This document shows, one piece after another, positions 1-46,655 of a DNA stretch of 46,655 nucleotides. Where the stretch lies: the IMG/VR virus record IMGVR_UViG_2721755711_000007; one strand, written 5' to 3'. A program made the position numbers and the translations under genes. The notes beneath the pieces were generated by a model. It was given only the letters and a program-made list of their open reading frames with translations. It was not told the origin of the DNA and made no database searches. Every line of letters starts with the position of its first letter. Within the stretch, counting starts at the first letter, position 1. This DNA comes from a virus. Taxonomy: Duplodnaviria; Heunggongvirae; Uroviricota; Caudoviricetes.

Positions 1-1164
1 TTACGCCTTCTTTATATCCTCCATAATTCCAGAGTGGGACATATTTGGGACATTATCACCAAAAATGTCGTCTATTTTCCTCGCATGCTCTGTCAAATGA
101 TTAGGCGCAAGGTGAGCATACCTACGAACCATTTCTATGGACTCCCATCCGCCCATTTCCTGAAGCACTGATAATGGGACGCCTGACTGAATCAGCCAGC
201 TTGCCCAGGTGTGTCTGAGGTCATGGAAACGGAAATCTTCAATTCCTGCACGACGACAAGCTGATAGCCATGATGTCTTGCTGTCGATGCGCATCTTCCT
301 GACCGCAGGCGTTGATGTTCCATCTGCTCGCTTAGCCGCCTTGGTATGTACAAACACCCATTTGTGATGCTTGCCTATTTGATCACGCAACACTTTACAG
401 GCGGTATCGTTCAGCGCCACACCAATGGCGCGGTTTGATTTGCTCTCTTCTGGATTCACCCAGGCAACTCGTCGCTGCATGTCGATTTGTTGCCATTCCA
501 GATTTATGATGTTCGACTTTCTCAGACCAGTTGCCAGCGCAAACTTGACGACAGATTTCAGTGGTTCGGGGCACTCATCAATAAGGCGTTTTGCTTCCTC
601 CTTTTCCAGCCATCTGACTCGCTTGTTTCTGACCGCTGGTATCTTGATGACAGGCGCTTTTTCCAGCCACTTCCAGTCGCGTTCTGCAGCACGGAGAATG
701 GCCTTTATCATGGCAAGATGCTTTGCCTTTGTCTGAGTTGATACTGGCTTTGGTTCATAAACAGGCGGTTCTTTACCTTTCCTGATGGCGGCCTGAACTT
801 TCTGTTTCCATATTTCTTTCGTCTTTCTGTTATGCATTCTGCTTACAGCAGAGTAAATCTTTGCCTCCGAGATATCTTTAAGCCTTATACCCTCAAAATG
901 TTCAAGCCAGAACTCAATCCGGCTTTTATCTGAATCGAGAGATTTTTTATCAGCTTTTTCCTCAAGCCATCTTAGGCAGGCCTCTTCAAAAGTGACATCA
1001 GGTAAATCCCCTAGCTTTTCTACTCGCCAGAGTTCTGCTTTTCGCTTGTCGTGCAACTCCTGAGCTTGCCGCTTGTCCTTTGTGCCAAGAGATTCCTTAA
1101 TTCGTTTCTCGCCCGGGAGCGAATACGAGGCATACCATATTTCATTTCTGCGGAAGAGTGACAT
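1..1164 (-). CDS. intD: Phage tyrosine integrase (DLP12 IntD-like), 387 aa
   Basis: Full ORF on minus strand; C-terminal catalytic region with R...HDLRHTWAS...RRY arrangement typical of tyrosine recombinases; located at prophage edge next to xis. Confidence 0.9.
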
Positions 1165-1391
1165 TTTCTTTCCTCTGTTATGCCATCACCCGCGCTCACC
1201 TGGACAGTATGCAGCGGAGACTGAAGCGCCGCAATGCAGGCTTGCCGTGTTGTGAGGTAAGGAGATTTTGGCTTGGTTGGATCTTTACGTGTTGCCTGTA
1301 GGCGGCCTGTTCGTATCCAGTTGGTGGCGGTTGGTCTGGATATCTTAAGAAACTGACAGGCCTCATCGAGTGTGAGGCTGTATGATTCCAT
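1020..1391 (-). CDS. xis: Excisionase-like DNA-binding protein (AlpA/MerR-type HTH); overlaps int 3' region
   Basis: ORF starting [31 protein letters not shown] (HTH) immediately upstream of int; true stop uncertain because frame stays open into int. Confidence 0.5.
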
Positions 1392-1507
1392 GGTTACCTC
1401 TGCTTTTTGAACGCATGTCACGTAACTTCTTAATGTGTTCTGCCGTTTCGATCTCTTCTGCTATGTGAACCGCCCCGGGTTTCCTGGAGAGTGTTTTATC
1501 TGTGAAC

Positions 1508-2399
1508 TCAGGCTGCCAGATCATCGTTTCCGATGGAAGCATAATAAGCTTTTTCTGCTTCTGCCGGTGGGATATGGCCCAGCCTTTCCAGCAATCGTCG
1601 ATTGTTATACCAGTCCACCCACGTGAGTGTGGACAGCTCCACTTCTGTCCGGTTTTTCCAGCGCTTACGGTGTATTACCTCCGCTTTGTAAAGGCCATTG
1701 ATGCTTCTCCGCCATCGCGTTGTCATACGAGTCACCAGTACTCCCTGTTGATGCCAGTAAGCCGGCTTCCTTAAGCCGCTGCGTGTAGGCCAGCGATACA
1801 TACTGAGAACCTTTATCACTGTGGTGGATTGTGCCGGACGGCCGACGGGCCCACAACGCCTGCTCCAGTGCATCCAGCACGAATGCCGTTTCCATGGATG
1901 ATGAGACCCGCCATCCCACGATGTATCCGGCGAACACATCAATGATGAACGCCACATAAACGAAGCCCTGCCATGTGTTTACCCAGGTAAAATCAGCCAC
2001 CCACAACTGGTCAGGACGTTCTGCCACGAACTGACGGTTTACGCGGTCGCATGCGGCAACGGCTTTCCGGCTGACGGTAGTGCGGACCTTTTTACCCCGG
2101 AGAACACCGGCAAGTCCCATAACCGCCATGAGACGTGCCACAGTGCATCTGGCCACTCTGATACCTTCCCGTAACAACTGACGCCAGACTTTACGCACAC
2201 CGTATACCTGGTGATTTTCATCGTATACGCGCTGTATCTCTTTCTTCAGCCAGTCATCGCGCTGCGCACGGGCACTGCGTTTATCAGGATGATGTCGCTG
2301 TTGCTGACAGTGGTAATACGTTGACGGGGCAATATGCAGTTCGCTGCATACCGGTCCGACCCCGTACTGCTCACGCAGCTTATCCAGCAGTGGCATCAT
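1508..2399 (-). pseudogene. IS3-family transposase OrfB (DDE), split by an apparent +1 frameshift near 1704-1710
   Basis: N-terminal 244 codons in one frame (1665..2399) end YDNAMAEKHQ...; conserved C-terminus INGLYKAEVIHRKRW...WVDWYNNRRLLERLGHIPPAEAE continues in another frame (1508..1957). Confidence 0.6.
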
Positions 2400-2722
2400 T
2401 TTTTCCAGAGGCGGTCGAACTCCGCCTTCGCAAAATAAGCGGAAGCCTGGCGAAGGATATCGTTACTGCGGCGCAGTTCACGATTTTCACGTTCCAGCTC
2501 TTTCAGACGCTGACGTTCAGCGGTGGTGAGCCCACCATCACCGCCCCCGGTATCCCGCTCATGCTGGCGAACCCAGACACGCAGAGTCTCCGGCGTACAG
2601 CCAATTTTTGGGGCAATGGAACAAATTGCCGCCCACTGTGAATCATACTCATCCTGACTTTCCAGAACCATACGAATCGCTCGCTGACGGACTTCGGGGG
2701 AAAAACGAGTATTTTTAGTCAT
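2396..2722 (-). CDS. IS3-family transposase OrfA (HTH), 108 aa
   Basis: [24 protein letters not shown]... with leucine-zipper-like C-terminus; -1 frame partner orfB downstream. Confidence 0.8.
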
Positions 2723-2776
2723 CCTGTTTACCTCTTTCTCAGGGAGTTTAGTCTCCAGGATTCCCGGGACGGTTCA

Positions 2777-2955
2777 ATCCGATCTGCATCAGCTTTATTC
2801 ACAGGTTCAAAGTCATGATTAAAGCGGAACATGCTGGCGATACATGTTCTGCCTTTTCGGATGTAGTGAACTTTGTTGTGGGTAGAACGCAGGATTTTGC
2901 AGGGAGTGCCGTGGTGGTCGACGTACCAGGTGTTAGGAAAAATGATTCTGAACAT
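2777..2955 (-). pseudogene. Small phage ORF truncated at its 3' end by the IS insertion
   Basis: ORF 2728..2955 runs from phage DNA into the IS terminal repeat at 2776. Confidence 0.3.
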
Positions 2956-3011
2956 TTTTACACCTCAGTTGGACGATGTTGAAATTTGCTGCTTTGAGGC
3001 CATCACAGTCC

Positions 3012-3221
3012 CTATTGTTTGTTCTTAAGTTCGATCTCCTCCTGGCAACTCGCACAAGTCCGACAACCCTGAACAGCCAGGCGTCTTCGCTCATCTATCG
3101 GATCGCCACACTCACAACAATGAGTTGCGGATACAGTCTGGTAGTTCAGACGACGCATTTTTATTGCTGTATTGCGCTGTAATTCTTCGATTTCTGATGC
3201 TGAATCAATGATGTCTGCCAT
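3012..3221 (-). CDS. TraR/DksA-family C4 zinc-finger protein, 69 aa
   Basis: CCECGDPI...CRTCASC four-cysteine motif in a 69-aa ORF, typical of phage TraR-like proteins. Confidence 0.7.
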   Translation of the reverse strand: MADIIDSASEIEELQRNTAIKMRRLNYQTVSATHCCECGDPIDERRRLAVQGCRTCASCQEEIELKNKQ

Positions 3222-3271
3222 CTTTCATTAATCCCTGAATTGTTGGTTAATACGCTTGAGGGTAAATGCGA

Positions 3272-3298
3272 ATAATAAAAAAGGAGCCTGTAGCTCCC
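3272..3298 (-). terminator. Putative rho-independent terminator (minus strand)
   Basis: GGAGC-loop-GCTCC hairpin followed on the minus strand by a TTTTTTATTATT run. Confidence 0.4.
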
Positions 3299-3319
3299 TG
3301 ATGATTTTGCTTTTCATGT

Positions 3320-3535
3320 TTACCGTTCCTTAAAGACGCCGTTCAACATGCCGATCGCCAGGCTTAAATGAGTCGGTGTGAATCCCATCAGCGTTACCGT
3401 TTCGCGGTGCTTCTTTAGTACGCTACGGCAAATGTCATCGACGTTTTTATCCGGAAAATGCTGTCTGGCTTTTTTGATTTCAGAATTAGCCTGACGGGCA
3501 ATGCTGCGAAGGGCGTTTTCTTGCTGAGGTGTCAT
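3320..3535 (-). CDS. Hypothetical small phage protein, 71 aa
   Basis: ORF in tightly packed leftward operon between exo and xis. Confidence 0.55.
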   Translation of the reverse strand: MTPQQENALRSIARQANSEIKKARQHFPDKNVDDICRSVLKKHRETVTLMGFTPTHLSLAIGMLNGVFKER

Positions 3536-3611
3536 TGAACAAGCCCCATGTCGGCAAGCATAAGCTCACAGAATATGAAGCCCGCTGCCAGAAAAATGCA
3601 TTCAGTGGTTG

Positions 3612-3803
3612 TCATACCTGGTCTCTCTCATCTGCTTCTGCTTTCGCCACCATCATTTCCAGCTTTTGTGAAAGGGATGTGGCTAACGTATGAAATTCTT
3701 CGTCTGTTTCTACTGGTATTGGCACAAACCTGACTCCAATTTGAGCAAGGCTATGTGCCATCTCAATACTCGTTCTTAACTCAACAGGAGATGCTTTGTG
3801 CAT
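3612..3803 (-). CDS. Hypothetical small phage protein, 63 aa
   Basis: ORF in leftward early operon. Confidence 0.5.
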   Translation of the reverse strand: MHKASPVELRTSIEMAHSLAQIGVRFVPIPVETDEEFHTLATSLSQKLEMMVAKAEADERDQV

Positions 3804-3964
3804 ACCGCCTCCCGTTTATTATTTATCTTCTCAGCCAGCCGCTGTGCTTTCAGTGGATTTCTGATAACAGAAAGGCCGGGAAATACCCAGCCTCGCTTTG
3901 TAACGGAGTAGACGAAAGTGATCGCGCCTACCCGGATATTATCGTGAGGATGCGTCATCGCCAT
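3776..3964 (-). CDS. Hypothetical small phage protein, 62 aa
   Basis: ORF immediately downstream of exo, overlapping neighbours by a few codons as is usual in this operon. Confidence 0.4.
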
Positions 3965-4635
3965 TGCTCCCCAAATACAAAACCAATTTCAGCCAGTGCC
4001 TCGTCCATTTTTTCGATGAACTCCGGCACCATCTCGTCAAAACTCGCCATGTACTTTTCATTCCGCTCAATCACGACATAATGCAGGCCTTCACGCTTCA
4101 TGCGCGGGTCATAGTTGGCAAAGTACCAGGCATCTTTTCGCGTCACCCACATGCTGTACTGCACCTGGGCCATGTAAGCCGATTTTATTGCCTCGAAACC
4201 ACCGAGCCGGAATTTCATGAAATCCCGGGAGGTAAACGGGCATTTCAGTTCAAGGCCGTTGCCGTCACTGCATAAACCATCGGGGGAGCAGGCGGTGCGC
4301 ATACTTTCGTCGCGATAGATGATCGGGGATTCAGTAATATTCACGCCGGAAGTGAATTCAAACAGGGTTCTGGCGTCGTTCTCGTACTGTTTTCCCCAGG
4401 CCAGCGCCTTAGCATTAACTTCCGGAGCCACACCGGTGCAAACCTCAGCCAGCAGGGTGTGGAAGTAGGACATTTTCATGTCAGGCCACTTCTTTCCTGA
4501 GCGGGGCTTTGCTATCACGTTGTGAACTTCTGAAGCGGTGATGACGCCGAGCCGTAATTTGTGCCATGCATCATCCCCCTGTTCGACAGCTCTCACGTCG
4601 ATCCCGGTACGCTGCAGGATAATGTCCGGTATCAT
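3955..4635 (-). CDS. exo: Lambda exonuclease (Red alpha), 226 aa
   Basis: Translation near-identical to lambda Exo as I recall it ([36 protein letters not shown]...). Confidence 0.95.
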
Positions 4636-5417
4636 GCTGCCACCTTCTGCTCAGTGGCTTTCTGTTTCAGGAATCCAAGAGCTTTCACTGCTTCGGCCTG
4701 TGTCAGTTCTGACGATGCGTGAATGTCGCGGCGAAATATCTGGGAACAGAGCGGCAATAAGTCGTCATCCCATGTTTTATCCAGGGCGATCAGCAGAGTG
4801 TTAATCTCCTGCATGGTTTCATCGTTAACCGGAGTGATGTCGCGTTCTGGCTGACGTTCTGCAGTGTATGCAGTATTTTCGACAATGCGCTCGGCTTCAT
4901 CCTTGTCATAGATACCAGCAAATCCGAAGGCCAGACGGGCACACTGAATCATGGCTTTATGCCGTAACATCCGTTTGGGATGCGACTGCCACGGCCCCGT
5001 GATTTCTCTGCCTTCGCGGGTTTTGAATGGTTCGCGGCGGCATTCATCCATCCATTCGGTAACGCAGATCGGATGATTACGGTCCTTGCGGTAAATCCGG
5101 CATGTACAGGATTCATTGTCCTGCTCAAAGTCCATGCCATCAAACTGCTGGTTTTCATTGATGATGCGGGACCAGCCATCAACGCCCACCACCGGAACAA
5201 TGCCGTTCTGCTTATCAGGGAAGGCGTAAATTTCTTTCGTCCACGGATTAAGGCCGTACTGGTTGGCGACGATCAGCAATGCGATGAACTGCGCATCGCT
5301 GGCATCACCTTTAAATGCCGTCTGGCGAAGAGTGGTGATCAGTTCCTGTGGGTCGACAGAATCCATGCCGACACGTTCAGCCAGCTTCCCTGCCAGCGTT
5401 GCGAGTGCTGTACTCAT
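4632..5417 (-). CDS. bet: Recombination protein Bet (Red beta), 261 aa
   Basis: Translation matches lambda Bet ([44 protein letters not shown]...). Confidence 0.95.
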
Positions 5418-5422
5418 CCGTT

Positions 5423-5719
5423 TTATACCTCTGAATCAATATCAACCTGGTGGTGAGCAATGGTTTCAACCATGTACTGGATGTGTTCTGCCATGCGCTC
5501 CTGAAACTCAACATCGTCATCAAACGCACGGGTAATGGCTTTTTTGCTGGCCCCGTGGCGTTGCAAATGATCGATGCATAGCGATTCAAACAGGTGCTGG
5601 GGCAGGCCTTTTTCCATGTCGTCTGCCAGTTCTGCCTCTTTCTCTTCACGGGCGATCTGCTGGTAGTGACGCGCCCAGCTCTGAGCCTCAAGACGATCCT
5701 GAATGTAATAAGCGTTCAT
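5423..5719 (-). CDS. gam: Gam, RecBCD inhibitor (98-aa form)
   Basis: Translation matches lambda Gam short form ([21 protein letters not shown]...[10 protein letters not shown]). Confidence 0.9.
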
Positions 5720-5794
5720 GGCTGACCTCCTGAAAATGGCTGTGAAAATATCGCCCGCGAAATGCCAGGCTGATTAGGAAAACAGGAAAGGGGA

Positions 5795-6085
5795 TTAGTG
5801 ATTCAGGCCGTTACCGCGTCCGTCGAGAAAAACTTCCACGAGCAAATCACGGGTATAAGTGCGCTCGATGCCGCGATGCAGATAAAGCCGTCCGCGTAAA
5901 TTAGCTGATGCAGTCCAGGTACCATCTTTGTGTTTGACCAGCATTCCTGGCATGACCGCACCTCGATTAACGGTCTGCGTTCCATAATGTTGATGAACCA
6001 TAAAAACTCCTGCCCGTAAGCTGGGCTGCTGAACATATAGAGACTTCTGCGCGTATTCAGGCGGTGGATGGCCGCCGGTTGTCAT
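5795..6085 (-). CDS. Hypothetical protein, 96 aa; first gene downstream of putative pL
   Basis: ORF with GAGG ribosome-binding site about 11 nt upstream; no recognisable N-like arginine-rich motif. Confidence 0.5.
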
Positions 6086-6253
6086 AACTAAGCCGCCTCG
6101 TTGAAGCGACTAAGGTATGAAATGTTGAGTTAATTTCAGCTGGTCACACCGACGTTCACGCGTCCGTTTCACCCCTCGCACTCCCCGAAGCCTGCTGAAA
6201 TTCAAACTGCGGATCTAAGCGGTCATCGCAACGGTGAATCAGGTAGTTGCCGT

Positions 6254-6350
6254 ATCGTTGTGTTGTTGCGATGAACTTATTTAAAACTATAGTTGTTTTA
6301 TCGTCAACAACAAAAGTTGTTTTATTGGTTGTTTTAGATATAACTGGTTG
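6254..6350 (-). promoter_or_regulatory. Putative OL/pL operator-promoter region
   Basis: Repeated GGTTGTT / AACAACC half-site motifs shared with the cI-cro intergenic region, including the palindrome ACAACAAAAGTTGT. Confidence 0.4.
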
Positions 6351-6448
6351 TATTTAGGATGGATTTATTTTGTGACTTGAATCGCATAGCGATAACTGAA
6401 GCGAGGTTATGGTGGTTTTTTTAACGGTGTGTGTGATGAGGGGAGGGC

Positions 6449-6480
6449 AAAAGAAAACCCGGCACGGTGACCGGGATTCT
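6449..6480 (-). terminator. Putative rho-independent terminator downstream of the repressor gene
   Basis: CCCGG-loop-CCGGG hairpin followed on the minus strand by TTTTCTTTTG. Confidence 0.35.
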
Positions 6481-6596
6481 TACGCCGTTAGGTAAAGATA
6501 TTATTGCGGTGGCTTAATATTACTACCTAGAGCAAAGATAGGAATTAGTTCTTTACTGAATGAGCACAATGCCCAGTTGATAATTTTTAATTGGTA

Positions 6597-7286
6597 CTAC
6601 CCATGCTTCCTATATGTCTGCGGCATGCTCCCAATAACCTTACCGAAGATGAACACCCGGTTCATCTCGTCTTTCTCGATCGGGTCCCACGGTGAGTAGC
6701 TTTTGTTATCAGAGATGACCAGCAGCTTATCCTTCATCATTTGCAGGCGCTTTACATGGGCTGTGTCGTCGTACAGAAACGCATAGATACCATCACCGTC
6801 GAAAGATTTAACTGTGATATCAACGAACAGCAGATCACCTGGTTCGATCGTTCCTGACATGCTGTCACCACGCACGTTAATGATGCGGATATTTTCCGCC
6901 TTCCTACCATCGAACATGTGACGAGCATCGTCAAACGAGTACTCAACCGAGCGTAGAACTTCTACAAACTCACGGTTGATGACTCCCGGCCCAGCACTGA
7001 CTTCTATATCAAGAACGTCAATCTTGAAGTATTTGGAATGGCTGACAGTTGATTGTATTGGTTGCACTGTACTGTCTGACATATTTCCAACGCCAGAAGA
7101 TAACCATTCTGCGCGCACACCCAAAGCGTTCGCGATCTCCACGATTTTAGTTGTTTGATTAGCTTTCCCTGTTTCGATTTTCTGAATAGCAGCCTGGCTA
7201 ACCCCGACCAAATCCCCAAGCGCCTTTTGTGTAAGGCCTCGCGCTAATCTGGCTTCTTTAAGTCTTTCTGAGAGTGTTGTTTTCAT
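6597..7286 (-). CDS. cI-like prophage repressor (XRE-type HTH plus S24 LexA-like peptidase domain)
   Basis: N-terminal HTH (LTQKALGDLVGVSQAAIQKIETGK) and C-terminal autocleavage domain with GDSM and K; start taken at MKTTLSERLKEA (ATG 7284-7286). Confidence 0.85.
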   Translation of the reverse strand: MKTTLSERLKEARLARGLTQKALGDLVGVSQAAIQKIETGKANQTTKIVEIANALGVRAEWLSSGVGNMSDSTVQPIQSTVSHSKYFKIDVLDIEVSAGPGVINREFVEVLRSVEYSFDDARHMFDGRKAENIRIINVRGDSMSGTIEPGDLLFVDITVKSFDGDGIYAFLYDDTAHVKRLQMMKDKLLVISDNKSYSPWDPIEKDEMNRVFIFGKVIGSMPQTYRKHG

Positions 7287-7390
7287 AGTCCAAATGTACA
7301 ACCAAGGTTTTATTCCATCAAACGAAAATGGTTGTTGACTAAAAACAACCATAGTTTTAATCTTGATTCAAATTAACCACGGAGGTTGTT
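7287..7390. promoter_or_regulatory. OR region: divergent pRM (minus; -35 TTGATG 7316-7321, -10 TACATT 7293-7298) and pR (plus; -35 TTGACT 7335-7340, -10 TAATCT 7358-7363) with 25-bp operator palindrome ATGGTTGTTgactaaaAACAACCAT (7328-7352)
   Basis: Hexamers and 17-bp spacers read directly; pRM -10 lies 6 nt from the cI ATG, implying a leaderless cI mRNA as in lambda. Confidence 0.55.
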
Positions 7391-7621
7391 ATGAACCCAG
7401 CTATCAAAACAGCGATCAATATCGTTGGTTCACAAAAGAAACTGGGCGCTGCTTGCGAAGTTTCACAGCAGGCCGTCTATAAGTGGCTTCACAACAAAGC
7501 AAAGGTATCCCCTGAACATGTCGGCAGCATTGTTACGGCTACTGGTGGAGTAGTGAAGGCATACCAGATTCGCCCGGATCTTCCGAAGTTGTTTCCACAC
7601 ACCGAAAAGAACGCAGCTTAA
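7391..7621 (+). CDS. Cro-like HTH regulator (YdaS-like), 76 aa
   Basis: Small HTH ORF divergent from repressor gene, GGAGG ribosome-binding site at 7381-7385. Confidence 0.8.
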   Translation: MNPAIKTAINIVGSQKKLGAACEVSQQAVYKWLHNKAKVSPEHVGSIVTATGGVVKAYQIRPDLPKLFPHTEKNAA

Positions 7622-7633
7622 ATTTCCATTTCA

Positions 7634-7646
7634 CGCTCTTTAACAA
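7634..7646 (+). promoter_or_regulatory. boxA-like element (CGCTCTTTAACAA) in nutR position
   Basis: Matches boxA consensus CGCTCTT(T)A and the rrn boxA TGCTCTTTAACAA; 13 nt after cro stop; no obvious boxB hairpin follows. Confidence 0.45.
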
Positions 7647-7690
7647 TAAGCAATCAACTTAACAGTCAATTCAAACTAAAGGAGTCAATT

Positions 7691-8230
7691 ATGCAACCAC
7701 TTACATACCAACAGACTAGCGGATTTAGCCCGACTGCGGTGATAAATCGTTCTCAAACAAAACAGGTGCCAGGCCACGAAAAAATCCGTGATGCCGTCCG
7801 CGCCTGGTCGGCTGTAGATAATCAGGATGTCGTTGCCACACTCATTGTGAATGAGTATCGGGAGCAGGGCGGCGGCACCATCGATTTCCCTGATGATGTC
7901 AGCCGTGCACGCCAGAAGCTGTTCCGCTTCCTCGATAACAAATTCGATTCTGAAAAATACCGAAATAACGTGCGTGAACTGACCCCGGCAATTCTGGCGG
8001 TACTACCGCTGGAATATCGCGGTTACCTGGTTGAGCAGGATAGCTTCATGGCTAGGTTGGCTGAAATGGAAAAGGAACTCAGTGAGGCAAAACAGGCTGT
8101 CATTCTCAACGCACCACGCCACCAGAAACTGAAGGAAATTAGTGAAGGTATTGTGTCGATGTTTCGTGTGGACCCAGATCTGGCTGGTCCATTGATGGCG
8201 ATGGTTACTACCATGCTGGGGGCGATATGA
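7691..8230 (+). CDS. YdaT/CII-like regulatory protein, 179 aa
   Basis: Occupies cII position; similar in motif pattern to Rac YdaT as I recall it; AAGGAG ribosome-binding site. Confidence 0.6.
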   Translation: MQPLTYQQTSGFSPTAVINRSQTKQVPGHEKIRDAVRAWSAVDNQDVVATLIVNEYREQGGGTIDFPDDVSRARQKLFRFLDNKFDSEKYRNNVRELTPAILAVLPLEYRGYLVEQDSFMARLAEMEKELSEAKQAVILNAPRHQKLKEISEGIVSMFRVDPDLAGPLMAMVTTMLGAI

Positions 8231-8316
8231 CAGGTTCAGAAATGGCGAAAGCCGGTCTGCTGGAACAGAACCGACTTTCAGGTGCAAATCGTAACACACT
8301 CATTGCGGGAGGAATT

Positions 8317-9246
8317 ATGGCAAACACTGCTGAGATATTCAATTTTCCAGTGCCGGATGCGGCACAAAAGGAGCCGCGCGTGGCAGATCTCGATGATGGT
8401 TATACGCGCATTGCAAATGAGTTGCTGGAAGCTGTGATGCTGGCCGGATTAACACAGCACCAGCTTCTGGTCTTTCTGGCTGTCATGCGCAAAACATATG
8501 GCTTTAATAAAAAACTGGATTGGGTTAGCAACGAGCAACTTTCCGAATTAACCGGGATATTGCCGCACAAGTGTTCTGCTGCAAAAAGTGTTCTGGTAAA
8601 GCGTGGGATTTTTATTCAGAGCGGGCGGAATACCGGCATTAATAATGTGGTCAGTGAATGGTCAACATTACCCGAATCAGGTAAGAAAAATAAAGTTTAC
8701 CTGAAAGAGGTAAATTTACCTGAATCAGGTAAAAAAAGTTTACCCAAATCAGGTAAAGGCGTTTACCCGAATCAGGTAAACACAAAAGACAAACTAACAA
8801 AAGACAATATAAAACCTTTTTCGTCCGAGAATTCTGGCGAATCCTCTGACCAACCAGAAAACGATCTTCCTGTGGTGAAACCGGATGCTGCAATTCAGAG
8901 CGGCAGCAAGTGGGGGACAGCAGAAGACCTGACCGCCGCAGAGTGGATGTTTGACATGGTGAAGACCATCGCGCCATCAGCCAGAAAACCGAATTTTGCA
9001 GGGTGGGCTAACGATATCCGCCTGATGCGTGAACGTGACGGACGTAACCACCGCGACATGTGCGTGCTGTTCCGCTGGGCATGCCAGGACAACTTCTGGT
9101 CCGGTAACGTGCTAAGTCCGGCCAAACTCCGCGACAAGTGGACCCAACTCGAAATCAACCGTAACAAGCAACAGGCAGGCGTGACAGCTAGCAAACCAAA
9201 ACTCGACCTGACAAACACAGACTGGATTTACGGGGTGGATCTATGA
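8317..9246 (+). CDS. O: Replication initiation protein O (lambda-type replisome organiser)
   Basis: N-terminal domain VADLDDGY...LRKTYG resembles lambda O; ori iterons inside the gene; start taken at MANTAEIFNF after GGAGG. Confidence 0.85.
   Translation: MANTAEIFNFPVPDAAQKEPRVADLDDGYTRIANELLEAVMLAGLTQHQLLVFLAVMRKTYGFNKKLDWVSNEQLSELTGILPHKCSAAKSVLVKRGIFIQSGRNTGINNVVSEWSTLPESGKKNKVYLKEVNLPESGKKSLPKSGKGVYPNQVNTKDKLTKDNIKPFSSENSGESSDQPENDLPVVKPDAAIQSGSKWGTAEDLTAAEWMFDMVKTIAPSARKPNFAGWANDIRLMRERDGRNHRDMCVLFRWACQDNFWSGNVLSPAKLRDKWTQLEINRNKQQAGVTASKPKLDLTNTDWIYGVDL
8668..8823 (+). repeat. Replication origin: five about 19-bp iterons (TTACCYRAATCAGGTAA, internal dyad TTACC/GGTAA) followed by an A/T-rich stretch
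   Basis: Direct repeats read at about 8668, 8697, 8715, 8739 and 8762, each encoding an (L)PESGK peptide repeat in O; A/T-rich 8781-8823. Confidence 0.75.
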
Positions 9247-9944
9247 AAAACATCGCCGCACAGATGATTAACTTTGACCGTGAGCAGATGCGTCGGATCG
9301 CCAACAACATGCCGGAACAGTACGACGAAAAGCCGCAGGTACAGCAGGTAGCGCAGATAATCAACGGTGTATTCAGCCAGTTACTGGCAACTTTCCCGGC
9401 GAGCCTGGCTAATCGTGACCAGAACGAACTGAACGAAATCCGCCGCCAGTGGGTTCTGGCTTTCCGGGAAAACGGGATCACCACGATGGAACAGGTGAGC
9501 GCCGGAATGCGTGTTGCCCGTCGGCAGAATAGACCATTTCTGCCATCACCCGGGCAGTTTGTTGCATGGTGCCGGGAAGAAGCATCCGTTACCGCCGGGC
9601 TGCCAAACGTCAGCGAGCTGGTTGATATGGTTTACGAGTATTGCCGGAAGCGTGGTCTGTATCCGGATGCAGAGTCTTATCCGTGGAAATCAAACGCGCA
9701 CTACTGGCTGGTTACCAACCTGTATCAGAACATGCGGGCCAATGCGTTGACTGACGCGGAATTACGGCGCAAGGCTGCCGATGAACTGTCCTGTATGACC
9801 GCGCGAATTAACCGTGGTGAGGCGATACCTGAACCAGTAAAACAACTTCCTGTCATGGGCGGTAGACCTCTAAATCGTGCACAGGCTCTGGCGAAGATCG
9901 CAGAAATCAAAGCTAAGTTCGGACTGAAAGGAGCAAGTGTATGA
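9243..9944 (+). CDS. P: Replication protein P (DnaB helicase loader), 233 aa
   Basis: Translation near-identical to lambda P (MKNIAAQMxNFDREQMRRIANNMPEQYDEKPQVQQVAQIINGV...). Confidence 0.95.
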   Translation: MKNIAAQMINFDREQMRRIANNMPEQYDEKPQVQQVAQIINGVFSQLLATFPASLANRDQNELNEIRRQWVLAFRENGITTMEQVSAGMRVARRQNRPFLPSPGQFVAWCREEASVTAGLPNVSELVDMVYEYCRKRGLYPDAESYPWKSNAHYWLVTNLYQNMRANALTDAELRRKAADELSCMTARINRGEAIPEPVKQLPVMGGRPLNRAQALAKIAEIKAKFGLKGASV

Positions 9945-10243
9945 CGGGCAAAGAGGCAATTATTCATTACCTGGGGACGCATAAGAGCTTCTGTGCACAG
10001 GACGTTGCCGCGGTAACAGGCGCAACCGTAACCAGCATAAATCAGGCTGCGGCTAAAATGGCGCGGGCAGGAATCCTGGTCGTTGATGGTAAGGTCTGGC
10101 GAACGGTGTATTACCGGTTCGCTACCAGAGAAGAACGGGAAGGAAAGGTGAGCACGAATCTGATTTTTAAGGAGTGTCGCCAGAGTGCCGCGATGAAACG
10201 GGTACTGAGGGTATATAAAAGAACATCAATGGGAACACAATGA
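9941..10243 (+). CDS. ren: Ren-like protein, 100 aa
   Basis: Translation matches lambda Ren over most of its length, with a divergent C-terminus at the junction with the low-GC island. Confidence 0.8.
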   Translation: MTGKEAIIHYLGTHKSFCAQDVAAVTGATVTSINQAAAKMARAGILVVDGKVWRTVYYRFATREEREGKVSTNLIFKECRQSAAMKRVLRVYKRTSMGTQ

Positions 10244-10310
10244 TGAAACAGGTGAGTTGAGTTCAAACTGTAGTACAATTCTCTCCAGTTTGAACAGGAA
10301 AGAATATGCT

Positions 10311-10643
10311 ATGAACCCTTATATTTATCTTGGTGGTGCAATACTTGCAGAGGTCATTGGTACAACCTTAATGAAGTTTTCAGAAGGTTTTACACGGTTA
10401 TGGCCATCTGTTGGTACAATTATTTGTTATTGTGCATCATTCTGGTTATTAGCTCAGACGCTGGCTTATATTCCTACAGGGATTGCTTATGCTATCTGGT
10501 CAGGAGTCGGTATTGTCCTGATTAGCTTACTGTCATGGGGATTTTTCGGCCAACGGCTGGACCTGCCAGCCATTATAGGCATGATGTTGATTTGTGCCGG
10601 TGTGTTGGTTATTAATTTATTGTCACGAAGCACACCACATTAA
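10311..10643 (+). CDS. emrE: SMR-family multidrug efflux transporter EmrE, 110 aa
   Basis: Four-TM 110-aa protein MNPYIYLGGAILAEVIGTTLMKFSEGF... matching EmrE with the conserved membrane-embedded Glu. Confidence 0.9.
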   Translation: MNPYIYLGGAILAEVIGTTLMKFSEGFTRLWPSVGTIICYCASFWLLAQTLAYIPTGIAYAIWSGVGIVLISLLSWGFFGQRLDLPAIIGMMLICAGVLVINLLSRSTPH

Positions 10644-10673
10644 AATAATTTGTTTCTAAACGACTAAAATATG

Positions 10674-10714
10674 GAGGCTCTTATATTTATATGAGCCTCG
10701 TTTTATGCTTTTTG
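10674..10714 (+). terminator. Putative rho-independent terminator after emrE
   Basis: GAGGCTC-12 nt loop-GAGCCTC hairpin followed by GTTTTATGCTTTTTG. Confidence 0.5.
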
Positions 10715-10897
10715 TTAATGTCTTTATTTTTTATGTATTCTTTTGTGCTTTCAAGATTATGGCGTAAGAAAATTGCAATACGATTATTGTTGTATATTCA
10801 AGATAATGTGACCTTAATTGTCTTTTTAAATAAAAATTAAACAAAAATTATATCCCACCACTAAGGTTTATAAAAGCATACGTTAGCAGGTGTCACC

Positions 10898-12424
10898 ATG
10901 AAAAAAGCCATAGCATATATGCGATTTTCATCACCAGGTCAGATGTCTGGCGACTCATTAAACCGACAGAGAAGACTTATTGCTGAATGGTTAAAGGTAA
11001 ATAGTGATTATTATCTTGATACCATAACATATGAAGATTTAGGATTAAGTGCATTCAAAGGAAAGCATGCACAATCAGGAGCTTTTTCGGAATTTTTAGA
11101 TGCTATAGAGCATGGTTATATATTGCCAGGAACTACATTGTTAGTTGAAAGTCTGGACAGACTTTCAAGAGAAAAAGTCGGTGAAGCGATTGAACGTCTG
11201 AAATTGATTTTGAATCACGGTATTGATGTTATAACTCTTTGCGACAATACAGTCTATAATATTGACTCTTTGAATGAGCCATATTCATTAATAAAAGCCA
11301 TACTTATAGCACAAAGGGCAAATGAAGAAAGCGAGATAAAGTCAAGTCGGGTTAAATTATCATGGAAGAAAAAACGGCAGGATGCACTGGAATCAGGTAC
11401 GATTATGACGGCGTCTTGTCCGAGATGGCTCTCCTTAGATGACAAAAGAACGGCTTTTGTTCCAGACCCCGACAGGGTGAAAACTATTGAGCTAATTTTT
11501 AAACTCAGGATGGAAAGGCGCTCATTGAATGCAATAGCCAAGTATTTAAATGATCATGCTGTAAAGAATTTCTCAGGAAAAGAAAGTGCATGGGGACCTT
11601 CTGTAATTGAAAAATTATTAGCGAATAAAGCTCTGATAGGTATATGCGTACCTTCATATCGTGCAAGAGGGAAAGGGATAAGTGAAATCGCTGGCTATTA
11701 TCCCAGAGTCATATCAGATGATTTGTTTTACGCTGTACAGGAAATTCGGTTGGCACCTTTTGGTATTAGCAATAGTAGCAAGAATCCTATGCTAATAAAT
11801 CTACTTCGAACAGTTATGAAGTGTGAGGCTTGTGGTAATACCATGATTGTTCATGCGGTATCTGGAAGTTTGCATGGCTATTATGTTTGTCCGATGAGAA
11901 GATTACATCGATGTGACAGGCCATCAATAAAAAGAGATTTGGTTGATTATAATATCATTAATGAATTGCTTTTTAATTGTAGCAAAATTCAACCAGTTGA
12001 AAACAAGAAAGATGCTAATGAAACTTTAGAGTTAAAAATTATTGAGCTTCAGATGAAAATTAATAATTTAATCGTTGCATTGTCTGTCGCGCCTGAAGTT
12101 ACCGCTATAGCAGAGAAAATAAGACTATTAGATAAGGAATTACGAAGGGCTTCGGTATCATTGAAAACTTTGAAGAGTAAAGGTGTAAATTCATTCAGTG
12201 ATTTTTATGCTATTGACTTAACCAGTAAAAATGGACGAGAGTTATGCCGTACACTTGCCTATAAAACATTCGAAAAAATCATAATTAATACGGATAATAA
12301 AACCTGTGATATCTATTTTATGAATGGCATTGTTTTTAAACACTATCCTTTAATGAAAGTAATATCCGCCCAGCAGGCGATAAGTGCTCTCAAATATATG
12401 GTTGATGGTGAGATTTATTTCTAA
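10898..12424 (+). CDS. ybcK: Large serine recombinase-family protein (YbcK-like), 508 aa
   Basis: N-terminal resolvase catalytic motifs (YMRFSSPGQ with Ser, LDRLSR), recombinase domain and Cys-rich zinc-ribbon (CEACG...CPMRRLHRC). Confidence 0.85.
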   Translation: MKKAIAYMRFSSPGQMSGDSLNRQRRLIAEWLKVNSDYYLDTITYEDLGLSAFKGKHAQSGAFSEFLDAIEHGYILPGTTLLVESLDRLSREKVGEAIERLKLILNHGIDVITLCDNTVYNIDSLNEPYSLIKAILIAQRANEESEIKSSRVKLSWKKKRQDALESGTIMTASCPRWLSLDDKRTAFVPDPDRVKTIELIFKLRMERRSLNAIAKYLNDHAVKNFSGKESAWGPSVIEKLLANKALIGICVPSYRARGKGISEIAGYYPRVISDDLFYAVQEIRLAPFGISNSSKNPMLINLLRTVMKCEACGNTMIVHAVSGSLHGYYVCPMRRLHRCDRPSIKRDLVDYNIINELLFNCSKIQPVENKKDANETLELKIIELQMKINNLIVALSVAPEVTAIAEKIRLLDKELRRASVSLKTLKSKGVNSFSDFYAIDLTSKNGRELCRTLAYKTFEKIIINTDNKTCDIYFMNGIVFKHYPLMKVISAQQAISALKYMVDGEIYF

Positions 12425-12805
12425 ATAATGATCTCGGATTTTAAGTTATGCTATGGTGATAAAGTGCAAGACAGAATTAATTATCTTTGACGAAACTTAA
12501 TGGGTAATTACTTTGTTTGCTCCCACAAGCGAGTTTTGTACGGCTGTATTGGGGTAGTAAATGAGCTATACAATCTTAATCATTTGTTAGGTGAGAACTC
12601 TTGGTCGCAGATTCAAATACTGAAAATACGTGACAAATTATTATGAGCAAAATGGTGTATGTCACGTATTTTGAATGGTAGGTTAAAAAATAACACCGAC
12701 TTTCGTAGGTATTACTAATAATAAAGCAGAGTTTTTAGATAGTATCAATGTGCTTTGTGTATATTGTGGCAAATAATTGGGTTGGGGGTACAATTGTGAT
12801 TGCTT

Positions 12806-12835
12806 TTGCATGAACATTGCGCCTTTATGCATAAT
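12806..12835 (+). promoter_or_regulatory. Putative sigma70 promoter for ybcL (-35 TTGCAT, 18-bp spacer, -10 CATAAT)
   Basis: Hexamers read in the A/T-rich intergenic region about 55 nt upstream of the ybcL ATG. Confidence 0.3.
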
Positions 12836-12888
12836 GAGATAAAGGAATATCAAATAAAATAACGATAGGTCATAACAAAGAGGTTTTT

Positions 12889-13440
12889 ATGAAAACACTT
12901 ATCGTTTCAACTGTATTGGCATTCATAACATTTTCTGCGCAGGCTGCAGCATTTCAGGTCACTAGTAATGAAATAAAAACAGGAGAGCAACTTACAACGT
13001 CTCATGTCTTTTCTGGATTTGGGTGTGAAGGTGGTAATACATCGCCCTCATTAACCTGGTCTGGTGTTCCTGAAGGTACCAAAAGCTTTGCCGTAACTGT
13101 ATATGATCCAGATGCACCTACAGGCAGTGGTTGGTGGCATTGGACTGTTGTTAATATTCCAGCAACAGTAACATATTTGCCCGTTGATGCAGGGAGACGT
13201 GATGGAACAAAACTGCCGACTGGTGCTGTTCAAGGCCGAAATGATTTTGGCTATGCTGGGTTTGGTGGCGCATGTCCTCCTAAAGGAGATAAACCACATC
13301 ATTACCAGTTTAAAGTATGGGCTCTAAAAACTGAAAAGATTCCTGTAGATTCTAACTCCAGCGGAGCGTTAGTTGGTTATATGCTTAATGCTAATAAAAT
13401 CGCAACCGCTGAGATAACACCAGTTTATGAGATAAAGTAG
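12889..13440 (+). CDS. ybcL: Periplasmic PEBP/RKIP-family protein (YbcL-like) with signal peptide, 183 aa
   Basis: N-terminal signal peptide MKTLIVSTVLAFITFSAQA; PEBP-type motifs (DPDAPT...WxHW, HHY). Confidence 0.85.
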   Translation: MKTLIVSTVLAFITFSAQAAAFQVTSNEIKTGEQLTTSHVFSGFGCEGGNTSPSLTWSGVPEGTKSFAVTVYDPDAPTGSGWWHWTVVNIPATVTYLPVDAGRRDGTKLPTGAVQGRNDFGYAGFGGACPPKGDKPHHYQFKVWALKTEKIPVDSNSSGALVGYMLNANKIATAEITPVYEIK

Positions 13441-13449
13441 GGTGAGAGT

Positions 13450-14247
13450 ATGCTGGCAAGAGGTAAGACTAACTTAAAGATCGAAGAAATACGGATGCAT
13501 AAACATCATGAGATTCATAGGGTTAAGCCTCTTATGCCAGCTTTGTGTCGTATCCGTCAGGGAAAGAAAGTTATCAATTGGGAGACGCATACTTTAACTG
13601 TTGATAATAATCAAATAATATTATTTCCTTGTGGTTATGAATTTTATATTGAGAATTATCCTGAAGCAGGGCTTTATCTTGCAGAAATGCTTTACTTACC
13701 CATTGATTTAATTGAGAGTTTCCAAAAACTTTATACGGTAACTGATCAAATACGTAACAAAACAAGTTTCTTTTTACCTCAGAATCCTGAGTTAATATAT
13801 TGTTGGGAGCAACTAAAAACATCTGTTTCCCGAGGCTTCTCAACTAAAATTCAGGAGCACTTAGCAATGGGCGTTCTACTTTCGTTAGGAGTGAATCATG
13901 TTAATCATTTACTTTTATCATATAGTAAACAATCATTGATAAGTCGTTGTTATAACCTGCTGCTATCCGAACCCGGCACAAAATGGACAGCAAACAAGGT
14001 TGCTCGATATCTCTACATTTCTGTTTCTACATTACATCGCCGTCTAGCAAGCGAGGGGGTAAGTTTCCAAAGTATACTGGACGATGTGAGGTTAAATAAT
14101 GCGTTGTCTGCTATACAAACGACGGTAAAACCTATAAGCGAGATTGCCAGAGAAAATGGTTATAAGTGTCCTTCTCGTTTTACTGAAAGATTTCATAATC
14201 GTTTTAATATAACACCAAGAGAGATAAGAAAAGCTTCCAGAGAGTAA
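13450..14247 (+). CDS. ybcM: AraC-family transcriptional regulator (YbcM-like), 265 aa
   Basis: C-terminal AraC-type HTH region; 10 nt downstream of ybcL. Confidence 0.8.
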
Positions 14248-14311
14248 AAGTGTTTTAAGAAGGAGCAATTCTATCGATTTTGATTTTGGGAAATCAACAC
14301 GGCATAATTAT

Positions 14312-14345
14312 GTCACCGGAGCCTGAACAACTCCGGTGACTTCTG
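14312..14345 (+). terminator. Putative terminator hairpin after ybcM (10-bp stem GTCACCGGAG/CTCCGGTGAC)
   Basis: Perfect 10-bp inverted repeat with 9-nt loop followed by a weak TTCT tract. Confidence 0.4.
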
Positions 14346-14363
14346 CGCTAAACGGGGACGTTT

Positions 14364-14465
14364 ATGCGCACATACAATCCAAACTCTCTTCTCCCTTCAC
14401 AGATGCAGAAATGCACCTGCAATTCTTTGCATCTAGCGTTTGACCTCTGCGGAGGTGAAGCGTGA
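14364..14465 (+). CDS. ylcH: Small protein YlcH-like, 33 aa
   Basis: 33-codon [36 protein letters not shown] ending in a TGA that overlaps the ybcN start. Confidence 0.45.
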
Positions 14466-14917
14466 ACCTCTCACAAGACGGCATCAAATTACATCGCGGC
14501 AACTTCACCGCTATCGGTCGGCAGATCCAGCCTTATCTGGAGGAGGGCAAATGCTTTCGCATGGTGCTTAAACCGTGGCGTGAGAAACGCAGTCTTTCCC
14601 AGAATGCACTCAGCCACATGTGGTACAGCGAAATCAGTGAATACCTCATCAGCAGGGGTAAAACGTTCGCCACTCCAGCTTGGGTAAAAGATGCTCTCAA
14701 ACACACATATCTCGGTTATGAAACCAAAGACCTGGTTGATGTCGTAACCGGTGATATCACCACTATCCAGTCGTTACGCCATACCTCCGATCTTGATACC
14801 GGAGAGATGTATGTCTTCCTGTGTAAGGTTGAAGCCTGGGCGGTGAATATTGGCTGCCACCTGACTATTCCGCAGAGCTGCGAGTTCCAGCTGCTCCGCG
14901 ACAAGCAGGAGGCGTAA
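14462..14917 (+). CDS. ybcN: NinB-family recombination protein (YbcN-like), 151 aa, GTG start
   Basis: Similar motif pattern to lambda NinB/Orf ([11 protein letters not shown]); synteny with ninE-rusA. Confidence 0.85.
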
Positions 14918-15087
14918 TGGCTACACCGCTTATTCGTGTCATGAACGGACACATCTACAGAGTATCAAATCGTCGTAAGCGTAAGCCTGAGCTGAAGCCA
15001 TCCGAAATACCAACACTGCTCGGATATACCGCTAGCCTGGTTGATAAAAAATGGTTGCGACTGGCAGCAAGGAGGAATCATGGCTGA
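14917..15087 (+). CDS. ninE: NinE-like protein, 56 aa
   Basis: ATG overlaps ybcN stop (TAATG); basic small protein resembling lambda NinE (K/R-rich, W-L-R-x-x-A-R). Confidence 0.7.
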   Translation: MATPLIRVMNGHIYRVSNRRKRKPELKPSEIPTLLGYTASLVDKKWLRLAARRNHG

Positions 15088-15370
15088 TTTGAGAAAAGCA
15101 GCGCGTGGTCGGGAATGCCAGGTAAGAATCCCTGGCGTATGTAATGGCAATTCTGAAACGTCTGTACTGGCACATATCCGGCTGGCTGGATTGTGCGGTA
15201 CCGGTATCAAACCGCCAGACCTGATTGCCACCATTGCATGTTCTGCCTGCCACGACGAAATCGACCGCCGCACACATTTTGTCGATGCTGCATATGCAAA
15301 AGAATGCGCGCTGGAAGGTATGGCGAGAACACAGGTTATCTGGCTGAAAGAGGGGGTTATTAAGGCGTGA
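15080..15370 (+). CDS. ybcO: YbcO-like putative nuclease with Cys-rich motif, 96 aa
   Basis: [23 protein letters not shown]...CSACHDE; start overlaps ninE stop. Confidence 0.8.
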
Positions 15371-15729
15371 ATACCTACAGTATCACATTACCCTGGCCTC
15401 CGAGCAATAATCGCTATTACCGCCATAATCGCGGGCGCACGCACGTCAGTGCAGAGGGGCAGGCATACCGCGATAACGTCGCCCGAATCATTAAAAACGC
15501 AATGCTGGATATCGGCCTGGCTATGCCTGTGAAAATCCGCATTGAGTGCCACATGCCGGATCGCCGTCGCCGTGACCTGGATAATCTGCAAAAAGCCGCT
15601 TTTGACGCACTCACCAAAGCAGGTTTCTGGCTGGATGATGCTCAGGTCGTTGATTACCGCGTTGTGAAGATGCCTGTTACCAAAGGTGGGAGGCTGGAAC
15701 TGACCATCACCGAAATGGGGAATGAATGA
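15367..15729 (+). CDS. rusA: Holliday-junction resolvase RusA, 120 aa
   Basis: [18 protein letters not shown]... with conserved acidic catalytic residues ([11 protein letters not shown]). Confidence 0.9.
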
Positions 15730-15866
15730 TGTTTGAGTTTTATATGGCAGAACTTCTTCGCCACCGCTGGGGGCATCTGCGCTTATATCGTTTCCCCGGT
15801 TCTGTTTTGACCGATTACCGAATACTGAAGAATTACGCCAAAACCCTGACAGGAGCAGGAGTATGA
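15726..15866 (+). CDS. ylcG: Small protein YlcG-like, 46 aa
   Basis: 46-codon ORF overlapping rusA stop, in operon position before Q. Confidence 0.55.
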
Positions 15867-15951
15867 AGTCAGAGATAACAATCAACTAATACTGTTTTGT
15901 TGATTTTTGCTTGTAATTGGCGTTCTGGTCTGATTTTTGTGGAGTAAGTTG

Positions 15952-16335
15952 ATGCGTGATATTCAGATGGTTCTTGAGCGTTGGGGAGCGTGGGCGGCTA
16001 ATAATCATGAAGATGTGACCTGGTCGTCCATTGCCGCCGGTTTTAAGGGATTAATTACTTCAAAAGTAAAATCTCGCCCGCAATGTTGTGACGATGACGC
16101 GATGATTATTTGCGGGTGCATGGCCCGTCTGAAAAAGAACAACAGCGATTTGCACGATTTATTAGTAGATTATTATGTAGTCGGTATGACATTCATGTCA
16201 CTGGCAGGTAAGCATTGCTGCTCTGATGGTTATATCGGGAAAAGGTTACAGAAGGCTGAGGGCATAATTGAAGGGATGTTAATGGCATTAGATATCCGGT
16301 TAGAGATGGATATCGTTGTTAATAACTCTAATTAA
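15952..16335 (+). CDS. quuD: Late-gene antiterminator Q (phage 82/21-type), 127 aa
   Basis: [20 protein letters not shown]... with Cys cluster; last gene of nin operon. Confidence 0.85.
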
Positions 16336-16369
16336 TATGCCAATTGTTTACTAAAAATTATTAAAAATG

Positions 16370-16500
16370 GGGCGTTGCAACGCCCCCAAAAATAAAGGGT
16401 AATATATAACAGAAGGTTTATATAGTTAGAAGCAAGGTTGTGCTCCTAAAGGAAGTGGCTTGAGGGAGCCACTTATATGTTGGGGAGGCAAAGCCTCCCG
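16370..16500. terminator. Cluster of three GC-rich inverted repeats between convergent quuD and nmpC (likely bidirectional terminators)
   Basis: GGGGCGTTGCAACGCCCC (16370-16387, U-run on minus side), GTGGCTtgagggAGCCAC (16456-16473), GGGAGGCaaaGCCTCCC (16484-16500). Confidence 0.45.
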
Positions 16501-16523
16501 CAACATATCTTTTAGTAATCAAA

Positions 16524-17606
16524 TTAGAACTGGTAAACCATACCTACAGCAACGATATCATCGGTAGCAACGCCAGATGCTTTCGTGAAATCGCTCTTAT
16601 CAATCAGGTTGATTTTGTAATCAACAAAAGTGGACATATTTTTGTTGAAGTAATAGGTTGCACCTACATCAATATATTCAACCAGGTCCTGATCACCCCA
16701 CGCACCCAAGTCTTTTCCTTTAGATTGCAGGTAAGCAACGGACGGACGCAGACCGAAGTCGAACTGATATTGTGCAACTACTTCGAAGTTTTGTGCTTTG
16801 TTGGCAATATGGTTATTACCAAAAACAGTCATGTTCTGGGTTTCAGAATAGGTGGTAGCCAGATAGATGTTGTTCGCATCATATTTCAGACCAGCTGCCC
16901 ATACTTCAGCATTTTGACCAGATGCATTCAGGCTGTTGTTACCGTAGATAACCTGATTATTAGTGCGGTCAGATTTAGCATAGGTTGCACCTACACCGAA
17001 TCCTTCATACTCATAAGTAGTGGAGAAACCGAAACCATCACCATTAGCTTCAGTTACGTCAGTGCGGTCATTTTTACCCTGATACTGAGCAGCAAAGTTC
17101 AGACCATCAACCAGACCAAAGAAGTCGTTGTTACGATAAGTTGCAACACCAGTGGTGCGACCAGTCATGAACACATCTGTTTGGGTCCAGGTATCGCCAC
17201 CGAATTCTGGCAGAACGTCAGTCCACGCACCGATGTCATATGCTACACCGTAGTTACGGCCGTAATCGATTGAGCCGTAGTCCCCGAATTTCAGGCCTGC
17301 AAATGCAAGACGGGTTTTGTCTTTGGAGGAGCCTTGAGATTCAGCGCGGTTGCCTTTGAATTCATATTCCCACTGACCGAAACCAGTCAGTTGATCGTTG
17401 ATTTGGGTTTCACCTTTGAAGCCAAGACGGGCATAAGTAGTATCACCATCATCTGCATCATTAGAGGAGAAGTAGTGCTTGGCATTAACTTTCCCATATA
17501 GATCCAGCTTGTTACTGTCTTTATTATAAATTTCAGCTGCCTGAGCAGACATCGCCATCAGTACTGATGCAGCTACAGCAGAAATTGCCACTGTTAATTT
17601 TTTCAT
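16524..17606 (-). CDS. nmpC: Outer-membrane general porin NmpC (OmpC/OmpF family), 360 aa, intact
   Basis: Signal peptide [23 protein letters not shown]; beta-barrel porin ending in the C-terminal MVYQF signature. Confidence 0.95.
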
Positions 17607-17976
17607 CGTGAGCCCTTTTTTTTGAACTATTATTAAAAAATGATGTCACCGCGCGATAAATATTCATCTAATCAATGTGATTATTTCAAGATGTAAGTTT
17701 TGGTTTCTCGTTTGATTTGTGAAGTAGATCTCTATTTTTATCTGAACTTTTTTCTATCGAATCCTATTCATGGATCTTGGCTGAATAAAAATAAATCTAT
17801 TAGCCAATTTATATTAACGGCTGTTATTTATAAGTGCTCTGTAATTTGAAGGTTCAATTTAAATCGGCTAAAAATAACACTGGAAATTATTTGTTGGTTA
17901 TTTGTTGAGATTTGCTTATGTATTTGTAGTGGTGTTTTCAATACTCGGTAGCATTCTCGCAAATATCATTTTGTGG

Positions 17977-18004
17977 TTTACGTACGTAAAAAATTGGTTA
18001 TGCT
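17977..18004 (+). promoter_or_regulatory. Candidate late promoter PR' (-35 TTTACG, 16-bp spacer, -10 TATGCT)
   Basis: Hexamers read about 30 nt upstream of the tR'-like hairpin and about 190 nt upstream of the holin gene. Confidence 0.3.
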
Positions 18005-18034
18005 GTTAAGAGTGGTTACTTCGTCACACAGCTT

Positions 18035-18067
18035 AAACCCGCCGTCGAGCGGGTTTTTCCATTTTTT
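18035..18067 (+). terminator. tR'-like rho-independent terminator upstream of lysis genes
   Basis: AAACCCGC-cgtcga-GCGGGTTT hairpin followed by TTTCCATTTTTT. Confidence 0.55.
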
Positions 18068-18195
18068 GAGTCTCGATATTAGCTGATAACCCAATACCTG
18101 AGTTATTCACTGACTCCGAGTCTGTTACGTTTCTGCTTTTTTGCGATACGTTGTATTCCCTCAATTTACACCCGCTTTGTCTGCGAGGTGGGGTT

Positions 18196-18411
18196 ATGAA
18201 ATCCATGGATAAGTTAACAACGGGTGTCGCCTATGGCACCTCAGCAGGTAGTGCCGGTTACTGGTTTTTACAGCTGCTCGATAAAGTCACGCCCTCACAG
18301 TGGGCAGCAATAGGTGTGCTGGGTAGCCTGGTATTTGGCCTGCTGACGTACCTGACAAACCTTTATTTCAAGATTAAAGAAGATAAGCGCAAGGCTGCGA
18401 GAGGTGAATAA
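18196..18411 (+). CDS. essD: Pinholin (phage 21 S-type holin), 71 aa, dual-start MKSM
   Basis: [26 protein letters not shown]... with two TM segments and charged C-terminus. Confidence 0.9.
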
Positions 18412-18908
18412 TGCCTCCATCATTACGAAAAGCCGTTGCTGCTGCTATTGGTGGCGGAGCAATTGCTATAGCATCAGTGTTAATCACTGGCCCAAGTGGT
18501 AACGATGGTCTGGAAGGTGTCAGCTACATACCATACAAAGATATTGTTGGTGTATGGACTGTATGTCACGGGCATACAGGAAAAGACATCATGCTCGGTA
18601 AAACGTATACCAAAGCAGAATGCAAAGCCCTCCTGAATAAAGACCTTGCCACGGTCGCCAGACAAATTAACCCGTACATCAAAGTCGATATACCGGAAAC
18701 AATGCGCGGCGCTCTTTACTCATTCGTTTACAACGTGGGTGCTGGCAATTTCAGAACATCGACGCTTCTTCGCAAAATAAACCAGGGCGATATCAAAGGC
18801 GCATGTGATCAGCTACGTCGCTGGACATATGCTGGCGGTAAGCAATGGAAAGGTCTCATGACTCGTCGTGAGATTGAGCGTGAAATCTGTTTGTGGGGTC
18901 AGCAATGA
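18411..18908 (+). CDS. rrrD: SAR endolysin (lysozyme, phage 21 R-type), 165 aa
   Basis: N-terminal signal-anchor-release segment [20 protein letters not shown] followed by a lysozyme-like domain; ATG overlaps holin stop. Confidence 0.9.
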
Positions 18909-19366
18909 ACAGAGTAACCGCGATTATCTCCGCTCTGGTTATCTGCATCATCGTCTGCCTGTCATGGGCTGTTAATCATTACCGTGATAACGCCATTACC
19001 TACAAAGCCCAGCGCGACAAAAATGCCAGAGAACTGAAGCTGGCGAACGCGGCAATTACTGACATGCAGATGCGTCAGCGTGATGTTGCTGCGCTCGATG
19101 CAAAATACACGAAGGAGTTAGCTGATGCGAAAGCTGAAAATGATGCTCTGCGTGATGATGTTGCCGCTGGTCGTCGTCGGTTGCACATCAAAGCAGTCTG
19201 TCAGTCAGTGCGTGAAGCCACCACCGCCTCCGGCGTGGATAATGCAGCCTCCCCCCGACTGGCAGACACCGCTGAACGGGATTATTTCACCCTCAGAGAG
19301 AGGCTGATCACTATGCAAAAACAACTGGAAGGAACCCAGAAGTATATTAATGAGCAGTGCAGATAG
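18905..19366 (+). CDS. rzpD: Spanin inner-membrane subunit Rz
   Basis: N-terminal TM segment plus coiled-coil; contains embedded Rz1 ORF in the +1 frame. Confidence 0.85.
19125..19307 (+). CDS. rzoD: Spanin outer-membrane lipoprotein Rz1 (embedded in Rz), 60 aa
   Basis: Lipobox LVVVGC followed by proline-rich segment [16 protein letters not shown]. Confidence 0.8.
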
Positions 19367-19397
19367 AGCTGCCCATATCGATGGGCAACTCATGCAA

Positions 19398-19691
19398 TTA
19401 TTGTGAGCAATACACACGCGCTTCCAGCGGAGTATAAATGCCTAAAGTAATAAAACCGAGAAATCCATTTACGAATGTTTGCTGGGTTTCTGTTTTAACA
19501 ACATTTTCTGCGCCGCCACAAATTTTGGCTGCATCAACAGTTTTCTCCTGTCCAATTCCCGAAACGAAGAAATGATGGGTGATGGTTTCCTTTGGTGTTA
19601 CTGCTGTCGGTTTGTTTCCAACAGTAAACGTCTGTTGAGCACATCCTGTAATAAGCATTGCCAGAGCGGCAGAAAAAAACATTTTTTTCAT
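19398..19691 (-). CDS. borD: Bor lipoprotein (serum-resistance moron), 97 aa
   Basis: MKKMFFSAALAMLITGCAQQTFTV... lipobox; near-identical to lambda Bor as I recall it. Confidence 0.9.
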   Translation of the reverse strand: MKKMFFSAALAMLITGCAQQTFTVGNKPTAVTPKETITHHFFVSGIGQEKTVDAAKICGGAENVVKTETQQTFVNGFLGFITLGIYTPLEARVYCSQ

Positions 19692-20051
19692 CTTATTATC
19701 CTGCATTGTTAAAAACGGCAGAATCCTATGTGACAACAATTAAACGATAGTTAAATGGATTGATGAAAATTAAAACTATATAGGTGGATGCTCAGCCTAT
19801 TGGAGGAGGGGGGGCACTCAGAATCCTGTGGAATGAAATAAACCGCTCTATCTGTCCATTACCCTTTTAGCTGCGCTGTATCGTCGCCGTATTCCCGCAT
19901 TAACCATGACCGTAGCCCGACGGGGAATTCCTTCTGCGTGAGTGTGCGGGAATAATCAAAAACGATGCACACCGGGTTTTACTGTGCTGACAGACGCAGG
20001 GTTACCCTCATAGTCGCTTTTCCGGTGCGATGGTGGAAGAAACCGGGATGT

Positions 20052-20246
20052 TCATCCATCATCACTTTGGATTGATGTATATGCTCTCTTTTCTGACGTT
20101 AGTCTCCGACGGCAGGCTTCAATGACCCAGGCTGAGAAATTCCCAGACCCTTTTTGCTCAAGAGCGATGTTAATTTGTTCAATCATTTGGTTAGGAAAGC
20201 GGATGTTGCGGGTTGTTGTTCTGCGGGTTCTGTTCTTCGTTGACAT
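20052..20246 (-). CDS. Hypothetical small basic protein, 64 aa
   Basis: ORF between bor and cos; Arg-rich N- and C-termini. Confidence 0.4.
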   Translation of the reverse strand: MSTKNRTRRTTTRNIRFPNQMIEQINIALEQKGSGNFSAWVIEACRRRLTSEKRAYTSIQSDDG

Positions 20247-20446
20247 GAGGTTGCCCCGTATTCAGTGTCGCTGATTTGTATTGTCTGAAGTTGTTTTTAC
20301 GTTAAGTTGATGCAGATCAATTAATACGATACCTGCGTCATAATTGATTATTTGACGTGGTTTGATGGCGTAGATGCACGTTGTGACATGTAGATGATAA
20401 TTATTATCATTTTTGCGGGTCCTTTCCGGCGATCCGACAGGTTACG

Positions 20447-20458
20447 GGGCGGCGACCT
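20447..20458 (+). other. cos: cosN cohesive-end site (GGGCGGCGACCT); cosB region follows up to the Nu1 start
   Basis: 12-nt sequence identical to the lambda cohesive end as I recall it; flanking sequence (..GACAGGTTACG | GGGCGGCGACCTCGCGGGTTTTCGCTATTTATGAAAATTTTCCGG..) matches the lambda genome ends. Confidence 0.8.
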
Positions 20459-20635
20459 CGCGGGTTTTCGCTATTTATGAAAATTTTCCGGTTTAAGGCG
20501 TTTCCGTTCTTCTTCGTCATAACTTAATGTTTTTATTTAAAATACCCTCTGAAAAGAAAGGAAACGACAGGTGCTGAAAGCGAGCTTTTTGGCCTCTGTC
20601 GTTTCCTTTCTCTGTTTTTGTCCGTGGAATGAACA

Positions 20636-21155
20636 ATGGAAGTCAACAAAAAGCAGCTGGCTGACATTTTCGGTGCGAGTATCCGTACCATTCAGAACTG
20701 GCAGGAACAGGGAATGCCCGTTCTGCGAGGCGGTGGCAAGGGTAATGAGGTGCTTTATGACTCTGCCGCCGTCATAAAATGGTATGCCGAAAGGGATGCT
20801 GAAATTGAGAACGAAAAGCTGCGCCGGGAAGTTGAAGAACTGCGGCAGGCCAGCGAGACAGATCTCCAGCCAGGGACTATTGAGTACGAACGCCATCGAC
20901 TTACGCGTGCGCAGGCCGACGCACAGGAGCTGAAAAATGCCAGAGACTCCGCTGAAGTGGTGGAAACCGCATTCTGTACTTTCGTGCTGTCGCGGATCGC
21001 AGGTGAAATTGCCAGTATTCTCGACGGGATCCCCCTGTCGGTGCAGCGGCGTTTTCCGGAACTGGAAAACCGACATGTTGATTTCCTGAAACGGGATATC
21101 ATCAAAGCCATGAACAAAGCAGCCGCGCTGGATGAACTGATACCGGGGTTGCTGA

Positions 21156-21181
<26 letters not shown>
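20636..21181 (+). CDS. nu1: Terminase small subunit Nu1, 181 aa
   Basis: Translation matches lambda Nu1 (MEVNKKQLADIFGASIRTIQNWQEQGMPV...). Confidence 0.95.
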
Positions 21182-24862
<3,681 letters not shown>

Positions 24863-24882
<20 letters not shown>

Positions 24883-26182
24883 TCTCCCGCATATTGCCAG
24901 CATGGCTTTTAATGAGCCGCTGATGCTTGAACCCGCCTATGCGCGGGTTTTCTTTTGTGCGCTTGCAGGCCAGCTTGGGATCAGTCGCCTGACGGATGCA
25001 GTATCCGGCGACAGCCTGACTGCCGGAGAGGCACCCGCGGCGCTGGCGTTATCCGGTGATGATGACGGACCACGACAGGCCCGCAGTTATCAGGTCATGA
25101 ACGGCATCGCCGTGCTGCCGGTGTCCGGTACGCTGGTCAGCCGGACGCGGGCGCTGCAGCCGTATTCGGGAATGACCGGTTACAACGGCATTATCGCCCG
25201 TCTGCAACAGGCTGCCAGCGATCCGATGGTGGACGGCATTCTGCTCGATATGGACACACCGGGCGGGATGGTGGCGGGAGCATTTGACTGTGCTGACATC
25301 ATCGCCCGTGTGCGTGACATAAAGCCGGTATGGGCGCTGGCCAACGACATGAACTGCAGTGCAGGTCAGCTGCTTGCCAGCGCCGCCTCCCGGCGTCTGG
25401 TCACGCAGACCGCCCGGACAGGCTCCATCGGCGTCATGATGGCTCACAGTAATTACGGCGCTGCGCTGGAGAAACAGGGCGTGGAAATCACGCTGATTTA
25501 CAGCGGCAGCCATAAGGTGGATGGCAACCCCTACAGCCATCTACCGGGTGATGTCCGGGAGACACTGCAGTCCCGGATGGATGCAACCCGCCGGATGTTT
25601 GCGCAGAAGGTGTCGGCATATACCGGCCTGTCCGTGCAGGCTGTGCTGGATACCGAGGCTGCAGTGTACAGCGGTCAGGAGGCCATTGATGCCGGACTGG
25701 CTGATGAACTTGTCAACAGCACCGATGCGATCACCGTTATGCGTGATGCACTGGATGCACGTAAATCCCGTCTCTCAGGAGGGCGAATGACCAAAGAGAC
25801 TCAATCAACAACTGTTTCAGCCACTGCTTCGCAGGCTGACGTTACTGACGTGGTGCAAGCGACGGAGGGCGAAAACGCCAGCGCGGCGCAGCCGGACGTG
25901 AACGCGCAGATCACCGCTGCGGTTGCGGCAGAAAACAGCCGCATTATGGGGATCCTCAACTGTGAGGAAGCTCACGGACGCGAAGAACAGGCACGTGTGC
26001 TGGCCGAAACCCCCGGTATGACCGTGGAAACGGCCCGCCGCATTCTGGCAGCTGCACCACAGAGTGCACAGGCGCGCAGTGACACTGCGCTGGATCGTCT
26101 GATGCAGGGGGCACCGGCACCACTGGCTGCAGGTAACCCGGCATCTGATGCCGTTAACGATTTGCTGAACACACCAGTGTAA
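24863..26182 (+). CDS. C: Head maturation protease C (S49 family), 439 aa, GTG start overlapping B by 20 nt
   Basis: Translation from VTAELRNLPHIASMAFNEPLML... matches lambda gpC; same 20-nt overlap with B as in lambda. Confidence 0.9.
25577..26182 (+). CDS. nu3: Scaffolding protein Nu3 (in-frame internal start within C)
   Basis: ATG 25577 in C frame at the position equivalent to lambda Nu3 start (MDATRRMFAQ...). Confidence 0.6.
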   Translation: MDATRRMFAQKVSAYTGLSVQAVLDTEAAVYSGQEAIDAGLADELVNSTDAITVMRDALDARKSRLSGGRMTKETQSTTVSATASQADVTDVVQATEGENASAAQPDVNAQITAAVAAENSRIMGILNCEEAHGREEQARVLAETPGMTVETARRILAAAPQSAQARSDTALDRLMQGAPAPLAAGNPASDAVNDLLNTPV

Positions 26183-26191
26183 GGGATGTTT

Positions 26192-26524
26192 ATGACGAGC
26201 AAAGAAACCTTTACCCATTACCAGCCGCTGGGCAACAGTGACCCGGCACATACGGCAACCGCGCCCGGCGGATTGAGTGCGAAAGCGCCTGCAATGACCC
26301 CGCTGATGCTGGACACCTCCACCCGTAAGCTGGTTGCGTGGGATGGCACCACCGACGGTACTGCCGTTGGCATTCTGGCGGTTGATGCTGACCAGACCAG
26401 CACCACGCTGACGTTCTACAAGTCCGGCACGTTCCGTTATGAGGATGTGCTCTGGCCGGAGGCTGCCAGCGACGAGACGAAAAAACGGACCGCGTTTGCC
26501 GGAACGGCAATCAGCATCGTTTAA
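26192..26524 (+). CDS. D: Head decoration protein D, 110 aa
   Basis: [42 protein letters not shown]... matches lambda gpD. Confidence 0.9.
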
Positions 26525-26543
26525 CCTTACCCTTCATCACTAA

Positions 26544-26568
26544 AGGCCGCCTGTGCGGCTTTTTTTAC
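26544..26568 (+). terminator. Hairpin plus T-run between D and E (possible attenuator)
   Basis: GGCCGC-ctgt-GCGGCT followed by TTTTTTT. Confidence 0.3.
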
Positions 26569-26579
26569 GGGATTTTTTT

Positions 26580-27605
26580 ATGTCGATGTACACAACCGCC
26601 CAGCTGCTGGCGGCAAATGAGCAGAAATTTAAGTTTGATCCGCTGTTTCTGCGTCTCTTTTTCCGTGAGAGCTATCCCTTCACCACGGAGAAAGTCTATC
26701 TCTCACAAATTCCGGGACTGGTAAACATGGCGCTGTACGTTTCGCCGATTGTTTCCGGTGAGGTTATCCGTTCCCGTGGCGGCTCCACCTCTGAATTTAC
26801 GCCGGGATATGTCAAACCCAAGCATGAGGTGAATCCGCAGATGACCCTGCGTCGCCTGCCGGATGAAGATCCGCAGAATCTGGCGGACCCGGCTTACCGC
26901 CGCCGTCGCATCATCATGCAGAACATGCGAGACGAAGAGCTGGCCATTGCTCAGGTCGAAGAGATGCAGGCAGTTTCTGCTGTGCTTAAGGGCAAATACA
27001 CCATGACCGGTGAAGCCTTCGATCCGGTTGAGGTGGATATGGGCCGCAGTGCGGCGAACAACATCACACAGTCCGGTGGTACGGAGTGGAGCAAGCGTGA
27101 CAAGTCCACGTATGACCCGACCGACGATATCGAAGCCTATGCGCTGAACGCCAGCGGCGTGGTGAATATCATCGTGTTTGATCCGAAAGGCTGGGCGCTG
27201 TTCCGTTCCTTCAAAGCCGTCAAGGAGAAGCTGGATACCCGTCGCGGCTCTCATTCCGAGCTGGAGACAGCGGTAAAAGACCTGGGCGAAGCGGTGTCCT
27301 ATAAGGGGATGTATGGCGATACGGCGATCGTCGTGTATTCCGGACAGTACGTGGAAAACGACGTCAAAAAGAACTTCCTGCCGGACAACACGATGGTGCT
27401 GGGGAACACTCAGGCACGCGGTCTGCGCACCTATGGCTGCATTCAGGATGCGGACGCACAGCGCGAAGGTATTAACGCCTCTGCCCGCTACCCGAAAAAC
27501 TGGGTGACCACCGGCGATCCGGCGCGTGAGTTCACCATGATTCAGTCAGCACCGCTGATGCTGCTGGCTGATCCTGATGCGTTCGTGTCCGTACAACTGG
27601 CGTAA
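26580..27605 (+). CDS. E: Major capsid protein E, 341 aa
   Basis: MSMYTTAQLLAANEQKFKFDPLFLRLFFRESYPFTTEKVYL... matches lambda gpE. Confidence 0.95.
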   Translation: MSMYTTAQLLAANEQKFKFDPLFLRLFFRESYPFTTEKVYLSQIPGLVNMALYVSPIVSGEVIRSRGGSTSEFTPGYVKPKHEVNPQMTLRRLPDEDPQNLADPAYRRRRIIMQNMRDEELAIAQVEEMQAVSAVLKGKYTMTGEAFDPVEVDMGRSAANNITQSGGTEWSKRDKSTYDPTDDIEAYALNASGVVNIIVFDPKGWALFRSFKAVKEKLDTRRGSHSELETAVKDLGEAVSYKGMYGDTAIVVYSGQYVENDVKKNFLPDNTMVLGNTQARGLRTYGCIQDADAQREGINASARYPKNWVTTGDPAREFTMIQSAPLMLLADPDAFVSVQLA

Positions 27606-27646
27606 TCATGGCCCTTCGGGGCCATTTTCTCTCTGTGGAGGAGTCC

Positions 27647-28042
27647 ATGACGAAAGATGAACTGATTGCCCGTCTTCAGGTGCTGGGTGAGCAACTGAAC
27701 CGTGATGTCAGCCTGACGGGGACGAAAGAAGAACTGGTGCTCCGTGTGGCAGAGCTGGAAGAGGAGCTTGATGACACGGATGACGCTGCCGGTCAGGACA
27801 CATCTGTCAGCCCGGAAAATGCGCTGACCGGACATGAAAATGAGGTGGTATCAGCGCAGCCGGATACCGTGATTGATACGGCTGCTCTGGTCACGGTCGT
27901 GGCACTGGTGACGCTGCATACTGATGCACTTCACGCCACGCGGGATGAGCCTGTGGCATTTGTGCTGCCGGGAACGGCGTTTCGTGTCTCTGCCGGTGTG
28001 GCAGCCGAAATGACAGAACATGGCCTGGCCAGAATGCAATAA
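27647..28042 (+). CDS. FI: DNA-packaging protein FI, 131 aa
   Basis: MTKDELIARLQVLGEQLNRDVSLTGTKEEL... matches lambda gpFI. Confidence 0.9.
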   Translation: MTKDELIARLQVLGEQLNRDVSLTGTKEELVLRVAELEEELDDTDDAAGQDTSVSPENALTGHENEVVSAQPDTVIDTAALVTVVALVTLHTDALHATRDEPVAFVLPGTAFRVSAGVAAEMTEHGLARMQ

Positions 28043-28053
28043 CGGGAGGCGCT

Positions 28054-28407
28054 GTGGCTGATTCCGATAACCTGTTCGATGCTGCCATTGCCCGCGCCGA
28101 TGAAACGATACGCGGGTACATGGGAACGTCAGCCACCATGACATCCGGTGAGCTGTCCGGTGCTGTGATACGTGGTGTTTTTGATGACCCTGAAAATATC
28201 AGCTATGCCGGACAGGGGGTGCGCGTTGAAGGCTCCAGCCCGTCCCTGTTTGTCCGGACTGATGATGTGCGGCAGCTGCGGCGTGGAGACACACTGACCA
28301 TCGGCGAGGAAAACTTCTGGGTGGACCGGATTTCGCCGGATGATGGCGGAAGCTGTCATCTCTGGCTTGGGCGTGGCGTGCCGCCTGCCGTTAACCGTCG
28401 CCGCTGA
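28054..28407 (+). CDS. FII: Head-tail connector FII, 117 aa
   Basis: Translation matches lambda gpFII. Confidence 0.9.
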   Translation: MADSDNLFDAAIARADETIRGYMGTSATMTSGELSGAVIRGVFDDPENISYAGQGVRVEGSSPSLFVRTDDVRQLRRGDTLTIGEENFWVDRISPDDGGSCHLWLGRGVPPAVNRRR

Positions 28408-28418
28408 AAGGGGGATGT

Positions 28419-28997
28419 ATGGCCATAAAAGGTCTTGAGCAGGCCGTTGAAAACCTCAGCCGTATCAGCAAAACGGCGGTGCCTGGTGCCGCCGCAATGG
28501 CCATTAACCGCGTTGCGTCATCCGCGATATCGCAGTCTGCGTCACAGGTTGCCCGTGAGACAAAGGTACGCCGGAAACTGGTAAAGGAAAGGGCCAGGCT
28601 GAAAAGGGCCACGGTCAAAAATCCGCAGGCCAGAATCAGGGTTAACCGGGGGGATTTGCCCGTAATCAAGCTGGGTAACGCGCGGGTTGTCCTTTCCCGC
28701 CGCAGACGTCGTAAAAAGGGGCAGCGTTCATCCCTGAAAGGTGGCGGCAGCGTGCTTGTGGTGGGAAACCGTCGTATTCCCGGCGCGTTTATTCAGCAAC
28801 TGAAAAATGGCCGGTGGCATGTCATGCAGCGTGTGGCCGGGAAAAACCGTTACCCCATTGATGTGGTGAAAATCCCGATGGCGGTGCCGCTGACCACGGC
28901 GTTTAAACAGAATATTGAACGGATACGGCGTGAACGTCTTCCGAAAGAGCTGGGCTATGCGCTGCAGCATCAACTGAGAATGGTAATAAAGCGATGA
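28419..28997 (+). CDS. Z: Tail completion protein Z, 192 aa
   Basis: Position and translation match lambda gpZ. Confidence 0.9.
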   Translation: MAIKGLEQAVENLSRISKTAVPGAAAMAINRVASSAISQSASQVARETKVRRKLVKERARLKRATVKNPQARIRVNRGDLPVIKLGNARVVLSRRRRRKKGQRSSLKGGGSVLVVGNRRIPGAFIQQLKNGRWHVMQRVAGKNRYPIDVVKIPMAVPLTTAFKQNIERIRRERLPKELGYALQHQLRMVIKR

Positions 28998-29389
28998 AAC
29001 ATACTGAACTCCGTGCAGCCGTACTGGATGCACTGGAGAAGCATGACACCGGGGCGACGTTTTTTGATGGTCGCCCCGCTGTTTTTGATGAGGCGGATTT
29101 TCCGGCAGTTGCCGTTTATCTCACCGGCGCTGAATACACGGGCGAAGAGCTGGACAGCGATACATGGCAGGCGGAGCTGCATATTGAAGTTTTCCTGCCT
29201 GCTCAGGTGCCGGATTCAGAGCTGGATGCGTGGATGGAGTCCCGGATTTATCCGGTGATGAGTGATATCCCGGCACTGTCAGATTTGATCACCAGTATGG
29301 TGGCCAGCGGCTATGACTACCGGCGCGACGATGATGCGGGCCTGTGGAGTTCAGCCGATCTGACTTATGTCATTACCTATGAAATGTGA
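28994..29389 (+). CDS. U: Tail terminator protein U, 131 aa
   Basis: Position and translation match lambda gpU. Confidence 0.9.
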
Positions 29390-29396
29390 GGACGCT

Positions 29397-30137
29397 ATGC
29401 CTGTACCAAATCCTGTAATGCCGGTGAAAGGTGCCGGGACCACCCTGTGGGTTTATAAGGGAAGCGGTGACCCTTATGCGAATCCGCTTTCAGACGTTGA
29501 CTGGTCGCGTCTGGCAAAAGTTAAAGACCTGACGCCCGGCGAACTGACCGCTGAGTCCTATGACGACAGCTATCTCGATGATGAAGATGCAGACTGGACT
29601 GCGACCGGGCAGGGGCAGAAATCTGCCGGAGATACCAGCTTCACGCTGGCGTGGATGCCCGGAGAGCAGGGGCAGCAGGCGCTGCTGGCGTGGTTTAATG
29701 AAGGGGATACCCGAGCCTATAAAATCCGCTTCCCGAACGGCACGGTCGATGTGTTCCGCGGCTGGGTCAGCAGTATCGGTAAGGCGGTGACGGCGAAGGA
29801 AGTGATCACCCGCACGGTGAAAGTCACCAACGTGGGCCGTCCGTCGATGGCAGAAGATCGCAGCACGGTGACGGCGACAACCGGCATGACTGTGACGCCT
29901 GCCAGCACCTCGGTGGTGAAAGGGCAGAGCACCACGCTGACCGTGGCATTCCAGCCGGAAGGCGCAACCGACAAGAGCTTCCGTGCGGTGTCTGCGGATA
30001 AAACAAAAGCCACCGTGTCGGTCAGTGGTATGACCATCACCGTGAAAGGTGTTGCTGCAGGCAAGGTCAACATTCCGGTCGTATCCGGTAATGGTGAACT
30101 TGCTGCGGTTGCAGAAATCACCGTCACCGCCAGTTAA
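29397..30137 (+). CDS. V: Major tail tube protein V, 246 aa
   Basis: [36 protein letters not shown]... matches lambda gpV. Confidence 0.9.
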
Positions 30138-30152
30138 TCCGGGGAGTCAGCG

Positions 30153-30575
30153 ATGTTCCTGAAAACCGAATCATTTGAACATAACGGTGTGACCGTCACG
30201 CTTTCTGAACTGTCAGCCCTGCAGCGAATTGAGCATCTCGCCCTGATGAAACGGCAGGCAGAACAGGCGGAGTCAGACAGCAACCGGAAGTTTACTGTGG
30301 AAGACGCCATCAGAACCGGCGCGTTTCTGGTGGCGATGTCCCTGTGGCATAACCATCCGCAGAAGACGCAGATGCCGTCCATGAATGAAGCCGTTAAACA
30401 GATTGAGCAGGAAGTGCTTACCACCTGGCCCACGGAGGCAATTTCTCATGCTGAAAACGTGGTGTACCGGCTGTCTGGTATGTATGAGTTTGTTGTGAAT
30501 AATGCCCCTGAACAGACAGAGGACGCCGGGCCCGCAGAGCCTGTTTCTGCGGGAAAGTGTTCGACGGTGAGCTGA
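30153..30575 (+). CDS. G: Tail assembly chaperone G, 140 aa
   Basis: Translation matches lambda gpG; slippery GGGAAAG at 30551-30557. Confidence 0.9.
   Translation: MFLKTESFEHNGVTVTLSELSALQRIEHLALMKRQAEQAESDSNRKFTVEDAIRTGAFLVAMSLWHNHPQKTQMPSMNEAVKQIEQEVLTTWPTEAISHAENVVYRLSGMYEFVVNNAPEQTEDAGPAEPVSAGKCSTVS
30551..30557 (+). other. Programmed -1 ribosomal frameshift slippery heptamer G GGA AAG (G to G-T fusion)
   Basis: Heptamer present 6 codons before the G stop; T ORF continues in the -1 frame. Confidence 0.8.
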
Positions 30576-30991
30576 GTTTTGCCCTGAAACTGGCGCGAGA
30601 GATGGGGCGACCCGACTGGCGTGCCATGCTTGCCGGGATGTCATCCACGGAGTATGCCGACTGGCACCGCTTTTACAGTACCCATTATTTTCATGATGTT
30701 CTGCTGGATATGCACTTTTCCGGGCTGACGTACACCGTGCTCAGCCTGTTTTTCAGCGATCCGGATATGCATCCGCTGGATTTCAGTCTGCTGAACCGGC
30801 GTGAGGCTGACGAAGAGCCTGAAGATGATGTGCTGATGCAGAAAGCGGCAGGGCTTGCCGGAGGCGTCCGCTTTGGCCCGGACGGGAATGAAGTTATCCC
30901 CGCTTCCCCGGATGTGGCGGACATGACGGAGGATGACGTAATGCTGATGACAGTATCAGAAGGGATCGCAGGAGGAGTCCGGTATGGCTGA
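30557..30991 (+). CDS. T: Tail assembly chaperone T reading frame (expressed as G-T fusion by -1 frameshift)
   Basis: ORF in -1 frame overlapping the 3' end of G and extending to the H start. Confidence 0.8.
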   Translation: MFDGELSFALKLAREMGRPDWRAMLAGMSSTEYADWHRFYSTHYFHDVLLDMHFSGLTYTVLSLFFSDPDMHPLDFSLLNRREADEEPEDDVLMQKAAGLAGGVRFGPDGNEVIPASPDVADMTEDDVMLMTVSEGIAGGVRYG

Positions 30992-33563
30992 ACCGGTAGG
31001 CGATCTGGTCGTTGATTTAAGTCTGGATGCGGCCAGATTTGACGAGCAGATGGCCAGAGTCAGGCGTCATTTTTCCGGTACGGAAACTGATGCGAAAAAA
31101 ACAGCGGCAGTCGTTGAACAGTCGCTGAGCCGACAGGCGCTGGCTGCACAGAAAGCGGGGATTTCCGTCGGGCAGTATAAAGCCGCCATGCGTATGCTGC
31201 CTGCACAGTTCACCGACGTGGCCACGCAGCTTGCAGGCGGGCAAAGCCCGTGGCTGATCCTGCTGCAACAGGGGGGTCAGGTTAAGGACTCCTTCGGCGG
31301 GATGATCCCCATGTTCAGGGGGCTTGCCGGTGCGATCACCCTGCCGATGGTGGGGGCCACCTCGCTGGCGGTGGCGACCGGTGCGCTGGCGTATGCCTGG
31401 TATCAGGGCAACTCAACCCTGTCCGATTTCAACAAAACGCTGGTCCTTTCCGGCAATCAGGCGGGACTGACGGCAGATCGTATGCTGGTCCTGTCCAGAG
31501 CCGGGCAGGCGGCAGGGCTGACGTTTAACCAGACCAGCGAGTCACTGACGGCGCTGGTGAATGCCGGTGTGCGTGGTGGTGAGCAGTTTGAGGCGATCAG
31601 CCAGAGTGTGGCGCGTTTCTCCTCTGCATCCGGCGTGGAGGTGGACAAGGTCGCTGAAGCCTTCGGGAAGCTGACCACAGACCCGACGTCGGGACTGACA
31701 GCGATGGCACGTCAGTTCCATAACGTGACGGCGGAGCAGATTGCGTATGTTGCTCAGTTGCAGCGTTCCGGAGATGAAGCCGGGGCATTGCAGGCGGCGA
31801 ACGAGGCCGCAACGAAAGGGTTTGATGACCAGACCCGCCGCCTGAAAGAGAACATGGGCACGCTGGAGACCTGGGCAGACAGGACAGCACGGGCATTCAA
31901 ATCCATGTGGGATTCGGTGCTGGATATTGGTCGCCCGGACACTGCCCAGGGAATGCTGGAGAAAGCAGAAAAGGCTTTTGATGAGGCGGACAAAAAATGG
32001 CAGTGGTATCAGAGCCGGAGCCACCGGCGCGGTAAAACCTCAGCATTTCTTGCCAATCTCCGGGGAGCATGGGAGGACAGAGCGAATGCGCAACTTGGGC
32101 TTTCAGCCGCCACGTTGCAGGCCGATCTTGAAAAGGCCAGAGAGATGGCAGCAAAGGACTGGGCCGAGTCTGAGGCATCACGGCTGAAATATACCGAAGA
32201 GGCGCAGAAGGCTTACGAACGGCTGCAGACGCCGCTGGAGAAATATACCGCCCGTCAGGAAGAACTGAACAAGGCACTGAAAGACGGGAAAATCCTGCAG
32301 GCGGATTACAACACGCTGATGGCGGCGGCGAAAAAGGATTATGAAGCGACGCTGAAAAAGCCGAAACAGTCCGGCGTGAAGGTGTCTGCGGGCGATCGTC
32401 AGGAAGACAGTGCTCATGCTGCCCTGCTGACGCTTCAGGCTGAACTCCGGACGCTGGAGAAGCATGCCGGAGCAAATGAGAAAATCAGCCAGCAGCGCCG
32501 GGATTTGTGGAAGGCGGAGAGCCAGTTCGCGGTACTGGAGGAGGCGGCGCAACGTCGCCAGCTGTCTGCACAGGAGAAATCCCTGCTGGCGCATAAAGAT
32601 GAGACGCTGGAGTACAAACGCCAGCTGGCTGCACTTGGCGACAAGGTTACGTATCAGGAGCGCCTGAACGCGCTGGCGCAGCAGGCGGATAAATTCGCAC
32701 AGCAGCAACGGGCAAAACGGGCCGCCATTGATGCGAAAAGCCGGGGGCTGACTGACCGGCAGGCAGAACGGGAAGCCACGGAACAGCGCCTGAAGGAACA
32801 GTATGGCGATAATCCGCTGGCGCTGAATAACGTCATGTCAGAGCAGAAAAAGACCTGGGCGGCTGAAGACCAGCTTCGCGGGAGCTGGATGGCAGGCCTG
32901 AAGTCCGGCTGGAGTGAGTGGGAAGAGAGCGCCACGGACAGTATGTCGCAGGTAAAAAGTGCAGCCACGCAGACCTTTGATGGTATTGCACAGAATATGG
33001 CGGCGATGCTGACCGGCAGTGAGCAGAACTGGCGCAGCTTCACCCGTTCCGTGCTGTCCATGATGACAGAAATTCTGCTTAAGCAGGCAATGGTGGGGAT
33101 TGTCGGGAGTATCGGCAGCGCCATTGGCGGGGCTGTTGGTGGCGGCGCATCCGCGTCAGGCGGTACAGCCATTCAGGCCGCTGCGGCGAAATTCCATTTT
33201 GCAACCGGAGGATTTACGGGAACCGGCGGCAAATATGAGCCAGCGGGGATTGTTCACCGTGGTGAATTTGTCTTCACGAAGGAGGCAACCAGCCGGATTG
33301 GCGTGGGGAATCTTTACCGGCTGATGCGCGGCTATGCCACCGGCGGTTATGTCGGTACACCGGGCAGCATGGCAGACAGCCGGTCGCAGGCGTCCGGGAC
33401 GTTTGAGCAGAATAACCATGTGGTGATTAACAACGACGGCACGAACGGTCAGATAGGTCCGGCTGCTCTGAAGGCGGTGTATGACATGGCCCGCAAGGGT
33501 GCCCGTGATGAAATTCAGACACAGATGCGTGATGGTGGCCTGTTCTCCGGAGGTGGACGATGA
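30984..33563 (+). CDS. H: Tail tape-measure protein H, 859 aa
   Basis: Matches lambda gpH at N- and C-terminal regions; coiled-coil rich middle. Confidence 0.95.
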   Translation: MAEPVGDLVVDLSLDAARFDEQMARVRRHFSGTETDAKKTAAVVEQSLSRQALAAQKAGISVGQYKAAMRMLPAQFTDVATQLAGGQSPWLILLQQGGQVKDSFGGMIPMFRGLAGAITLPMVGATSLAVATGALAYAWYQGNSTLSDFNKTLVLSGNQAGLTADRMLVLSRAGQAAGLTFNQTSESLTALVNAGVRGGEQFEAISQSVARFSSASGVEVDKVAEAFGKLTTDPTSGLTAMARQFHNVTAEQIAYVAQLQRSGDEAGALQAANEAATKGFDDQTRRLKENMGTLETWADRTARAFKSMWDSVLDIGRPDTAQGMLEKAEKAFDEADKKWQWYQSRSHRRGKTSAFLANLRGAWEDRANAQLGLSAATLQADLEKAREMAAKDWAESEASRLKYTEEAQKAYERLQTPLEKYTARQEELNKALKDGKILQADYNTLMAAAKKDYEATLKKPKQSGVKVSAGDRQEDSAHAALLTLQAELRTLEKHAGANEKISQQRRDLWKAESQFAVLEEAAQRRQLSAQEKSLLAHKDETLEYKRQLAALGDKVTYQERLNALAQQADKFAQQQRAKRAAIDAKSRGLTDRQAEREATEQRLKEQYGDNPLALNNVMSEQKKTWAAEDQLRGSWMAGLKSGWSEWEESATDSMSQVKSAATQTFDGIAQNMAAMLTGSEQNWRSFTRSVLSMMTEILLKQAMVGIVGSIGSAIGGAVGGGASASGGTAIQAAAAKFHFATGGFTGTGGKYEPAGIVHRGEFVFTKEATSRIGVGNLYRLMRGYATGGYVGTPGSMADSRSQASGTFEQNNHVVINNDGTNGQIGPAALKAVYDMARKGARDEIQTQMRDGGLFSGGGR

Positions 33564-33889
33564 AGACCTTCCGCTGGAAAGTGAAACCCGGTATGGATGT
33601 GGCTTCGGTCCCTTCTGTAAGAAAGGTGCGCTTTGGTGATGGCTATTCTCAGCGAGCGCCTGCCGGGCTGAATGCCAACCTGAAAACGTACAGCGTGACG
33701 CTTTCTGTCCCCCGTGAGGAGGCCACGGTACTGGAGTCGTTTCTGGAAGAGCACGGGGGCTGGAAATCCTTTCTGTGGACGCCGCCTTATGAGTGGCGGC
33801 AGATAAAGGTGACCTGCGCAAAATGGTCGTCGCGGGTCAGTATGTTGCGTGTTGAGTTCAGCGCAGAGTTTGAACAGGTGGTGAACTGA
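33560..33889 (+). CDS. M: Tail tip protein M, 109 aa
   Basis: Position and translation match lambda gpM. Confidence 0.9.
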   Translation: MKTFRWKVKPGMDVASVPSVRKVRFGDGYSQRAPAGLNANLKTYSVTLSVPREEATVLESFLEEHGGWKSFLWTPPYEWRQIKVTCAKWSSRVSMLRVEFSAEFEQVVN

Positions 33890-34587
33890 TGCAGGATATC
33901 CGGCAGGAAACACTGAATGAATGCACCCGTGCGGAGCAGTCGGCCAGCGTGGTGCTCTGGGAAATCGACCTGACAGAGGTCGGTGGAGAACGTTATTTTT
34001 TCTGTAATGAGCAGAACGAAAAAGGTGAGCCGGTCACCTGGCAGGGGCGACAGTATCAGCCGTATCCCATTCAGGGGAGCGGTTTTGAACTGAATGGCAA
34101 AGGCACCAGTACGCGCCCCACGCTGACGGTTTCTAACCTGTACGGTATGGTCACCGGGATGGCGGAAGATATGCAGAGTCTGGTCGGCGGAACGGTGGTC
34201 CGGCGTAAGGTTTACGCCCGTTTTCTGGATGCGGTGAACTTCGTCAACGGAAACAGTGACGCCGATCCGGAGCAGGAGGTGATCAGCCGCTGGCGCATCG
34301 AGCAGTGCAGCGAACTGAGCGCGGTCAGTGCCTCTTTTGTACTGTCCACGCCGACGGAAACGGACGGTGCCGTTTTTCCGGGACGTATCATGCTGGCCAA
34401 CACCTGCACCTGGACCTATCGCGGTGATGAGTGCGGTTATCACGGTCCGGCGGTCGCGGATGAATATGATCAGCCGACGTCCGATATCACGAAGGATAAA
34501 TGCAGCAAATGCCTGAGCGGCTGTAAGTTTCGCAATAACGTCGGCAACTTTGGCGGCTTCCTTTCCATTAACAAACTTTCGCAGTGA
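33889..34587 (+). CDS. L: Tail tip protein L, 232 aa
   Basis: Position and translation match lambda gpL, including the C-terminal Cys cluster. Confidence 0.9.
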   Translation: MQDIRQETLNECTRAEQSASVVLWEIDLTEVGGERYFFCNEQNEKGEPVTWQGRQYQPYPIQGSGFELNGKGTSTRPTLTVSNLYGMVTGMAEDMQSLVGGTVVRRKVYARFLDAVNFVNGNSDADPEQEVISRWRIEQCSELSAVSASFVLSTPTETDGAVFPGRIMLANTCTWTYRGDECGYHGPAVADEYDQPTSDITKDKCSKCLSGCKFRNNVGNFGGFLSINKLSQ

Positions 34588-34592
34588 ATCCC

Positions 34593-35336
34593 ATGACAGA
34601 GACAGAATCAGCGATTCTGGCGCACGCCCGGCGATGTGCGCCAGCGGAGTCGTGCGGCTTCGTGGTGAGAACACCGGAGGGGGAAAGATATTTTCCCTGC
34701 GTGAATATCTCCGGTGAGCCGGAGGCGTATTTCCGGATGTCGCCGGAGGACTGGCTGCGGGCAGAGATGCAGGGTGAGATTGTGGCGCTGGTCCACAGCC
34801 ACCCCGGTGGTCTGCCCTGGCTGAGTGAGACCGACCGGCGGCTGCAGGTGCAGAGTGATTTGCCGTGGTGGCTGGTTTGCCGGGGGGCGATTCACAAGTT
34901 CCGCTGTGTGCCACATCTTTCCGGGCGGCGCTTTGAGCACGGGGTGACGGACTGTTACACGCTGTTCCGGGATGCTTACCATCTGGCGGGGATTGAGATG
35001 CCGGATTTTCATCGCGAGGATGACTGGTGGCGTCACGGTCAGAATCTCTATCTGGATAATCTGGAGGCCACAGGGCTGTATCAGGTGCCGTTGTCATCAG
35101 CACAACCGGGCGATGTGCTGCTGTGCTGTTTTGGTTCATCGGTGCCGAATCATGCCGCCATTTACTGTGGTGACAGCGAGCTGCTGCACCATATTCCTGA
35201 ACAACTGAGCAAACGAGAGAGGTACACCGACAAATGGCAGCGACGCACACACTCCCTCTGGCGTCACCGGGAATGGCACGCATCTGCCTTTACGGGGATT
35301 TGCAACGATTTGGCCGCCGCATCGACCTTCGTGTGA
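34593..35336 (+). CDS. K: Tail tip assembly protein K (JAB/MPN plus NlpC/P60-like); classical lambda annotation starts at internal ATG 34737
   Basis: ORF MTETESAILAHARRCAPAESCGF...HSHPGG (MPN motif) ...; matches lambda gpK. Confidence 0.85.
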   Translation: MTETESAILAHARRCAPAESCGFVVRTPEGERYFPCVNISGEPEAYFRMSPEDWLRAEMQGEIVALVHSHPGGLPWLSETDRRLQVQSDLPWWLVCRGAIHKFRCVPHLSGRRFEHGVTDCYTLFRDAYHLAGIEMPDFHREDDWWRHGQNLYLDNLEATGLYQVPLSSAQPGDVLLCCFGSSVPNHAAIYCGDSELLHHIPEQLSKRERYTDKWQRRTHSLWRHREWHASAFTGICNDLAAASTFV

Positions 35337-35905
35337 AAACGGGGGCTGAAGCCATCCGCGCACTGGCCACACAGCTCCCGGCGTTTCGTCAGAAACTGAG
35401 CGACGGCTGGTATCAGGTACGGATTGCCGGGCGGGACGTCAGCACGTCCGGGTTAACGGCGCAGTTACATGAGACTCTGCCTGACGGCGCTGTGATTCAT
35501 ATTGTTCCCAGAGTCGCCGGGGCCAAGTCAGGGGGCGTATTCCAGATTGTTCTGGGGGCTGCCGCCATTGCCGGATCATTCTTTACTGCCGGAGCCACCC
35601 TTGCAGCATGGGGGGCAGCCATTGGGGCCGGTGGTATGACCGGCATCCTGTTTTCTCTCGGTGCCAGTATGGTGCTCGGTGGTGTGGCGCAGATGCTGGC
35701 ACCGAAAGCCAGAACTCCCCGTACACAGACAACGGATAACGGTAAGCAGAACACCTATTTCTCCTCACTGGATAACATGGTTGCCCAGGGCAATGTTCTG
35801 CCTGTTCTGTACGGGGAAATGCGCGTGGGGTCTCGCGTGGTTTCTCAGGAGATCAGCACGGCAGACGAAGGGGATGGTGGTCAGGTTGTGGTGATTGGTC
35901 GCTGA
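35234..35905 (+). CDS. I: Tail tip assembly protein I, 223 aa
   Basis: Position and translation match lambda gpI. Confidence 0.9.
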   Translation: MAATHTLPLASPGMARICLYGDLQRFGRRIDLRVKTGAEAIRALATQLPAFRQKLSDGWYQVRIAGRDVSTSGLTAQLHETLPDGAVIHIVPRVAGAKSGGVFQIVLGAAAIAGSFFTAGATLAAWGAAIGAGGMTGILFSLGASMVLGGVAQMLAPKARTPRTQTTDNGKQNTYFSSLDNMVAQGNVLPVLYGEMRVGSRVVSQEISTADEGDGGQVVVIGR

Positions 35906-35964
35906 TGAAAAACGTTTATGTGAAACCGCCTCCGGGCGGTTTTGTCGTTTATGGAGCGTGAGAA

Positions 35965-39910
<3,946 letters not shown>

Positions 39911-39918
39911 CCACTACA

Positions 39919-40723
39919 GCAGGACGGACGCCTTTATATTGCGGGTATCGGTGCCGGTATTGAGAACACCCCTGACGGCATGCAGAGTCAGGTGCTGCTG
40001 GCAGCAGACAGGATTGCGATGATTAATCCTGCGAATGGCAACACAAAGCCGATGTTTGTTGGTCAGGGCGATCAGATATTCATGAATGAAGTGTTCCTGA
40101 AACGCCTGACGGCCCCCACCATTACCAGCGGCGGTAATCCTCCGGCATTTTCCCTGACATCAGACGGGAGACTGACGGCGAAAAATGCGGATATCAGTGG
40201 CAGTGTGAATGCGAACTCAGGAACGCTCAACAATGTCACGATTAACCAGAACTGTACGATTAAGGGCATGCTGGAGGCGACCCAGGTCAGAGGAGATTTC
40301 GTTAAAGCTGTATCAAAAGCCTTCCCGAAAAAAGTCGGTACGTGGGGTAACACGGAAACACCAAACGGTACGGTTACAGTCACCATCAGCGATGATCATA
40401 ACTTTGACCGCCAGATTATTATTCCGCCCATTATTTTTAACGGTATAGCGTATGACGATCCGGGGAGCGGAAATAACCCAGGAGGCACGCGATACACGGG
40501 TTATGGTTTTGAAGTTCGCAAAAACGGCGTATTAATCGCATCCAGAGAAACTAAAGGGGCCATTCCCGGTAGTTACAGTGCAGTTATTGATATGCCGAGT
40601 GGCAGGGGAAGCGTCACTCTGGAGTTTAAGATTTTCCAGAAAGGCAATCAGGGGGCAGGCAATATCACCGACTGTACGGTGATTGTGACCAAAAAAGCCG
40701 CTTCCGGCATCAGTATTCGTTGA
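39919..40723 (+). pseudogene. J: Tail tip/central fibre protein J, 3' part (C-terminal receptor-binding region)
   Basis: In frame with the 5' part once the IS is removed; ...AGIGAGIENTPDGMQSQVLLAADRIAMINPANGNTKPMFVGQ... parallels lambda J; extreme C-terminal region diverges from lambda. Confidence 0.85.
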
Positions 40724-40744
40724 AATATTTATAACCCCAATAAA

Positions 40745-40770
40745 GGGCGTCAGGAATGACGCCTTTTTTA
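40745..40770 (+). terminator. Rho-independent terminator after J
   Basis: GGCGTCA-ggaa-TGACGCC hairpin followed by TTTTTTA. Confidence 0.65.
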
Positions 40771-40793
40771 TTGCAGAAAAGCGAGAGGTAATT

Positions 40794-41393
40794 ATGCGTA
40801 AAGTTTGTGCAGCAATTTTGTCCGCAGCCATTTGTCTGGCCGTATCCGGTGCGCCTGCATGGGCGTCTGAACATCAGTCCACGCTGAGCGCGGGGTATCT
40901 TCATGCCTCGACGAACGTCCCCGGCAGCGATGATCTGAACGGGATTAACGTGAAATACCGTTATGAGTTTACGGACACACTGGGGCTGGTGACGTCATTC
41001 AGCTATGCAGGAGACAAGAATCGCCAGCTGACCCGTTACAGCGATACCCGCTGGCATGAAGATTCCGTTCGTAACCGCTGGTTCAGCGTAATGGCGGGGC
41101 CGTCTGTGCGCGTGAATGAATGGTTCAGCGCGTATGCGATGGCGGGTGTAGCTTACAGCCGTGTGTCGACTTTCTCCGGGGATTATCTTCGCGTAACTGA
41201 CAACAAGGGGAAAAAGCACGATGTGCTGACCGGAAGTGATGACGGTCGCCACAGCAACACGTCTCTGGCGTGGGGGGCTGGCGTGCAGTTTAACCCGACC
41301 GAATCCGTGGCCATTGATATTGCTTATGAAGGCTCCGGCAGTGGTGACTGGCGCACTGACGGTTTCATCGTGGGTGTCGGTTATAAATTCTGA
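40794..41393 (+). CDS. lom: Lom-like outer-membrane protein (Ail/Lom/PagC family), 199 aa
   Basis: Signal peptide and C-terminal IAYEGSGSGDWRTDGFIVGVGYKF identical to lambda Lom end; mid-region diverged. Confidence 0.9.
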   Translation: MRKVCAAILSAAICLAVSGAPAWASEHQSTLSAGYLHASTNVPGSDDLNGINVKYRYEFTDTLGLVTSFSYAGDKNRQLTRYSDTRWHEDSVRNRWFSVMAGPSVRVNEWFSAYAMAGVAYSRVSTFSGDYLRVTDNKGKKHDVLTGSDDGRHSNTSLAWGAGVQFNPTESVAIDIAYEGSGSGDWRTDGFIVGVGYKF

Positions 41394-41419
41394 TTAGCCA
41401 GGTAACACAGTGTTATGAC

Positions 41420-41448
41420 AGCCCGCCGGTTCAGGCGGGCTTTTTTGT
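41420..41448 (+). terminator. Rho-independent terminator after lom
   Basis: AGCCCGCC-ggttca-GGCGGGCT hairpin followed by TTTTTTG. Confidence 0.65.
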
Positions 41449-41457
41449 GGGGTGAAT

Positions 41458-44400
41458 ATGGCAGTAAAGATTTCAGGTGTACTGAAAGACGGCACAGGAA
41501 AACCGGTACAGAACTGCACAATCCAGCTGAAAGCAAAACGTAACAGCACCACGGTGGTGGTGAACACGCTGGCCTCAGAAAATCCGGATGAAGCCGGGCG
41601 TTACAGCATGGACGTTGAGTACGGGCAGTACAGCGTTATTCTGTTGGTGGAGGGATTCCCGCCGTCACATGCCGGGACCATCACCGTGTATGAAGATTCC
41701 CGACCCGGTACGCTGAATGATTTTCTCGGTGCCATGACGGAGGATGATGCCCGTCCTGAGGCACTGCGCCGTTTTGAACTGATGGTGGAAGAGGTGGCGC
41801 GTAACGCGTCCGCGGTGGCACAGAACACGGCAGCCGCGAAGAAGTCAGCCAGCGATGCCAGCACATCAGCCCGTGAGGCGGCAACCCATGCGACTGATGC
41901 TGCAGATTCAGCACGTGCAGCCAGCACGTCAGCCGGACAGGCCGCTTCGTCGGCTCAGTCAGCGTCTTCCAGCGCAGGAACGGCATCAACAAAGGCCACT
42001 GAAGCCTCAAAAAGTGCTGCCGCTGCAGAGTCCTCAAAAAGCGTGGCAGCTACCAGTGCCGGTGCGGCGAAAACGTCAGAAACGAATGCCGCAGCGTCAG
42101 AACAATCAGCCGCCACTTCTGCATCCACCGCGACCACGAAAGCGTCAGAAGCTGCCACCTCAGCCCGGGATGCGGCGGCCTCAAAAGAGGCAGCGAAATC
42201 ATCAGAAACGAACGCATCCTTGAGCGCCAGTAGCGCAGCTTCCTCGGCAACGGCGGCAGGAAATTCCGCGAAGGCGGCAAAAACGTCCGAGACGAACGCC
42301 AGGTCTTCTGAGACGGCAGCGGGACAGAGCGCCTCAGCTGCGGCAGGCTCAAAAACAGCGGCTGCGTCGTCTGCCAGTGCCGCGTCAACAAGTGCCGGGC
42401 AGGCCTCAGCCAGTGCCACCGCCGCCGGAAAATCGGCAGAAAGCGCCGCATCATCCGCTTCAACAGCCACAACGAAGGCTGGCGAAGCCACTGAGCAGGC
42501 CACGGCAGCAGCGAGGTCAGCTTCCGCAGCGAAGACATCCGAAACGAACGCGAAAGCGTCGGAAACCCGTGCAGAATCCTCAAAAACGGCAGCGGCATCG
42601 TCCGCCAGTTCGGCGGCGTCATCGGCATCATCGGCGTCTGCTTCAAAAGATGAGGCGACCAGACAGGCGTCAGCAGCGAAGGGCAGCGCCACGACGGCAT
42701 CCACGAAGGCGACAGAGGCTGCTGGTAGTGCGAAGGCAGCAGCTCAGAGCAAAAGTACGGCGGAATCTGCAGCAACGCGCGCTGAGACAGCGGCAAAACG
42801 GGCAGAGGATATTGCATCCGCCGTGGCGCTTGAGGATGCGAGCACGACGAAAAAGGGGATAGTACAGCTCAGTAGTGCGACTAACAGCACTTCCGAGTCA
42901 CTGGCGGCAACACCAAAAGCCGTTAAGGCCGCGTATGACCTGGCTAGCGGGAAATACACCGCACAGGATGCAACGACAGCACAGAAAGGGATAATCCAGC
43001 TAAGTAGCGCGACCAACAGCACGTCTGAAACGCTGGCGGCAACGCCAAAGGCAGTAAAAGCAGCCAATGACAATGCTGAGAAACGTCTGCAGAAAGATCA
43101 GAACGGTGCGGATATCCCTGGCAAAGACACCTTTACGAAAAATATTGGTGCCTGCCGTGCCTTCGGTGGGTCAGTAAGCACAACAACAGGAAACTGGACG
43201 ACTGCACAGTTTATCGAGTGGCTGGATTCTCAGGGAGCATTTAACCATCCATACTGGATGTGCAAGGGTTCCTGGTCTTATGGCAATAATAAAATCATTA
43301 CTGATACTGGCTGCGGTAATATTCATCTCGCCGGAGCTGTCATTGAAGTAATGGGGATAAAGTCAGCGATGACGATCCGCATTACCACTCCGACCACATC
43401 CAGCGGTGGCGGAACAACCAACGCCCAGTTTACCTATATTAATCACGGAACAGATTATTCACCTGGCTGGCGAAGGGACTATAACTCCAGAAATAAGCCA
43501 ACGGCATCAGAGATCGGGGCGCTACCGTCAGGTGGAACAGCAGTATCATCAGTTAATCTGGCTTCAAAAGGTCGGGTAGCCGCGCTGACAGACAATACGC
43601 AGGGGGCAGCAGGTCTTGAGTTATACGAGGTGTATAACAACGGATATCCAACAACGTATGGAAATATCATTCACCTGAAAGGGATGACAGCCGTTGGCGA
43701 AGGTGAGTTACTCATCGGCTGGAGTGGTACAAGCGGTGCTCATGCTCCGGCATTTATTCGTTCACGACGGGATACGACCGACGCAAACTGGTCGCCGTGG
43801 GCGCAGCTTTACACCTCGGCTCATCCTCCTGCAGAGTTTTATCCAGTCGGTGCACCAATCCCGTGGCCATCAGATACCGTTCCGTCTGGTTATGTCCTGA
43901 TGCAGGGGCAGACTTTTGACAAATCTGCATACCCGAAACTTGCAGCCGCTTATCCGTCAGGCGTGATCCCTGATATGCGTGGCTGGACGATTAAGGGCAA
44001 ACCTGCCAGTGGTCGGGCCGTATTGTCTCAGGAACAGGACGGCATTAAATCGCACACCCACAGCGCCAGCGCATCCAGTACGGATTTGGGGACGAAAACC
44101 ACATCGTCGTTTGATTACGGCACTAAATCCACGAATAACATCGGGGCGCATACGCACAGTGTGAGCGGTACAGCCGCAAGTGCCGGAAACCATACTCATA
44201 GTGTCACAGGCGCATCAGCAGTCAGCCAGTGGTCACAAAATGGGTCAGTACATAAGGTAGTGTCTGCGGCCAGTGTGAATACAAGTGCTGCAGGAGCGCA
44301 CACTCATAGTGTCAGCGGCACAGCTGCATCTGCAGGTGCTCACGCACATACTGTCGGTATTGGTGCTCATACGCACTCGGTTGCGATTGGCTCACATGGA

Positions 44401-44484
44401 CACACCATCACCGTTAACGCTGCTGGTAACGCGGAAAACACCGTCAAAAACATCGCATTTAACTATATTGTGAGGCTTGCATGA
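41458..44484 (+). CDS. stf: Side tail fibre protein Stf, 1008 aa
   Basis: [26 protein letters not shown]... and C-terminal ...[31 protein letters not shown] match lambda Stf; Ala/Ser-rich low-complexity middle. Confidence 0.9.
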
Positions 44485-45383
44485 TTACGCTCATTCTTTC
44501 TGCACCAGTAACCGAAATGGCTGAAGCATTTAAGCGGGTATTTGCAAATGCAGATAATGTGAATATTGTCGGAAAGCCATTTGAAACAATCAGAGAATTT
44601 GACTGCATGGTAAGTGCGGCAAATAGTTTCGGCCTGATGGATGGCGGTGTTGATGCCGCCATTACCACATTCTTCGGTTCTCAGCTACAGGCCCGCGTTC
44701 AGAATCATATTCTTCGTGAATATCTCGGCGAGCAGCCTGTAGGTTCTGCATTTGTTATTGAAACGGGGCATAATTATCACCCCTGGCTGGTACATGCGCC
44801 AACAATGCGTGTTCCGTTGACAATTGACGGAACAGACGCTGTATATAACGCAACTTGGGCAGCTCTACTTGCTATCTTTCAGCACAATAAAAACGCAACG
44901 ACAGACAGGAAAATAAAGACGGTGGTATTCCCTGCAATGGGAGCCGGATGTGGTCAGGTGCCGTTTGAAAGCGTTGCCCGGCAGATGAAGCAGGCATGGG
45001 ATAACTTTAATAAAAAAACAGAATCAATTAACTGGGAATACGCACAATCCCGCCAGTCGGCAGTATTTGGCACATATGCATACTGTCCGGGTAATTCTGT
45101 TTGCCGTTATGCGGATACTAAATATATTGGATGCGGCGATTATCGGACGTATTGCTCACGTTCCGGGCAGGTCTGTATTAACCCTGAACATCAGGCTGAT
45201 GATGTACTGATACAACATCAGGCTAATAACCGGTTTCGCCCTGGTTCGCATATACACCGGATTAATCCAGAAAATCCTGTAGGTAATGTCATCTCTGGCG
45301 CACATAGCCACGGAAGTAGCATCGTTATTGGTGCTCACACCCATACGCTCAATAAACAATATTCTGTCTCTGATATTAAGTAG
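44481..45383 (+). CDS. Macro-domain (ADP-ribose-binding/processing fold) protein with Cys-rich, His-X-His tail-fibre-like C-terminus, 300 aa; inserted between stf and tfa
   Basis: Motifs [37 protein letters not shown] and [14 protein letters not shown] fit the macro-domain signature pattern; ATG overlaps stf stop (ATGA); lambda has no gene here. Confidence 0.75.
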
Positions 45384-45391
45384 AGGTGAAC

Positions 45392-45967
45392 ATGGATTTC
45401 AGAATGAGTGAACAACCACGGACCATAACAATTTATAATCTGCTGGCCGGAACTAATGAATTTATTGGTGAAGGTGACGCATACATTCCGCCTCATACAG
45501 GTCTGCCAGCAAACAGTACCGATATTGCACCGCCAGATATTCCGGCTGGTTTCGTGGCTGTTTTCAACAGTGATGAGTCATCGTGGCATCTCGTTGAAGA
45601 TCATCGGGGTAAAACGGTTTATGACGTGGCTTCCGGCGACGCGTTATTTATTTCTGAACTCGGCTCATTACCGGAAAATGTCACCTGGTTATCCCCGGAA
45701 GGGGAGTTTCAGAAGTGGAACGGCACAGCCTGGGTGAAGGATACGGAAGCAGAAAAACTGTTCCGGATCCGGGAGGCGGAAGAAACAAAAAACAGCCTGA
45801 TGCAGGTAGCCAGTGAGCATATAGCGCCGCTTCAGGATGCTGTGGATCTGGAGATCGCAACGGAGAAAGAAACCTTGTTGCTGGAAGCCTGGAAAAAGTA
45901 TCGGGTGTTGCTGAACCGTGTTGATACATCAACTGCACCGGATATTGAATGGCCAGCCCTACCGTAG
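45392..45967 (+). CDS. tfa: Tail fibre assembly protein Tfa, 191 aa
   Basis: [54 protein letters not shown]... matches lambda Tfa; GAGG ribosome-binding site 6 nt upstream. Confidence 0.9.
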
Positions 45968-46064
45968 GGTAAGATATATAAATTCTATAATTAGAAGTAT
46001 CTTTCCATTTAAGGCTAGGAAGGGGGGCTTGGAAAACGTAAGGAATCTCACACCGAGATTATTT

Positions 46065-46655
46065 TTATATATCAGGTGTCTGATTTTTTGCTTTAGCTCT
46101 TAAAATGGTTTGCCGCGAGGTTTTGAATTCTTGGGCAATGTCACTTATATTTATACCTGACTTAATTTGCTCTAGTACCCTCTGTATTTGTTCATCATTT
46201 AACACAGGTGGGCGACCAAATCGCTTTCCTGCGCCCCGTGCTCTTAATATCCCTGAATGAGTACGCTCAAGTAAAAGGTCTCGCTCAAATTCAGCGACTG
46301 CTGAAATTACTTGCATCATCATTTTTCCAGGTGGACTGGTCAGGTCAACGCCCCCCAATGCTAAGCAATGCACTTTGATACCTGCTTTGGTCAGTTGTTC
46401 CACCGTTTTACTGATATCCATTGGATTACAACCGAGGCGATCCAGTTTTGTGACAATCAATGCATCACCTCTTTTCAGTCGATCAAGCAACTGGTTAAAA
46501 CCAGGACGCTCACTGGTTGCTGCTGAGCCGCTAATTTGTTCTTCAATTATTTGCTGAGATTTGATGTTAAAACCTGCACTTTCGATTTCCCGACGTTGAT
46601 TTTTGGTTGTCTTTTCCAGAGTTGATACCCGACAGTAAGCATAAATTCGAGACAT
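46065..46655 (-). CDS. pin: PinR/PinQ-like serine recombinase (resolvase/invertase family), 196 aa; start codon is the last three bases of the window
   Basis: [29 protein letters not shown]... with catalytic Ser in YCRVST and C-terminal HTH; typical position downstream of tfa in lambdoid prophages. Confidence 0.85.

Follow-up and report, generated by a model that had tools for sequence, protein, structure and literature searches.

The IS629-like insertion sequence that lies upstream of the putative xis gene in a 46,655-nucleotide phage sequence (IMG/VR record IMGVR_UViG_2721755711_000007; the whole stretch is called the window below) is best explained as a simple IS insertion, now a non-autonomous copy with a private frameshift, that carries beside one of its ends a G which is likely a by-product of integration. 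Taken as a whole, we regard this explanation as highly probable. Comparison with IS-free relatives shows a simple insertion into CT-ATC-CG, within a lambda-like prophage, with a 3-bp duplication, by which no phage DNA was lost and in which no second IS copy took part.

Boundaries, coding regions, and identity of the element

The features of the element are as follows.

1466..2776, minus strand: IS629-like insertion sequence (by nucleotide identity to 1310-bp copies)
1466..1490, no strand assigned: terminal inverted repeat at the orfB-distal end (IRR), TGAACCGCCCCGGGTTTCCTGGAGA
2752..2776, no strand assigned: terminal inverted repeat at the orfA-proximal end (IRL), reverse complement TGAACCGTCCCGGGAATCCTGGAGA
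2396..2722, minus strand: orfA, 108 aa, HTH_Tnp_1, intact (Pfam)
2325..2441, minus strand: predicted programmed -1 frameshift region, consisting of an A6 run at 2399-2404 and an ALIL pseudoknot (Rfam RF01497)
1665..2399, minus strand: orfB 5' part, 244 codons, HTH_21 and rve, ending ...YDNAMAE-KHQWPLQSGGNTP and a stop (Pfam)
1508..about 1703, minus strand: orfB 3' remnant in a shifted frame, SINGLYKAEVIH...GNDDLAA and a stop, rve_2/rve_3 (Pfam)
1704..1705, minus strand: site of a 1-nt insertion, TT on the plus strand where intact copies have a single T (alignment)

The IS629-like element, of the IS3 family, occupies positions 1466..2776 with its transposase on the minus strand and is 1311 bp long, 1 nt longer than intact copies (1310 bp). 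The range 1463..2779 given in the initial annotation comprises the IS together with both of its 3-nt flanks. The clear terminal repeats described there were found as a 25-nt pair at 1466-1490 and 2752-2776 that matches at 22 of 25 positions (the expectation for shuffled sequence is 0), and the IRL sequence is identical in the intact copies L001 and L002. The ends of the element read TGAACC...GGTTCA, with the 5'-TG...CA-3' termini of the IS3 family. The coding region has the two consecutive ORFs typical of that family, an orfA with a helix-turn-helix and an orfB with an rve (DDE) core, and the NCBIfam model for IS3 family transposases (NF033516, cut-off 160) scored the truncated OrfB at 249 bits and the repaired OrfB at 311. 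The Rfam model of the ALIL pseudoknot (RF01497) was matched over its full length, 1-117, with 121.5 bits compared with a gathering score of 50, and the same frameshift feature is annotated by PGAP in intact relatives. From these sequence elements, a programmed -1 frameshift between orfA and orfB is predicted.

Complete E. coli genomes contain about 31,000 places that match the element, and the best full-length matches are 1310 bp long. The closest copy, with 99.6% identity over 1310 bp, is carried by plasmid pIncFIB of E. coli PapRG-04-4, and further copies match at 98.9% identity; copies that PGAP labels only as "IS3 family transposase" have 97.9-99.6% identity to the element. The IS3-family ORFs and a 94.2% identity to the annotated IS629 of phage JLK-2012 uphold the description of the element as IS629-like. 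As a rule of thumb, ISfinder treats elements as isoforms when their identity is above about 95%. Judged by its 94% identity (94.2% to the O55/O157 IS629), the element appears to be a sister variant of the O157-type IS629 and not an O157 isoform; by descent it belongs to the IS629/IS1203 group of the IS3 family, as a pseudogene copy.

A private frameshift in orfB

The orfB reading frame of the window copy had been described as split by a 1-nt insertion near 1704-1710, and alignment with four intact 1310-bp copies placed the change exactly there: an extra T at 1704/1705 (plus strand) is the sole indel. In the intact copies the coding-strand sequence is ...GAC AAC GCG ATG GCG GAG AGC ATC AAT GGC... 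(YDNAMAESING), and the window copy continues GAG AAG CAT CAA TGG to a stop 11 codons further on, in agreement with the earlier expectation of GAG AAG C where an intact copy would read GAG AGC. In the intact 1310-bp copies orfB is continuous over 296 codons, so the break is not a feature of the reference element, a check that the initial annotation had itself proposed. OrfB of the window copy is cut after codon 233, the frame being lost directly past the Glu of YDNAMAE. Motifs known from the IS3 family and from retroviral integrases lead us to assign the Glu of the conserved YDNAxxE motif as the catalytic E of the DDE triad. The shift puts the final 52 residues out of frame in OrfB and in the OrfAB fusion alike, the Lys at E+7 among them, and the continuous 296-codon orfB with D, D, E, and K/R that characterizes an intact transposase is therefore lacking from the window copy.

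The extra T was present in 0 of the 225 IS copies in the loci retrieved, and in complete E. coli genomes it was present at 0 of the 11,922 places that match; the +1 frameshift in orfB is private to the window copy. Besides the frameshift, the window element differs from its closest relative by four substitutions. We infer that this copy is incapable of producing active transposase. It could nevertheless be mobilized by transposase supplied from another copy, since its two ends, its orfA, and its frameshift pseudoknot are all intact.

Insertion into an intact DUF4222 gene

The insertion site is described by the following features.

1463..1465, no strand assigned: left copy of the 3-bp target duplication, ATG (target ATC), with the G at 1465 abutting IRR
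2777..2779, no strand assigned: right copy of the target duplication, ATC, unaltered
2777..2955, minus strand: 5' part of the DUF4222 ORF, its first 59 codons; the frame now continues into the IS and stops at 2728
1363..1465, minus strand: 3' part of the DUF4222 ORF (reconstruction, Pfam)

The 3-bp flanks do differ, the left one being ATG and the right one ATC, as the initial annotation reported and as can be read directly from the window. The annotation ascribed this inequality to an adjacent deletion mediated by the IS or to recombination between two IS copies, either of which would have removed lambda genes between xis and the small ORFs near exo. The unequal left and right triplets themselves favor such an event, and rearrangements of IS629 are common, because many copies are without a duplication: about 40% of the IS629-type copies in phage contigs have no recognizable one, and duplications, of 3-4 bp, are seen at only 21 of 47 O157 sites (PMC3271280). 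A real case is known from a relative: in strain HCP4S3_I4 an argU prophage related to this one has an IS copy at a nearby point, where it borders on a partial DUF1317 gene next to exo.

The empty site argues strongly against this origin for the window copy. Three IS-free phages, PhiR34_1, Turner, and 2G7b (L003, L004, and L005), are almost identical to the window on either side, are colinear with it across the site, and have an uninterrupted CTGCT-ATC-CGATC in which the two flanks are adjacent, with an overlap of 2-3 nt; the longer context of the site in these phages is ...TCTTCTGCT ATC CGATCTGC... (also given as ...GATCTCTTCTGCT ATC CGATCTGCATC...). Positions 1..1464 of the window are 100% identical to PhiR34_1, without a difference over 1,464 nt, and positions 2777..38660 are 99.785% identical. 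The left and right alignments overlap on PhiR34_1 by 2 nt (AT), and the net gain relative to the empty site is exactly the IS plus 3 nt, two of the three gained nucleotides being identical between the flanks (ATG and ATC). The flanks are also contiguous, at an uninterrupted site, in thousands of E. coli genomes, and in another strain an IS at the same site is bordered by a perfect ATC/ATC. Because the flanks are contiguous in IS-free phages, nothing was deleted, and the comparison with IS-free relatives that had been suggested as a means of defining a deletion found none. As a possible partner for recombination, a second IS629-type copy was sought in the window; none was present, the end motif occurring only at 1466 and 2776. 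The empty-site comparison thus refutes the view that the locus is the product of an adjacent deletion or of recombination between IS copies, to which we now assign almost no credence.

The gene content around the insertion leads to the same reading. With and without the IS, the gene order is DUF4222, TraR/DksA zinc finger, orf61, orf63 (DUF1382), exo, bet, and gam. The IS-free phages share this order exactly, which removes the argument that lambda genes are missing between xis and the exo-proximal ORFs; those genes are absent because this phage lineage does not include them. The small ORF at 2777..2955, thought to have been truncated by the IS end, is instead split, its 3' part lying at 1363..1465 on the other side of the element. 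When the two parts are rejoined, the resulting 92-aa protein gives a Pfam match to DUF4222 (E = 1.9e-19), and the intact DUF4222 ORF is annotated in PhiR34_1, Turner, and 2G7b. The locus should accordingly be annotated as an IS that splits a DUF4222 gene and not as a scar of deletion or recombination.

Origin of the G at position 1465

We asked whether the altered base of the left triplet was present in the target before insertion. The G allele at the uninterrupted site had 0 exact matches among about 2,247-2,249 E. coli genome records, and in IMG/VR it was found in 0 contigs compared with at least 120 that carry the C allele. A standing polymorphism of the target was rejected on these grounds, and the absence of G from empty sites means that the change arose with or after the insertion. 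In a search for sibling copies, neither form of the left junction, with C or with G at position 1465, had a match in IMG/VR, GTDB species genomes, or JGI metagenomes, and neither the truncated OrfB nor the DUF4222-IS fusion ORF had an identical protein on record.

The mismatch might be due to a later event, in which an originally perfect ATC/ATC suffered an ordinary C-to-G point mutation in its left copy. This is the simplest account, needing one event only; decay is evident elsewhere in the copy (in the frameshift and the four substitutions noted above), and within the interrupted frame of DUF4222, a gene that is dead anyway, the substitution is silent (CGG to CGC). The local rate of change, however, is low: the adjoining 1,464 nt are without a difference from PhiR34_1, the right flank diverges by about 0.2%, and divergence of this order predicts a change in one of the six duplication bases in about 1% of copies. 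Moreover, three other independent simple insertions, described below, are altered at the same one of the six positions, a coincidence with a probability of about (1/6)^3 if changes were uniform. We regard a later mutation as possible and, all told, rather doubtful. On its own, a C-to-G substitution after insertion would leave an identical sequence, and the origin of the G is to that extent unprovable from sequence alone.

An error of sequencing or assembly was also considered, by which the extra T, the G, or both would be artifacts and the real copy would be 1310 bp with ATC/ATC. Both the T and the G are unique among thousands of copies and sites, as errors would be. Against this, the insertion of the T lengthens a run of one T, which is atypical of homopolymer errors, a C-to-G miscall precisely at the IS boundary would be a coincidence, and like boundary changes occur in three unrelated assemblies. 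We consider such an error very unlikely.

The pIncFIB copy of PapRG-04-4, whose ATG beside its IRL would supply an ATG spacer, was examined as a donor and set aside: we treat the agreement as coincidental, at odds of about 3%, and not as evidence. Five positions separate that copy from the window IS, and it has no duplication of its own.

A recurrent change at the IRR-abutting base

The flanks of related elements were surveyed in every IMG/VR contig that contains this IRR sequence, a sample of 352 stretches in which 114 distinct full-length copies were classified as follows.

Perfect 3-bp duplication: 64 of 114 copies
Perfect 4-bp duplication: 3 of 114 copies
One triplet mismatch: 12 of 114 copies
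Two or three mismatches: 35 of 114 copies

Empty sites were sought for each of the one-mismatch copies. Three of these copies proved to be simple insertions with contiguous empty sites: in L051 the target CTT became CTG|IS|CTT, in L264 the target ATC became ATG|IS|ATC, and in L423 the target GGG, within GGGGG, became GGT|IS|GGG. In L278 either the middle base of the duplication was altered or a 5-bp duplication was formed in a G run. L305, L448, and L459 had a match for one flank only, and L014, L018, L069, L091, and L447 were rejected as simple insertions, their flanks coming from unrelated contexts.

In L051, L264, L423, and the window, the altered base of the duplication is always the one that abuts IRR, and no case of an altered base at the IRL end was confirmed among the one-mismatch copies. 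The four affected IS copies are different variants, and the three that were aligned differ from one another at 41-67 positions in each pairwise comparison. This recurrence of a single-base change on the IRR side, in four cases, suggests a footprint made at insertion. Since three other insertions are altered at the same IRR-abutting position and local divergence is low, an origin at integration is favored, and with moderate confidence we consider that the ATG/ATC mismatch is most likely a by-product of integration and not of rearrangement.

At the L264 site an IS-free ATG allele exists too (L401), so that this copy may have had another history. The recurrence of the IRR-side change amounts to four cases in all. 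A specificity for G as the altered base was rejected: G is the base in each of the first three cases, but L264 came from a scan that required G, and a four-base scan gave the T case L423.

A possible source of the foreign base

IS3-family elements transpose via a minicircle that has a short spacer, derived from the donor flank, between the two IS ends, and the cleaved 3' ends (3'-OH) attack the target symmetrically (PMC3299598). On such a copy-out/paste-in route, cleavage of the minicircle junction would leave the non-transferred strands with the donor-flank spacer as 5' tails. If one tail nucleotide were ligated at the IRR end after two of the three gap bases had been filled, one daughter duplex would end up with a duplication of effectively 2 bp and a single foreign base, at an unchanged total length. 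All four cases fit this outcome. The same outcome would be produced by a 1-nt shift of cleavage together with a shift of the target attack at the IRR end, and the four junctions cannot distinguish this alternative from carry-over of the spacer.

We tentatively propose, with somewhat less than even confidence, that in about 1 of 20 simple insertions IS629-type elements leave a previously unremarked footprint, in which the IRR-abutting base is replaced by a foreign nucleotide that probably comes from the minicircle spacer. If this is true, imperfect duplications would record the donor site and not later mutation, and the ATG/ATC of the window would be one such footprint. The pathways of IS911, IS3, and IS2 resemble the proposed one in passing from a figure-of-eight to a minicircle with a 2-4 bp spacer and then to symmetric integration, and it is this spacer that is proposed as the source of the foreign base. 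Unlike those steps, retention of a spacer base in the product is absent from PMC3299598 and would be an addition to the pathway suggested by the four genomic cases.

Unequal flanking triplets are usually taken as a sign of rearrangement; here, and in three other IS629-type insertions, they accompany plain insertion. Should the odd base be a by-product of integration, surveys that score copies with "no duplication" as recombinants would slightly overestimate rearrangements, and the base itself would be informative about the donor site.

Relation to known IS629 elements and insertion at the same base in E. coli 2010C_5028

The element shares with the IS629/IS1203/IS3411 group of E. coli and Shigella the 1310-bp architecture with TG...CA ends and 25-nt inverted repeats, the arrangement of orfA (HTH) and orfB (rve/DDE) with a -1 frameshift at A6 and an ALIL pseudoknot, an apparent 3-bp target duplication, and a preference for prophage DNA. 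It departs from the group in its length of 1311 bp, its +1 frameshift, and the one altered base of its duplication. Similarly, the IS629 copies of lambdoid and Stx prophages (JLK-2012, Stx2a_WGPS6, and 2010C_5028) occupy the dispensable early-left stretch that separates int from the recombination genes and lie in the orientation of leftward transcription, that of 2010C_5028 at exactly the same base as the window copy; unlike the window copy, they are intact at 1310 bp and have perfect duplications (GTA/GTA in JLK-2012 and ATC/ATC in 2010C_5028). The JLK-2012 copy, considered as a same-site insertion, was found to sit at a different site. The window locus is thus an ordinary, decaying, non-autonomous IS629-like copy of an already known kind in a common location.

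In E. coli 2010C_5028, a related prophage at argU/fimZ is interrupted at this very base by an intact 1310-bp IS that has the orientation of the window copy (ATC|IS|ATC). This IS differs from that of the window at 33 positions (2.5%), and the flanks differ by about 0.1-0.5%. The two copies could descend from one ancestral insertion, the IS having diverged by gene conversion, or could represent two independent hits. Descent from a single insertion is suggested by the shared base, orientation, and argU prophage type, and flanks that differ by about 0.1-0.5% around an IS that differs by 2.5% are as expected with homogenization of IS copies within a genome. The site, on the other hand, suits the target preference of IS629-type elements, and their insertions are spread over at least six points in related prophages. 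The preference is weakly palindromic, with a C at -2 and a G at +2 of the triplet in the 64 copies with perfect duplications, and the window site CT-ATC-CG agrees with it. Between int and exo, related prophages have IS629-type copies at no fewer than five other points; every one of these copies lies in that same orientation and is bordered by a perfect duplication of 3 or 4 bp. Since the site fits the preference and insertions are scattered, independent hits on one base are plausible, and we lean slightly away from a single ancestral insertion.

Prophage context and the putative xis gene

Two further genes on the minus strand lie to the left of the element.

1020..1391, minus strand: putative xis, with an excisionase-type HTH at the N terminus (Pfam HTH_17)
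1..1164, minus strand: tyrosine integrase of the IntD/DLP12 type

The putative xis scored 27.7 bits with TIGR01764, just below the cut-off of 28.8, and the IS ends 74 nt upstream of its start codon. Related prophages are located at the argU tRNA, adjoining fimZ. By separating int and xis from leftward pL transcription, the IS had been expected to impair excision. The IS is oriented in the direction of leftward transcription, and a scan found no terminator-like site on the leftward strand within it. Terminator-like hairpins on the leftward path are present at 3299-3281, 3894-3872, and 6475-6458, in stretches that are colinear with the IS-free phages. In lambda, antiterminated leftward transcription reads through IS polarity; between kil and cI of this phage, no N-like ORF of at least 50 aa was found. 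The claim that the IS near xis impairs excision is a weak one.

We also considered whether the G at 1465 creates a promoter for xis. A -35-like TTCACA is present at the junction, but a suitably spaced -10 is not, and this possibility was rejected; the scan found no minus-strand promoter-like site.

A surer cause of a prophage defect lies elsewhere in the window. A second IS3-family element, 1258 bp in length and flanked by a perfect GCA duplication, is inserted at 38661..39918 within the tail-tip gene J. As gene J is interrupted, the prophage is very likely unable to form infectious particles, regardless of the state of xis. Apart from the two ISs, the window is colinear with PhiR34_1, at 99.8-100% identity over 1..38660 and at 97.8% over 39919..42939, and the side-tail-fibre end, at about 42940-46655, is divergent.

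IS629-type insertions and their target sites

In the six related prophages (L006, L007, L008, L130, L131, and L132), IS629-type elements were found at no fewer than six distinct points between int and exo, all in the orientation of int and exo, and most of these insertions were flanked by perfect duplications of 3 to 4 bp. The element of L130 (strain HCP4S3_I4) adjoins a partial DUF1317 gene beside exo. On the basis of 64 IMG/VR loci with perfect duplications, the target preference of IS629-type elements is weakly palindromic, with C two bases 5' of the duplicated triplet in 34 of the 64 loci and G two bases 3' of it in 32. Two further IS629-type copies of 1311 bp (L116 and L292) were identified, both with perfect duplications; the insertion at 1704/1705 of the window copy is absent from both, and their length must therefore reflect a different 1-nt indel. 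The insertion in L264 (3442..4751 of that locus) reads ATG|IS|ATC, and its IS-free relatives carry ATC (L346) or ATG (L401) at the site. Either the site has a standing polymorphism, or an insertion of this kind was excised and left a footprint.

The xis candidate and the early-left leader

The following features of the left part of the window were examined.

1020..1391, minus strand, xis candidate of 123 aa
6086..6596, leader of ∼510 nt between a kil-like ORF and cI
6475-6458, minus strand, terminator-like hairpin within the leader

The xis candidate overlaps int by 145 nt, and excisionase HTH models cover its first ∼35 residues only. At the corresponding position in relatives, the PGAP annotation shows a 66-nt pseudogene stub and nothing more. 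The sequence of the candidate is also present in PhiR34_1 and Turner, both of which are plaque-forming phages. No ORF of at least 50 aa was found within the leader, and we conclude that an N-like gene is absent between the kil-like ORF and cI.

A second IS element in gene J and the tail-fibre end

38661..39918, second IS element, IS3 family, 1258 bp, ends TGTAGTGG...CCACTACA

By reference to PhiR34_1, the tail-tip gene J is split by this element, which is flanked by a perfect 3-bp duplication, GCA (38658-38660 and 39919-39921), and has many copies of 100% identity in E. coli. An Rfam match to isrC (38729-38851) falls within it. Farther right, the side-tail-fibre region (42940..45391) is mostly unrelated to that of PhiR34_1, with short patches only at 87 to 97% identity. 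The final 1.26 kb of the window, encoding tail-fibre assembly and a Pin-type recombinase, is 92% identical to PhiR34_1. Such mosaicism is typical of the host-range end. Close to this tail-fibre assembly and pin recombinase end, the Rfam family IS009 (RNA) is matched over its full length at 45735..45933 (218 bits).

Follow-up and report, generated by a model that had tools for sequence, protein, structure and literature searches.

What drives early transcription in a lambda-like phage that has no gene for N and carries a perfect boxA directly after cro? This question is raised by the immunity region at positions 6,086 to 7,690 of the stretch of viral DNA analysed here (46,655 nucleotides, hereafter the window), for which an earlier note, made from the letters alone, had suggested N-independent, host-factor-based antitermination of the rightward operon. 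Here, we report that the region is an ordinary and very common E. coli lambda-like lysis/lysogeny switch, with a 434-type repressor, a YdaS-type Cro, a YdaT-type CII analogue and no N. One small loose end is left, the boxA, most likely one half of an ancestral N-utilisation site that has survived at a mosaic joint, as judged from its distribution among related phages.

The phage and its mosaic joints

The window is phage PhiR34_1 (100% identity; an identical record is PV340559.1), an intact and infectious DLP12-like lambdoid and not a cryptic one. E. coli K-12 is a host that supports its growth. The flanks had been described as lambda-like, and exo, bet, gam, O, P and ren are indeed so annotated in both PV340559.1 and RefSeq, while the nin region (emrE-ybcK-ybcL and onwards) is that of DLP12. 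When compared with phage 4A7, the pL leader, kil, gam, bet, exo, ydaT, O and P are 93–97% identical, and the immunity-specific block extends from 7153, within cI, to 7690, the last base ahead of the ydaT ATG at 7691. The mosaic junction claimed in the earlier note is therefore real, with joints against 4A7 at these two positions, and the stretch of OL operators also differs locally from 4A7. Homology to other immunity types begins at 7688–7690, and ydaT is the start of a backbone that they have in common. Two Bievrevirus phages, 4A7 and Perceval, differ from the window in the cI N-domain, the operators and cro, and have no boxA; the same is true of the DLP12 prophage.

The stretch from OR through cro and boxA to ydaT was found at at least 95% identity in about 1,500 (1,506–1,514) of the 5,426 complete E. 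coli genomes, and its carriers include O157:H7, O104:H4 and ST131 strains. Since more than one in four complete E. coli genomes carry the module, its operator code, promoter layout and mosaic joints should be useful for the annotation of prophages and for the prediction of immunity groups. Literature searches on PhiR34_1, Bievrevirus and N-less lambdoids returned nothing specific. Rfam covariance models found only ALIL, isrC and IS009 in the whole window at the gathering threshold, all outside the region, chance-level matches only in 5700–8300 at E values up to 10, and isrB in HK225 only among seven related loci.

Repressor, operators and promoters

The cI gene (6597–7286, minus strand; start at 7286 in RefSeq) encodes a repressor of 229 aa in which Pfam finds HTH_3 (PF01381, E 5e-13) and Peptidase_S24 (PF00717, E 1e-18), the two domains named in the earlier note. 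Residues 5–68 resemble the 434 repressor, the best relative of solved structure (1per/1r69/2or1, E 4.5e-9), and by these similarities the protein is composed of a 434-like HTH N-domain and an S24 autocleavage domain. The N-domain is specific to this immunity type and the C-domain common to others, with the joint to 4A7 at 7153. The cI transcript probably ends at an intrinsic terminator picked up by a terminator scan (CCCGGTCACCGTGCCGGG followed by TTTTCTTTT; 6458–6475, minus strand), which is kept also in 4A7, 3' of its cargo genes.

The predicted pRM promoter (7293–7321, minus strand) has a -35 element TTGATG (7321–7316), a 17-nt spacer and a -10 element TACATT (7298–7293), the end of which is separated by only 6 nt from the cI ATG. 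This geometry, TAnnnT-N6-ATG with a variable 6-mer that lacks a Shine-Dalgarno sequence, is conserved in all 12 sequences compared, that is the window and 11 relatives, and supports the proposal that cI mRNA is leaderless. A precedent exists in the leaderless paaR2 of CP-933P (PMC8630535).

In the opposite direction, the predicted pR (7335–7363, plus strand; -35 TTGACT at 7335–7340, 17 nt, -10 TAATCT at 7358–7363), whose -10 conforms to TAnnnT at the equal position in relatives, would transcribe cro (7391–7621, plus strand). The 76-aa product belongs to the YdaS family (PF15943, E 4e-17; phrog_35). The next gene, 3' of boxA and absent from the earlier note, encodes a YdaT-type CII analogue of 179 aa (7691–8230, plus strand; PF06254, E 9e-30; phrog_163, E 4e-67). 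The pL promoter (6279–6307, minus strand), likewise read from the sequence with a -35 of TTGACG (6307–6302), a 17-nt spacer and a -10 of TTAAAT (6284–6279), has the same layout as pR and lies in a region kept in other genera. Its transcript would start at about 6272, adjoining the position (about 6269–6270) from which the window and 4A7 are again alike.

The predicted binding unit of the switch is a 14-bp 434-like operator, ACAAC-N4-GTTGT, present four times at OR and two to three times at OL. With at most one mismatch allowed, the motif has six matches in the window, five of them in OL or OR, against about one match in mononucleotide shuffles of the whole 46.6 kb. The same offsets are found in 11 other genera, where the arms are conserved and the centres variable. 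At OL, OL1 (AAAACTATAGTTGT, 6283–6296) is placed between the pL -35 and -10, as it is in 10 of the 11 relatives, and OL2 (ACAACAAAAGTTGT, 6307–6320), a perfect site identified by 14-mer search and alignment, covers the pL -35 at a distance of 24 bp from OL1. A candidate OL3 (6338–6351), 31 bp from OL2, has a conserved right arm, TGGTTGT, and a degenerate left arm; TGGTTGT(T/A)TTT is kept in several genera, and the evidence is weaker than for OL1 and OL2. At OR, the same search and alignment place OR3 (ACAACCAAGGTTTT, 7298–7311) within pRM and OR1 (ACAACCATAGTTTT, 7345–7358), which is nearly the reverse complement of OL1, between the pR -35 and -10. OR2 (ACGAAAATGGTTGT, 7322–7335), 24 bp from OR3 and 23 bp from OR1, has two mismatches, its left arm being weak and its right arm conserved. 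A fourth site, here called OR0 (ACCACGGAGGTTGT, 7376–7389), covers the cro Shine-Dalgarno sequence 31 bp from OR1 and recurs with at most one mismatch in 9 of the 11 relatives; it is weaker by eye in L133, and there is none in L138.

The earlier note had drawn attention to a 25-bp palindrome at OR, ATGGTTGTT-N7-AACAACCAT, and to half-sites shared with OL. The palindrome exists, is perfect (7328–7352) and overlaps the pR -35, and the GTTGT/ACAAC half-sites recur at OL between 6283 and 6351. As an operator unit, the palindrome was rejected in favour of the 14-bp sites because the distance between its arms varies in relatives, where the gap from the OR2 to the OR1 arm is 8, 9 or 10 bp and the 4-bp centre within the 14-mers is of fixed length, and because the OL copy has a spacer of 8 nt. 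It appears to be made up of the right arm of OR2 and the left arm of OR1, which flank the pR -35.

Two known types of switch meet in this arrangement. The 434 operator consensus is ACAA-N6-TTGT, and the window resembles 434 in its cI N-domain, in 14-bp operators with the outer bases ACAA and TTGT, and in three OR sites 23–24 bp apart; it differs in having a YdaS-type Cro in place of one of the 434 type, an additional operator that covers the ribosome-binding site of cro, and neither the N gene nor the nut sites that 434 carries. The gene order is that of CP-933P (PaaR2/YdaS/YdaT) and Rac (RacR/YdaS/YdaT), in which the repressor likewise is divergent from a YdaS Cro that is followed by YdaT, and the window shows the same pattern at the level of protein families (PF01381 with PF00717, PF15943 and PF06254). 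With CP-933P, whose repressor mRNA is leaderless as is predicted for the window, it further shares a distant OL/pL that resembles OR/pR and the lack of N (PMC8630535, PMC9986795). CP-933P, however, is cryptic, has 18-bp palindromic operators (consensus GTTTAGTAA) and holds paaA2-parE2 cargo behind the repressor, which is missing from the window. The remaining difference from both CP-933P and Rac is the consensus boxA between cro and ydaT.

The leftward leader and the search for N

The first gene of the pL operon is kil (5795–6001, minus strand), which has its own AGGAG-N5-ATG and encodes 68 aa. The match to phrog_294 (E 1e-37) spans the full 68 aa, RefSeq names the product 'phage encoded cell division inhibitor protein', and tblastn finds Kil of HK225, mEp237, phi80 and Rac (KilR), similarities by which the product is a predicted cell-division inhibitor of the phi80/KilR type. 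What had been listed as a 96-aa protein of unknown function is this 68-aa Kil; the extension upstream of it is not maintained as a coding frame. From reading and alignment, it is preceded by an apparently untranslated pL leader of about 270 nt (6002–6272, minus strand), which is about 93–100% identical to that of phages of another immunity type. Within it lie a stem at the 5' end (CATCGCAAC/GTTGCGATG), a long-range helix (AAUUUCAGC) and two hairpins, as well as a short uORF (MTTGGHPPP...) just 5' of kil. The minimum free energy of the leader was no better than that of shuffles (z = -0.24), and no Rfam family, boxA or put-like RNA was found in it.

N is absent from the window on sensitive profile search, as the earlier note had surmised. 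Pfam and PHROGs gave no N among the pL-proximal ORFs, and the same libraries do detect N in relatives. An HMM built from the N proteins of the relatives and lambda N, run together with phmmer in six frames over the whole window, had a best E value of 5, outside the region. No nutL was found either, the minus strand of 6000–6300 containing neither GYTCTTTAANA nor GCTCTT, and relatives do have nutL. HK022 offers a lambdoid example of N-independent antitermination, through putL and putR just 3' of pL and cro. A covariance model of putL and putR matches HK022 only, with no match in the window or in relatives; as it rests on two sequences, its reach is limited.

Could an N-like factor of unrecognised sequence be encoded in the leader? 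An arginine-rich frame at 6113–6205 (...SRLRGVRGVKRTRERRCDQ...) lies where lambda has N and has a motif that resembles the arginine-rich motifs of N, it is open up to kil in 4A7, Perceval and PhiR47_2, and 6 of the 11 variable sites fall on third codon positions; boxA would then belong to its nut site. The excess at third positions falls short of significance, however, and the frame has no ATG and no usable Shine-Dalgarno sequence, is interrupted by an amber codon in 18 of 39 leaders, that of the window included, and matches nothing in Pfam, PHROGs or the N HMM. Moreover, boxB is found nowhere, the pL transcript has no boxA, and the segment is missing in HK225 and mEp237. The frame was rejected as coding, and we regard such a factor as extremely improbable. 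The 94-aa first pL gene of two loci of another immunity type, L013 and L123, was also considered as a hidden N and was dismissed, having no family match, being absent from the window and not tracking boxA.

How transcription might proceed without N is suggested by the operons themselves. The largest untranslated gaps in the early operons are 242 and 214 nt, and a crude consensus terminator scan, which is blind to Rho-dependent sites, found the sense strands between pR and Q and between pL and int to carry no strong intrinsic terminators. Early transcription may thus reach its targets without N, nutL or put RNA because the operons are densely translated and devoid of strong intrinsic terminators.

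The boxA downstream of cro

The element CGCTCTTTAACAA (7634–7646, plus strand) contains GCTCTTTAACA (7635–7645) and conforms to GYTCTTTAANA, the functional boxA consensus (PMC5725501). The match is exact, 13/13, and begins 12 nt past the cro stop. The element is closer to the consensus than lambda's own boxA. It is the single exact copy in the window, where chance would give about 0.0013 exact copies; a second copy of the consensus is absent from both strands, and the only other match within two mismatches lies in the packaging genes (20154–20166). No boxB hairpin follows, again as noted earlier: the minimum free energy of 7600–7700 is -5.6 kcal/mol (z = +0.58), and by folding against shuffles the boxA RNA region is unstructured. 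The sole substitution seen in boxA, C to T at the Y position in two of the three variant E. coli loci fetched, keeps the consensus and yields GTTCTTTAACA, a sequence also listed upstream of suhB.

A consensus boxA on the pR transcript just past the cro stop is found also in nutR of lambda, P22 and phage 21, and the window shares this position (12 nt, against 6–24 nt in five relatives with nutR) and lacks the boxB hairpin, nutL and N of these systems. Among relatives with the same Cro type, the six that have boxA after cro also carry nutL and/or N. In L133, L134, L136, L137 and L139, the five just referred to, a consensus boxA and a boxB-like hairpin follow cro and nutL is present; N proteins are detected in all of them (PF25694 and phrog_271) except L133, where the N gene position would fall past the end of the locus. 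In L132, a boxA is present at nutL, the one after cro is degenerate and N was not detected; in L060, whose cro is 72% identical, boxA and a hairpin are accompanied by an N-like HMM match. None of the five relatives of the same Cro type that lack nutL and N (L129, L130, L131, L135 and L138) has boxA. Nor is boxA found in 4A7, Perceval and about 20 IMG/VR loci, which have the same ydaT and pL leader joined to another cassette; the boxA-less sisters that share the ydaT-O-P backbone are isolated, viable phages, and boxA is dispensable for this backbone. With boxA after cro following nutL and N among relatives, the proposal of N-independent antitermination is not supported as it was stated.

Because boxA goes with nutL and N in relatives, is lacking in the sister phages and is missing from the pL operon, it is best read as a remnant of nutR. 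The account that we consider probable, with some reservation, is that of an N-less DLP12-like lambdoid switch of CP-933P/Rac build with 434-like specificity. In it, a leaderless pRM transcript would give the repressor, and repressor, presumably together with Cro, would bind the 14-bp operators and thereby control the divergent pRM and pR and also pL, itself a near copy of pR. Transcripts from pR would then cover cro, the YdaT-type CII analogue, O, P and ren and proceed to Q, and those from pL the leader, kil, gam, bet and exo and proceed to int. A cassette composed of the cI N-domain, OR, cro and boxA may have been derived from N-dependent phages and fused by recombination to an N-less YdaT backbone, with loss of boxB on the right and of nutL and N on the left, so that the retained half of an ancestral nutR now sits after cro. 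As a perfect and unstructured match to the consensus, the boxA RNA could, and probably does, still bind NusB/NusE, a binding that the backbone would not need. Such an orphan boxA would illustrate neatly, and in nature, that half-sites are left over when mosaic exchange takes place at conserved regulatory sequences. Against this account, relics are expected to decay and boxA is intact; its intactness says little either way because the module as a whole has diverged so little.

Alternatively, boxA could be a working N-independent Nus-loading site of the rrn or CRISPR kind, on which NusB/NusE with NusA, NusG and SuhB would assemble on the pR transcript and render RNA polymerase Rho-resistant across the 8.6 kb to Q. 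BoxA elements of rrn leaders, the suhB 5' UTR and Salmonella CRISPR arrays have the same GYTCTTTAANA core and need no phage protein, and BoxA alone is said to give antitermination of the latter arrays. The exact consensus, single-stranded and on the sense strand right after the first gene of pR, the lack of any N in the window and a substitution that preserves the consensus would all suit such a function. L013, L026 and L123, loci with a different immunity type, moreover retain a consensus boxA with a conserved hairpin before ydaT and have no detectable N, which hints at selection for boxA without N. We nevertheless hold this function to be unlikely, given the viability of boxA-less sisters on the same backbone and the lack of boxA in five N-less relatives of the same Cro type. 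The pL operon, with its 270-nt untranslated leader the more obvious target for Rho, has no boxA, and the pR operon is densely translated, so that translation already guards it against Rho. Unlike the rrn, suhB and CRISPR elements, the boxA of the window lies inside a translated phage operon, and the comparison points to a half-nut origin. Were it active all the same, this would be the first lambdoid phage to use the host rrn-type antitermination signal without N.

A role in translation may also be envisaged. By analogy with suhB, a Nus complex on boxA could lower translation of YdaT, may let Rho act inside ydaT and would couple the choice between lysis and lysogeny to the availability of host Nus factors. 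The element ends 44 nt before the ydaT ATG and 31 nt upstream of its Shine-Dalgarno sequence, within the 50 nt allowed for BoxA-regulated genes; boxA lies 29 nt from the start of E. coli suhB and 3 nt upstream of a prophage cII in E. coli S88 (PMC5725501 and its supplementary table). The support is purely analogical, though, the other immunity types regulate this ydaT with no boxA at all, and in L013 the boxA is 77 nt from the ydaT start; a suhB-like role is accordingly graded as very unlikely. Taking both functions together, it seems rather doubtful that an N-less lambdoid has kept the boxA half of nut as a Nus loader independent of any phage protein, either to harden pR transcription against Rho or to tune YdaT translation through free NusB/NusE/SuhB. 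If it were so, tuning of YdaT would tie the lysis/lysogeny decision to ribosome synthesis, and the element would exist in a second form, the boxA and hairpin that precede ydaT in L013, L026 and L123.

The immunity-specific spacer between boxA and ydaT (7647–7690, plus strand) contains the ydaT Shine-Dalgarno sequence and two AGTCAATT direct repeats (7664–7671 and 7683–7690), and when the cro-ydaT spacer was used as a short BLAST query against phages, only the same immunity type and chance matches were returned. The YdaT operator of CP-933P, TTGATT-N6-AATCAA, has only a two-mismatch match near cro and ydaT (7363–7380), and one perfect site in the window far off at 14280. By analogy with CP-933P (PMC9986795), the spacer probably harbours a leftward pRE-type promoter and/or YdaT sites. 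Variants of the cro-ydaT spacer carry a 12-nt insertion or a 19-nt duplication.

Design of the switch and its operators

The repressor gene cI (6597-7286, minus strand; HTH_3 and Peptidase_S24) is followed by a cro of the YdaS family (7391-7621, plus strand). Next after the boxA, also on the plus strand, comes a gene absent from the earlier note, which encodes a YdaT-type protein (PF06254, E 9e-30; phrog_163, 'CII-like'). An HTH repressor, a YdaS-type Cro and a YdaT-type CII analogue have been worked out in CP-933P, where the repressor mRNA is leaderless, the operators bound by repressor and YdaS overlap between pRM and pR, the -35 and -10 elements are identical in pR and the distant pL, and YdaT binds close to a pRE-type promoter between ydaS and ydaT (PMC8630535, PMC9986795). 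The window has the same three proteins but a different operator sequence, and thus another immunity specificity of the same design. A perfect TTGATT-N6-AATCAA, the consensus of the CP-933P YdaT operator, is found at 14280-14297 in the ybcM-ybcN gap (about 0.006 exact matches expected in the window) and is overlapped by divergent promoter-like hexamers; this site could mark a promoter under YdaT control where the nin/Q region begins.

A leaderless cI had been proposed from the 6 nt separating the pRM -10 (TACATT) from the cI ATG, and it is supported by a geometry common to the window and 11 relatives of the same Cro type from other genera. All of them carry GTTG-TAnnnT-(6 nt)-ATG on the minus strand, with a -35 TTG 17 nt upstream, while the 6-mer before the ATG is free to vary and in none contains a Shine-Dalgarno sequence. 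The spacing from TAnnnT to ATG is as needed by a transcript beginning at the A of the ATG, and the cI mRNA would accordingly be leaderless.

By scanning genome contigs with Cro, the same type (63-86% identity) was found in Kosakonia, two species of Klebsiella, Enterobacter, Serratia, Erwinia, Xenorhabdus, Buttiauxella, Photorhabdus, Pantoea and Arsenophonus. The cI-cro interval of all these relatives holds a conserved 14-bp ACAAC-N4-GTTGT, whose arms are kept and whose centre varies. In the window the putative operators of this pattern are OR3 (7298-7311), OR2 (7322-7335, left arm weak), OR1 (7345-7358) and a fourth site over the cro Shine-Dalgarno (7376-7389), spaced 24, 23 and 31 bp centre to centre. 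The recurrence of the half-sites at OL was borne out by motif search, with 14-mers at OL1 (6283-6296) and, 24 bp away, OL2 (6307-6320); a half-conserved OL3 likely lies at 6338-6351. With at most one mismatch the pattern has six matches in the whole window, five of them at OL/OR, against about one in shuffles. Among solved structures the cI N-domain comes closest to the 434 repressor (E 4.5e-9), consistent with a 14-bp ACAA...TTGT operator.

The 25-bp perfect palindrome overlapping the pR -35 is present (7328-7352), but as the operator unit it has to give way to the 14-bp site, being composed of the right arm of OR2 and the left arm of OR1. In the relatives these arms stand 8, 9 or 10 bp apart, whereas the 4-bp centre of every 14-mer is constant in length; the equivalent arms at OL are 8 nt apart, against 7 in the OR palindrome.

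Mosaic joints and distribution

The phage is intact and related to the DLP12 prophage. Its genes run int, exo, bet, gam, kil, cI, cro, 'cII', O, P and ren, followed by emrE-ybcK-ybcL-ybcM-ybcN-ninE-ybcO-rusA-ylcG-Q, lysis genes and lambda-like head and tail genes. Escherichia phage PhiR34_1 (PV340559.1, host on record E. coli K-12 MG1655) is 100% identical to 5700-8300, its coordinates being converted to window numbering by adding 1295, and the nearest named phages, 4A7 and Perceval, are both classed as Bievrevirus. Of 5,426 complete E. coli genomes, 1,506 carry the stretch OR-cro-spacer-ydaT (identity of at least 95%) and 1,514 the 91-nt cro-ydaT junction. The switch is thus already deposited and widespread; what is new is its immunity specificity, within a known kind of switch.

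Homology to 4A7 falls into three blocks: 5300-6555 (93%; the exo side, kil, pL leader and cI-operon terminator block), 6552-7153 (90%; the cI C-domain) and 7690 onward (97%; ydaT, O, P). The mosaic junction noticed earlier is therefore real, and the gap delimits an immunity-specific block at 7153-7690 with the cI N-domain, OR, cro, boxA and a 44-nt spacer. Homology to the window begins at 7688-7690 in E. coli genomes of other immunity types. On the left, the OL stretch (about 6270-6355) is a local difference within the first block, and 4A7-shared sequence returns at about 6269-6270, adjoining the inferred pL start at about 6272.

The interval from the cI stop to the terminator of the cI operon is a cargo slot. 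It is empty in the window (6476-6597), and in relatives (L003 2278-3694, L005 2283-3711, L004 2281-3831) the slot holds GevT/GevA, HipA-like, ASCH-plus-hypothetical or membrane-protein genes.

The boxA after cro: origin and possible activity

The boxA CGCTCTTTAACAA has a single exact copy in the window (about 0.0013 expected), at 7634-7646, 12 nt 3' of the cro stop. No hairpin follows it, as had been observed, and a second boxA, a boxB and a nutL were all not found in the window.

Several relatives of the same Cro type (L133, L134, L136, L137, L139) carry, a few nt past the cro stop, a consensus boxA and then a boxB-like hairpin (CGCTCTTTAACAA-CCTGGCC-TCCCTGAAATTGGGA in L139), together with a nutL across cI (e.g. 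CGCTCTTTAACACCCTTTCGCTGAAAAAGCGA). N proteins (PF25694, phrog_271) are encoded in L134, L136, L137 and L139, and in L133 the expected N position is past the locus end; by eye, a lambda-type cII comes next after nutR in L133 and L136. L132 combines a nutL boxA with a degenerate one 3' of cro, and N was not detected; in the IMG/VR locus L060, whose Cro is 72% identical, a boxA and a hairpin are joined by an N-like HMM match. The relatives with neither nutL nor N (L129, L130, L131, L135, L138) lack a boxA after cro. These comparisons make a leftover nutR the best explanation for the boxA, rather than a new mode of antitermination. In the simplest reading the cI/OR/cro cassette would descend from N-dependent phages and would later have been linked to a YdaT backbone that lacks N, with boxA retained but boxB, nutL and N lost. 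The window and the relatives' nutR sites share sequence up to the end of CGCTCTTTAACAAT, as would follow from a joint at boxA or directly 3' of it. The earlier interpretation is supported in part, for the mosaic junction, the shared half-sites, the predicted leaderless cI and the lack of N; its suggestion of N-independent antitermination by way of the boxA finds less support.

The orphan boxA may still be active in this N-less phage. BoxA-dependent antitermination of CRISPR arrays has reportedly been found in one study, which counts for activity, and folding leaves the boxA RNA region unstructured. The core matches GYTCTTTAANA, the consensus from functional BoxA elements, at 11 of 11 positions (PMC5725501). 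Two of three fetched variant E. coli loci differ within boxA by a single C-to-T substitution, at the Y position, giving GTTCTTTAACA, which is listed upstream of suhB in PMC5725501. Three loci of another immunity type (L013 2720-2800 and 5350-5960, L026 about 3040-3120, L123 about 7800-7890) also keep a consensus boxA with a conserved GGCTGA-NNNN-TCAGCC hairpin before ydaT, and neither N, nutL nor an Rfam family was detected in them. Against a needed function, other immunity types run the same backbone without it: among 65 IMG/VR loci with ydaT, boxA is confined to L013, L026 and 13 loci of the window's immunity type, and 4A7-type loci have ydaT and the pL leader as in the window and no boxA. 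Also against it are the N-less, boxA-less relatives of the same Cro type, the pL operon, whose 270-nt untranslated leader has no boxA, and the densely coding pR operon, with largest untranslated gaps of 242 and 214 nt; a simple scan of the sense strand gave no strong intrinsic terminator from pR to Q or from pL to int. A different role, suhB-like repression of ydaT translation, is a possibility by analogy, the 44 nt from boxA end to ydaT ATG being inside the range used in PMC5725501.

The boxA-ydaT spacer varies in length (L140 2491-2615, L141, L054), by a 19-nt tandem duplication giving a third AGTCAATT repeat (strain KE21) or by a 12-nt insertion (about 47 genomes). K1E/SP6-like podophages (KY435490.1, MZ234049.1, OZ035747.1 and others) have, in unannotated early regions, an exact 18-nt match to 7626-7643 that takes in the first 10 nt of boxA. 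Most other YdaS/YdaT immunity types have a GC hairpin across the cro stop codon (L047, L061, L031, L085, L045), reading GCCGCCTAACCGGCGGC, GCCGCTTAACGGCGGC or GCCGCGTGATACTGCGGC, with boxA and U-run absent; its loop is similar to the boxB loop of phage 21. The distance from pL to the first gene in L013 is taken up by about 600 nt of non-coding, GC-rich sequence.

The pL leader and the search for N

The lack of N held up in profile searches. Pfam and PHROGs gave no match in the pL-proximal reading frames, and an HMM of four N proteins of the relatives plus lambda N, run against all stop-to-stop segments in six frames of the window, had its best hit at E 5, outside the region. A covariance model of HK022 putL and putR matched neither the window nor the relatives, and no Rfam family was found in the immunity region. 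Elsewhere in the window Rfam gives a full-length ALIL pseudoknot within the integrase gene (2325-2441, minus strand; 121.5 bits against a gathering score of 50) and, near lom/stf and past the right end of the phage record, isrC (38729-38851, plus strand; 150 bits) and IS009 (45735-45933, plus strand; 218 bits). The protein noted earlier as 96 aa and of unknown function is Kil, which is 68 aa long and starts from an AGGAG-N5-ATG of its own (phrog_294, E 1e-37).

Within the leader, 6113-6205 contains an arginine-rich reading frame that looked like an N motif; it is in phase with kil and, in 4A7, Perceval and PhiR47_2, open as far as kil. It was rejected as N for want of a start signal and because 18 of the 39 leaders compared, the window's among them, have an amber codon in it; third-position bias was not significant (6 of 11 sites). 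HK225 and mEp237 have only the last ~70 nt before kil in common with this leader, and the frame is treated as non-coding. The TAG/CAG polymorphism at 6110-6112 (minus strand; 18 versus 21 of 39 leaders), in the frame upstream of kil, leads to Kil being annotated as 68, 77, 128 or 139 aa in different records. Directly 5' of kil (about 6045-6118, minus strand; about 3500-3570 in the related locus L007) lie two hairpins and a short upstream ORF beginning MT[TI]GGHPPP, a polyproline run; they are also kept in HK225, where the leader is otherwise unrelated, and may control kil translation.

Follow-up and report, generated by a model that had tools for sequence, protein, structure and literature searches.

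The low-G+C block at positions 10257 to 14247 of the window (the whole stretch of 46,655 nucleotides analyzed, IMG/VR virus record IMGVR_UViG_2721755711_000007) is an already annotated cluster, the emrE-ybcK-ybcL-ybcM cargo of lambda-like Escherichia coli phages of the DLP12 type. This cargo region was probably assembled piecemeal, by mosaic exchange in the slot between ren and ybcN, and not as one mobile island. The block encodes EmrE, the small open reading frame (ORF) YlcJ, the 508-amino-acid YbcK, the periplasmic PEBP YbcL, and the AraC-type YbcM, corresponding to E. coli K-12 b0543 to b0546 (emrE-ylcJ-ybcK-ybcL-ybcM); as these are textbook K-12 loci, no new element is added. The location between ren and the NinB-like ybcN given by an original prediction was confirmed, and ORF positions together with Pfam matches uphold its four gene identifications (emrE, ybcK, ybcL, and ybcM). 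The low G+C content on which that prediction had staked its own refutation holds on calculation, at 36.3% (0.363) versus 52.5% (0.525) in the remaining window. This is the lowest value among 854 sliding 4-kb windows, the lowest non-overlapping window standing at 0.430.

The phage that carries the block is intact, with int, exo/bet, cI, O, P, an intact nmpC-type porin, and lysis, head, and tail genes. Its tyrosine integrase is encoded at 1 to 1164, at the left end of the window. The block region is 100% identical to one E. coli chromosome and also, for this region only, to the isolated phages PhiR34_1 and PhiR68_2. DLP12 in K-12 presents the same genes in the same order at 99.7 to 99.9% identity, with identical spacing of emrE, ybcK, and ybcL. 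DLP12 is a phage remnant, however, whereas the phage described here is complete and matches viable isolates such as PhiR34_1.

The slot that holds the block is delimited by two edges, as follows.
10204 to 10243, plus strand: left slot edge, the last ~13 codons of ren, which are part of the variable segment.
14278 to 14340, plus strand: right slot edge, where the conserved backbone restarts, with an inverted repeat TTGATT..AATCAA (14280 to 14297) and a hairpin with a 10-bp stem (14312 to 14340).

These edges (about 10204, inside the end of ren, and 14277/14278) emerge from the comparison with sister prophages of other content that the original prediction had proposed for defining the junctions. 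The backbone that the sister prophages have in common breaks off at 9944 or 10203 and resumes at 14278. Homology with L007, a sister prophage with another cargo, ends at 10203, and homology with a chromosomal emrE-ybcLM copy begins at 10235. The right-edge junction is identical in five sister prophages bearing five different cargos, and its hairpin at 14312 to 14340 has a calculated RNA folding energy of −19.8 kcal/mol (z = −4.05). Between the edges, sister prophages hold SIR2, two hypothetical genes, emrE-ybcK alone, or emrE-ybcK with P22AR or an alpha/beta hydrolase, and phage isolates with the same P/ren/nin backbone hold Rha, PD-lambda-1, an acyltransferase, or a methylase. Such viable isolates, including those with SIR2, bear out the claim that the cargo is dispensable for phage growth. 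Replaced by other genes in close relatives and foreign in base composition, the block shows two features of a moron. It resembles the contents of the lambdoid moron and defense hot spots (ren/nin) in being dispensable cargo of foreign composition, co-oriented with the early-right operon and replaced in sister phages by unrelated genes, among them defense genes such as SIR2 and PD-lambda-1, but differs from them in that one cargo gene is a full-size serine integrase homologue and not a typical lysogenic-conversion gene.

The features within the slot are the following.
10311 to 10643, plus strand: emrE, SMR proton-coupled multidrug exporter of 110 amino acids, with the essential membrane glutamate E14 present in the translation.
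10651 to 12465, plus strand: ylcJ-ybcK unit, not in the chromosomal emrE-ybcLM copy and common to all four phage cargo variants.
10674 to 10714, plus strand: terminator-like hairpin 3' of emrE, with an 11-bp stem, a 4-nt loop, and a following GTTTTATGCTTTTTG, overlapping the start codon of ylcJ.
10691 to 10840, plus strand: ylcJ, hydrophobic small ORF of 49 amino acids, Pfam PF23688 (YlcJ).
10898 to 12424, plus strand: ybcK, intact large serine recombinase of the integrase type, 508 amino acids.
12466 to 12733, plus strand: spacer specific to the ybcLM-bearing variant, containing a 48-amino-acid ORF (12500 to 12646).
12623 to 12672, unstranded: perfect inverted repeat, arms of 13 bp separated by 24 nt, AAAATACGTGACA ... 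TGTCACGTATTTT.
12788 to 12821, unstranded: YbcM binding site and ybcLM promoter region, transferred from the K-12 ChIP-exo position.
12889 to 13440, plus strand: ybcL, periplasmic PEBP/RKIP-like protein with an N-terminal signal peptide.
13450 to 14247, plus strand: ybcM, AraC-family regulator with a C-terminal double helix-turn-helix.

What had been described as one inserted island separates into three or more modules that differ in distribution: emrE, ylcJ-ybcK, and ybcLM with its own leader. An emrE-ybcL junction without ybcK occurs in 2,591 of 5,426 complete genomes and is linked to ren in none; both inspected copies adjoin fliE, in a remnant of phage origin where cargo genes alone survive. 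This chromosomal copy corresponds to window segments 10235 to 10645, 12734 to 14464, and 16237 to 17944, and the window differs from it by a clean 2,083-bp indel (insertion or deletion) directly 3' of the emrE stop codon. ybcK is present in 1,426 genomes, a figure derived from coverage summaries, the loci typed in full being 80 from IMG/VR. In all 80, ybcK lies after ren-emrE-ylcJ and before one of four cargos, in a single orientation, and every copy returns to ybcN downstream. The breakpoints of the ylcJ-ybcK unit were obtained by blastn against L001, L003, L002, L005, and L006. Judging from the variants, alleles are reshuffled inside the block: the window and P22AR variants, whose emrE genes are identical, show 48 differing positions in ybcK, whereas the window and O157 variants differ at only 7 positions in ybcK. 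Moreover, linker sequences common to different cargos follow a staggered pattern. The block is bounded by staggered joints, homologous or illegitimate, of the kind usual in lambdoid mosaics, and not by an att-like pair.

EmrE matches Pfam PF00893 (SMR; 121.5 bits), NCBIfam NF042984 (SMR_efflux_EmrE; 240.6 bits versus a cutoff of 226), and PDB entry 3b5d across residues 1 to 110, and emrE falls in the PHROG category "moron." The predicted identity stands, but the predicted start at 10257, an upstream TTG, does not, as the 110-amino-acid EmrE that matches NCBIfam and PDB end to end begins at the ATG at 10311. The hairpin at 10674 to 10714 has a folding energy of −14 kcal/mol (z = −3.43), and 0 of 200 shuffles fold equally well. 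Several sister prophages carry a frameshifted or shortened ylcJ (a frameshift is annotated in L004 and L005), and the O157 allele has a 10-bp deletion.

The spacer region 12426 to 12740 is found in 674 genomes only, always in this architecture and with at least 98% identity (at least 99% in 671), and its 48-amino-acid ORF retrieved no family match and no PHROG match. Besides the perfect inverted repeat at 12623 to 12672, the window contains a single other repeat of this type, and such a repeat arises in 2 of 300 runs when the island is simulated with a Markov model. As RNA, the repeat at 12623 to 12672 folds with −18.9 kcal/mol (z = −4.98) into an A4-stem-U4 hairpin 3' of ybcK. The simplest interpretation is an intrinsic-terminator-like structure separating ybcK from ybcLM, although the repeat may instead be a protein-binding site. 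It is distinct from the YbcM ChIP-exo site, which (K-12 570015 to 570048; signal-to-noise 357, with RNA polymerase also bound; PMC8464067 supplement) maps to 12788 to 12821, by a K-12-to-window offset of 557227 that was verified against the distances among emrE, ybcK, and ybcL. YbcL matches Pfam PF01161 (PBP; 144.5 bits), NCBIfam PRK09818 (400 bits versus a cutoff of 277), and PDB entry 1fux over residues 20 to 183, the solved chain beginning at residue 20. YbcM matches Pfam PF12833 (HTH_18) at 61.5 bits versus 33.6; in K-12 it autoregulates ybcLM, as seen by ChIP-exo, and has an H2O2 phenotype (PMC8464067), and regulation and phenotypes of ybcLM are further treated elsewhere (PMC4810123). The promoters and terminators that the block was predicted to own receive a divided answer: counts of consensus promoters and terminators are not above those of shuffled sequence, but the hairpins at 10674 to 10714 and 12623 to 12672 and the K-12 ChIP-exo site upstream of ybcL are in their favor.

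YbcK is, as judged from its sequence and predicted structure, a complete and selectively maintained large serine recombinase of the integrase type. Its Pfam domains are Resolvase (PF00239; 69.1 bits), Recombinase (PF07508; 53.9 bits), and Zn_ribbon_recom (PF13408; 33 bits), and it matches PHROG 95, "integrase," with an E value of 4e-120. R9, S11, D87, R88, and R91 and the zinc-ribbon cysteines C309, C312, C331, and C339 are invariant among the 20 homologues aligned, so that the check for a missing catalytic serine attached to the original prediction found S11 in place. The best Foldseek matches of the AF2 model (pLDDT 79.7; coiled coil and helices at 346 to 427) are full-length serine integrases on att DNA (9dxd, 9dxh, PhiC31, and Bxb1). 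ybcK is full length and intact in 79 of the 80 copies and has a dN/dS of 0.08 at a dS of 0.12 to 0.13. Such purifying selection in a fixed position indicates that YbcK does something useful; the literature searched assigns no role to the gene.

Like the PhiC31, Bxb1, and A118/LI integrases, YbcK has a catalytic domain, a long helix, a recombinase domain, a zinc ribbon, and a coiled coil, and its predicted structure aligns over the full length with integrase-att complexes. In contrast to phage large serine integrases, its sequence is remote, with no PDB sequence match at E ≤ 1e-5, and no attP/attB pair or directionality factor was identified for it. Nor does ybcK lie at a prophage edge, as it would if it were its carrier's edge integrase: in all 80 typed E. 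coli loci it is internal, between emrE and the cargo, and the phage has a separate tyrosine integrase. PinE, PinQ, PinR, and Gin/Cin are serine recombinases as well, encoded on E. coli prophages, and small prophage serine invertases can have host-level roles (PMC12529663). Their relationship with YbcK is limited to the catalytic domain (PHROG 125, E = 2e-21), whereas YbcK is ~300 amino acids longer and has integrase-type DNA-binding domains, and ybcK is without a flanking invertible segment, inverted repeats, or inverted variants in the population. Tn4451 TnpX, SCCmec Ccr, and the skin/fdxN excision elements represent the same enzyme class, but those systems have defined ends and co-moving cargo, neither of which was found for ybcK. 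The match of YbcK to NCBIfam XisF is weak (46.9 bits, far under the cutoff of 375).

YbcK had been proposed to mobilize the island or to run an invertible or excisable switch, with flanking repeats as the evidence to look for. The repeat search retrieved no att-like, direct, or inverted pair at the ends of the block or of the ylcJ-ybcK unit; the 43 repeat pairs that it listed are short and weak, and none stands out. The inverted pair 10613/12629 was rejected as a pair of recombination sites, being no better than shuffles (34 of 500 score at least as well), and no palindrome or terminal repeats are shared around ybcK family members in the window and relatives. The stated lack of obvious partner sites in the window is therefore confirmed as far as repeat searches reach, which, because the att sites of serine integrases can differ from each other, cannot exclude a site in the window. 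YbcK sites most likely lie outside it. Places named for a possible site inside the window are next to ybcK or the 50-bp palindrome at 12623 to 12672. No excision, relocation, or inversion variant was seen in the 80 loci typed in full, and their constant order and orientation argue against mobilization or switching. It is highly improbable that the whole block forms a single element, integrative or invertible, with ends that YbcK recombines: a recombinase gene does lie within a compositionally foreign block, but the modules differ in distribution and history, the edges are generic slot boundaries used by unrelated cargos, flanking repeats are lacking, and neither an empty form in the 80 loci nor a ren-linked ybcK-less junction in the 5,426 genomes was found.

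YbcK relatives in other Enterobacterales form a gene-sized unit of ~1.8 kb that entered the lambdoid P-to-Q region at least three times. The ybcK unit (~1.8 to 2.1 kb, with ~250 bp upstream and 40 bp downstream) may be, or descend from, a minimal self-mobile element, or be the stump of a larger att-integrated element, that repeatedly lands in temperate-phage accessory regions, although this is rather unlikely. The clean indel right after the emrE stop is consistent with such a unit, as are the three sublineages between P and Q in Escherichia, Atlantibacter, and Pantoea phages; the closest relatives found for the Atlantibacter and Pantoea members sit in other contexts, at 83% and 97% amino acid identity versus 48 to 60% between genera. 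The Pantoea recombinase (97%) occurs both in a lambdoid nin region and at the edge of a small AAA_25 island, and homology between those copies extends only from −221 to +56 relative to the gene. Direct repeats of 229 bp from the 5' end of DUF1367 (copies 82.5% identical in DNA and 97% in protein) flank the unit in L102, and Duffyella and Pantoea megaplasmids hold the gene between metabolic genes at mosaic joints. Yet no movement is seen within E. coli, for no family member could an empty site be paired with a filled one in identical flanking sequence, terminal repeats and a shared palindrome are missing, and ordinary phage and plasmid mosaicism also yields sharp-bordered single-gene modules. 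Strong purifying selection on an immobile copy is, moreover, unlike the prediction for a purely selfish element. Equally tentative is the proposal that YbcK-type genes constitute an undescribed minimal mobile unit in Enterobacterales, a recombinase gene with ~65 to 250 bp upstream and 40 to 60 bp downstream, repeatedly inserted or captured (P-Q, behind tail-fiber genes, island edges, and megaplasmids) and selected through phage or host use, for example as a spare integrase.

A second working phage integrase, with an attP near the gene and an alternative site for use when that of the tyrosine integrase is occupied, would agree with the fold and PHROG class of YbcK, with an intact gene under purifying selection in viable phages, and with relatives at prophage edges behind tail-fiber genes, adjoining host genes such as ssrA and lepA. 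This role is nevertheless quite unlikely, since no prophage was seen to be permuted at ybcK, all typed copies returning to ybcN, and a tyrosine integrase adjoins the recombinase in two relatives (L184 and L188). In Erwinia-type phages, the gene is found on either side of two small phage genes, so that the "edge" is an accessory slot and not proof of an integrase role. The internal position of ybcK, away from any recognizable att site, and the lack of a role in the literature searched would also suit a decaying fossil with no present function, but this is extremely improbable given the dN/dS, the 79 full-length copies, and the retention of all catalytic and zinc-binding residues.

In the preferred reading of piecemeal mosaic assembly, the interval from ren to the NinB-like ybcN is a hypervariable slot in which ordinary phage mosaic recombination would have built the block. 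In the lysogen, emrE, ybcLM, and ybcK would be three independent units. EmrE would export cationic toxic compounds, its transcript probably ending at the downstream hairpin, and ybcLM would form an operon whose promoter is bound by its own product YbcM, as shown in K-12, and which would send the PEBP-like YbcL to the periplasm. ybcK would be inherited as a compact gene-sized unit that neither moves nor inverts the block, and the phage would integrate by means of its own tyrosine integrase.

The K-12 "DLP12" order emrE-ybcL-ybcM recurs without ybcK in 2,591 of the 5,426 complete E. coli genomes, and the fliE-adjacent emrE-ybcLM copies are a clear case in which the phage was discarded and the cargo kept. 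Complete serine integrase homologues that lack a known substrate are few in E. coli, and YbcK is one of them; it is conserved, the phages that carry it are amenable to laboratory culture, and its family recurs as a lone gene at recombination joints. Its sites, once found, would distinguish a spare integration system from a small parasitic element in lambdoid phages, and YbcK could give the serine-integrase toolbox a Gram-negative enzyme.

The phage in the window is organized rightward from a tyrosine integrase in the order exo/bet, cI, cro, cII, O, P, and ren, followed by the low-G+C cargo block emrE-ylcJ-ybcK-ybcL-ybcM (approximately 10204-14277). Downstream of the block lie ybcN-ninE-ybcO-rusA-ylcG-Q, then a porin gene, and finally lysis and structural genes. 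The block region matches one Escherichia coli chromosome at 100% identity and is also identical in two isolated temperate phages, PhiR34_1 and PhiR68_2; to the K-12 prophage DLP12, where the five genes are annotated under these names, its identity is 99.7 to 99.9%. Unlike DLP12, the phage of the window is complete; the nmpC porin gene of DLP12 in K-12 is disrupted by IS5. The original prediction is a correct re-identification of already known K-12 cargo genes, here within a complete phage.

Features of the block and its surroundings (window coordinates)
1-1164, minus strand: tyrosine integrase, left end of the window
Start ATG 10311: emrE, SMR exporter, equivalog/identity-level match (NCBIfam; PDB 3b5d)
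10674-10714: stable hairpin with T tract, after emrE
10691-10840: ylcJ, 49-aa open reading frame
Within 10651-12465 (ylcJ-ybcK segment): ybcK, 508 aa, Resolvase, Recombinase, and zinc-ribbon domains
12623-12672: 13-bp perfect inverted repeat, 24-nt spacer, A and U tracts, in the ybcK-ybcL spacer
After this spacer: ybcL, PEBP protein, equivalog/identity-level match (NCBIfam; PDB 1fux)
After ybcL: ybcM, AraC-type regulator
14280-14297: conserved inverted repeat TTGATT..AATCAA, right edge of the cargo slot
14312-14340: hairpin with 10-bp stem GTCACCGGAG..CTCCGGTGAC, stable (z = -4.05), no T tract
16524-17606, minus strand: intact nmpC/OmpC-type porin gene, 360 aa, downstream of Q

Open reading frame calls and a domain search confirmed the genes named in the original prediction, and ylcJ, with the expected domains on each, except that emrE starts at ATG 10311 and not at TTG 10257. 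The predicted A/T richness is confirmed, as G+C content computed over the window is 0.363 within 10257-14247 versus 0.525 outside, and no other 4-kb stretch falls under 0.430. A second low-G+C stretch (0.32) follows the porin gene at 17500-18000. Downstream of the block, ybcN shows a weak NinB likeness (22.3 bits, just below the cut-off). PADLOC returned no matches for the five proteins of the block, and Rfam none in window 9500-15000. The ylcJ start codon falls inside the terminator-like hairpin of emrE. It is doubtful that ylcJ is a required gene, since it is frameshifted or shortened in several sister prophages that are otherwise intact (L002, L004, and L005); an IS1-mediated deletion 3' of ylcJ in L004 was uninformative.

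The limits of the variable cargo slot between ren and ybcN were defined by blastn of the window against five sister prophages, in all of which backbone homology ends at 9944 or 10203 and resumes at exactly 14278. Between these points, the sisters carry a SIR2 protein; two hypothetical genes; emrE-ylcJ-ybcK alone; emrE-ylcJ-ybcK with a P22AR-domain gene and a hypothetical gene; or emrE-ylcJ-ybcK with an alpha/beta hydrolase. Viable isolates with the same P, ren, and nin genes hold Rha, PD-lambda-1, an acyltransferase plus a lipoprotein, or a methylase. Because other genes occupy this place in sister prophages and viable isolates, the block lies in a general hot spot for cargo and, as originally proposed, is not needed for phage growth. 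The left edge of the slot falls inside the final 13 codons of ren, and its right edge (14278-14340) is a conserved boundary element in all variants examined. Upstream of ybcN, this element may serve the phage as a regulatory site or resemble a terminator. In other phages, the post-P slot contains the candidate defence genes SIR2, a 687-aa C5 methylase, and PD-lambda-1 (L008 1705-3636; L102 3755-5695; L015 7818-9881; phage PhiR26_1), and for this reason it behaves as a hot spot for both defence genes and cargo.

EmrE is a well-characterised proton-coupled exporter. The ybcLM pair most likely works as an operon, with a YbcM site and RNA polymerase binding upstream of ybcL. The strongest YbcM ChIP-exo peak of K-12 (570015-570048) is also bound by RNA polymerase, and deletion of ybcM there lowers H2O2 survival eightfold (PMC8464067). 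By coordinate mapping, this peak corresponds to window 12788-12821, 68 to 101 bp upstream of ybcL. YbcL is periplasmic, and a variant in uropathogenic strains suppresses neutrophil migration (PMC4810123). The inverted repeat at 12623-12672 is distinct from the mapped YbcM site. Only 2 of 300 simulations produced such a repeat, and as RNA it is very stable (z = -5). It is read as a terminator-like element and could be a binding site for a protein. Only one other long perfect inverted repeat exists in the 46.6-kb window (20555-20611, 16-bp arms, 25-nt spacer); it lies at most about 80 nt upstream of the start of Nu1, the small terminase, at 20636 in the cos region.

YbcK is alive, that is, intact and selectively maintained. 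The catalytic serine, S11, is present, and together with R9, D87, R88, R91, and the four zinc-ribbon cysteines it is invariant in 20 homologues down to 29% identity. The gene is full length in 79 of 80 copies, and comparison of E. coli alleles gives a dN/dS of 0.08 (dS 0.12 to 0.13). The AlphaFold model (pLDDT 79.7) presents a catalytic domain, a long helix, a recombinase domain, and a zinc ribbon, followed by a coiled coil (346-427) and a small C-terminal domain. The structures that match it best are full-length serine integrases on att DNA, and YbcK falls in the PHROGs class "integrase." The literature searched yielded nothing on its function apart from a sabinene-tolerance screen.

The proposal that YbcK mobilises or switches the block found no support. 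Only four architectures occur among 80 IMG/VR loci, and wherever the contig extends far enough the genes run as P-ren-emrE-ylcJ-ybcK-(cargo)-ybcN in one and the same orientation. Repeat searches within the block and against the whole window gave short, weak pairs only, with none at the ends of the block or of the ylcJ-ybcK unit, in agreement with the original remark that YbcK sites leave no recognisable trace in the window. Among 500 shuffles, 34 scored as well as or better than the one inverted pair that brackets this unit, at 10613/12629. Two IMG/VR contigs starting exactly at ybcK (L144 and L149) were not taken as junctions, being probably cuts by provirus-boundary software. A ren-linked emrE-ybcL junction lacking ybcK was found in none of 5,426 complete E. 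coli genomes.

The same junction without ybcK is present in 2,591 of these genomes, and in all matches listed the match begins at window 10235, that is, without ren. In the two chromosomal copies inspected (L001 8001-10153; L003 4001-7859), emrE, ybcL, and ybcM lie together beside fliE, and the intervening phage genes are cleanly absent. The L003 copy consists of window 10235-10645, 12734-14464, and 16237-17944 joined end to end. Since it is made of three low-G+C cargo pieces (emrE, ybcLM, and the porin) with small scars of the backbone, among them the 3' end of Q, this copy is a decayed DLP12-like prophage in which only the cargo was kept. Relative to the chromosomal copy, the window has a clean extra segment of 2,083 bp (10651-12733) that starts 8 bp past the emrE stop; the AATAAT found at each indel junction is too short, given the A/T-rich DNA, to carry meaning.

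The block itself, judged from its alignments, is composite, in keeping with ordinary lambdoid mosaicism. The ybcK gene is present in 1,426 genomes. The ybcK-ybcL spacer occurs in 674, only those with the full gene order of the window. The variant of the window and the P22AR variant share an identical emrE and the region upstream but not ybcK, which has 48 differing positions; against the O157 variant, ybcK has 7 differing positions, with more upstream. On the 3' side of ybcK, the other three variants have staggered linker sequences in common, one of which is also found in a prophage without ybcK. Conservation of the 130 bp upstream of ybcK beyond the neutral rate was dropped in favor of mosaic ancestry. 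A recurrent breakpoint or att crossover at +41 after the ybcK stop was likewise abandoned for one historical joint; the next 27 bp are common to the three other variants.

Full-length relatives of YbcK (41 to 61% identity) occur across Enterobacterales in four contexts, as follows: at prophage edges behind tail-fibre and tail-fibre-assembly genes, adjoining host genes (ssrA in Atlantibacter, lepA in Erwinia, and cases in Ewingella, Yersinia, and Citrobacter); between P and NinG/Q of lambdoid prophages (Atlantibacter in two versions, Pantoea alvi inverted); bordering a small AAA_25 island in Pantoea dispersa; and between metabolic genes on Duffyella and Pantoea megaplasmids. The edge position does not prove an integrase role, and the idea that the recombinase is the prophage's own integrase is weakened by neighbouring tyrosine integrases, adjoining it in two relatives, and by its variable position, the gene lying on either side of two small phage genes in Erwinia-type phages. 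In other genera the recombinase often has a pair of small genes beside it, on one side or the other (upstream in L093, L017, L018, L193, and L194; also L095 and L183). One encodes about 80 aa and its partner about 107 to 130 aa, with a weak S24-peptidase likeness for the larger protein in Ewingella; they may include a directionality factor or form a toxin-antitoxin pair.

The P-Q position was reached at least three times, because the copies there are closest to same-genus copies in other contexts (83% amino acid identity in Atlantibacter, 97% in Pantoea, versus 48 to 60% between genera). In Pantoea, homology between the two contexts is limited to 1.8 kb of DNA at 94% identity, spanning -221 to +56 relative to the recombinase gene, much like the E. 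coli unit of -247 to +41 around ybcK. In the Atlantibacter-type prophage L102, two copies of the DUF1367 nin gene's 5' end, forming a 229-bp direct repeat (7623-7851 and 10609-10831), bracket a recombinase-KGG-DinI segment. With 82.5% DNA identity against 97% protein identity, the copies come from different lineages. In Pantoea alvi (L029; 9256-9693 and 12152-12859), the recombinase has an intact P gene on one side and, on the other, a P pseudogene containing stop codons (residues 77 to 223), and it runs opposite to P and Q. Single illegitimate joins between phages would also leave such patterns, and no empty/filled site pair was found for any family member; for the plasmid copies no empty site turned up, as their flanks are common on one side only. 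YbcK would act on sites without a recognisable form in the window, and the distribution of its relatives, as read from these comparisons, suggests a gene-sized unit that travels.

Follow-up and report, generated by a model that had tools for sequence, protein, structure and literature searches.

What is a macro-domain gene doing between a side tail fibre gene and the gene of its assembly chaperone? The question is raised by the IMG/VR virus record IMGVR_UViG_2721755711_000007, a stretch of 46,655 nucleotides (hereafter the window) that represents a complete lambdoid prophage, running from an integrase gene (1–1164, minus strand) to a serine recombinase gene (46065–46655, minus strand), and that is defective because J is split by IS3. 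An earlier note on this DNA had drawn attention to the gene and taken its product for a macro-domain chimera. Here, we show using profile searches, structure prediction and comparison of phage and bacterial genomes that the gene encodes a Ymx7-like macro domain followed by a Cys-rich and His-rich C-terminal region, and that it belongs to an accessory cassette found at the same junction in many phages. As a tentative but serious candidate for its function, judged from the sequence, we propose a late-expressed hydrolase of 1''-substituted ADP-ribose that acts in counter-defence.

The anatomy of the insertion is simple. The side tail fibre gene stf occupies 41452–44484 on the plus strand and matches the Pfam families phage_tail_N, Phage_fiber_2, Collar and Phage_fiber; its open reading frame is listed from a GTG at 41452, and the lambda-like start MAVKISG corresponds to the ATG at 41458. 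The macro gene, defined by its reading frame and profile match, follows at 44481–45383 on the same strand with 300 codons plus a TAG. Its ATG (44481–44483) overlaps the stf TGA (44482–44484) in the arrangement gcATGAtt, and its TAG ends at 45383, 8 nt ahead of the tfa ATG at 45392, exactly as the earlier note had described. The tail fibre assembly gene tfa itself (45392–45967, plus strand) is of lambda type, as judged by a Pfam Caudo_TAP match of 150.5 bits and by comparison of its N-terminus with that of lambda. When the window is aligned with lambda, identity extends up to ...GTGAGGCTTGCAT and resumes at the tfa ATG, the last 50 amino acids of the stf product being collinear with lambda Stf, and the window carries approximately 911 nt extra. 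Collinearity with lambda on both sides therefore shows that these nucleotides were inserted precisely at the stf/tfa boundary. Lambda itself lacks the macro gene and has an uninterrupted stf/tfa junction, so the gene indeed falls outside the canonical lambda set. A Shine-Dalgarno-like GTGAGG within the 3' end of stf (44470–44475, plus strand), read from the sequence and the lambda alignment, lies upstream of tfa in lambda and upstream of the macro ORF here, whereas a second such element, GAGGTG (45383–45388, plus strand), read from the sequence 3 nt upstream of the tfa ATG, is supplied by the cassette and kept in E. coli-type copies. If both elements function as their sequences suggest, the macro ORF takes over the ribosome-binding site of lambda tfa and supplies a replacement for it.

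The first 195 residues (44481–45065, plus strand) form the macro core. Pfam PF01661 (Macro) scores 68.6 bits against a cutoff of 22 (E 5.9e-19), with residues 44–169 covering the full profile (positions 1–118), and an AlphaFold2 model built from a 77-sequence alignment adopts the three-layer alpha/beta/alpha macro fold with pLDDT above 94 over residues 1–190. A Foldseek search against the PDB places yeast Ymx7 (1njr, an ADP-ribose-1''-monophosphatase) first at E 1e-10, and a family profile search matches the same entry at E 1.5e-16. The fold assignment made earlier thus stands, and every macro and C-terminal motif quoted at the time is present in the sequence, but the suggested kinship with MacroD, YmdB or DarG gives way to a closer one, since both structure and profile identify the Macro2-type Ymx7 as the closest family. 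The MacroD and YmdB equivalogs of NCBIfam reach at best 51.9 bits against cutoffs of 200–315, the NCBIfam DarG model NF048014 reaches 12.7 bits against 250, and the PADLOC DarG profile matches across 39 residues only (14.4 bits, E 0.005), a weak match reflecting the shared fold. No DarT toxin or DarT-binding domain lies next to the macro gene, its neighbours always being a fibre gene and tfa. Membership in the DarG/AdfM group is ruled out by these profile scores together with the weak structural rank of T4 Tk.4. The curated Pfam family Macro_2 (PF14519) gives 23.4 bits in a partial match (profile positions 81–159 of 290), below its gathering cutoff of 27, and we therefore describe the protein as a Ymx7-like relative and not as a member of PF14519.

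Macro domains bind ADP-ribose through a first loop of the form Nx6GG[VLI]D and a glycine-rich second loop, and both are present here, as N48...G55-G56-V57-D58 and G154-A-G-C-G158. Profile alignment with 1njr pairs VSPGNSYGYLGGGFDKAL with its 18-residue counterpart and YIIHVPT with WLVHAPT, so that N80, D90 and H145 of Ymx7, the residues that Kumaran et al. in 2005 are said to have proposed as catalytic, correspond to N48 (codon 44622–44624), D58 (44652–44654) and H105 (44793–44795); the glycine loop G154–G158 is encoded at 44940–44954, all on the plus strand. Conservation among 77 diverse relatives is high: N48 and D58 are found in 76 of them, H105 in 57 (12 have Tyr instead), and all share G158 and P107. 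Ymx7 is the only Macro2-type member that has been studied; it turns Appr-1''-p into ADP-ribose and is inactive in de-MARylation (PMC6397177). On the strength of sequence affinity, the Macro2/Ymx7 relationship favours small 1''-substituted ADP-ribose compounds as substrates over DNA marks of the DarT type.

Could the phage protein simply have retained the ancestral Ymx7 role, that is, the clean-up of ADP-ribose-1''-phosphate (or of the 1'',2''-cyclic phosphate) arising from KptA/Tpt1-type removal of RNA-repair 2'-phosphates? Its closest characterised relative being an Appr-1''-pase speaks for this. The core family at large comprises 2,360 clusters at 50% identity, mostly standalone proteins of approximately 200 amino acids, and includes relatives fused to rhodanese/DSP phosphatase domains, associations of macro domains that were noted before (PMC9503650) and that would suit such a role; structural comparison with BFVD brings up, as relatives, uncharacterised proteins encoded by jumbo phages and giant viruses. 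However, neither the window nor the other contexts examined contain an RNA ligase, kinase-phosphatase or Tpt1 gene, and metabolic clean-up gives no reason for the position at the fibre locus or for the C-terminal tail. We regard this explanation as highly improbable.

The C-terminal 105 residues (196–300) are what sets the protein apart from the core family. The Cys module (residues 196–240; 45066–45200, plus strand) contains the conserved C202, C208, C225 and C232, and the His-rich tail (residues 241–300; 45201–45380, plus strand) carries three G[AS]HxH motifs at H257/H259, H275/H277 and H286/H288. With 5 Cys and a His content of 11.7% versus 2.5% in the rest of the protein, the region is as Cys-rich, and as clearly HxH-ending, as first reported. 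Across the enterobacterial family the four cysteines are kept together with the motif YIGxGDYRTYC...CI..HQ..DD, C218 is variable, and the number of GxHxH units following the Cys module ranges from 1 to 5. The module is predicted as a small beta unit with pLDDT 58–79 in monomer models, in which residues 245–300 are disordered; modelled by itself, the C-terminal module reaches a pLDDT of 46.

Is this region derived from the tip of a tail fibre, as the earlier note had supposed? The likeness to Stf is real for the repeats (BLASTP E 0.002 in a single comparison) and limited to them. In some Salmonella members the unit reads G-A-H-x-H-x-h-x-h and recurs every 9 residues, which is also the form taken by the Stf repeats, but the Pfam Phage_fiber model PF03335, a 14-residue repeat, does not match the C-terminus of the window protein even at E 10 and scores at best 10.5 bits across the family, against a cutoff of 20. 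At the DNA level the longest match between the 3' end of the macro gene and stf is 16–17 nt. Outside the family, the Cys module has no homolog in the PDB, in PHROGs beyond phrog_2613 or in 50,697 phage records, where no real fibre gene matches it and the sole additional result is a decayed remnant in SEN34. With DNA similarity of at most 17 nt and no fibre homolog of the Cys module, a recent chimera derived from stf is ruled out. The tail is instead a genuine trait of the family, under selection and evolving fast: dN/dS is 0.08–0.22 in the macro core and 0.14–0.21 in the Cys module, low even where dS exceeds 2, and 0.23–0.96 in the His-rich tail, which also varies by indels in repeat number. 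The tail is thus not the debris of a recent recombination event.

The same values bear on whether the gene does anything at all. A decaying fragment or chimera, passively moved by recombination at the fibre locus, could account for natural copies truncated to 169–253 amino acids, some of them without the tail, and for the SEN34 remnant, and the flanks of the gene are efficient recombination handles. Against this, core and Cys module are both under strong purifying selection even where synonymous divergence is saturated, intact homologs number more than 1,700, and the active site is invariant. The substitution rates and the conservation already essentially refute a non-functional gene, which we consider barely credible.

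How widespread is the arrangement? Among 5,426 complete E. coli genomes we find the macro gene in 128, ST131 among them, with 22 copies on plasmids, and the homologs (counted as protein clusters) come from Escherichia, Salmonella, Citrobacter, Enterobacter and Erwinia. The E. coli copies already carry the annotation 'macro domain-containing protein'. The order of fibre, macro gene and tfa, with the 4-nt overlap, recurs in lambdoid prophages (among them Gifsy-1, where the record already mentions a Macro domain), in the P2-like phages Chuche and SEN4/5, in a P1-like phage-plasmid of 97 kb and an SSU5-like one of 110 kb, and in two further prophages, one Mu-like from Enterobacter and one of myovirus type from Erwinia. 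The survey of further stf–tfa junctions that the earlier note had recommended thus finds the same insertion again in E. coli and in other phage types, and what had looked like a singular event is a widespread, automatically annotated cassette on at least 5 phage backbones. We quantified its position in 80 IMG/VR loci, of which 78 contain the relevant upstream flank and 76 have room downstream: the macro ORF starts 4 nt before the stop of a fibre ending N[YF]IVRLA* in 77 of the former, and a lambda-type Tfa comes next in 75 of the latter. The upstream fibres comprise at least 24 distal types that are unrelated beyond their last ~50 residues. The uninterrupted stf/tfa junction is approximately 50 times commoner than the macro-bearing one, being present at 7,774 places in 3,848 of the 5,426 E. 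coli genomes, and the cassette occupies less than 2% of such junctions; it is therefore accessory and dispensable for fibre assembly.

Such constancy of position invites a structural explanation, in which the GxHxH repeats would form a metal-bound trimeric stalk with the help of Tfa and virion-displayed macro domains would bind, or chemically alter, a surface ligand containing ribose or phosphate, much as a tip adhesin or an enzyme that modifies receptors would. The macro gene is always placed between fibre and chaperone and is coupled on both sides. The Cys/HxH tail is restricted to enterobacterial members at fibre loci (14 of 77 family representatives), while the nearest relative without a tail, P0121 (63% identity), is encoded elsewhere, between ParB and methyltransferase genes and the terminase gene. 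The 9-residue repeat period seen in some members agrees with the Stf repeat form, the tail evolves rapidly with repeat indels as receptor-binding tips do, and its disorder as a monomer is what an obligate oligomer would be expected to show. Nonetheless, the same fibre end and Tfa function without a macro protein in lambda and at ~98% of junctions, and the gene is paired with those many unrelated distal fibre regions. No virion attachment domain is evident in the protein, whose N-terminus is strand 1 of the macro fold, the Pfam fibre-repeat model finds no match, and copies that lack the tail occur naturally. To our knowledge, the enterobacterial surface presents no ADP-ribose-like ligand, which also counts against display on the virion. 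We consider a fibre-associated structural accessory unlikely, but the exclusive association of the Cys/HxH tail with tail-fibre loci keeps a role connected with the fibre or with Tfa under consideration. Other phage members of the core family are located in non-structural accessory regions; the homologs in Rhizobium phages and jumbo phages, for instance, sit among small non-structural genes. The 'tail protein' labels on these Rhizobium-phage and jumbo-phage homologs do not fit such contexts and look propagated by annotation, not grounded in evidence.

What determines when the protein is made? Promoter-like and terminator-like sites are no commoner in the region than in shuffled sequence and none flanks the macro ORF, and no inverted-repeat crossover sites were found in 41400–46655. 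As no promoter, terminator or invertase site flanks it, the gene shares the late expression of the fibre genes. The serine recombinase gene that adjoins tfa is of the invertase type (Pfam Resolvase and HTH_7); it belongs to the context of the locus and shows no tie to the macro gene. Involvement of an invertible segment is rejected on account of the missing inverted repeats, despite this neighbour, and an autonomous moron is ruled out by the absence of an own promoter and terminator, which leaves the moron option of the earlier note weak.

A benefit to the lysogen, through reversal of toxin ADP-ribosylation or through destruction of ADPr-pyrophosphate-type intermediates that a superinfecting phage needs to rebuild NAD+, has to be weighed at this point. 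The macro gene is intact and 100% identical in many genomes though this prophage is defective, and its GC content of 45.5% is lower than that of stf (55.6%), tfa (49.1%) and the whole window (51.1%), a difference already pointed out in the earlier note and typical of acquired cargo. However, the gene lies within the late operon and no promoter-like signal rises above chance; it is also carried by freely replicating phages and phage-plasmids, and the PADLOC match is weak and due to the shared fold. A lysogen function therefore seems very unlikely to us.

We return to counter-defence, already listed among the plausible roles in the earlier note, and to a late hydrolase of 1''-substituted ADP-ribose as its agent. 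This is the best-supported reading: the active site is conserved, the affinity is to Macro2, and phage macro domains have been proposed to act chiefly against soluble derivatives of ADPr, with some of their genes lying among those for morphogenesis (PMC9503650). The macro protein would be a catalytically competent, Ymx7-like enzyme that binds ADP-ribose and removes the substituent which the distal ribose bears at 1''. It would be produced only late in infection, by translational coupling to Stf upstream and Tfa downstream and with no promoter of its own, and would destroy an ADP-ribose-derived immune product that arises at this stage. The target is more probably a soluble 1''-linked ADPr compound (Thoeris-type gcADPR, His-ADPR or an Appr-1''-p-like molecule) than ADP-ribosylated DNA. 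Among the ORFs scanned in the prophage window there is no ADP-ribosyltransferase, TIR or Sir2 partner. The Cys4 module and the GxHxH repeats may constitute a clade-specific appendage for metal binding or oligomerisation, possibly with Tfa or fibre intermediates as its folding aid or docking partner. The flanks, namely the final ~50 codons of a lambda-type fibre gene and the beginning of a lambda-type tfa, are among the most conserved and most exchanged sequences of enterobacterial phages, and homologous recombination within them would move the cassette among lambdoid, P2-like, Mu-like, P1-like and SSU5-like genomes. With the conserved fibre end and tfa start as homology arms, spread across backbones is explained without any functional link to the fibre.

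Some observations sit less comfortably with this proposal. Most anti-defence genes act early or are packaged, and late expression coupled to a fibre is unusual among them; the strict link of the Cys/HxH tail to the tail-fibre locus is the main fact that a purely cytosolic counter-defence role leaves unexplained. There is experimental precedent for phage macrodomain proteins in anti-defence, namely AdfM (PMC13309987) and T4 Tk.4 (bioRxiv 10.1101/2025.11.20.689424). In addition, the side tail fibre and its chaperone set the sensitivity of Pseudomonas N4-like phages to a type II Thoeris system that signals through His-ADPR (bioRxiv 10.64898/2026.06.04.730250). By analogy, the Stf/Tfa pair might itself be sensed by TIR/ADP-ribose immunity, and a co-translated macro enzyme, docked through its GxHxH repeats, might destroy His-ADPR or gcADPR on site. 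Such a trigger-linked antidote is quite improbable in our estimation; if true, it would be the first macro-domain enzyme to oppose Thoeris by degrading its signal and the first counter-defence gene hard-wired to its own trigger.

The existence of the gene and its macro annotation are already in databases, but we found no literature on this macro gene family, on any macro gene linked to a fibre or on anti-Thoeris enzymes with a macro domain. Tail fibres do not come up in a 2022 survey of viral NAD/ADPr functions, which records macro domains in only ~1% of siphoviruses (PMC9503650). Phage macro proteins have only lately been shown to act in counter-defence, as with AdfM, and whereas both known examples are DarG-like, the present gene is of another class. 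If its product degrades ADP-ribose-derived signals or marks, it would add a new enzyme class to the anti-defence repertoire, and the swapping of fibres would move immune-evasion genes together with host range, which matters for the engineering of tail fibres in therapeutic phages. Should the protein instead be displayed on the fibre, it would be the first macro domain used extracellularly. The Cys4 and GxHxH appendage is previously undescribed and is tied to the most frequently exchanged module of enterobacterial phages, and the gene occurs in both model and clinically relevant settings: Gifsy-1 of S. Typhimurium LT2, E. coli ST131, and P1-like and SSU5-like phage-plasmids.

How does the macro protein compare with systems already known? 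Its closest characterised relative, Ymx7 (YMR087W, 1njr), is only ~21% identical to it. The phage protein lacks the insertions of Ymx7, gains the Cys4 module and GxHxH tail, and is encoded by a virus within a tail-fibre operon, its activity being predicted. The AdfM anti-DarT2 macrodomains (PhiKZ gp104, PhiPA3 gp108 and T4 Tk.4) are likewise standalone macro enzymes of phages, for which counter-defence by removal of ADP-ribose has been shown; they differ in being DarG2-like, of the ALC1/TARG class with a catalytic Lys, and in being expressed early or targeted to the phage nucleus and not linked to a fibre. A Tk.4 homolog is a weak structural match to the window protein, at rank 23, and the PhiPA3 relative of the window protein is gp271, a gene separate from AdfM gp108. 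True orthologs are found in Gifsy-1 STM2588.1n, the NCBI entries named 'macro domain-containing protein' and PHROG 2613, at 70% identity and with the same gene order and Cys module. All of these are annotations that assign no function, and the Salmonella orthologs are shorter (269–274 amino acids) and have fewer or different HxH repeats.

Two further comparisons concern the tail and the locus. With the HxH iron-binding needle (of the T4 gp37 type; lambda Stf repeats, PF03335) the family shares the G-x-H-x-H motif at a similar spacing near the C-terminus, but it has only the 1–5 repeats mentioned above, placed after a Cys module that fibres lack and without DNA homology to stf, and its trimerisation and metal binding are putative. 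Like morons and tail-fibre cargo such as lambda lom and bor or P2 Z/fun, the macro gene is a dispensable gene of lower GC content in a conserved late region. In contrast to these, it has no promoter or terminator of its own, is placed between the fibre gene and the chaperone gene instead of after tfa, and is coupled to its neighbours on both sides.

Shortened copies of the macro gene occur naturally in the IMG/VR loci L051, L095, L097, L080 and L093, where the encoded protein is cut to 169-253 aa and is missing some or all of its Cys/HxH tail, and these copies still lie at the fibre/tfa junction. At 4001-4183 in Salmonella phage SEN34 (L007) lies a decayed fragment, not an intact ORF, whose only match to the macro protein is in the Cys module, at 59-61% identity. 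Genes for a fibre, a chaperone and an acyltransferase precede it and the integrase gene follows; this fragment looks like the remnant of a lost macro cassette. A homolog with 37% identity is found in Microcystis phage Mae-JY35 (L009) at 3935-4492, within a co-directional gene run and two genes upstream of the gene for a structural protein with peptidase S74, a fibre/spike chaperone domain. Mae-JY35 may represent an independent instance of a macro gene close to tail-fibre genes.

What is the state of the prophage that carries the gene in our window? The tail-tip gene J (35965-40723) is interrupted by an IS3-family element, with the N-terminal part of J at 35965-38676, orfA at 38697-39044, orfB at 39164-39910 and the C-terminal part of J at 39980-40723. 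As J is split, the prophage is probably defective; nonetheless, all three genes of the stf-macro-tfa block are intact. The annotation of E. coli C5 shows this same layout, adjoining appY and ompT. Elsewhere in the window, accessory cargo at 10898-12424, 12889-14247 and 16524-17606 is similar to the DLP12 set, and is made up of a large serine recombinase (Resolvase, Recombinase and Zn_ribbon_recom domains), a PEBP-family protein, an AraC-type regulator and, on the minus strand, an nmpC-like porin gene.

Stf itself contains a long low-complexity stretch rich in Ala, Ser and Thr (approximately residues 110-470; 41750-42900), in which GC content reaches 64% and AT skew is strong; long spurious ORFs appear in other frames as a result. 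Directly after tfa, an invertase-type serine recombinase is encoded on the minus strand (46065-46655). A scan of 41400-46655 revealed neither inverted-repeat crossover sites nor a second, alternative set of fibre and tfa genes. Because the window stops at the recombinase start codon, a partner site could be located beyond this edge.

Relatives of the macro core also occur in fusion proteins. P0018 (463 aa), in which the macro region is 96% identical, carries ParM/StbA-like Pfam domains at its N-terminus; it derives from one single 8.4-kb contig and could reflect an error of assembly or a fusion created by a frameshift. Some macro-core relatives have WD40, RRM or Hpt domains as fusion partners, and in P0140 and P0202 the macro core is fused to rhodanese and dual-specificity phosphatase domains. 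These phosphatase fusions echo the link between macro and rhodanese-phosphatase described in a 2022 survey of viral NAD/ADP-ribose systems (PMC9503650).
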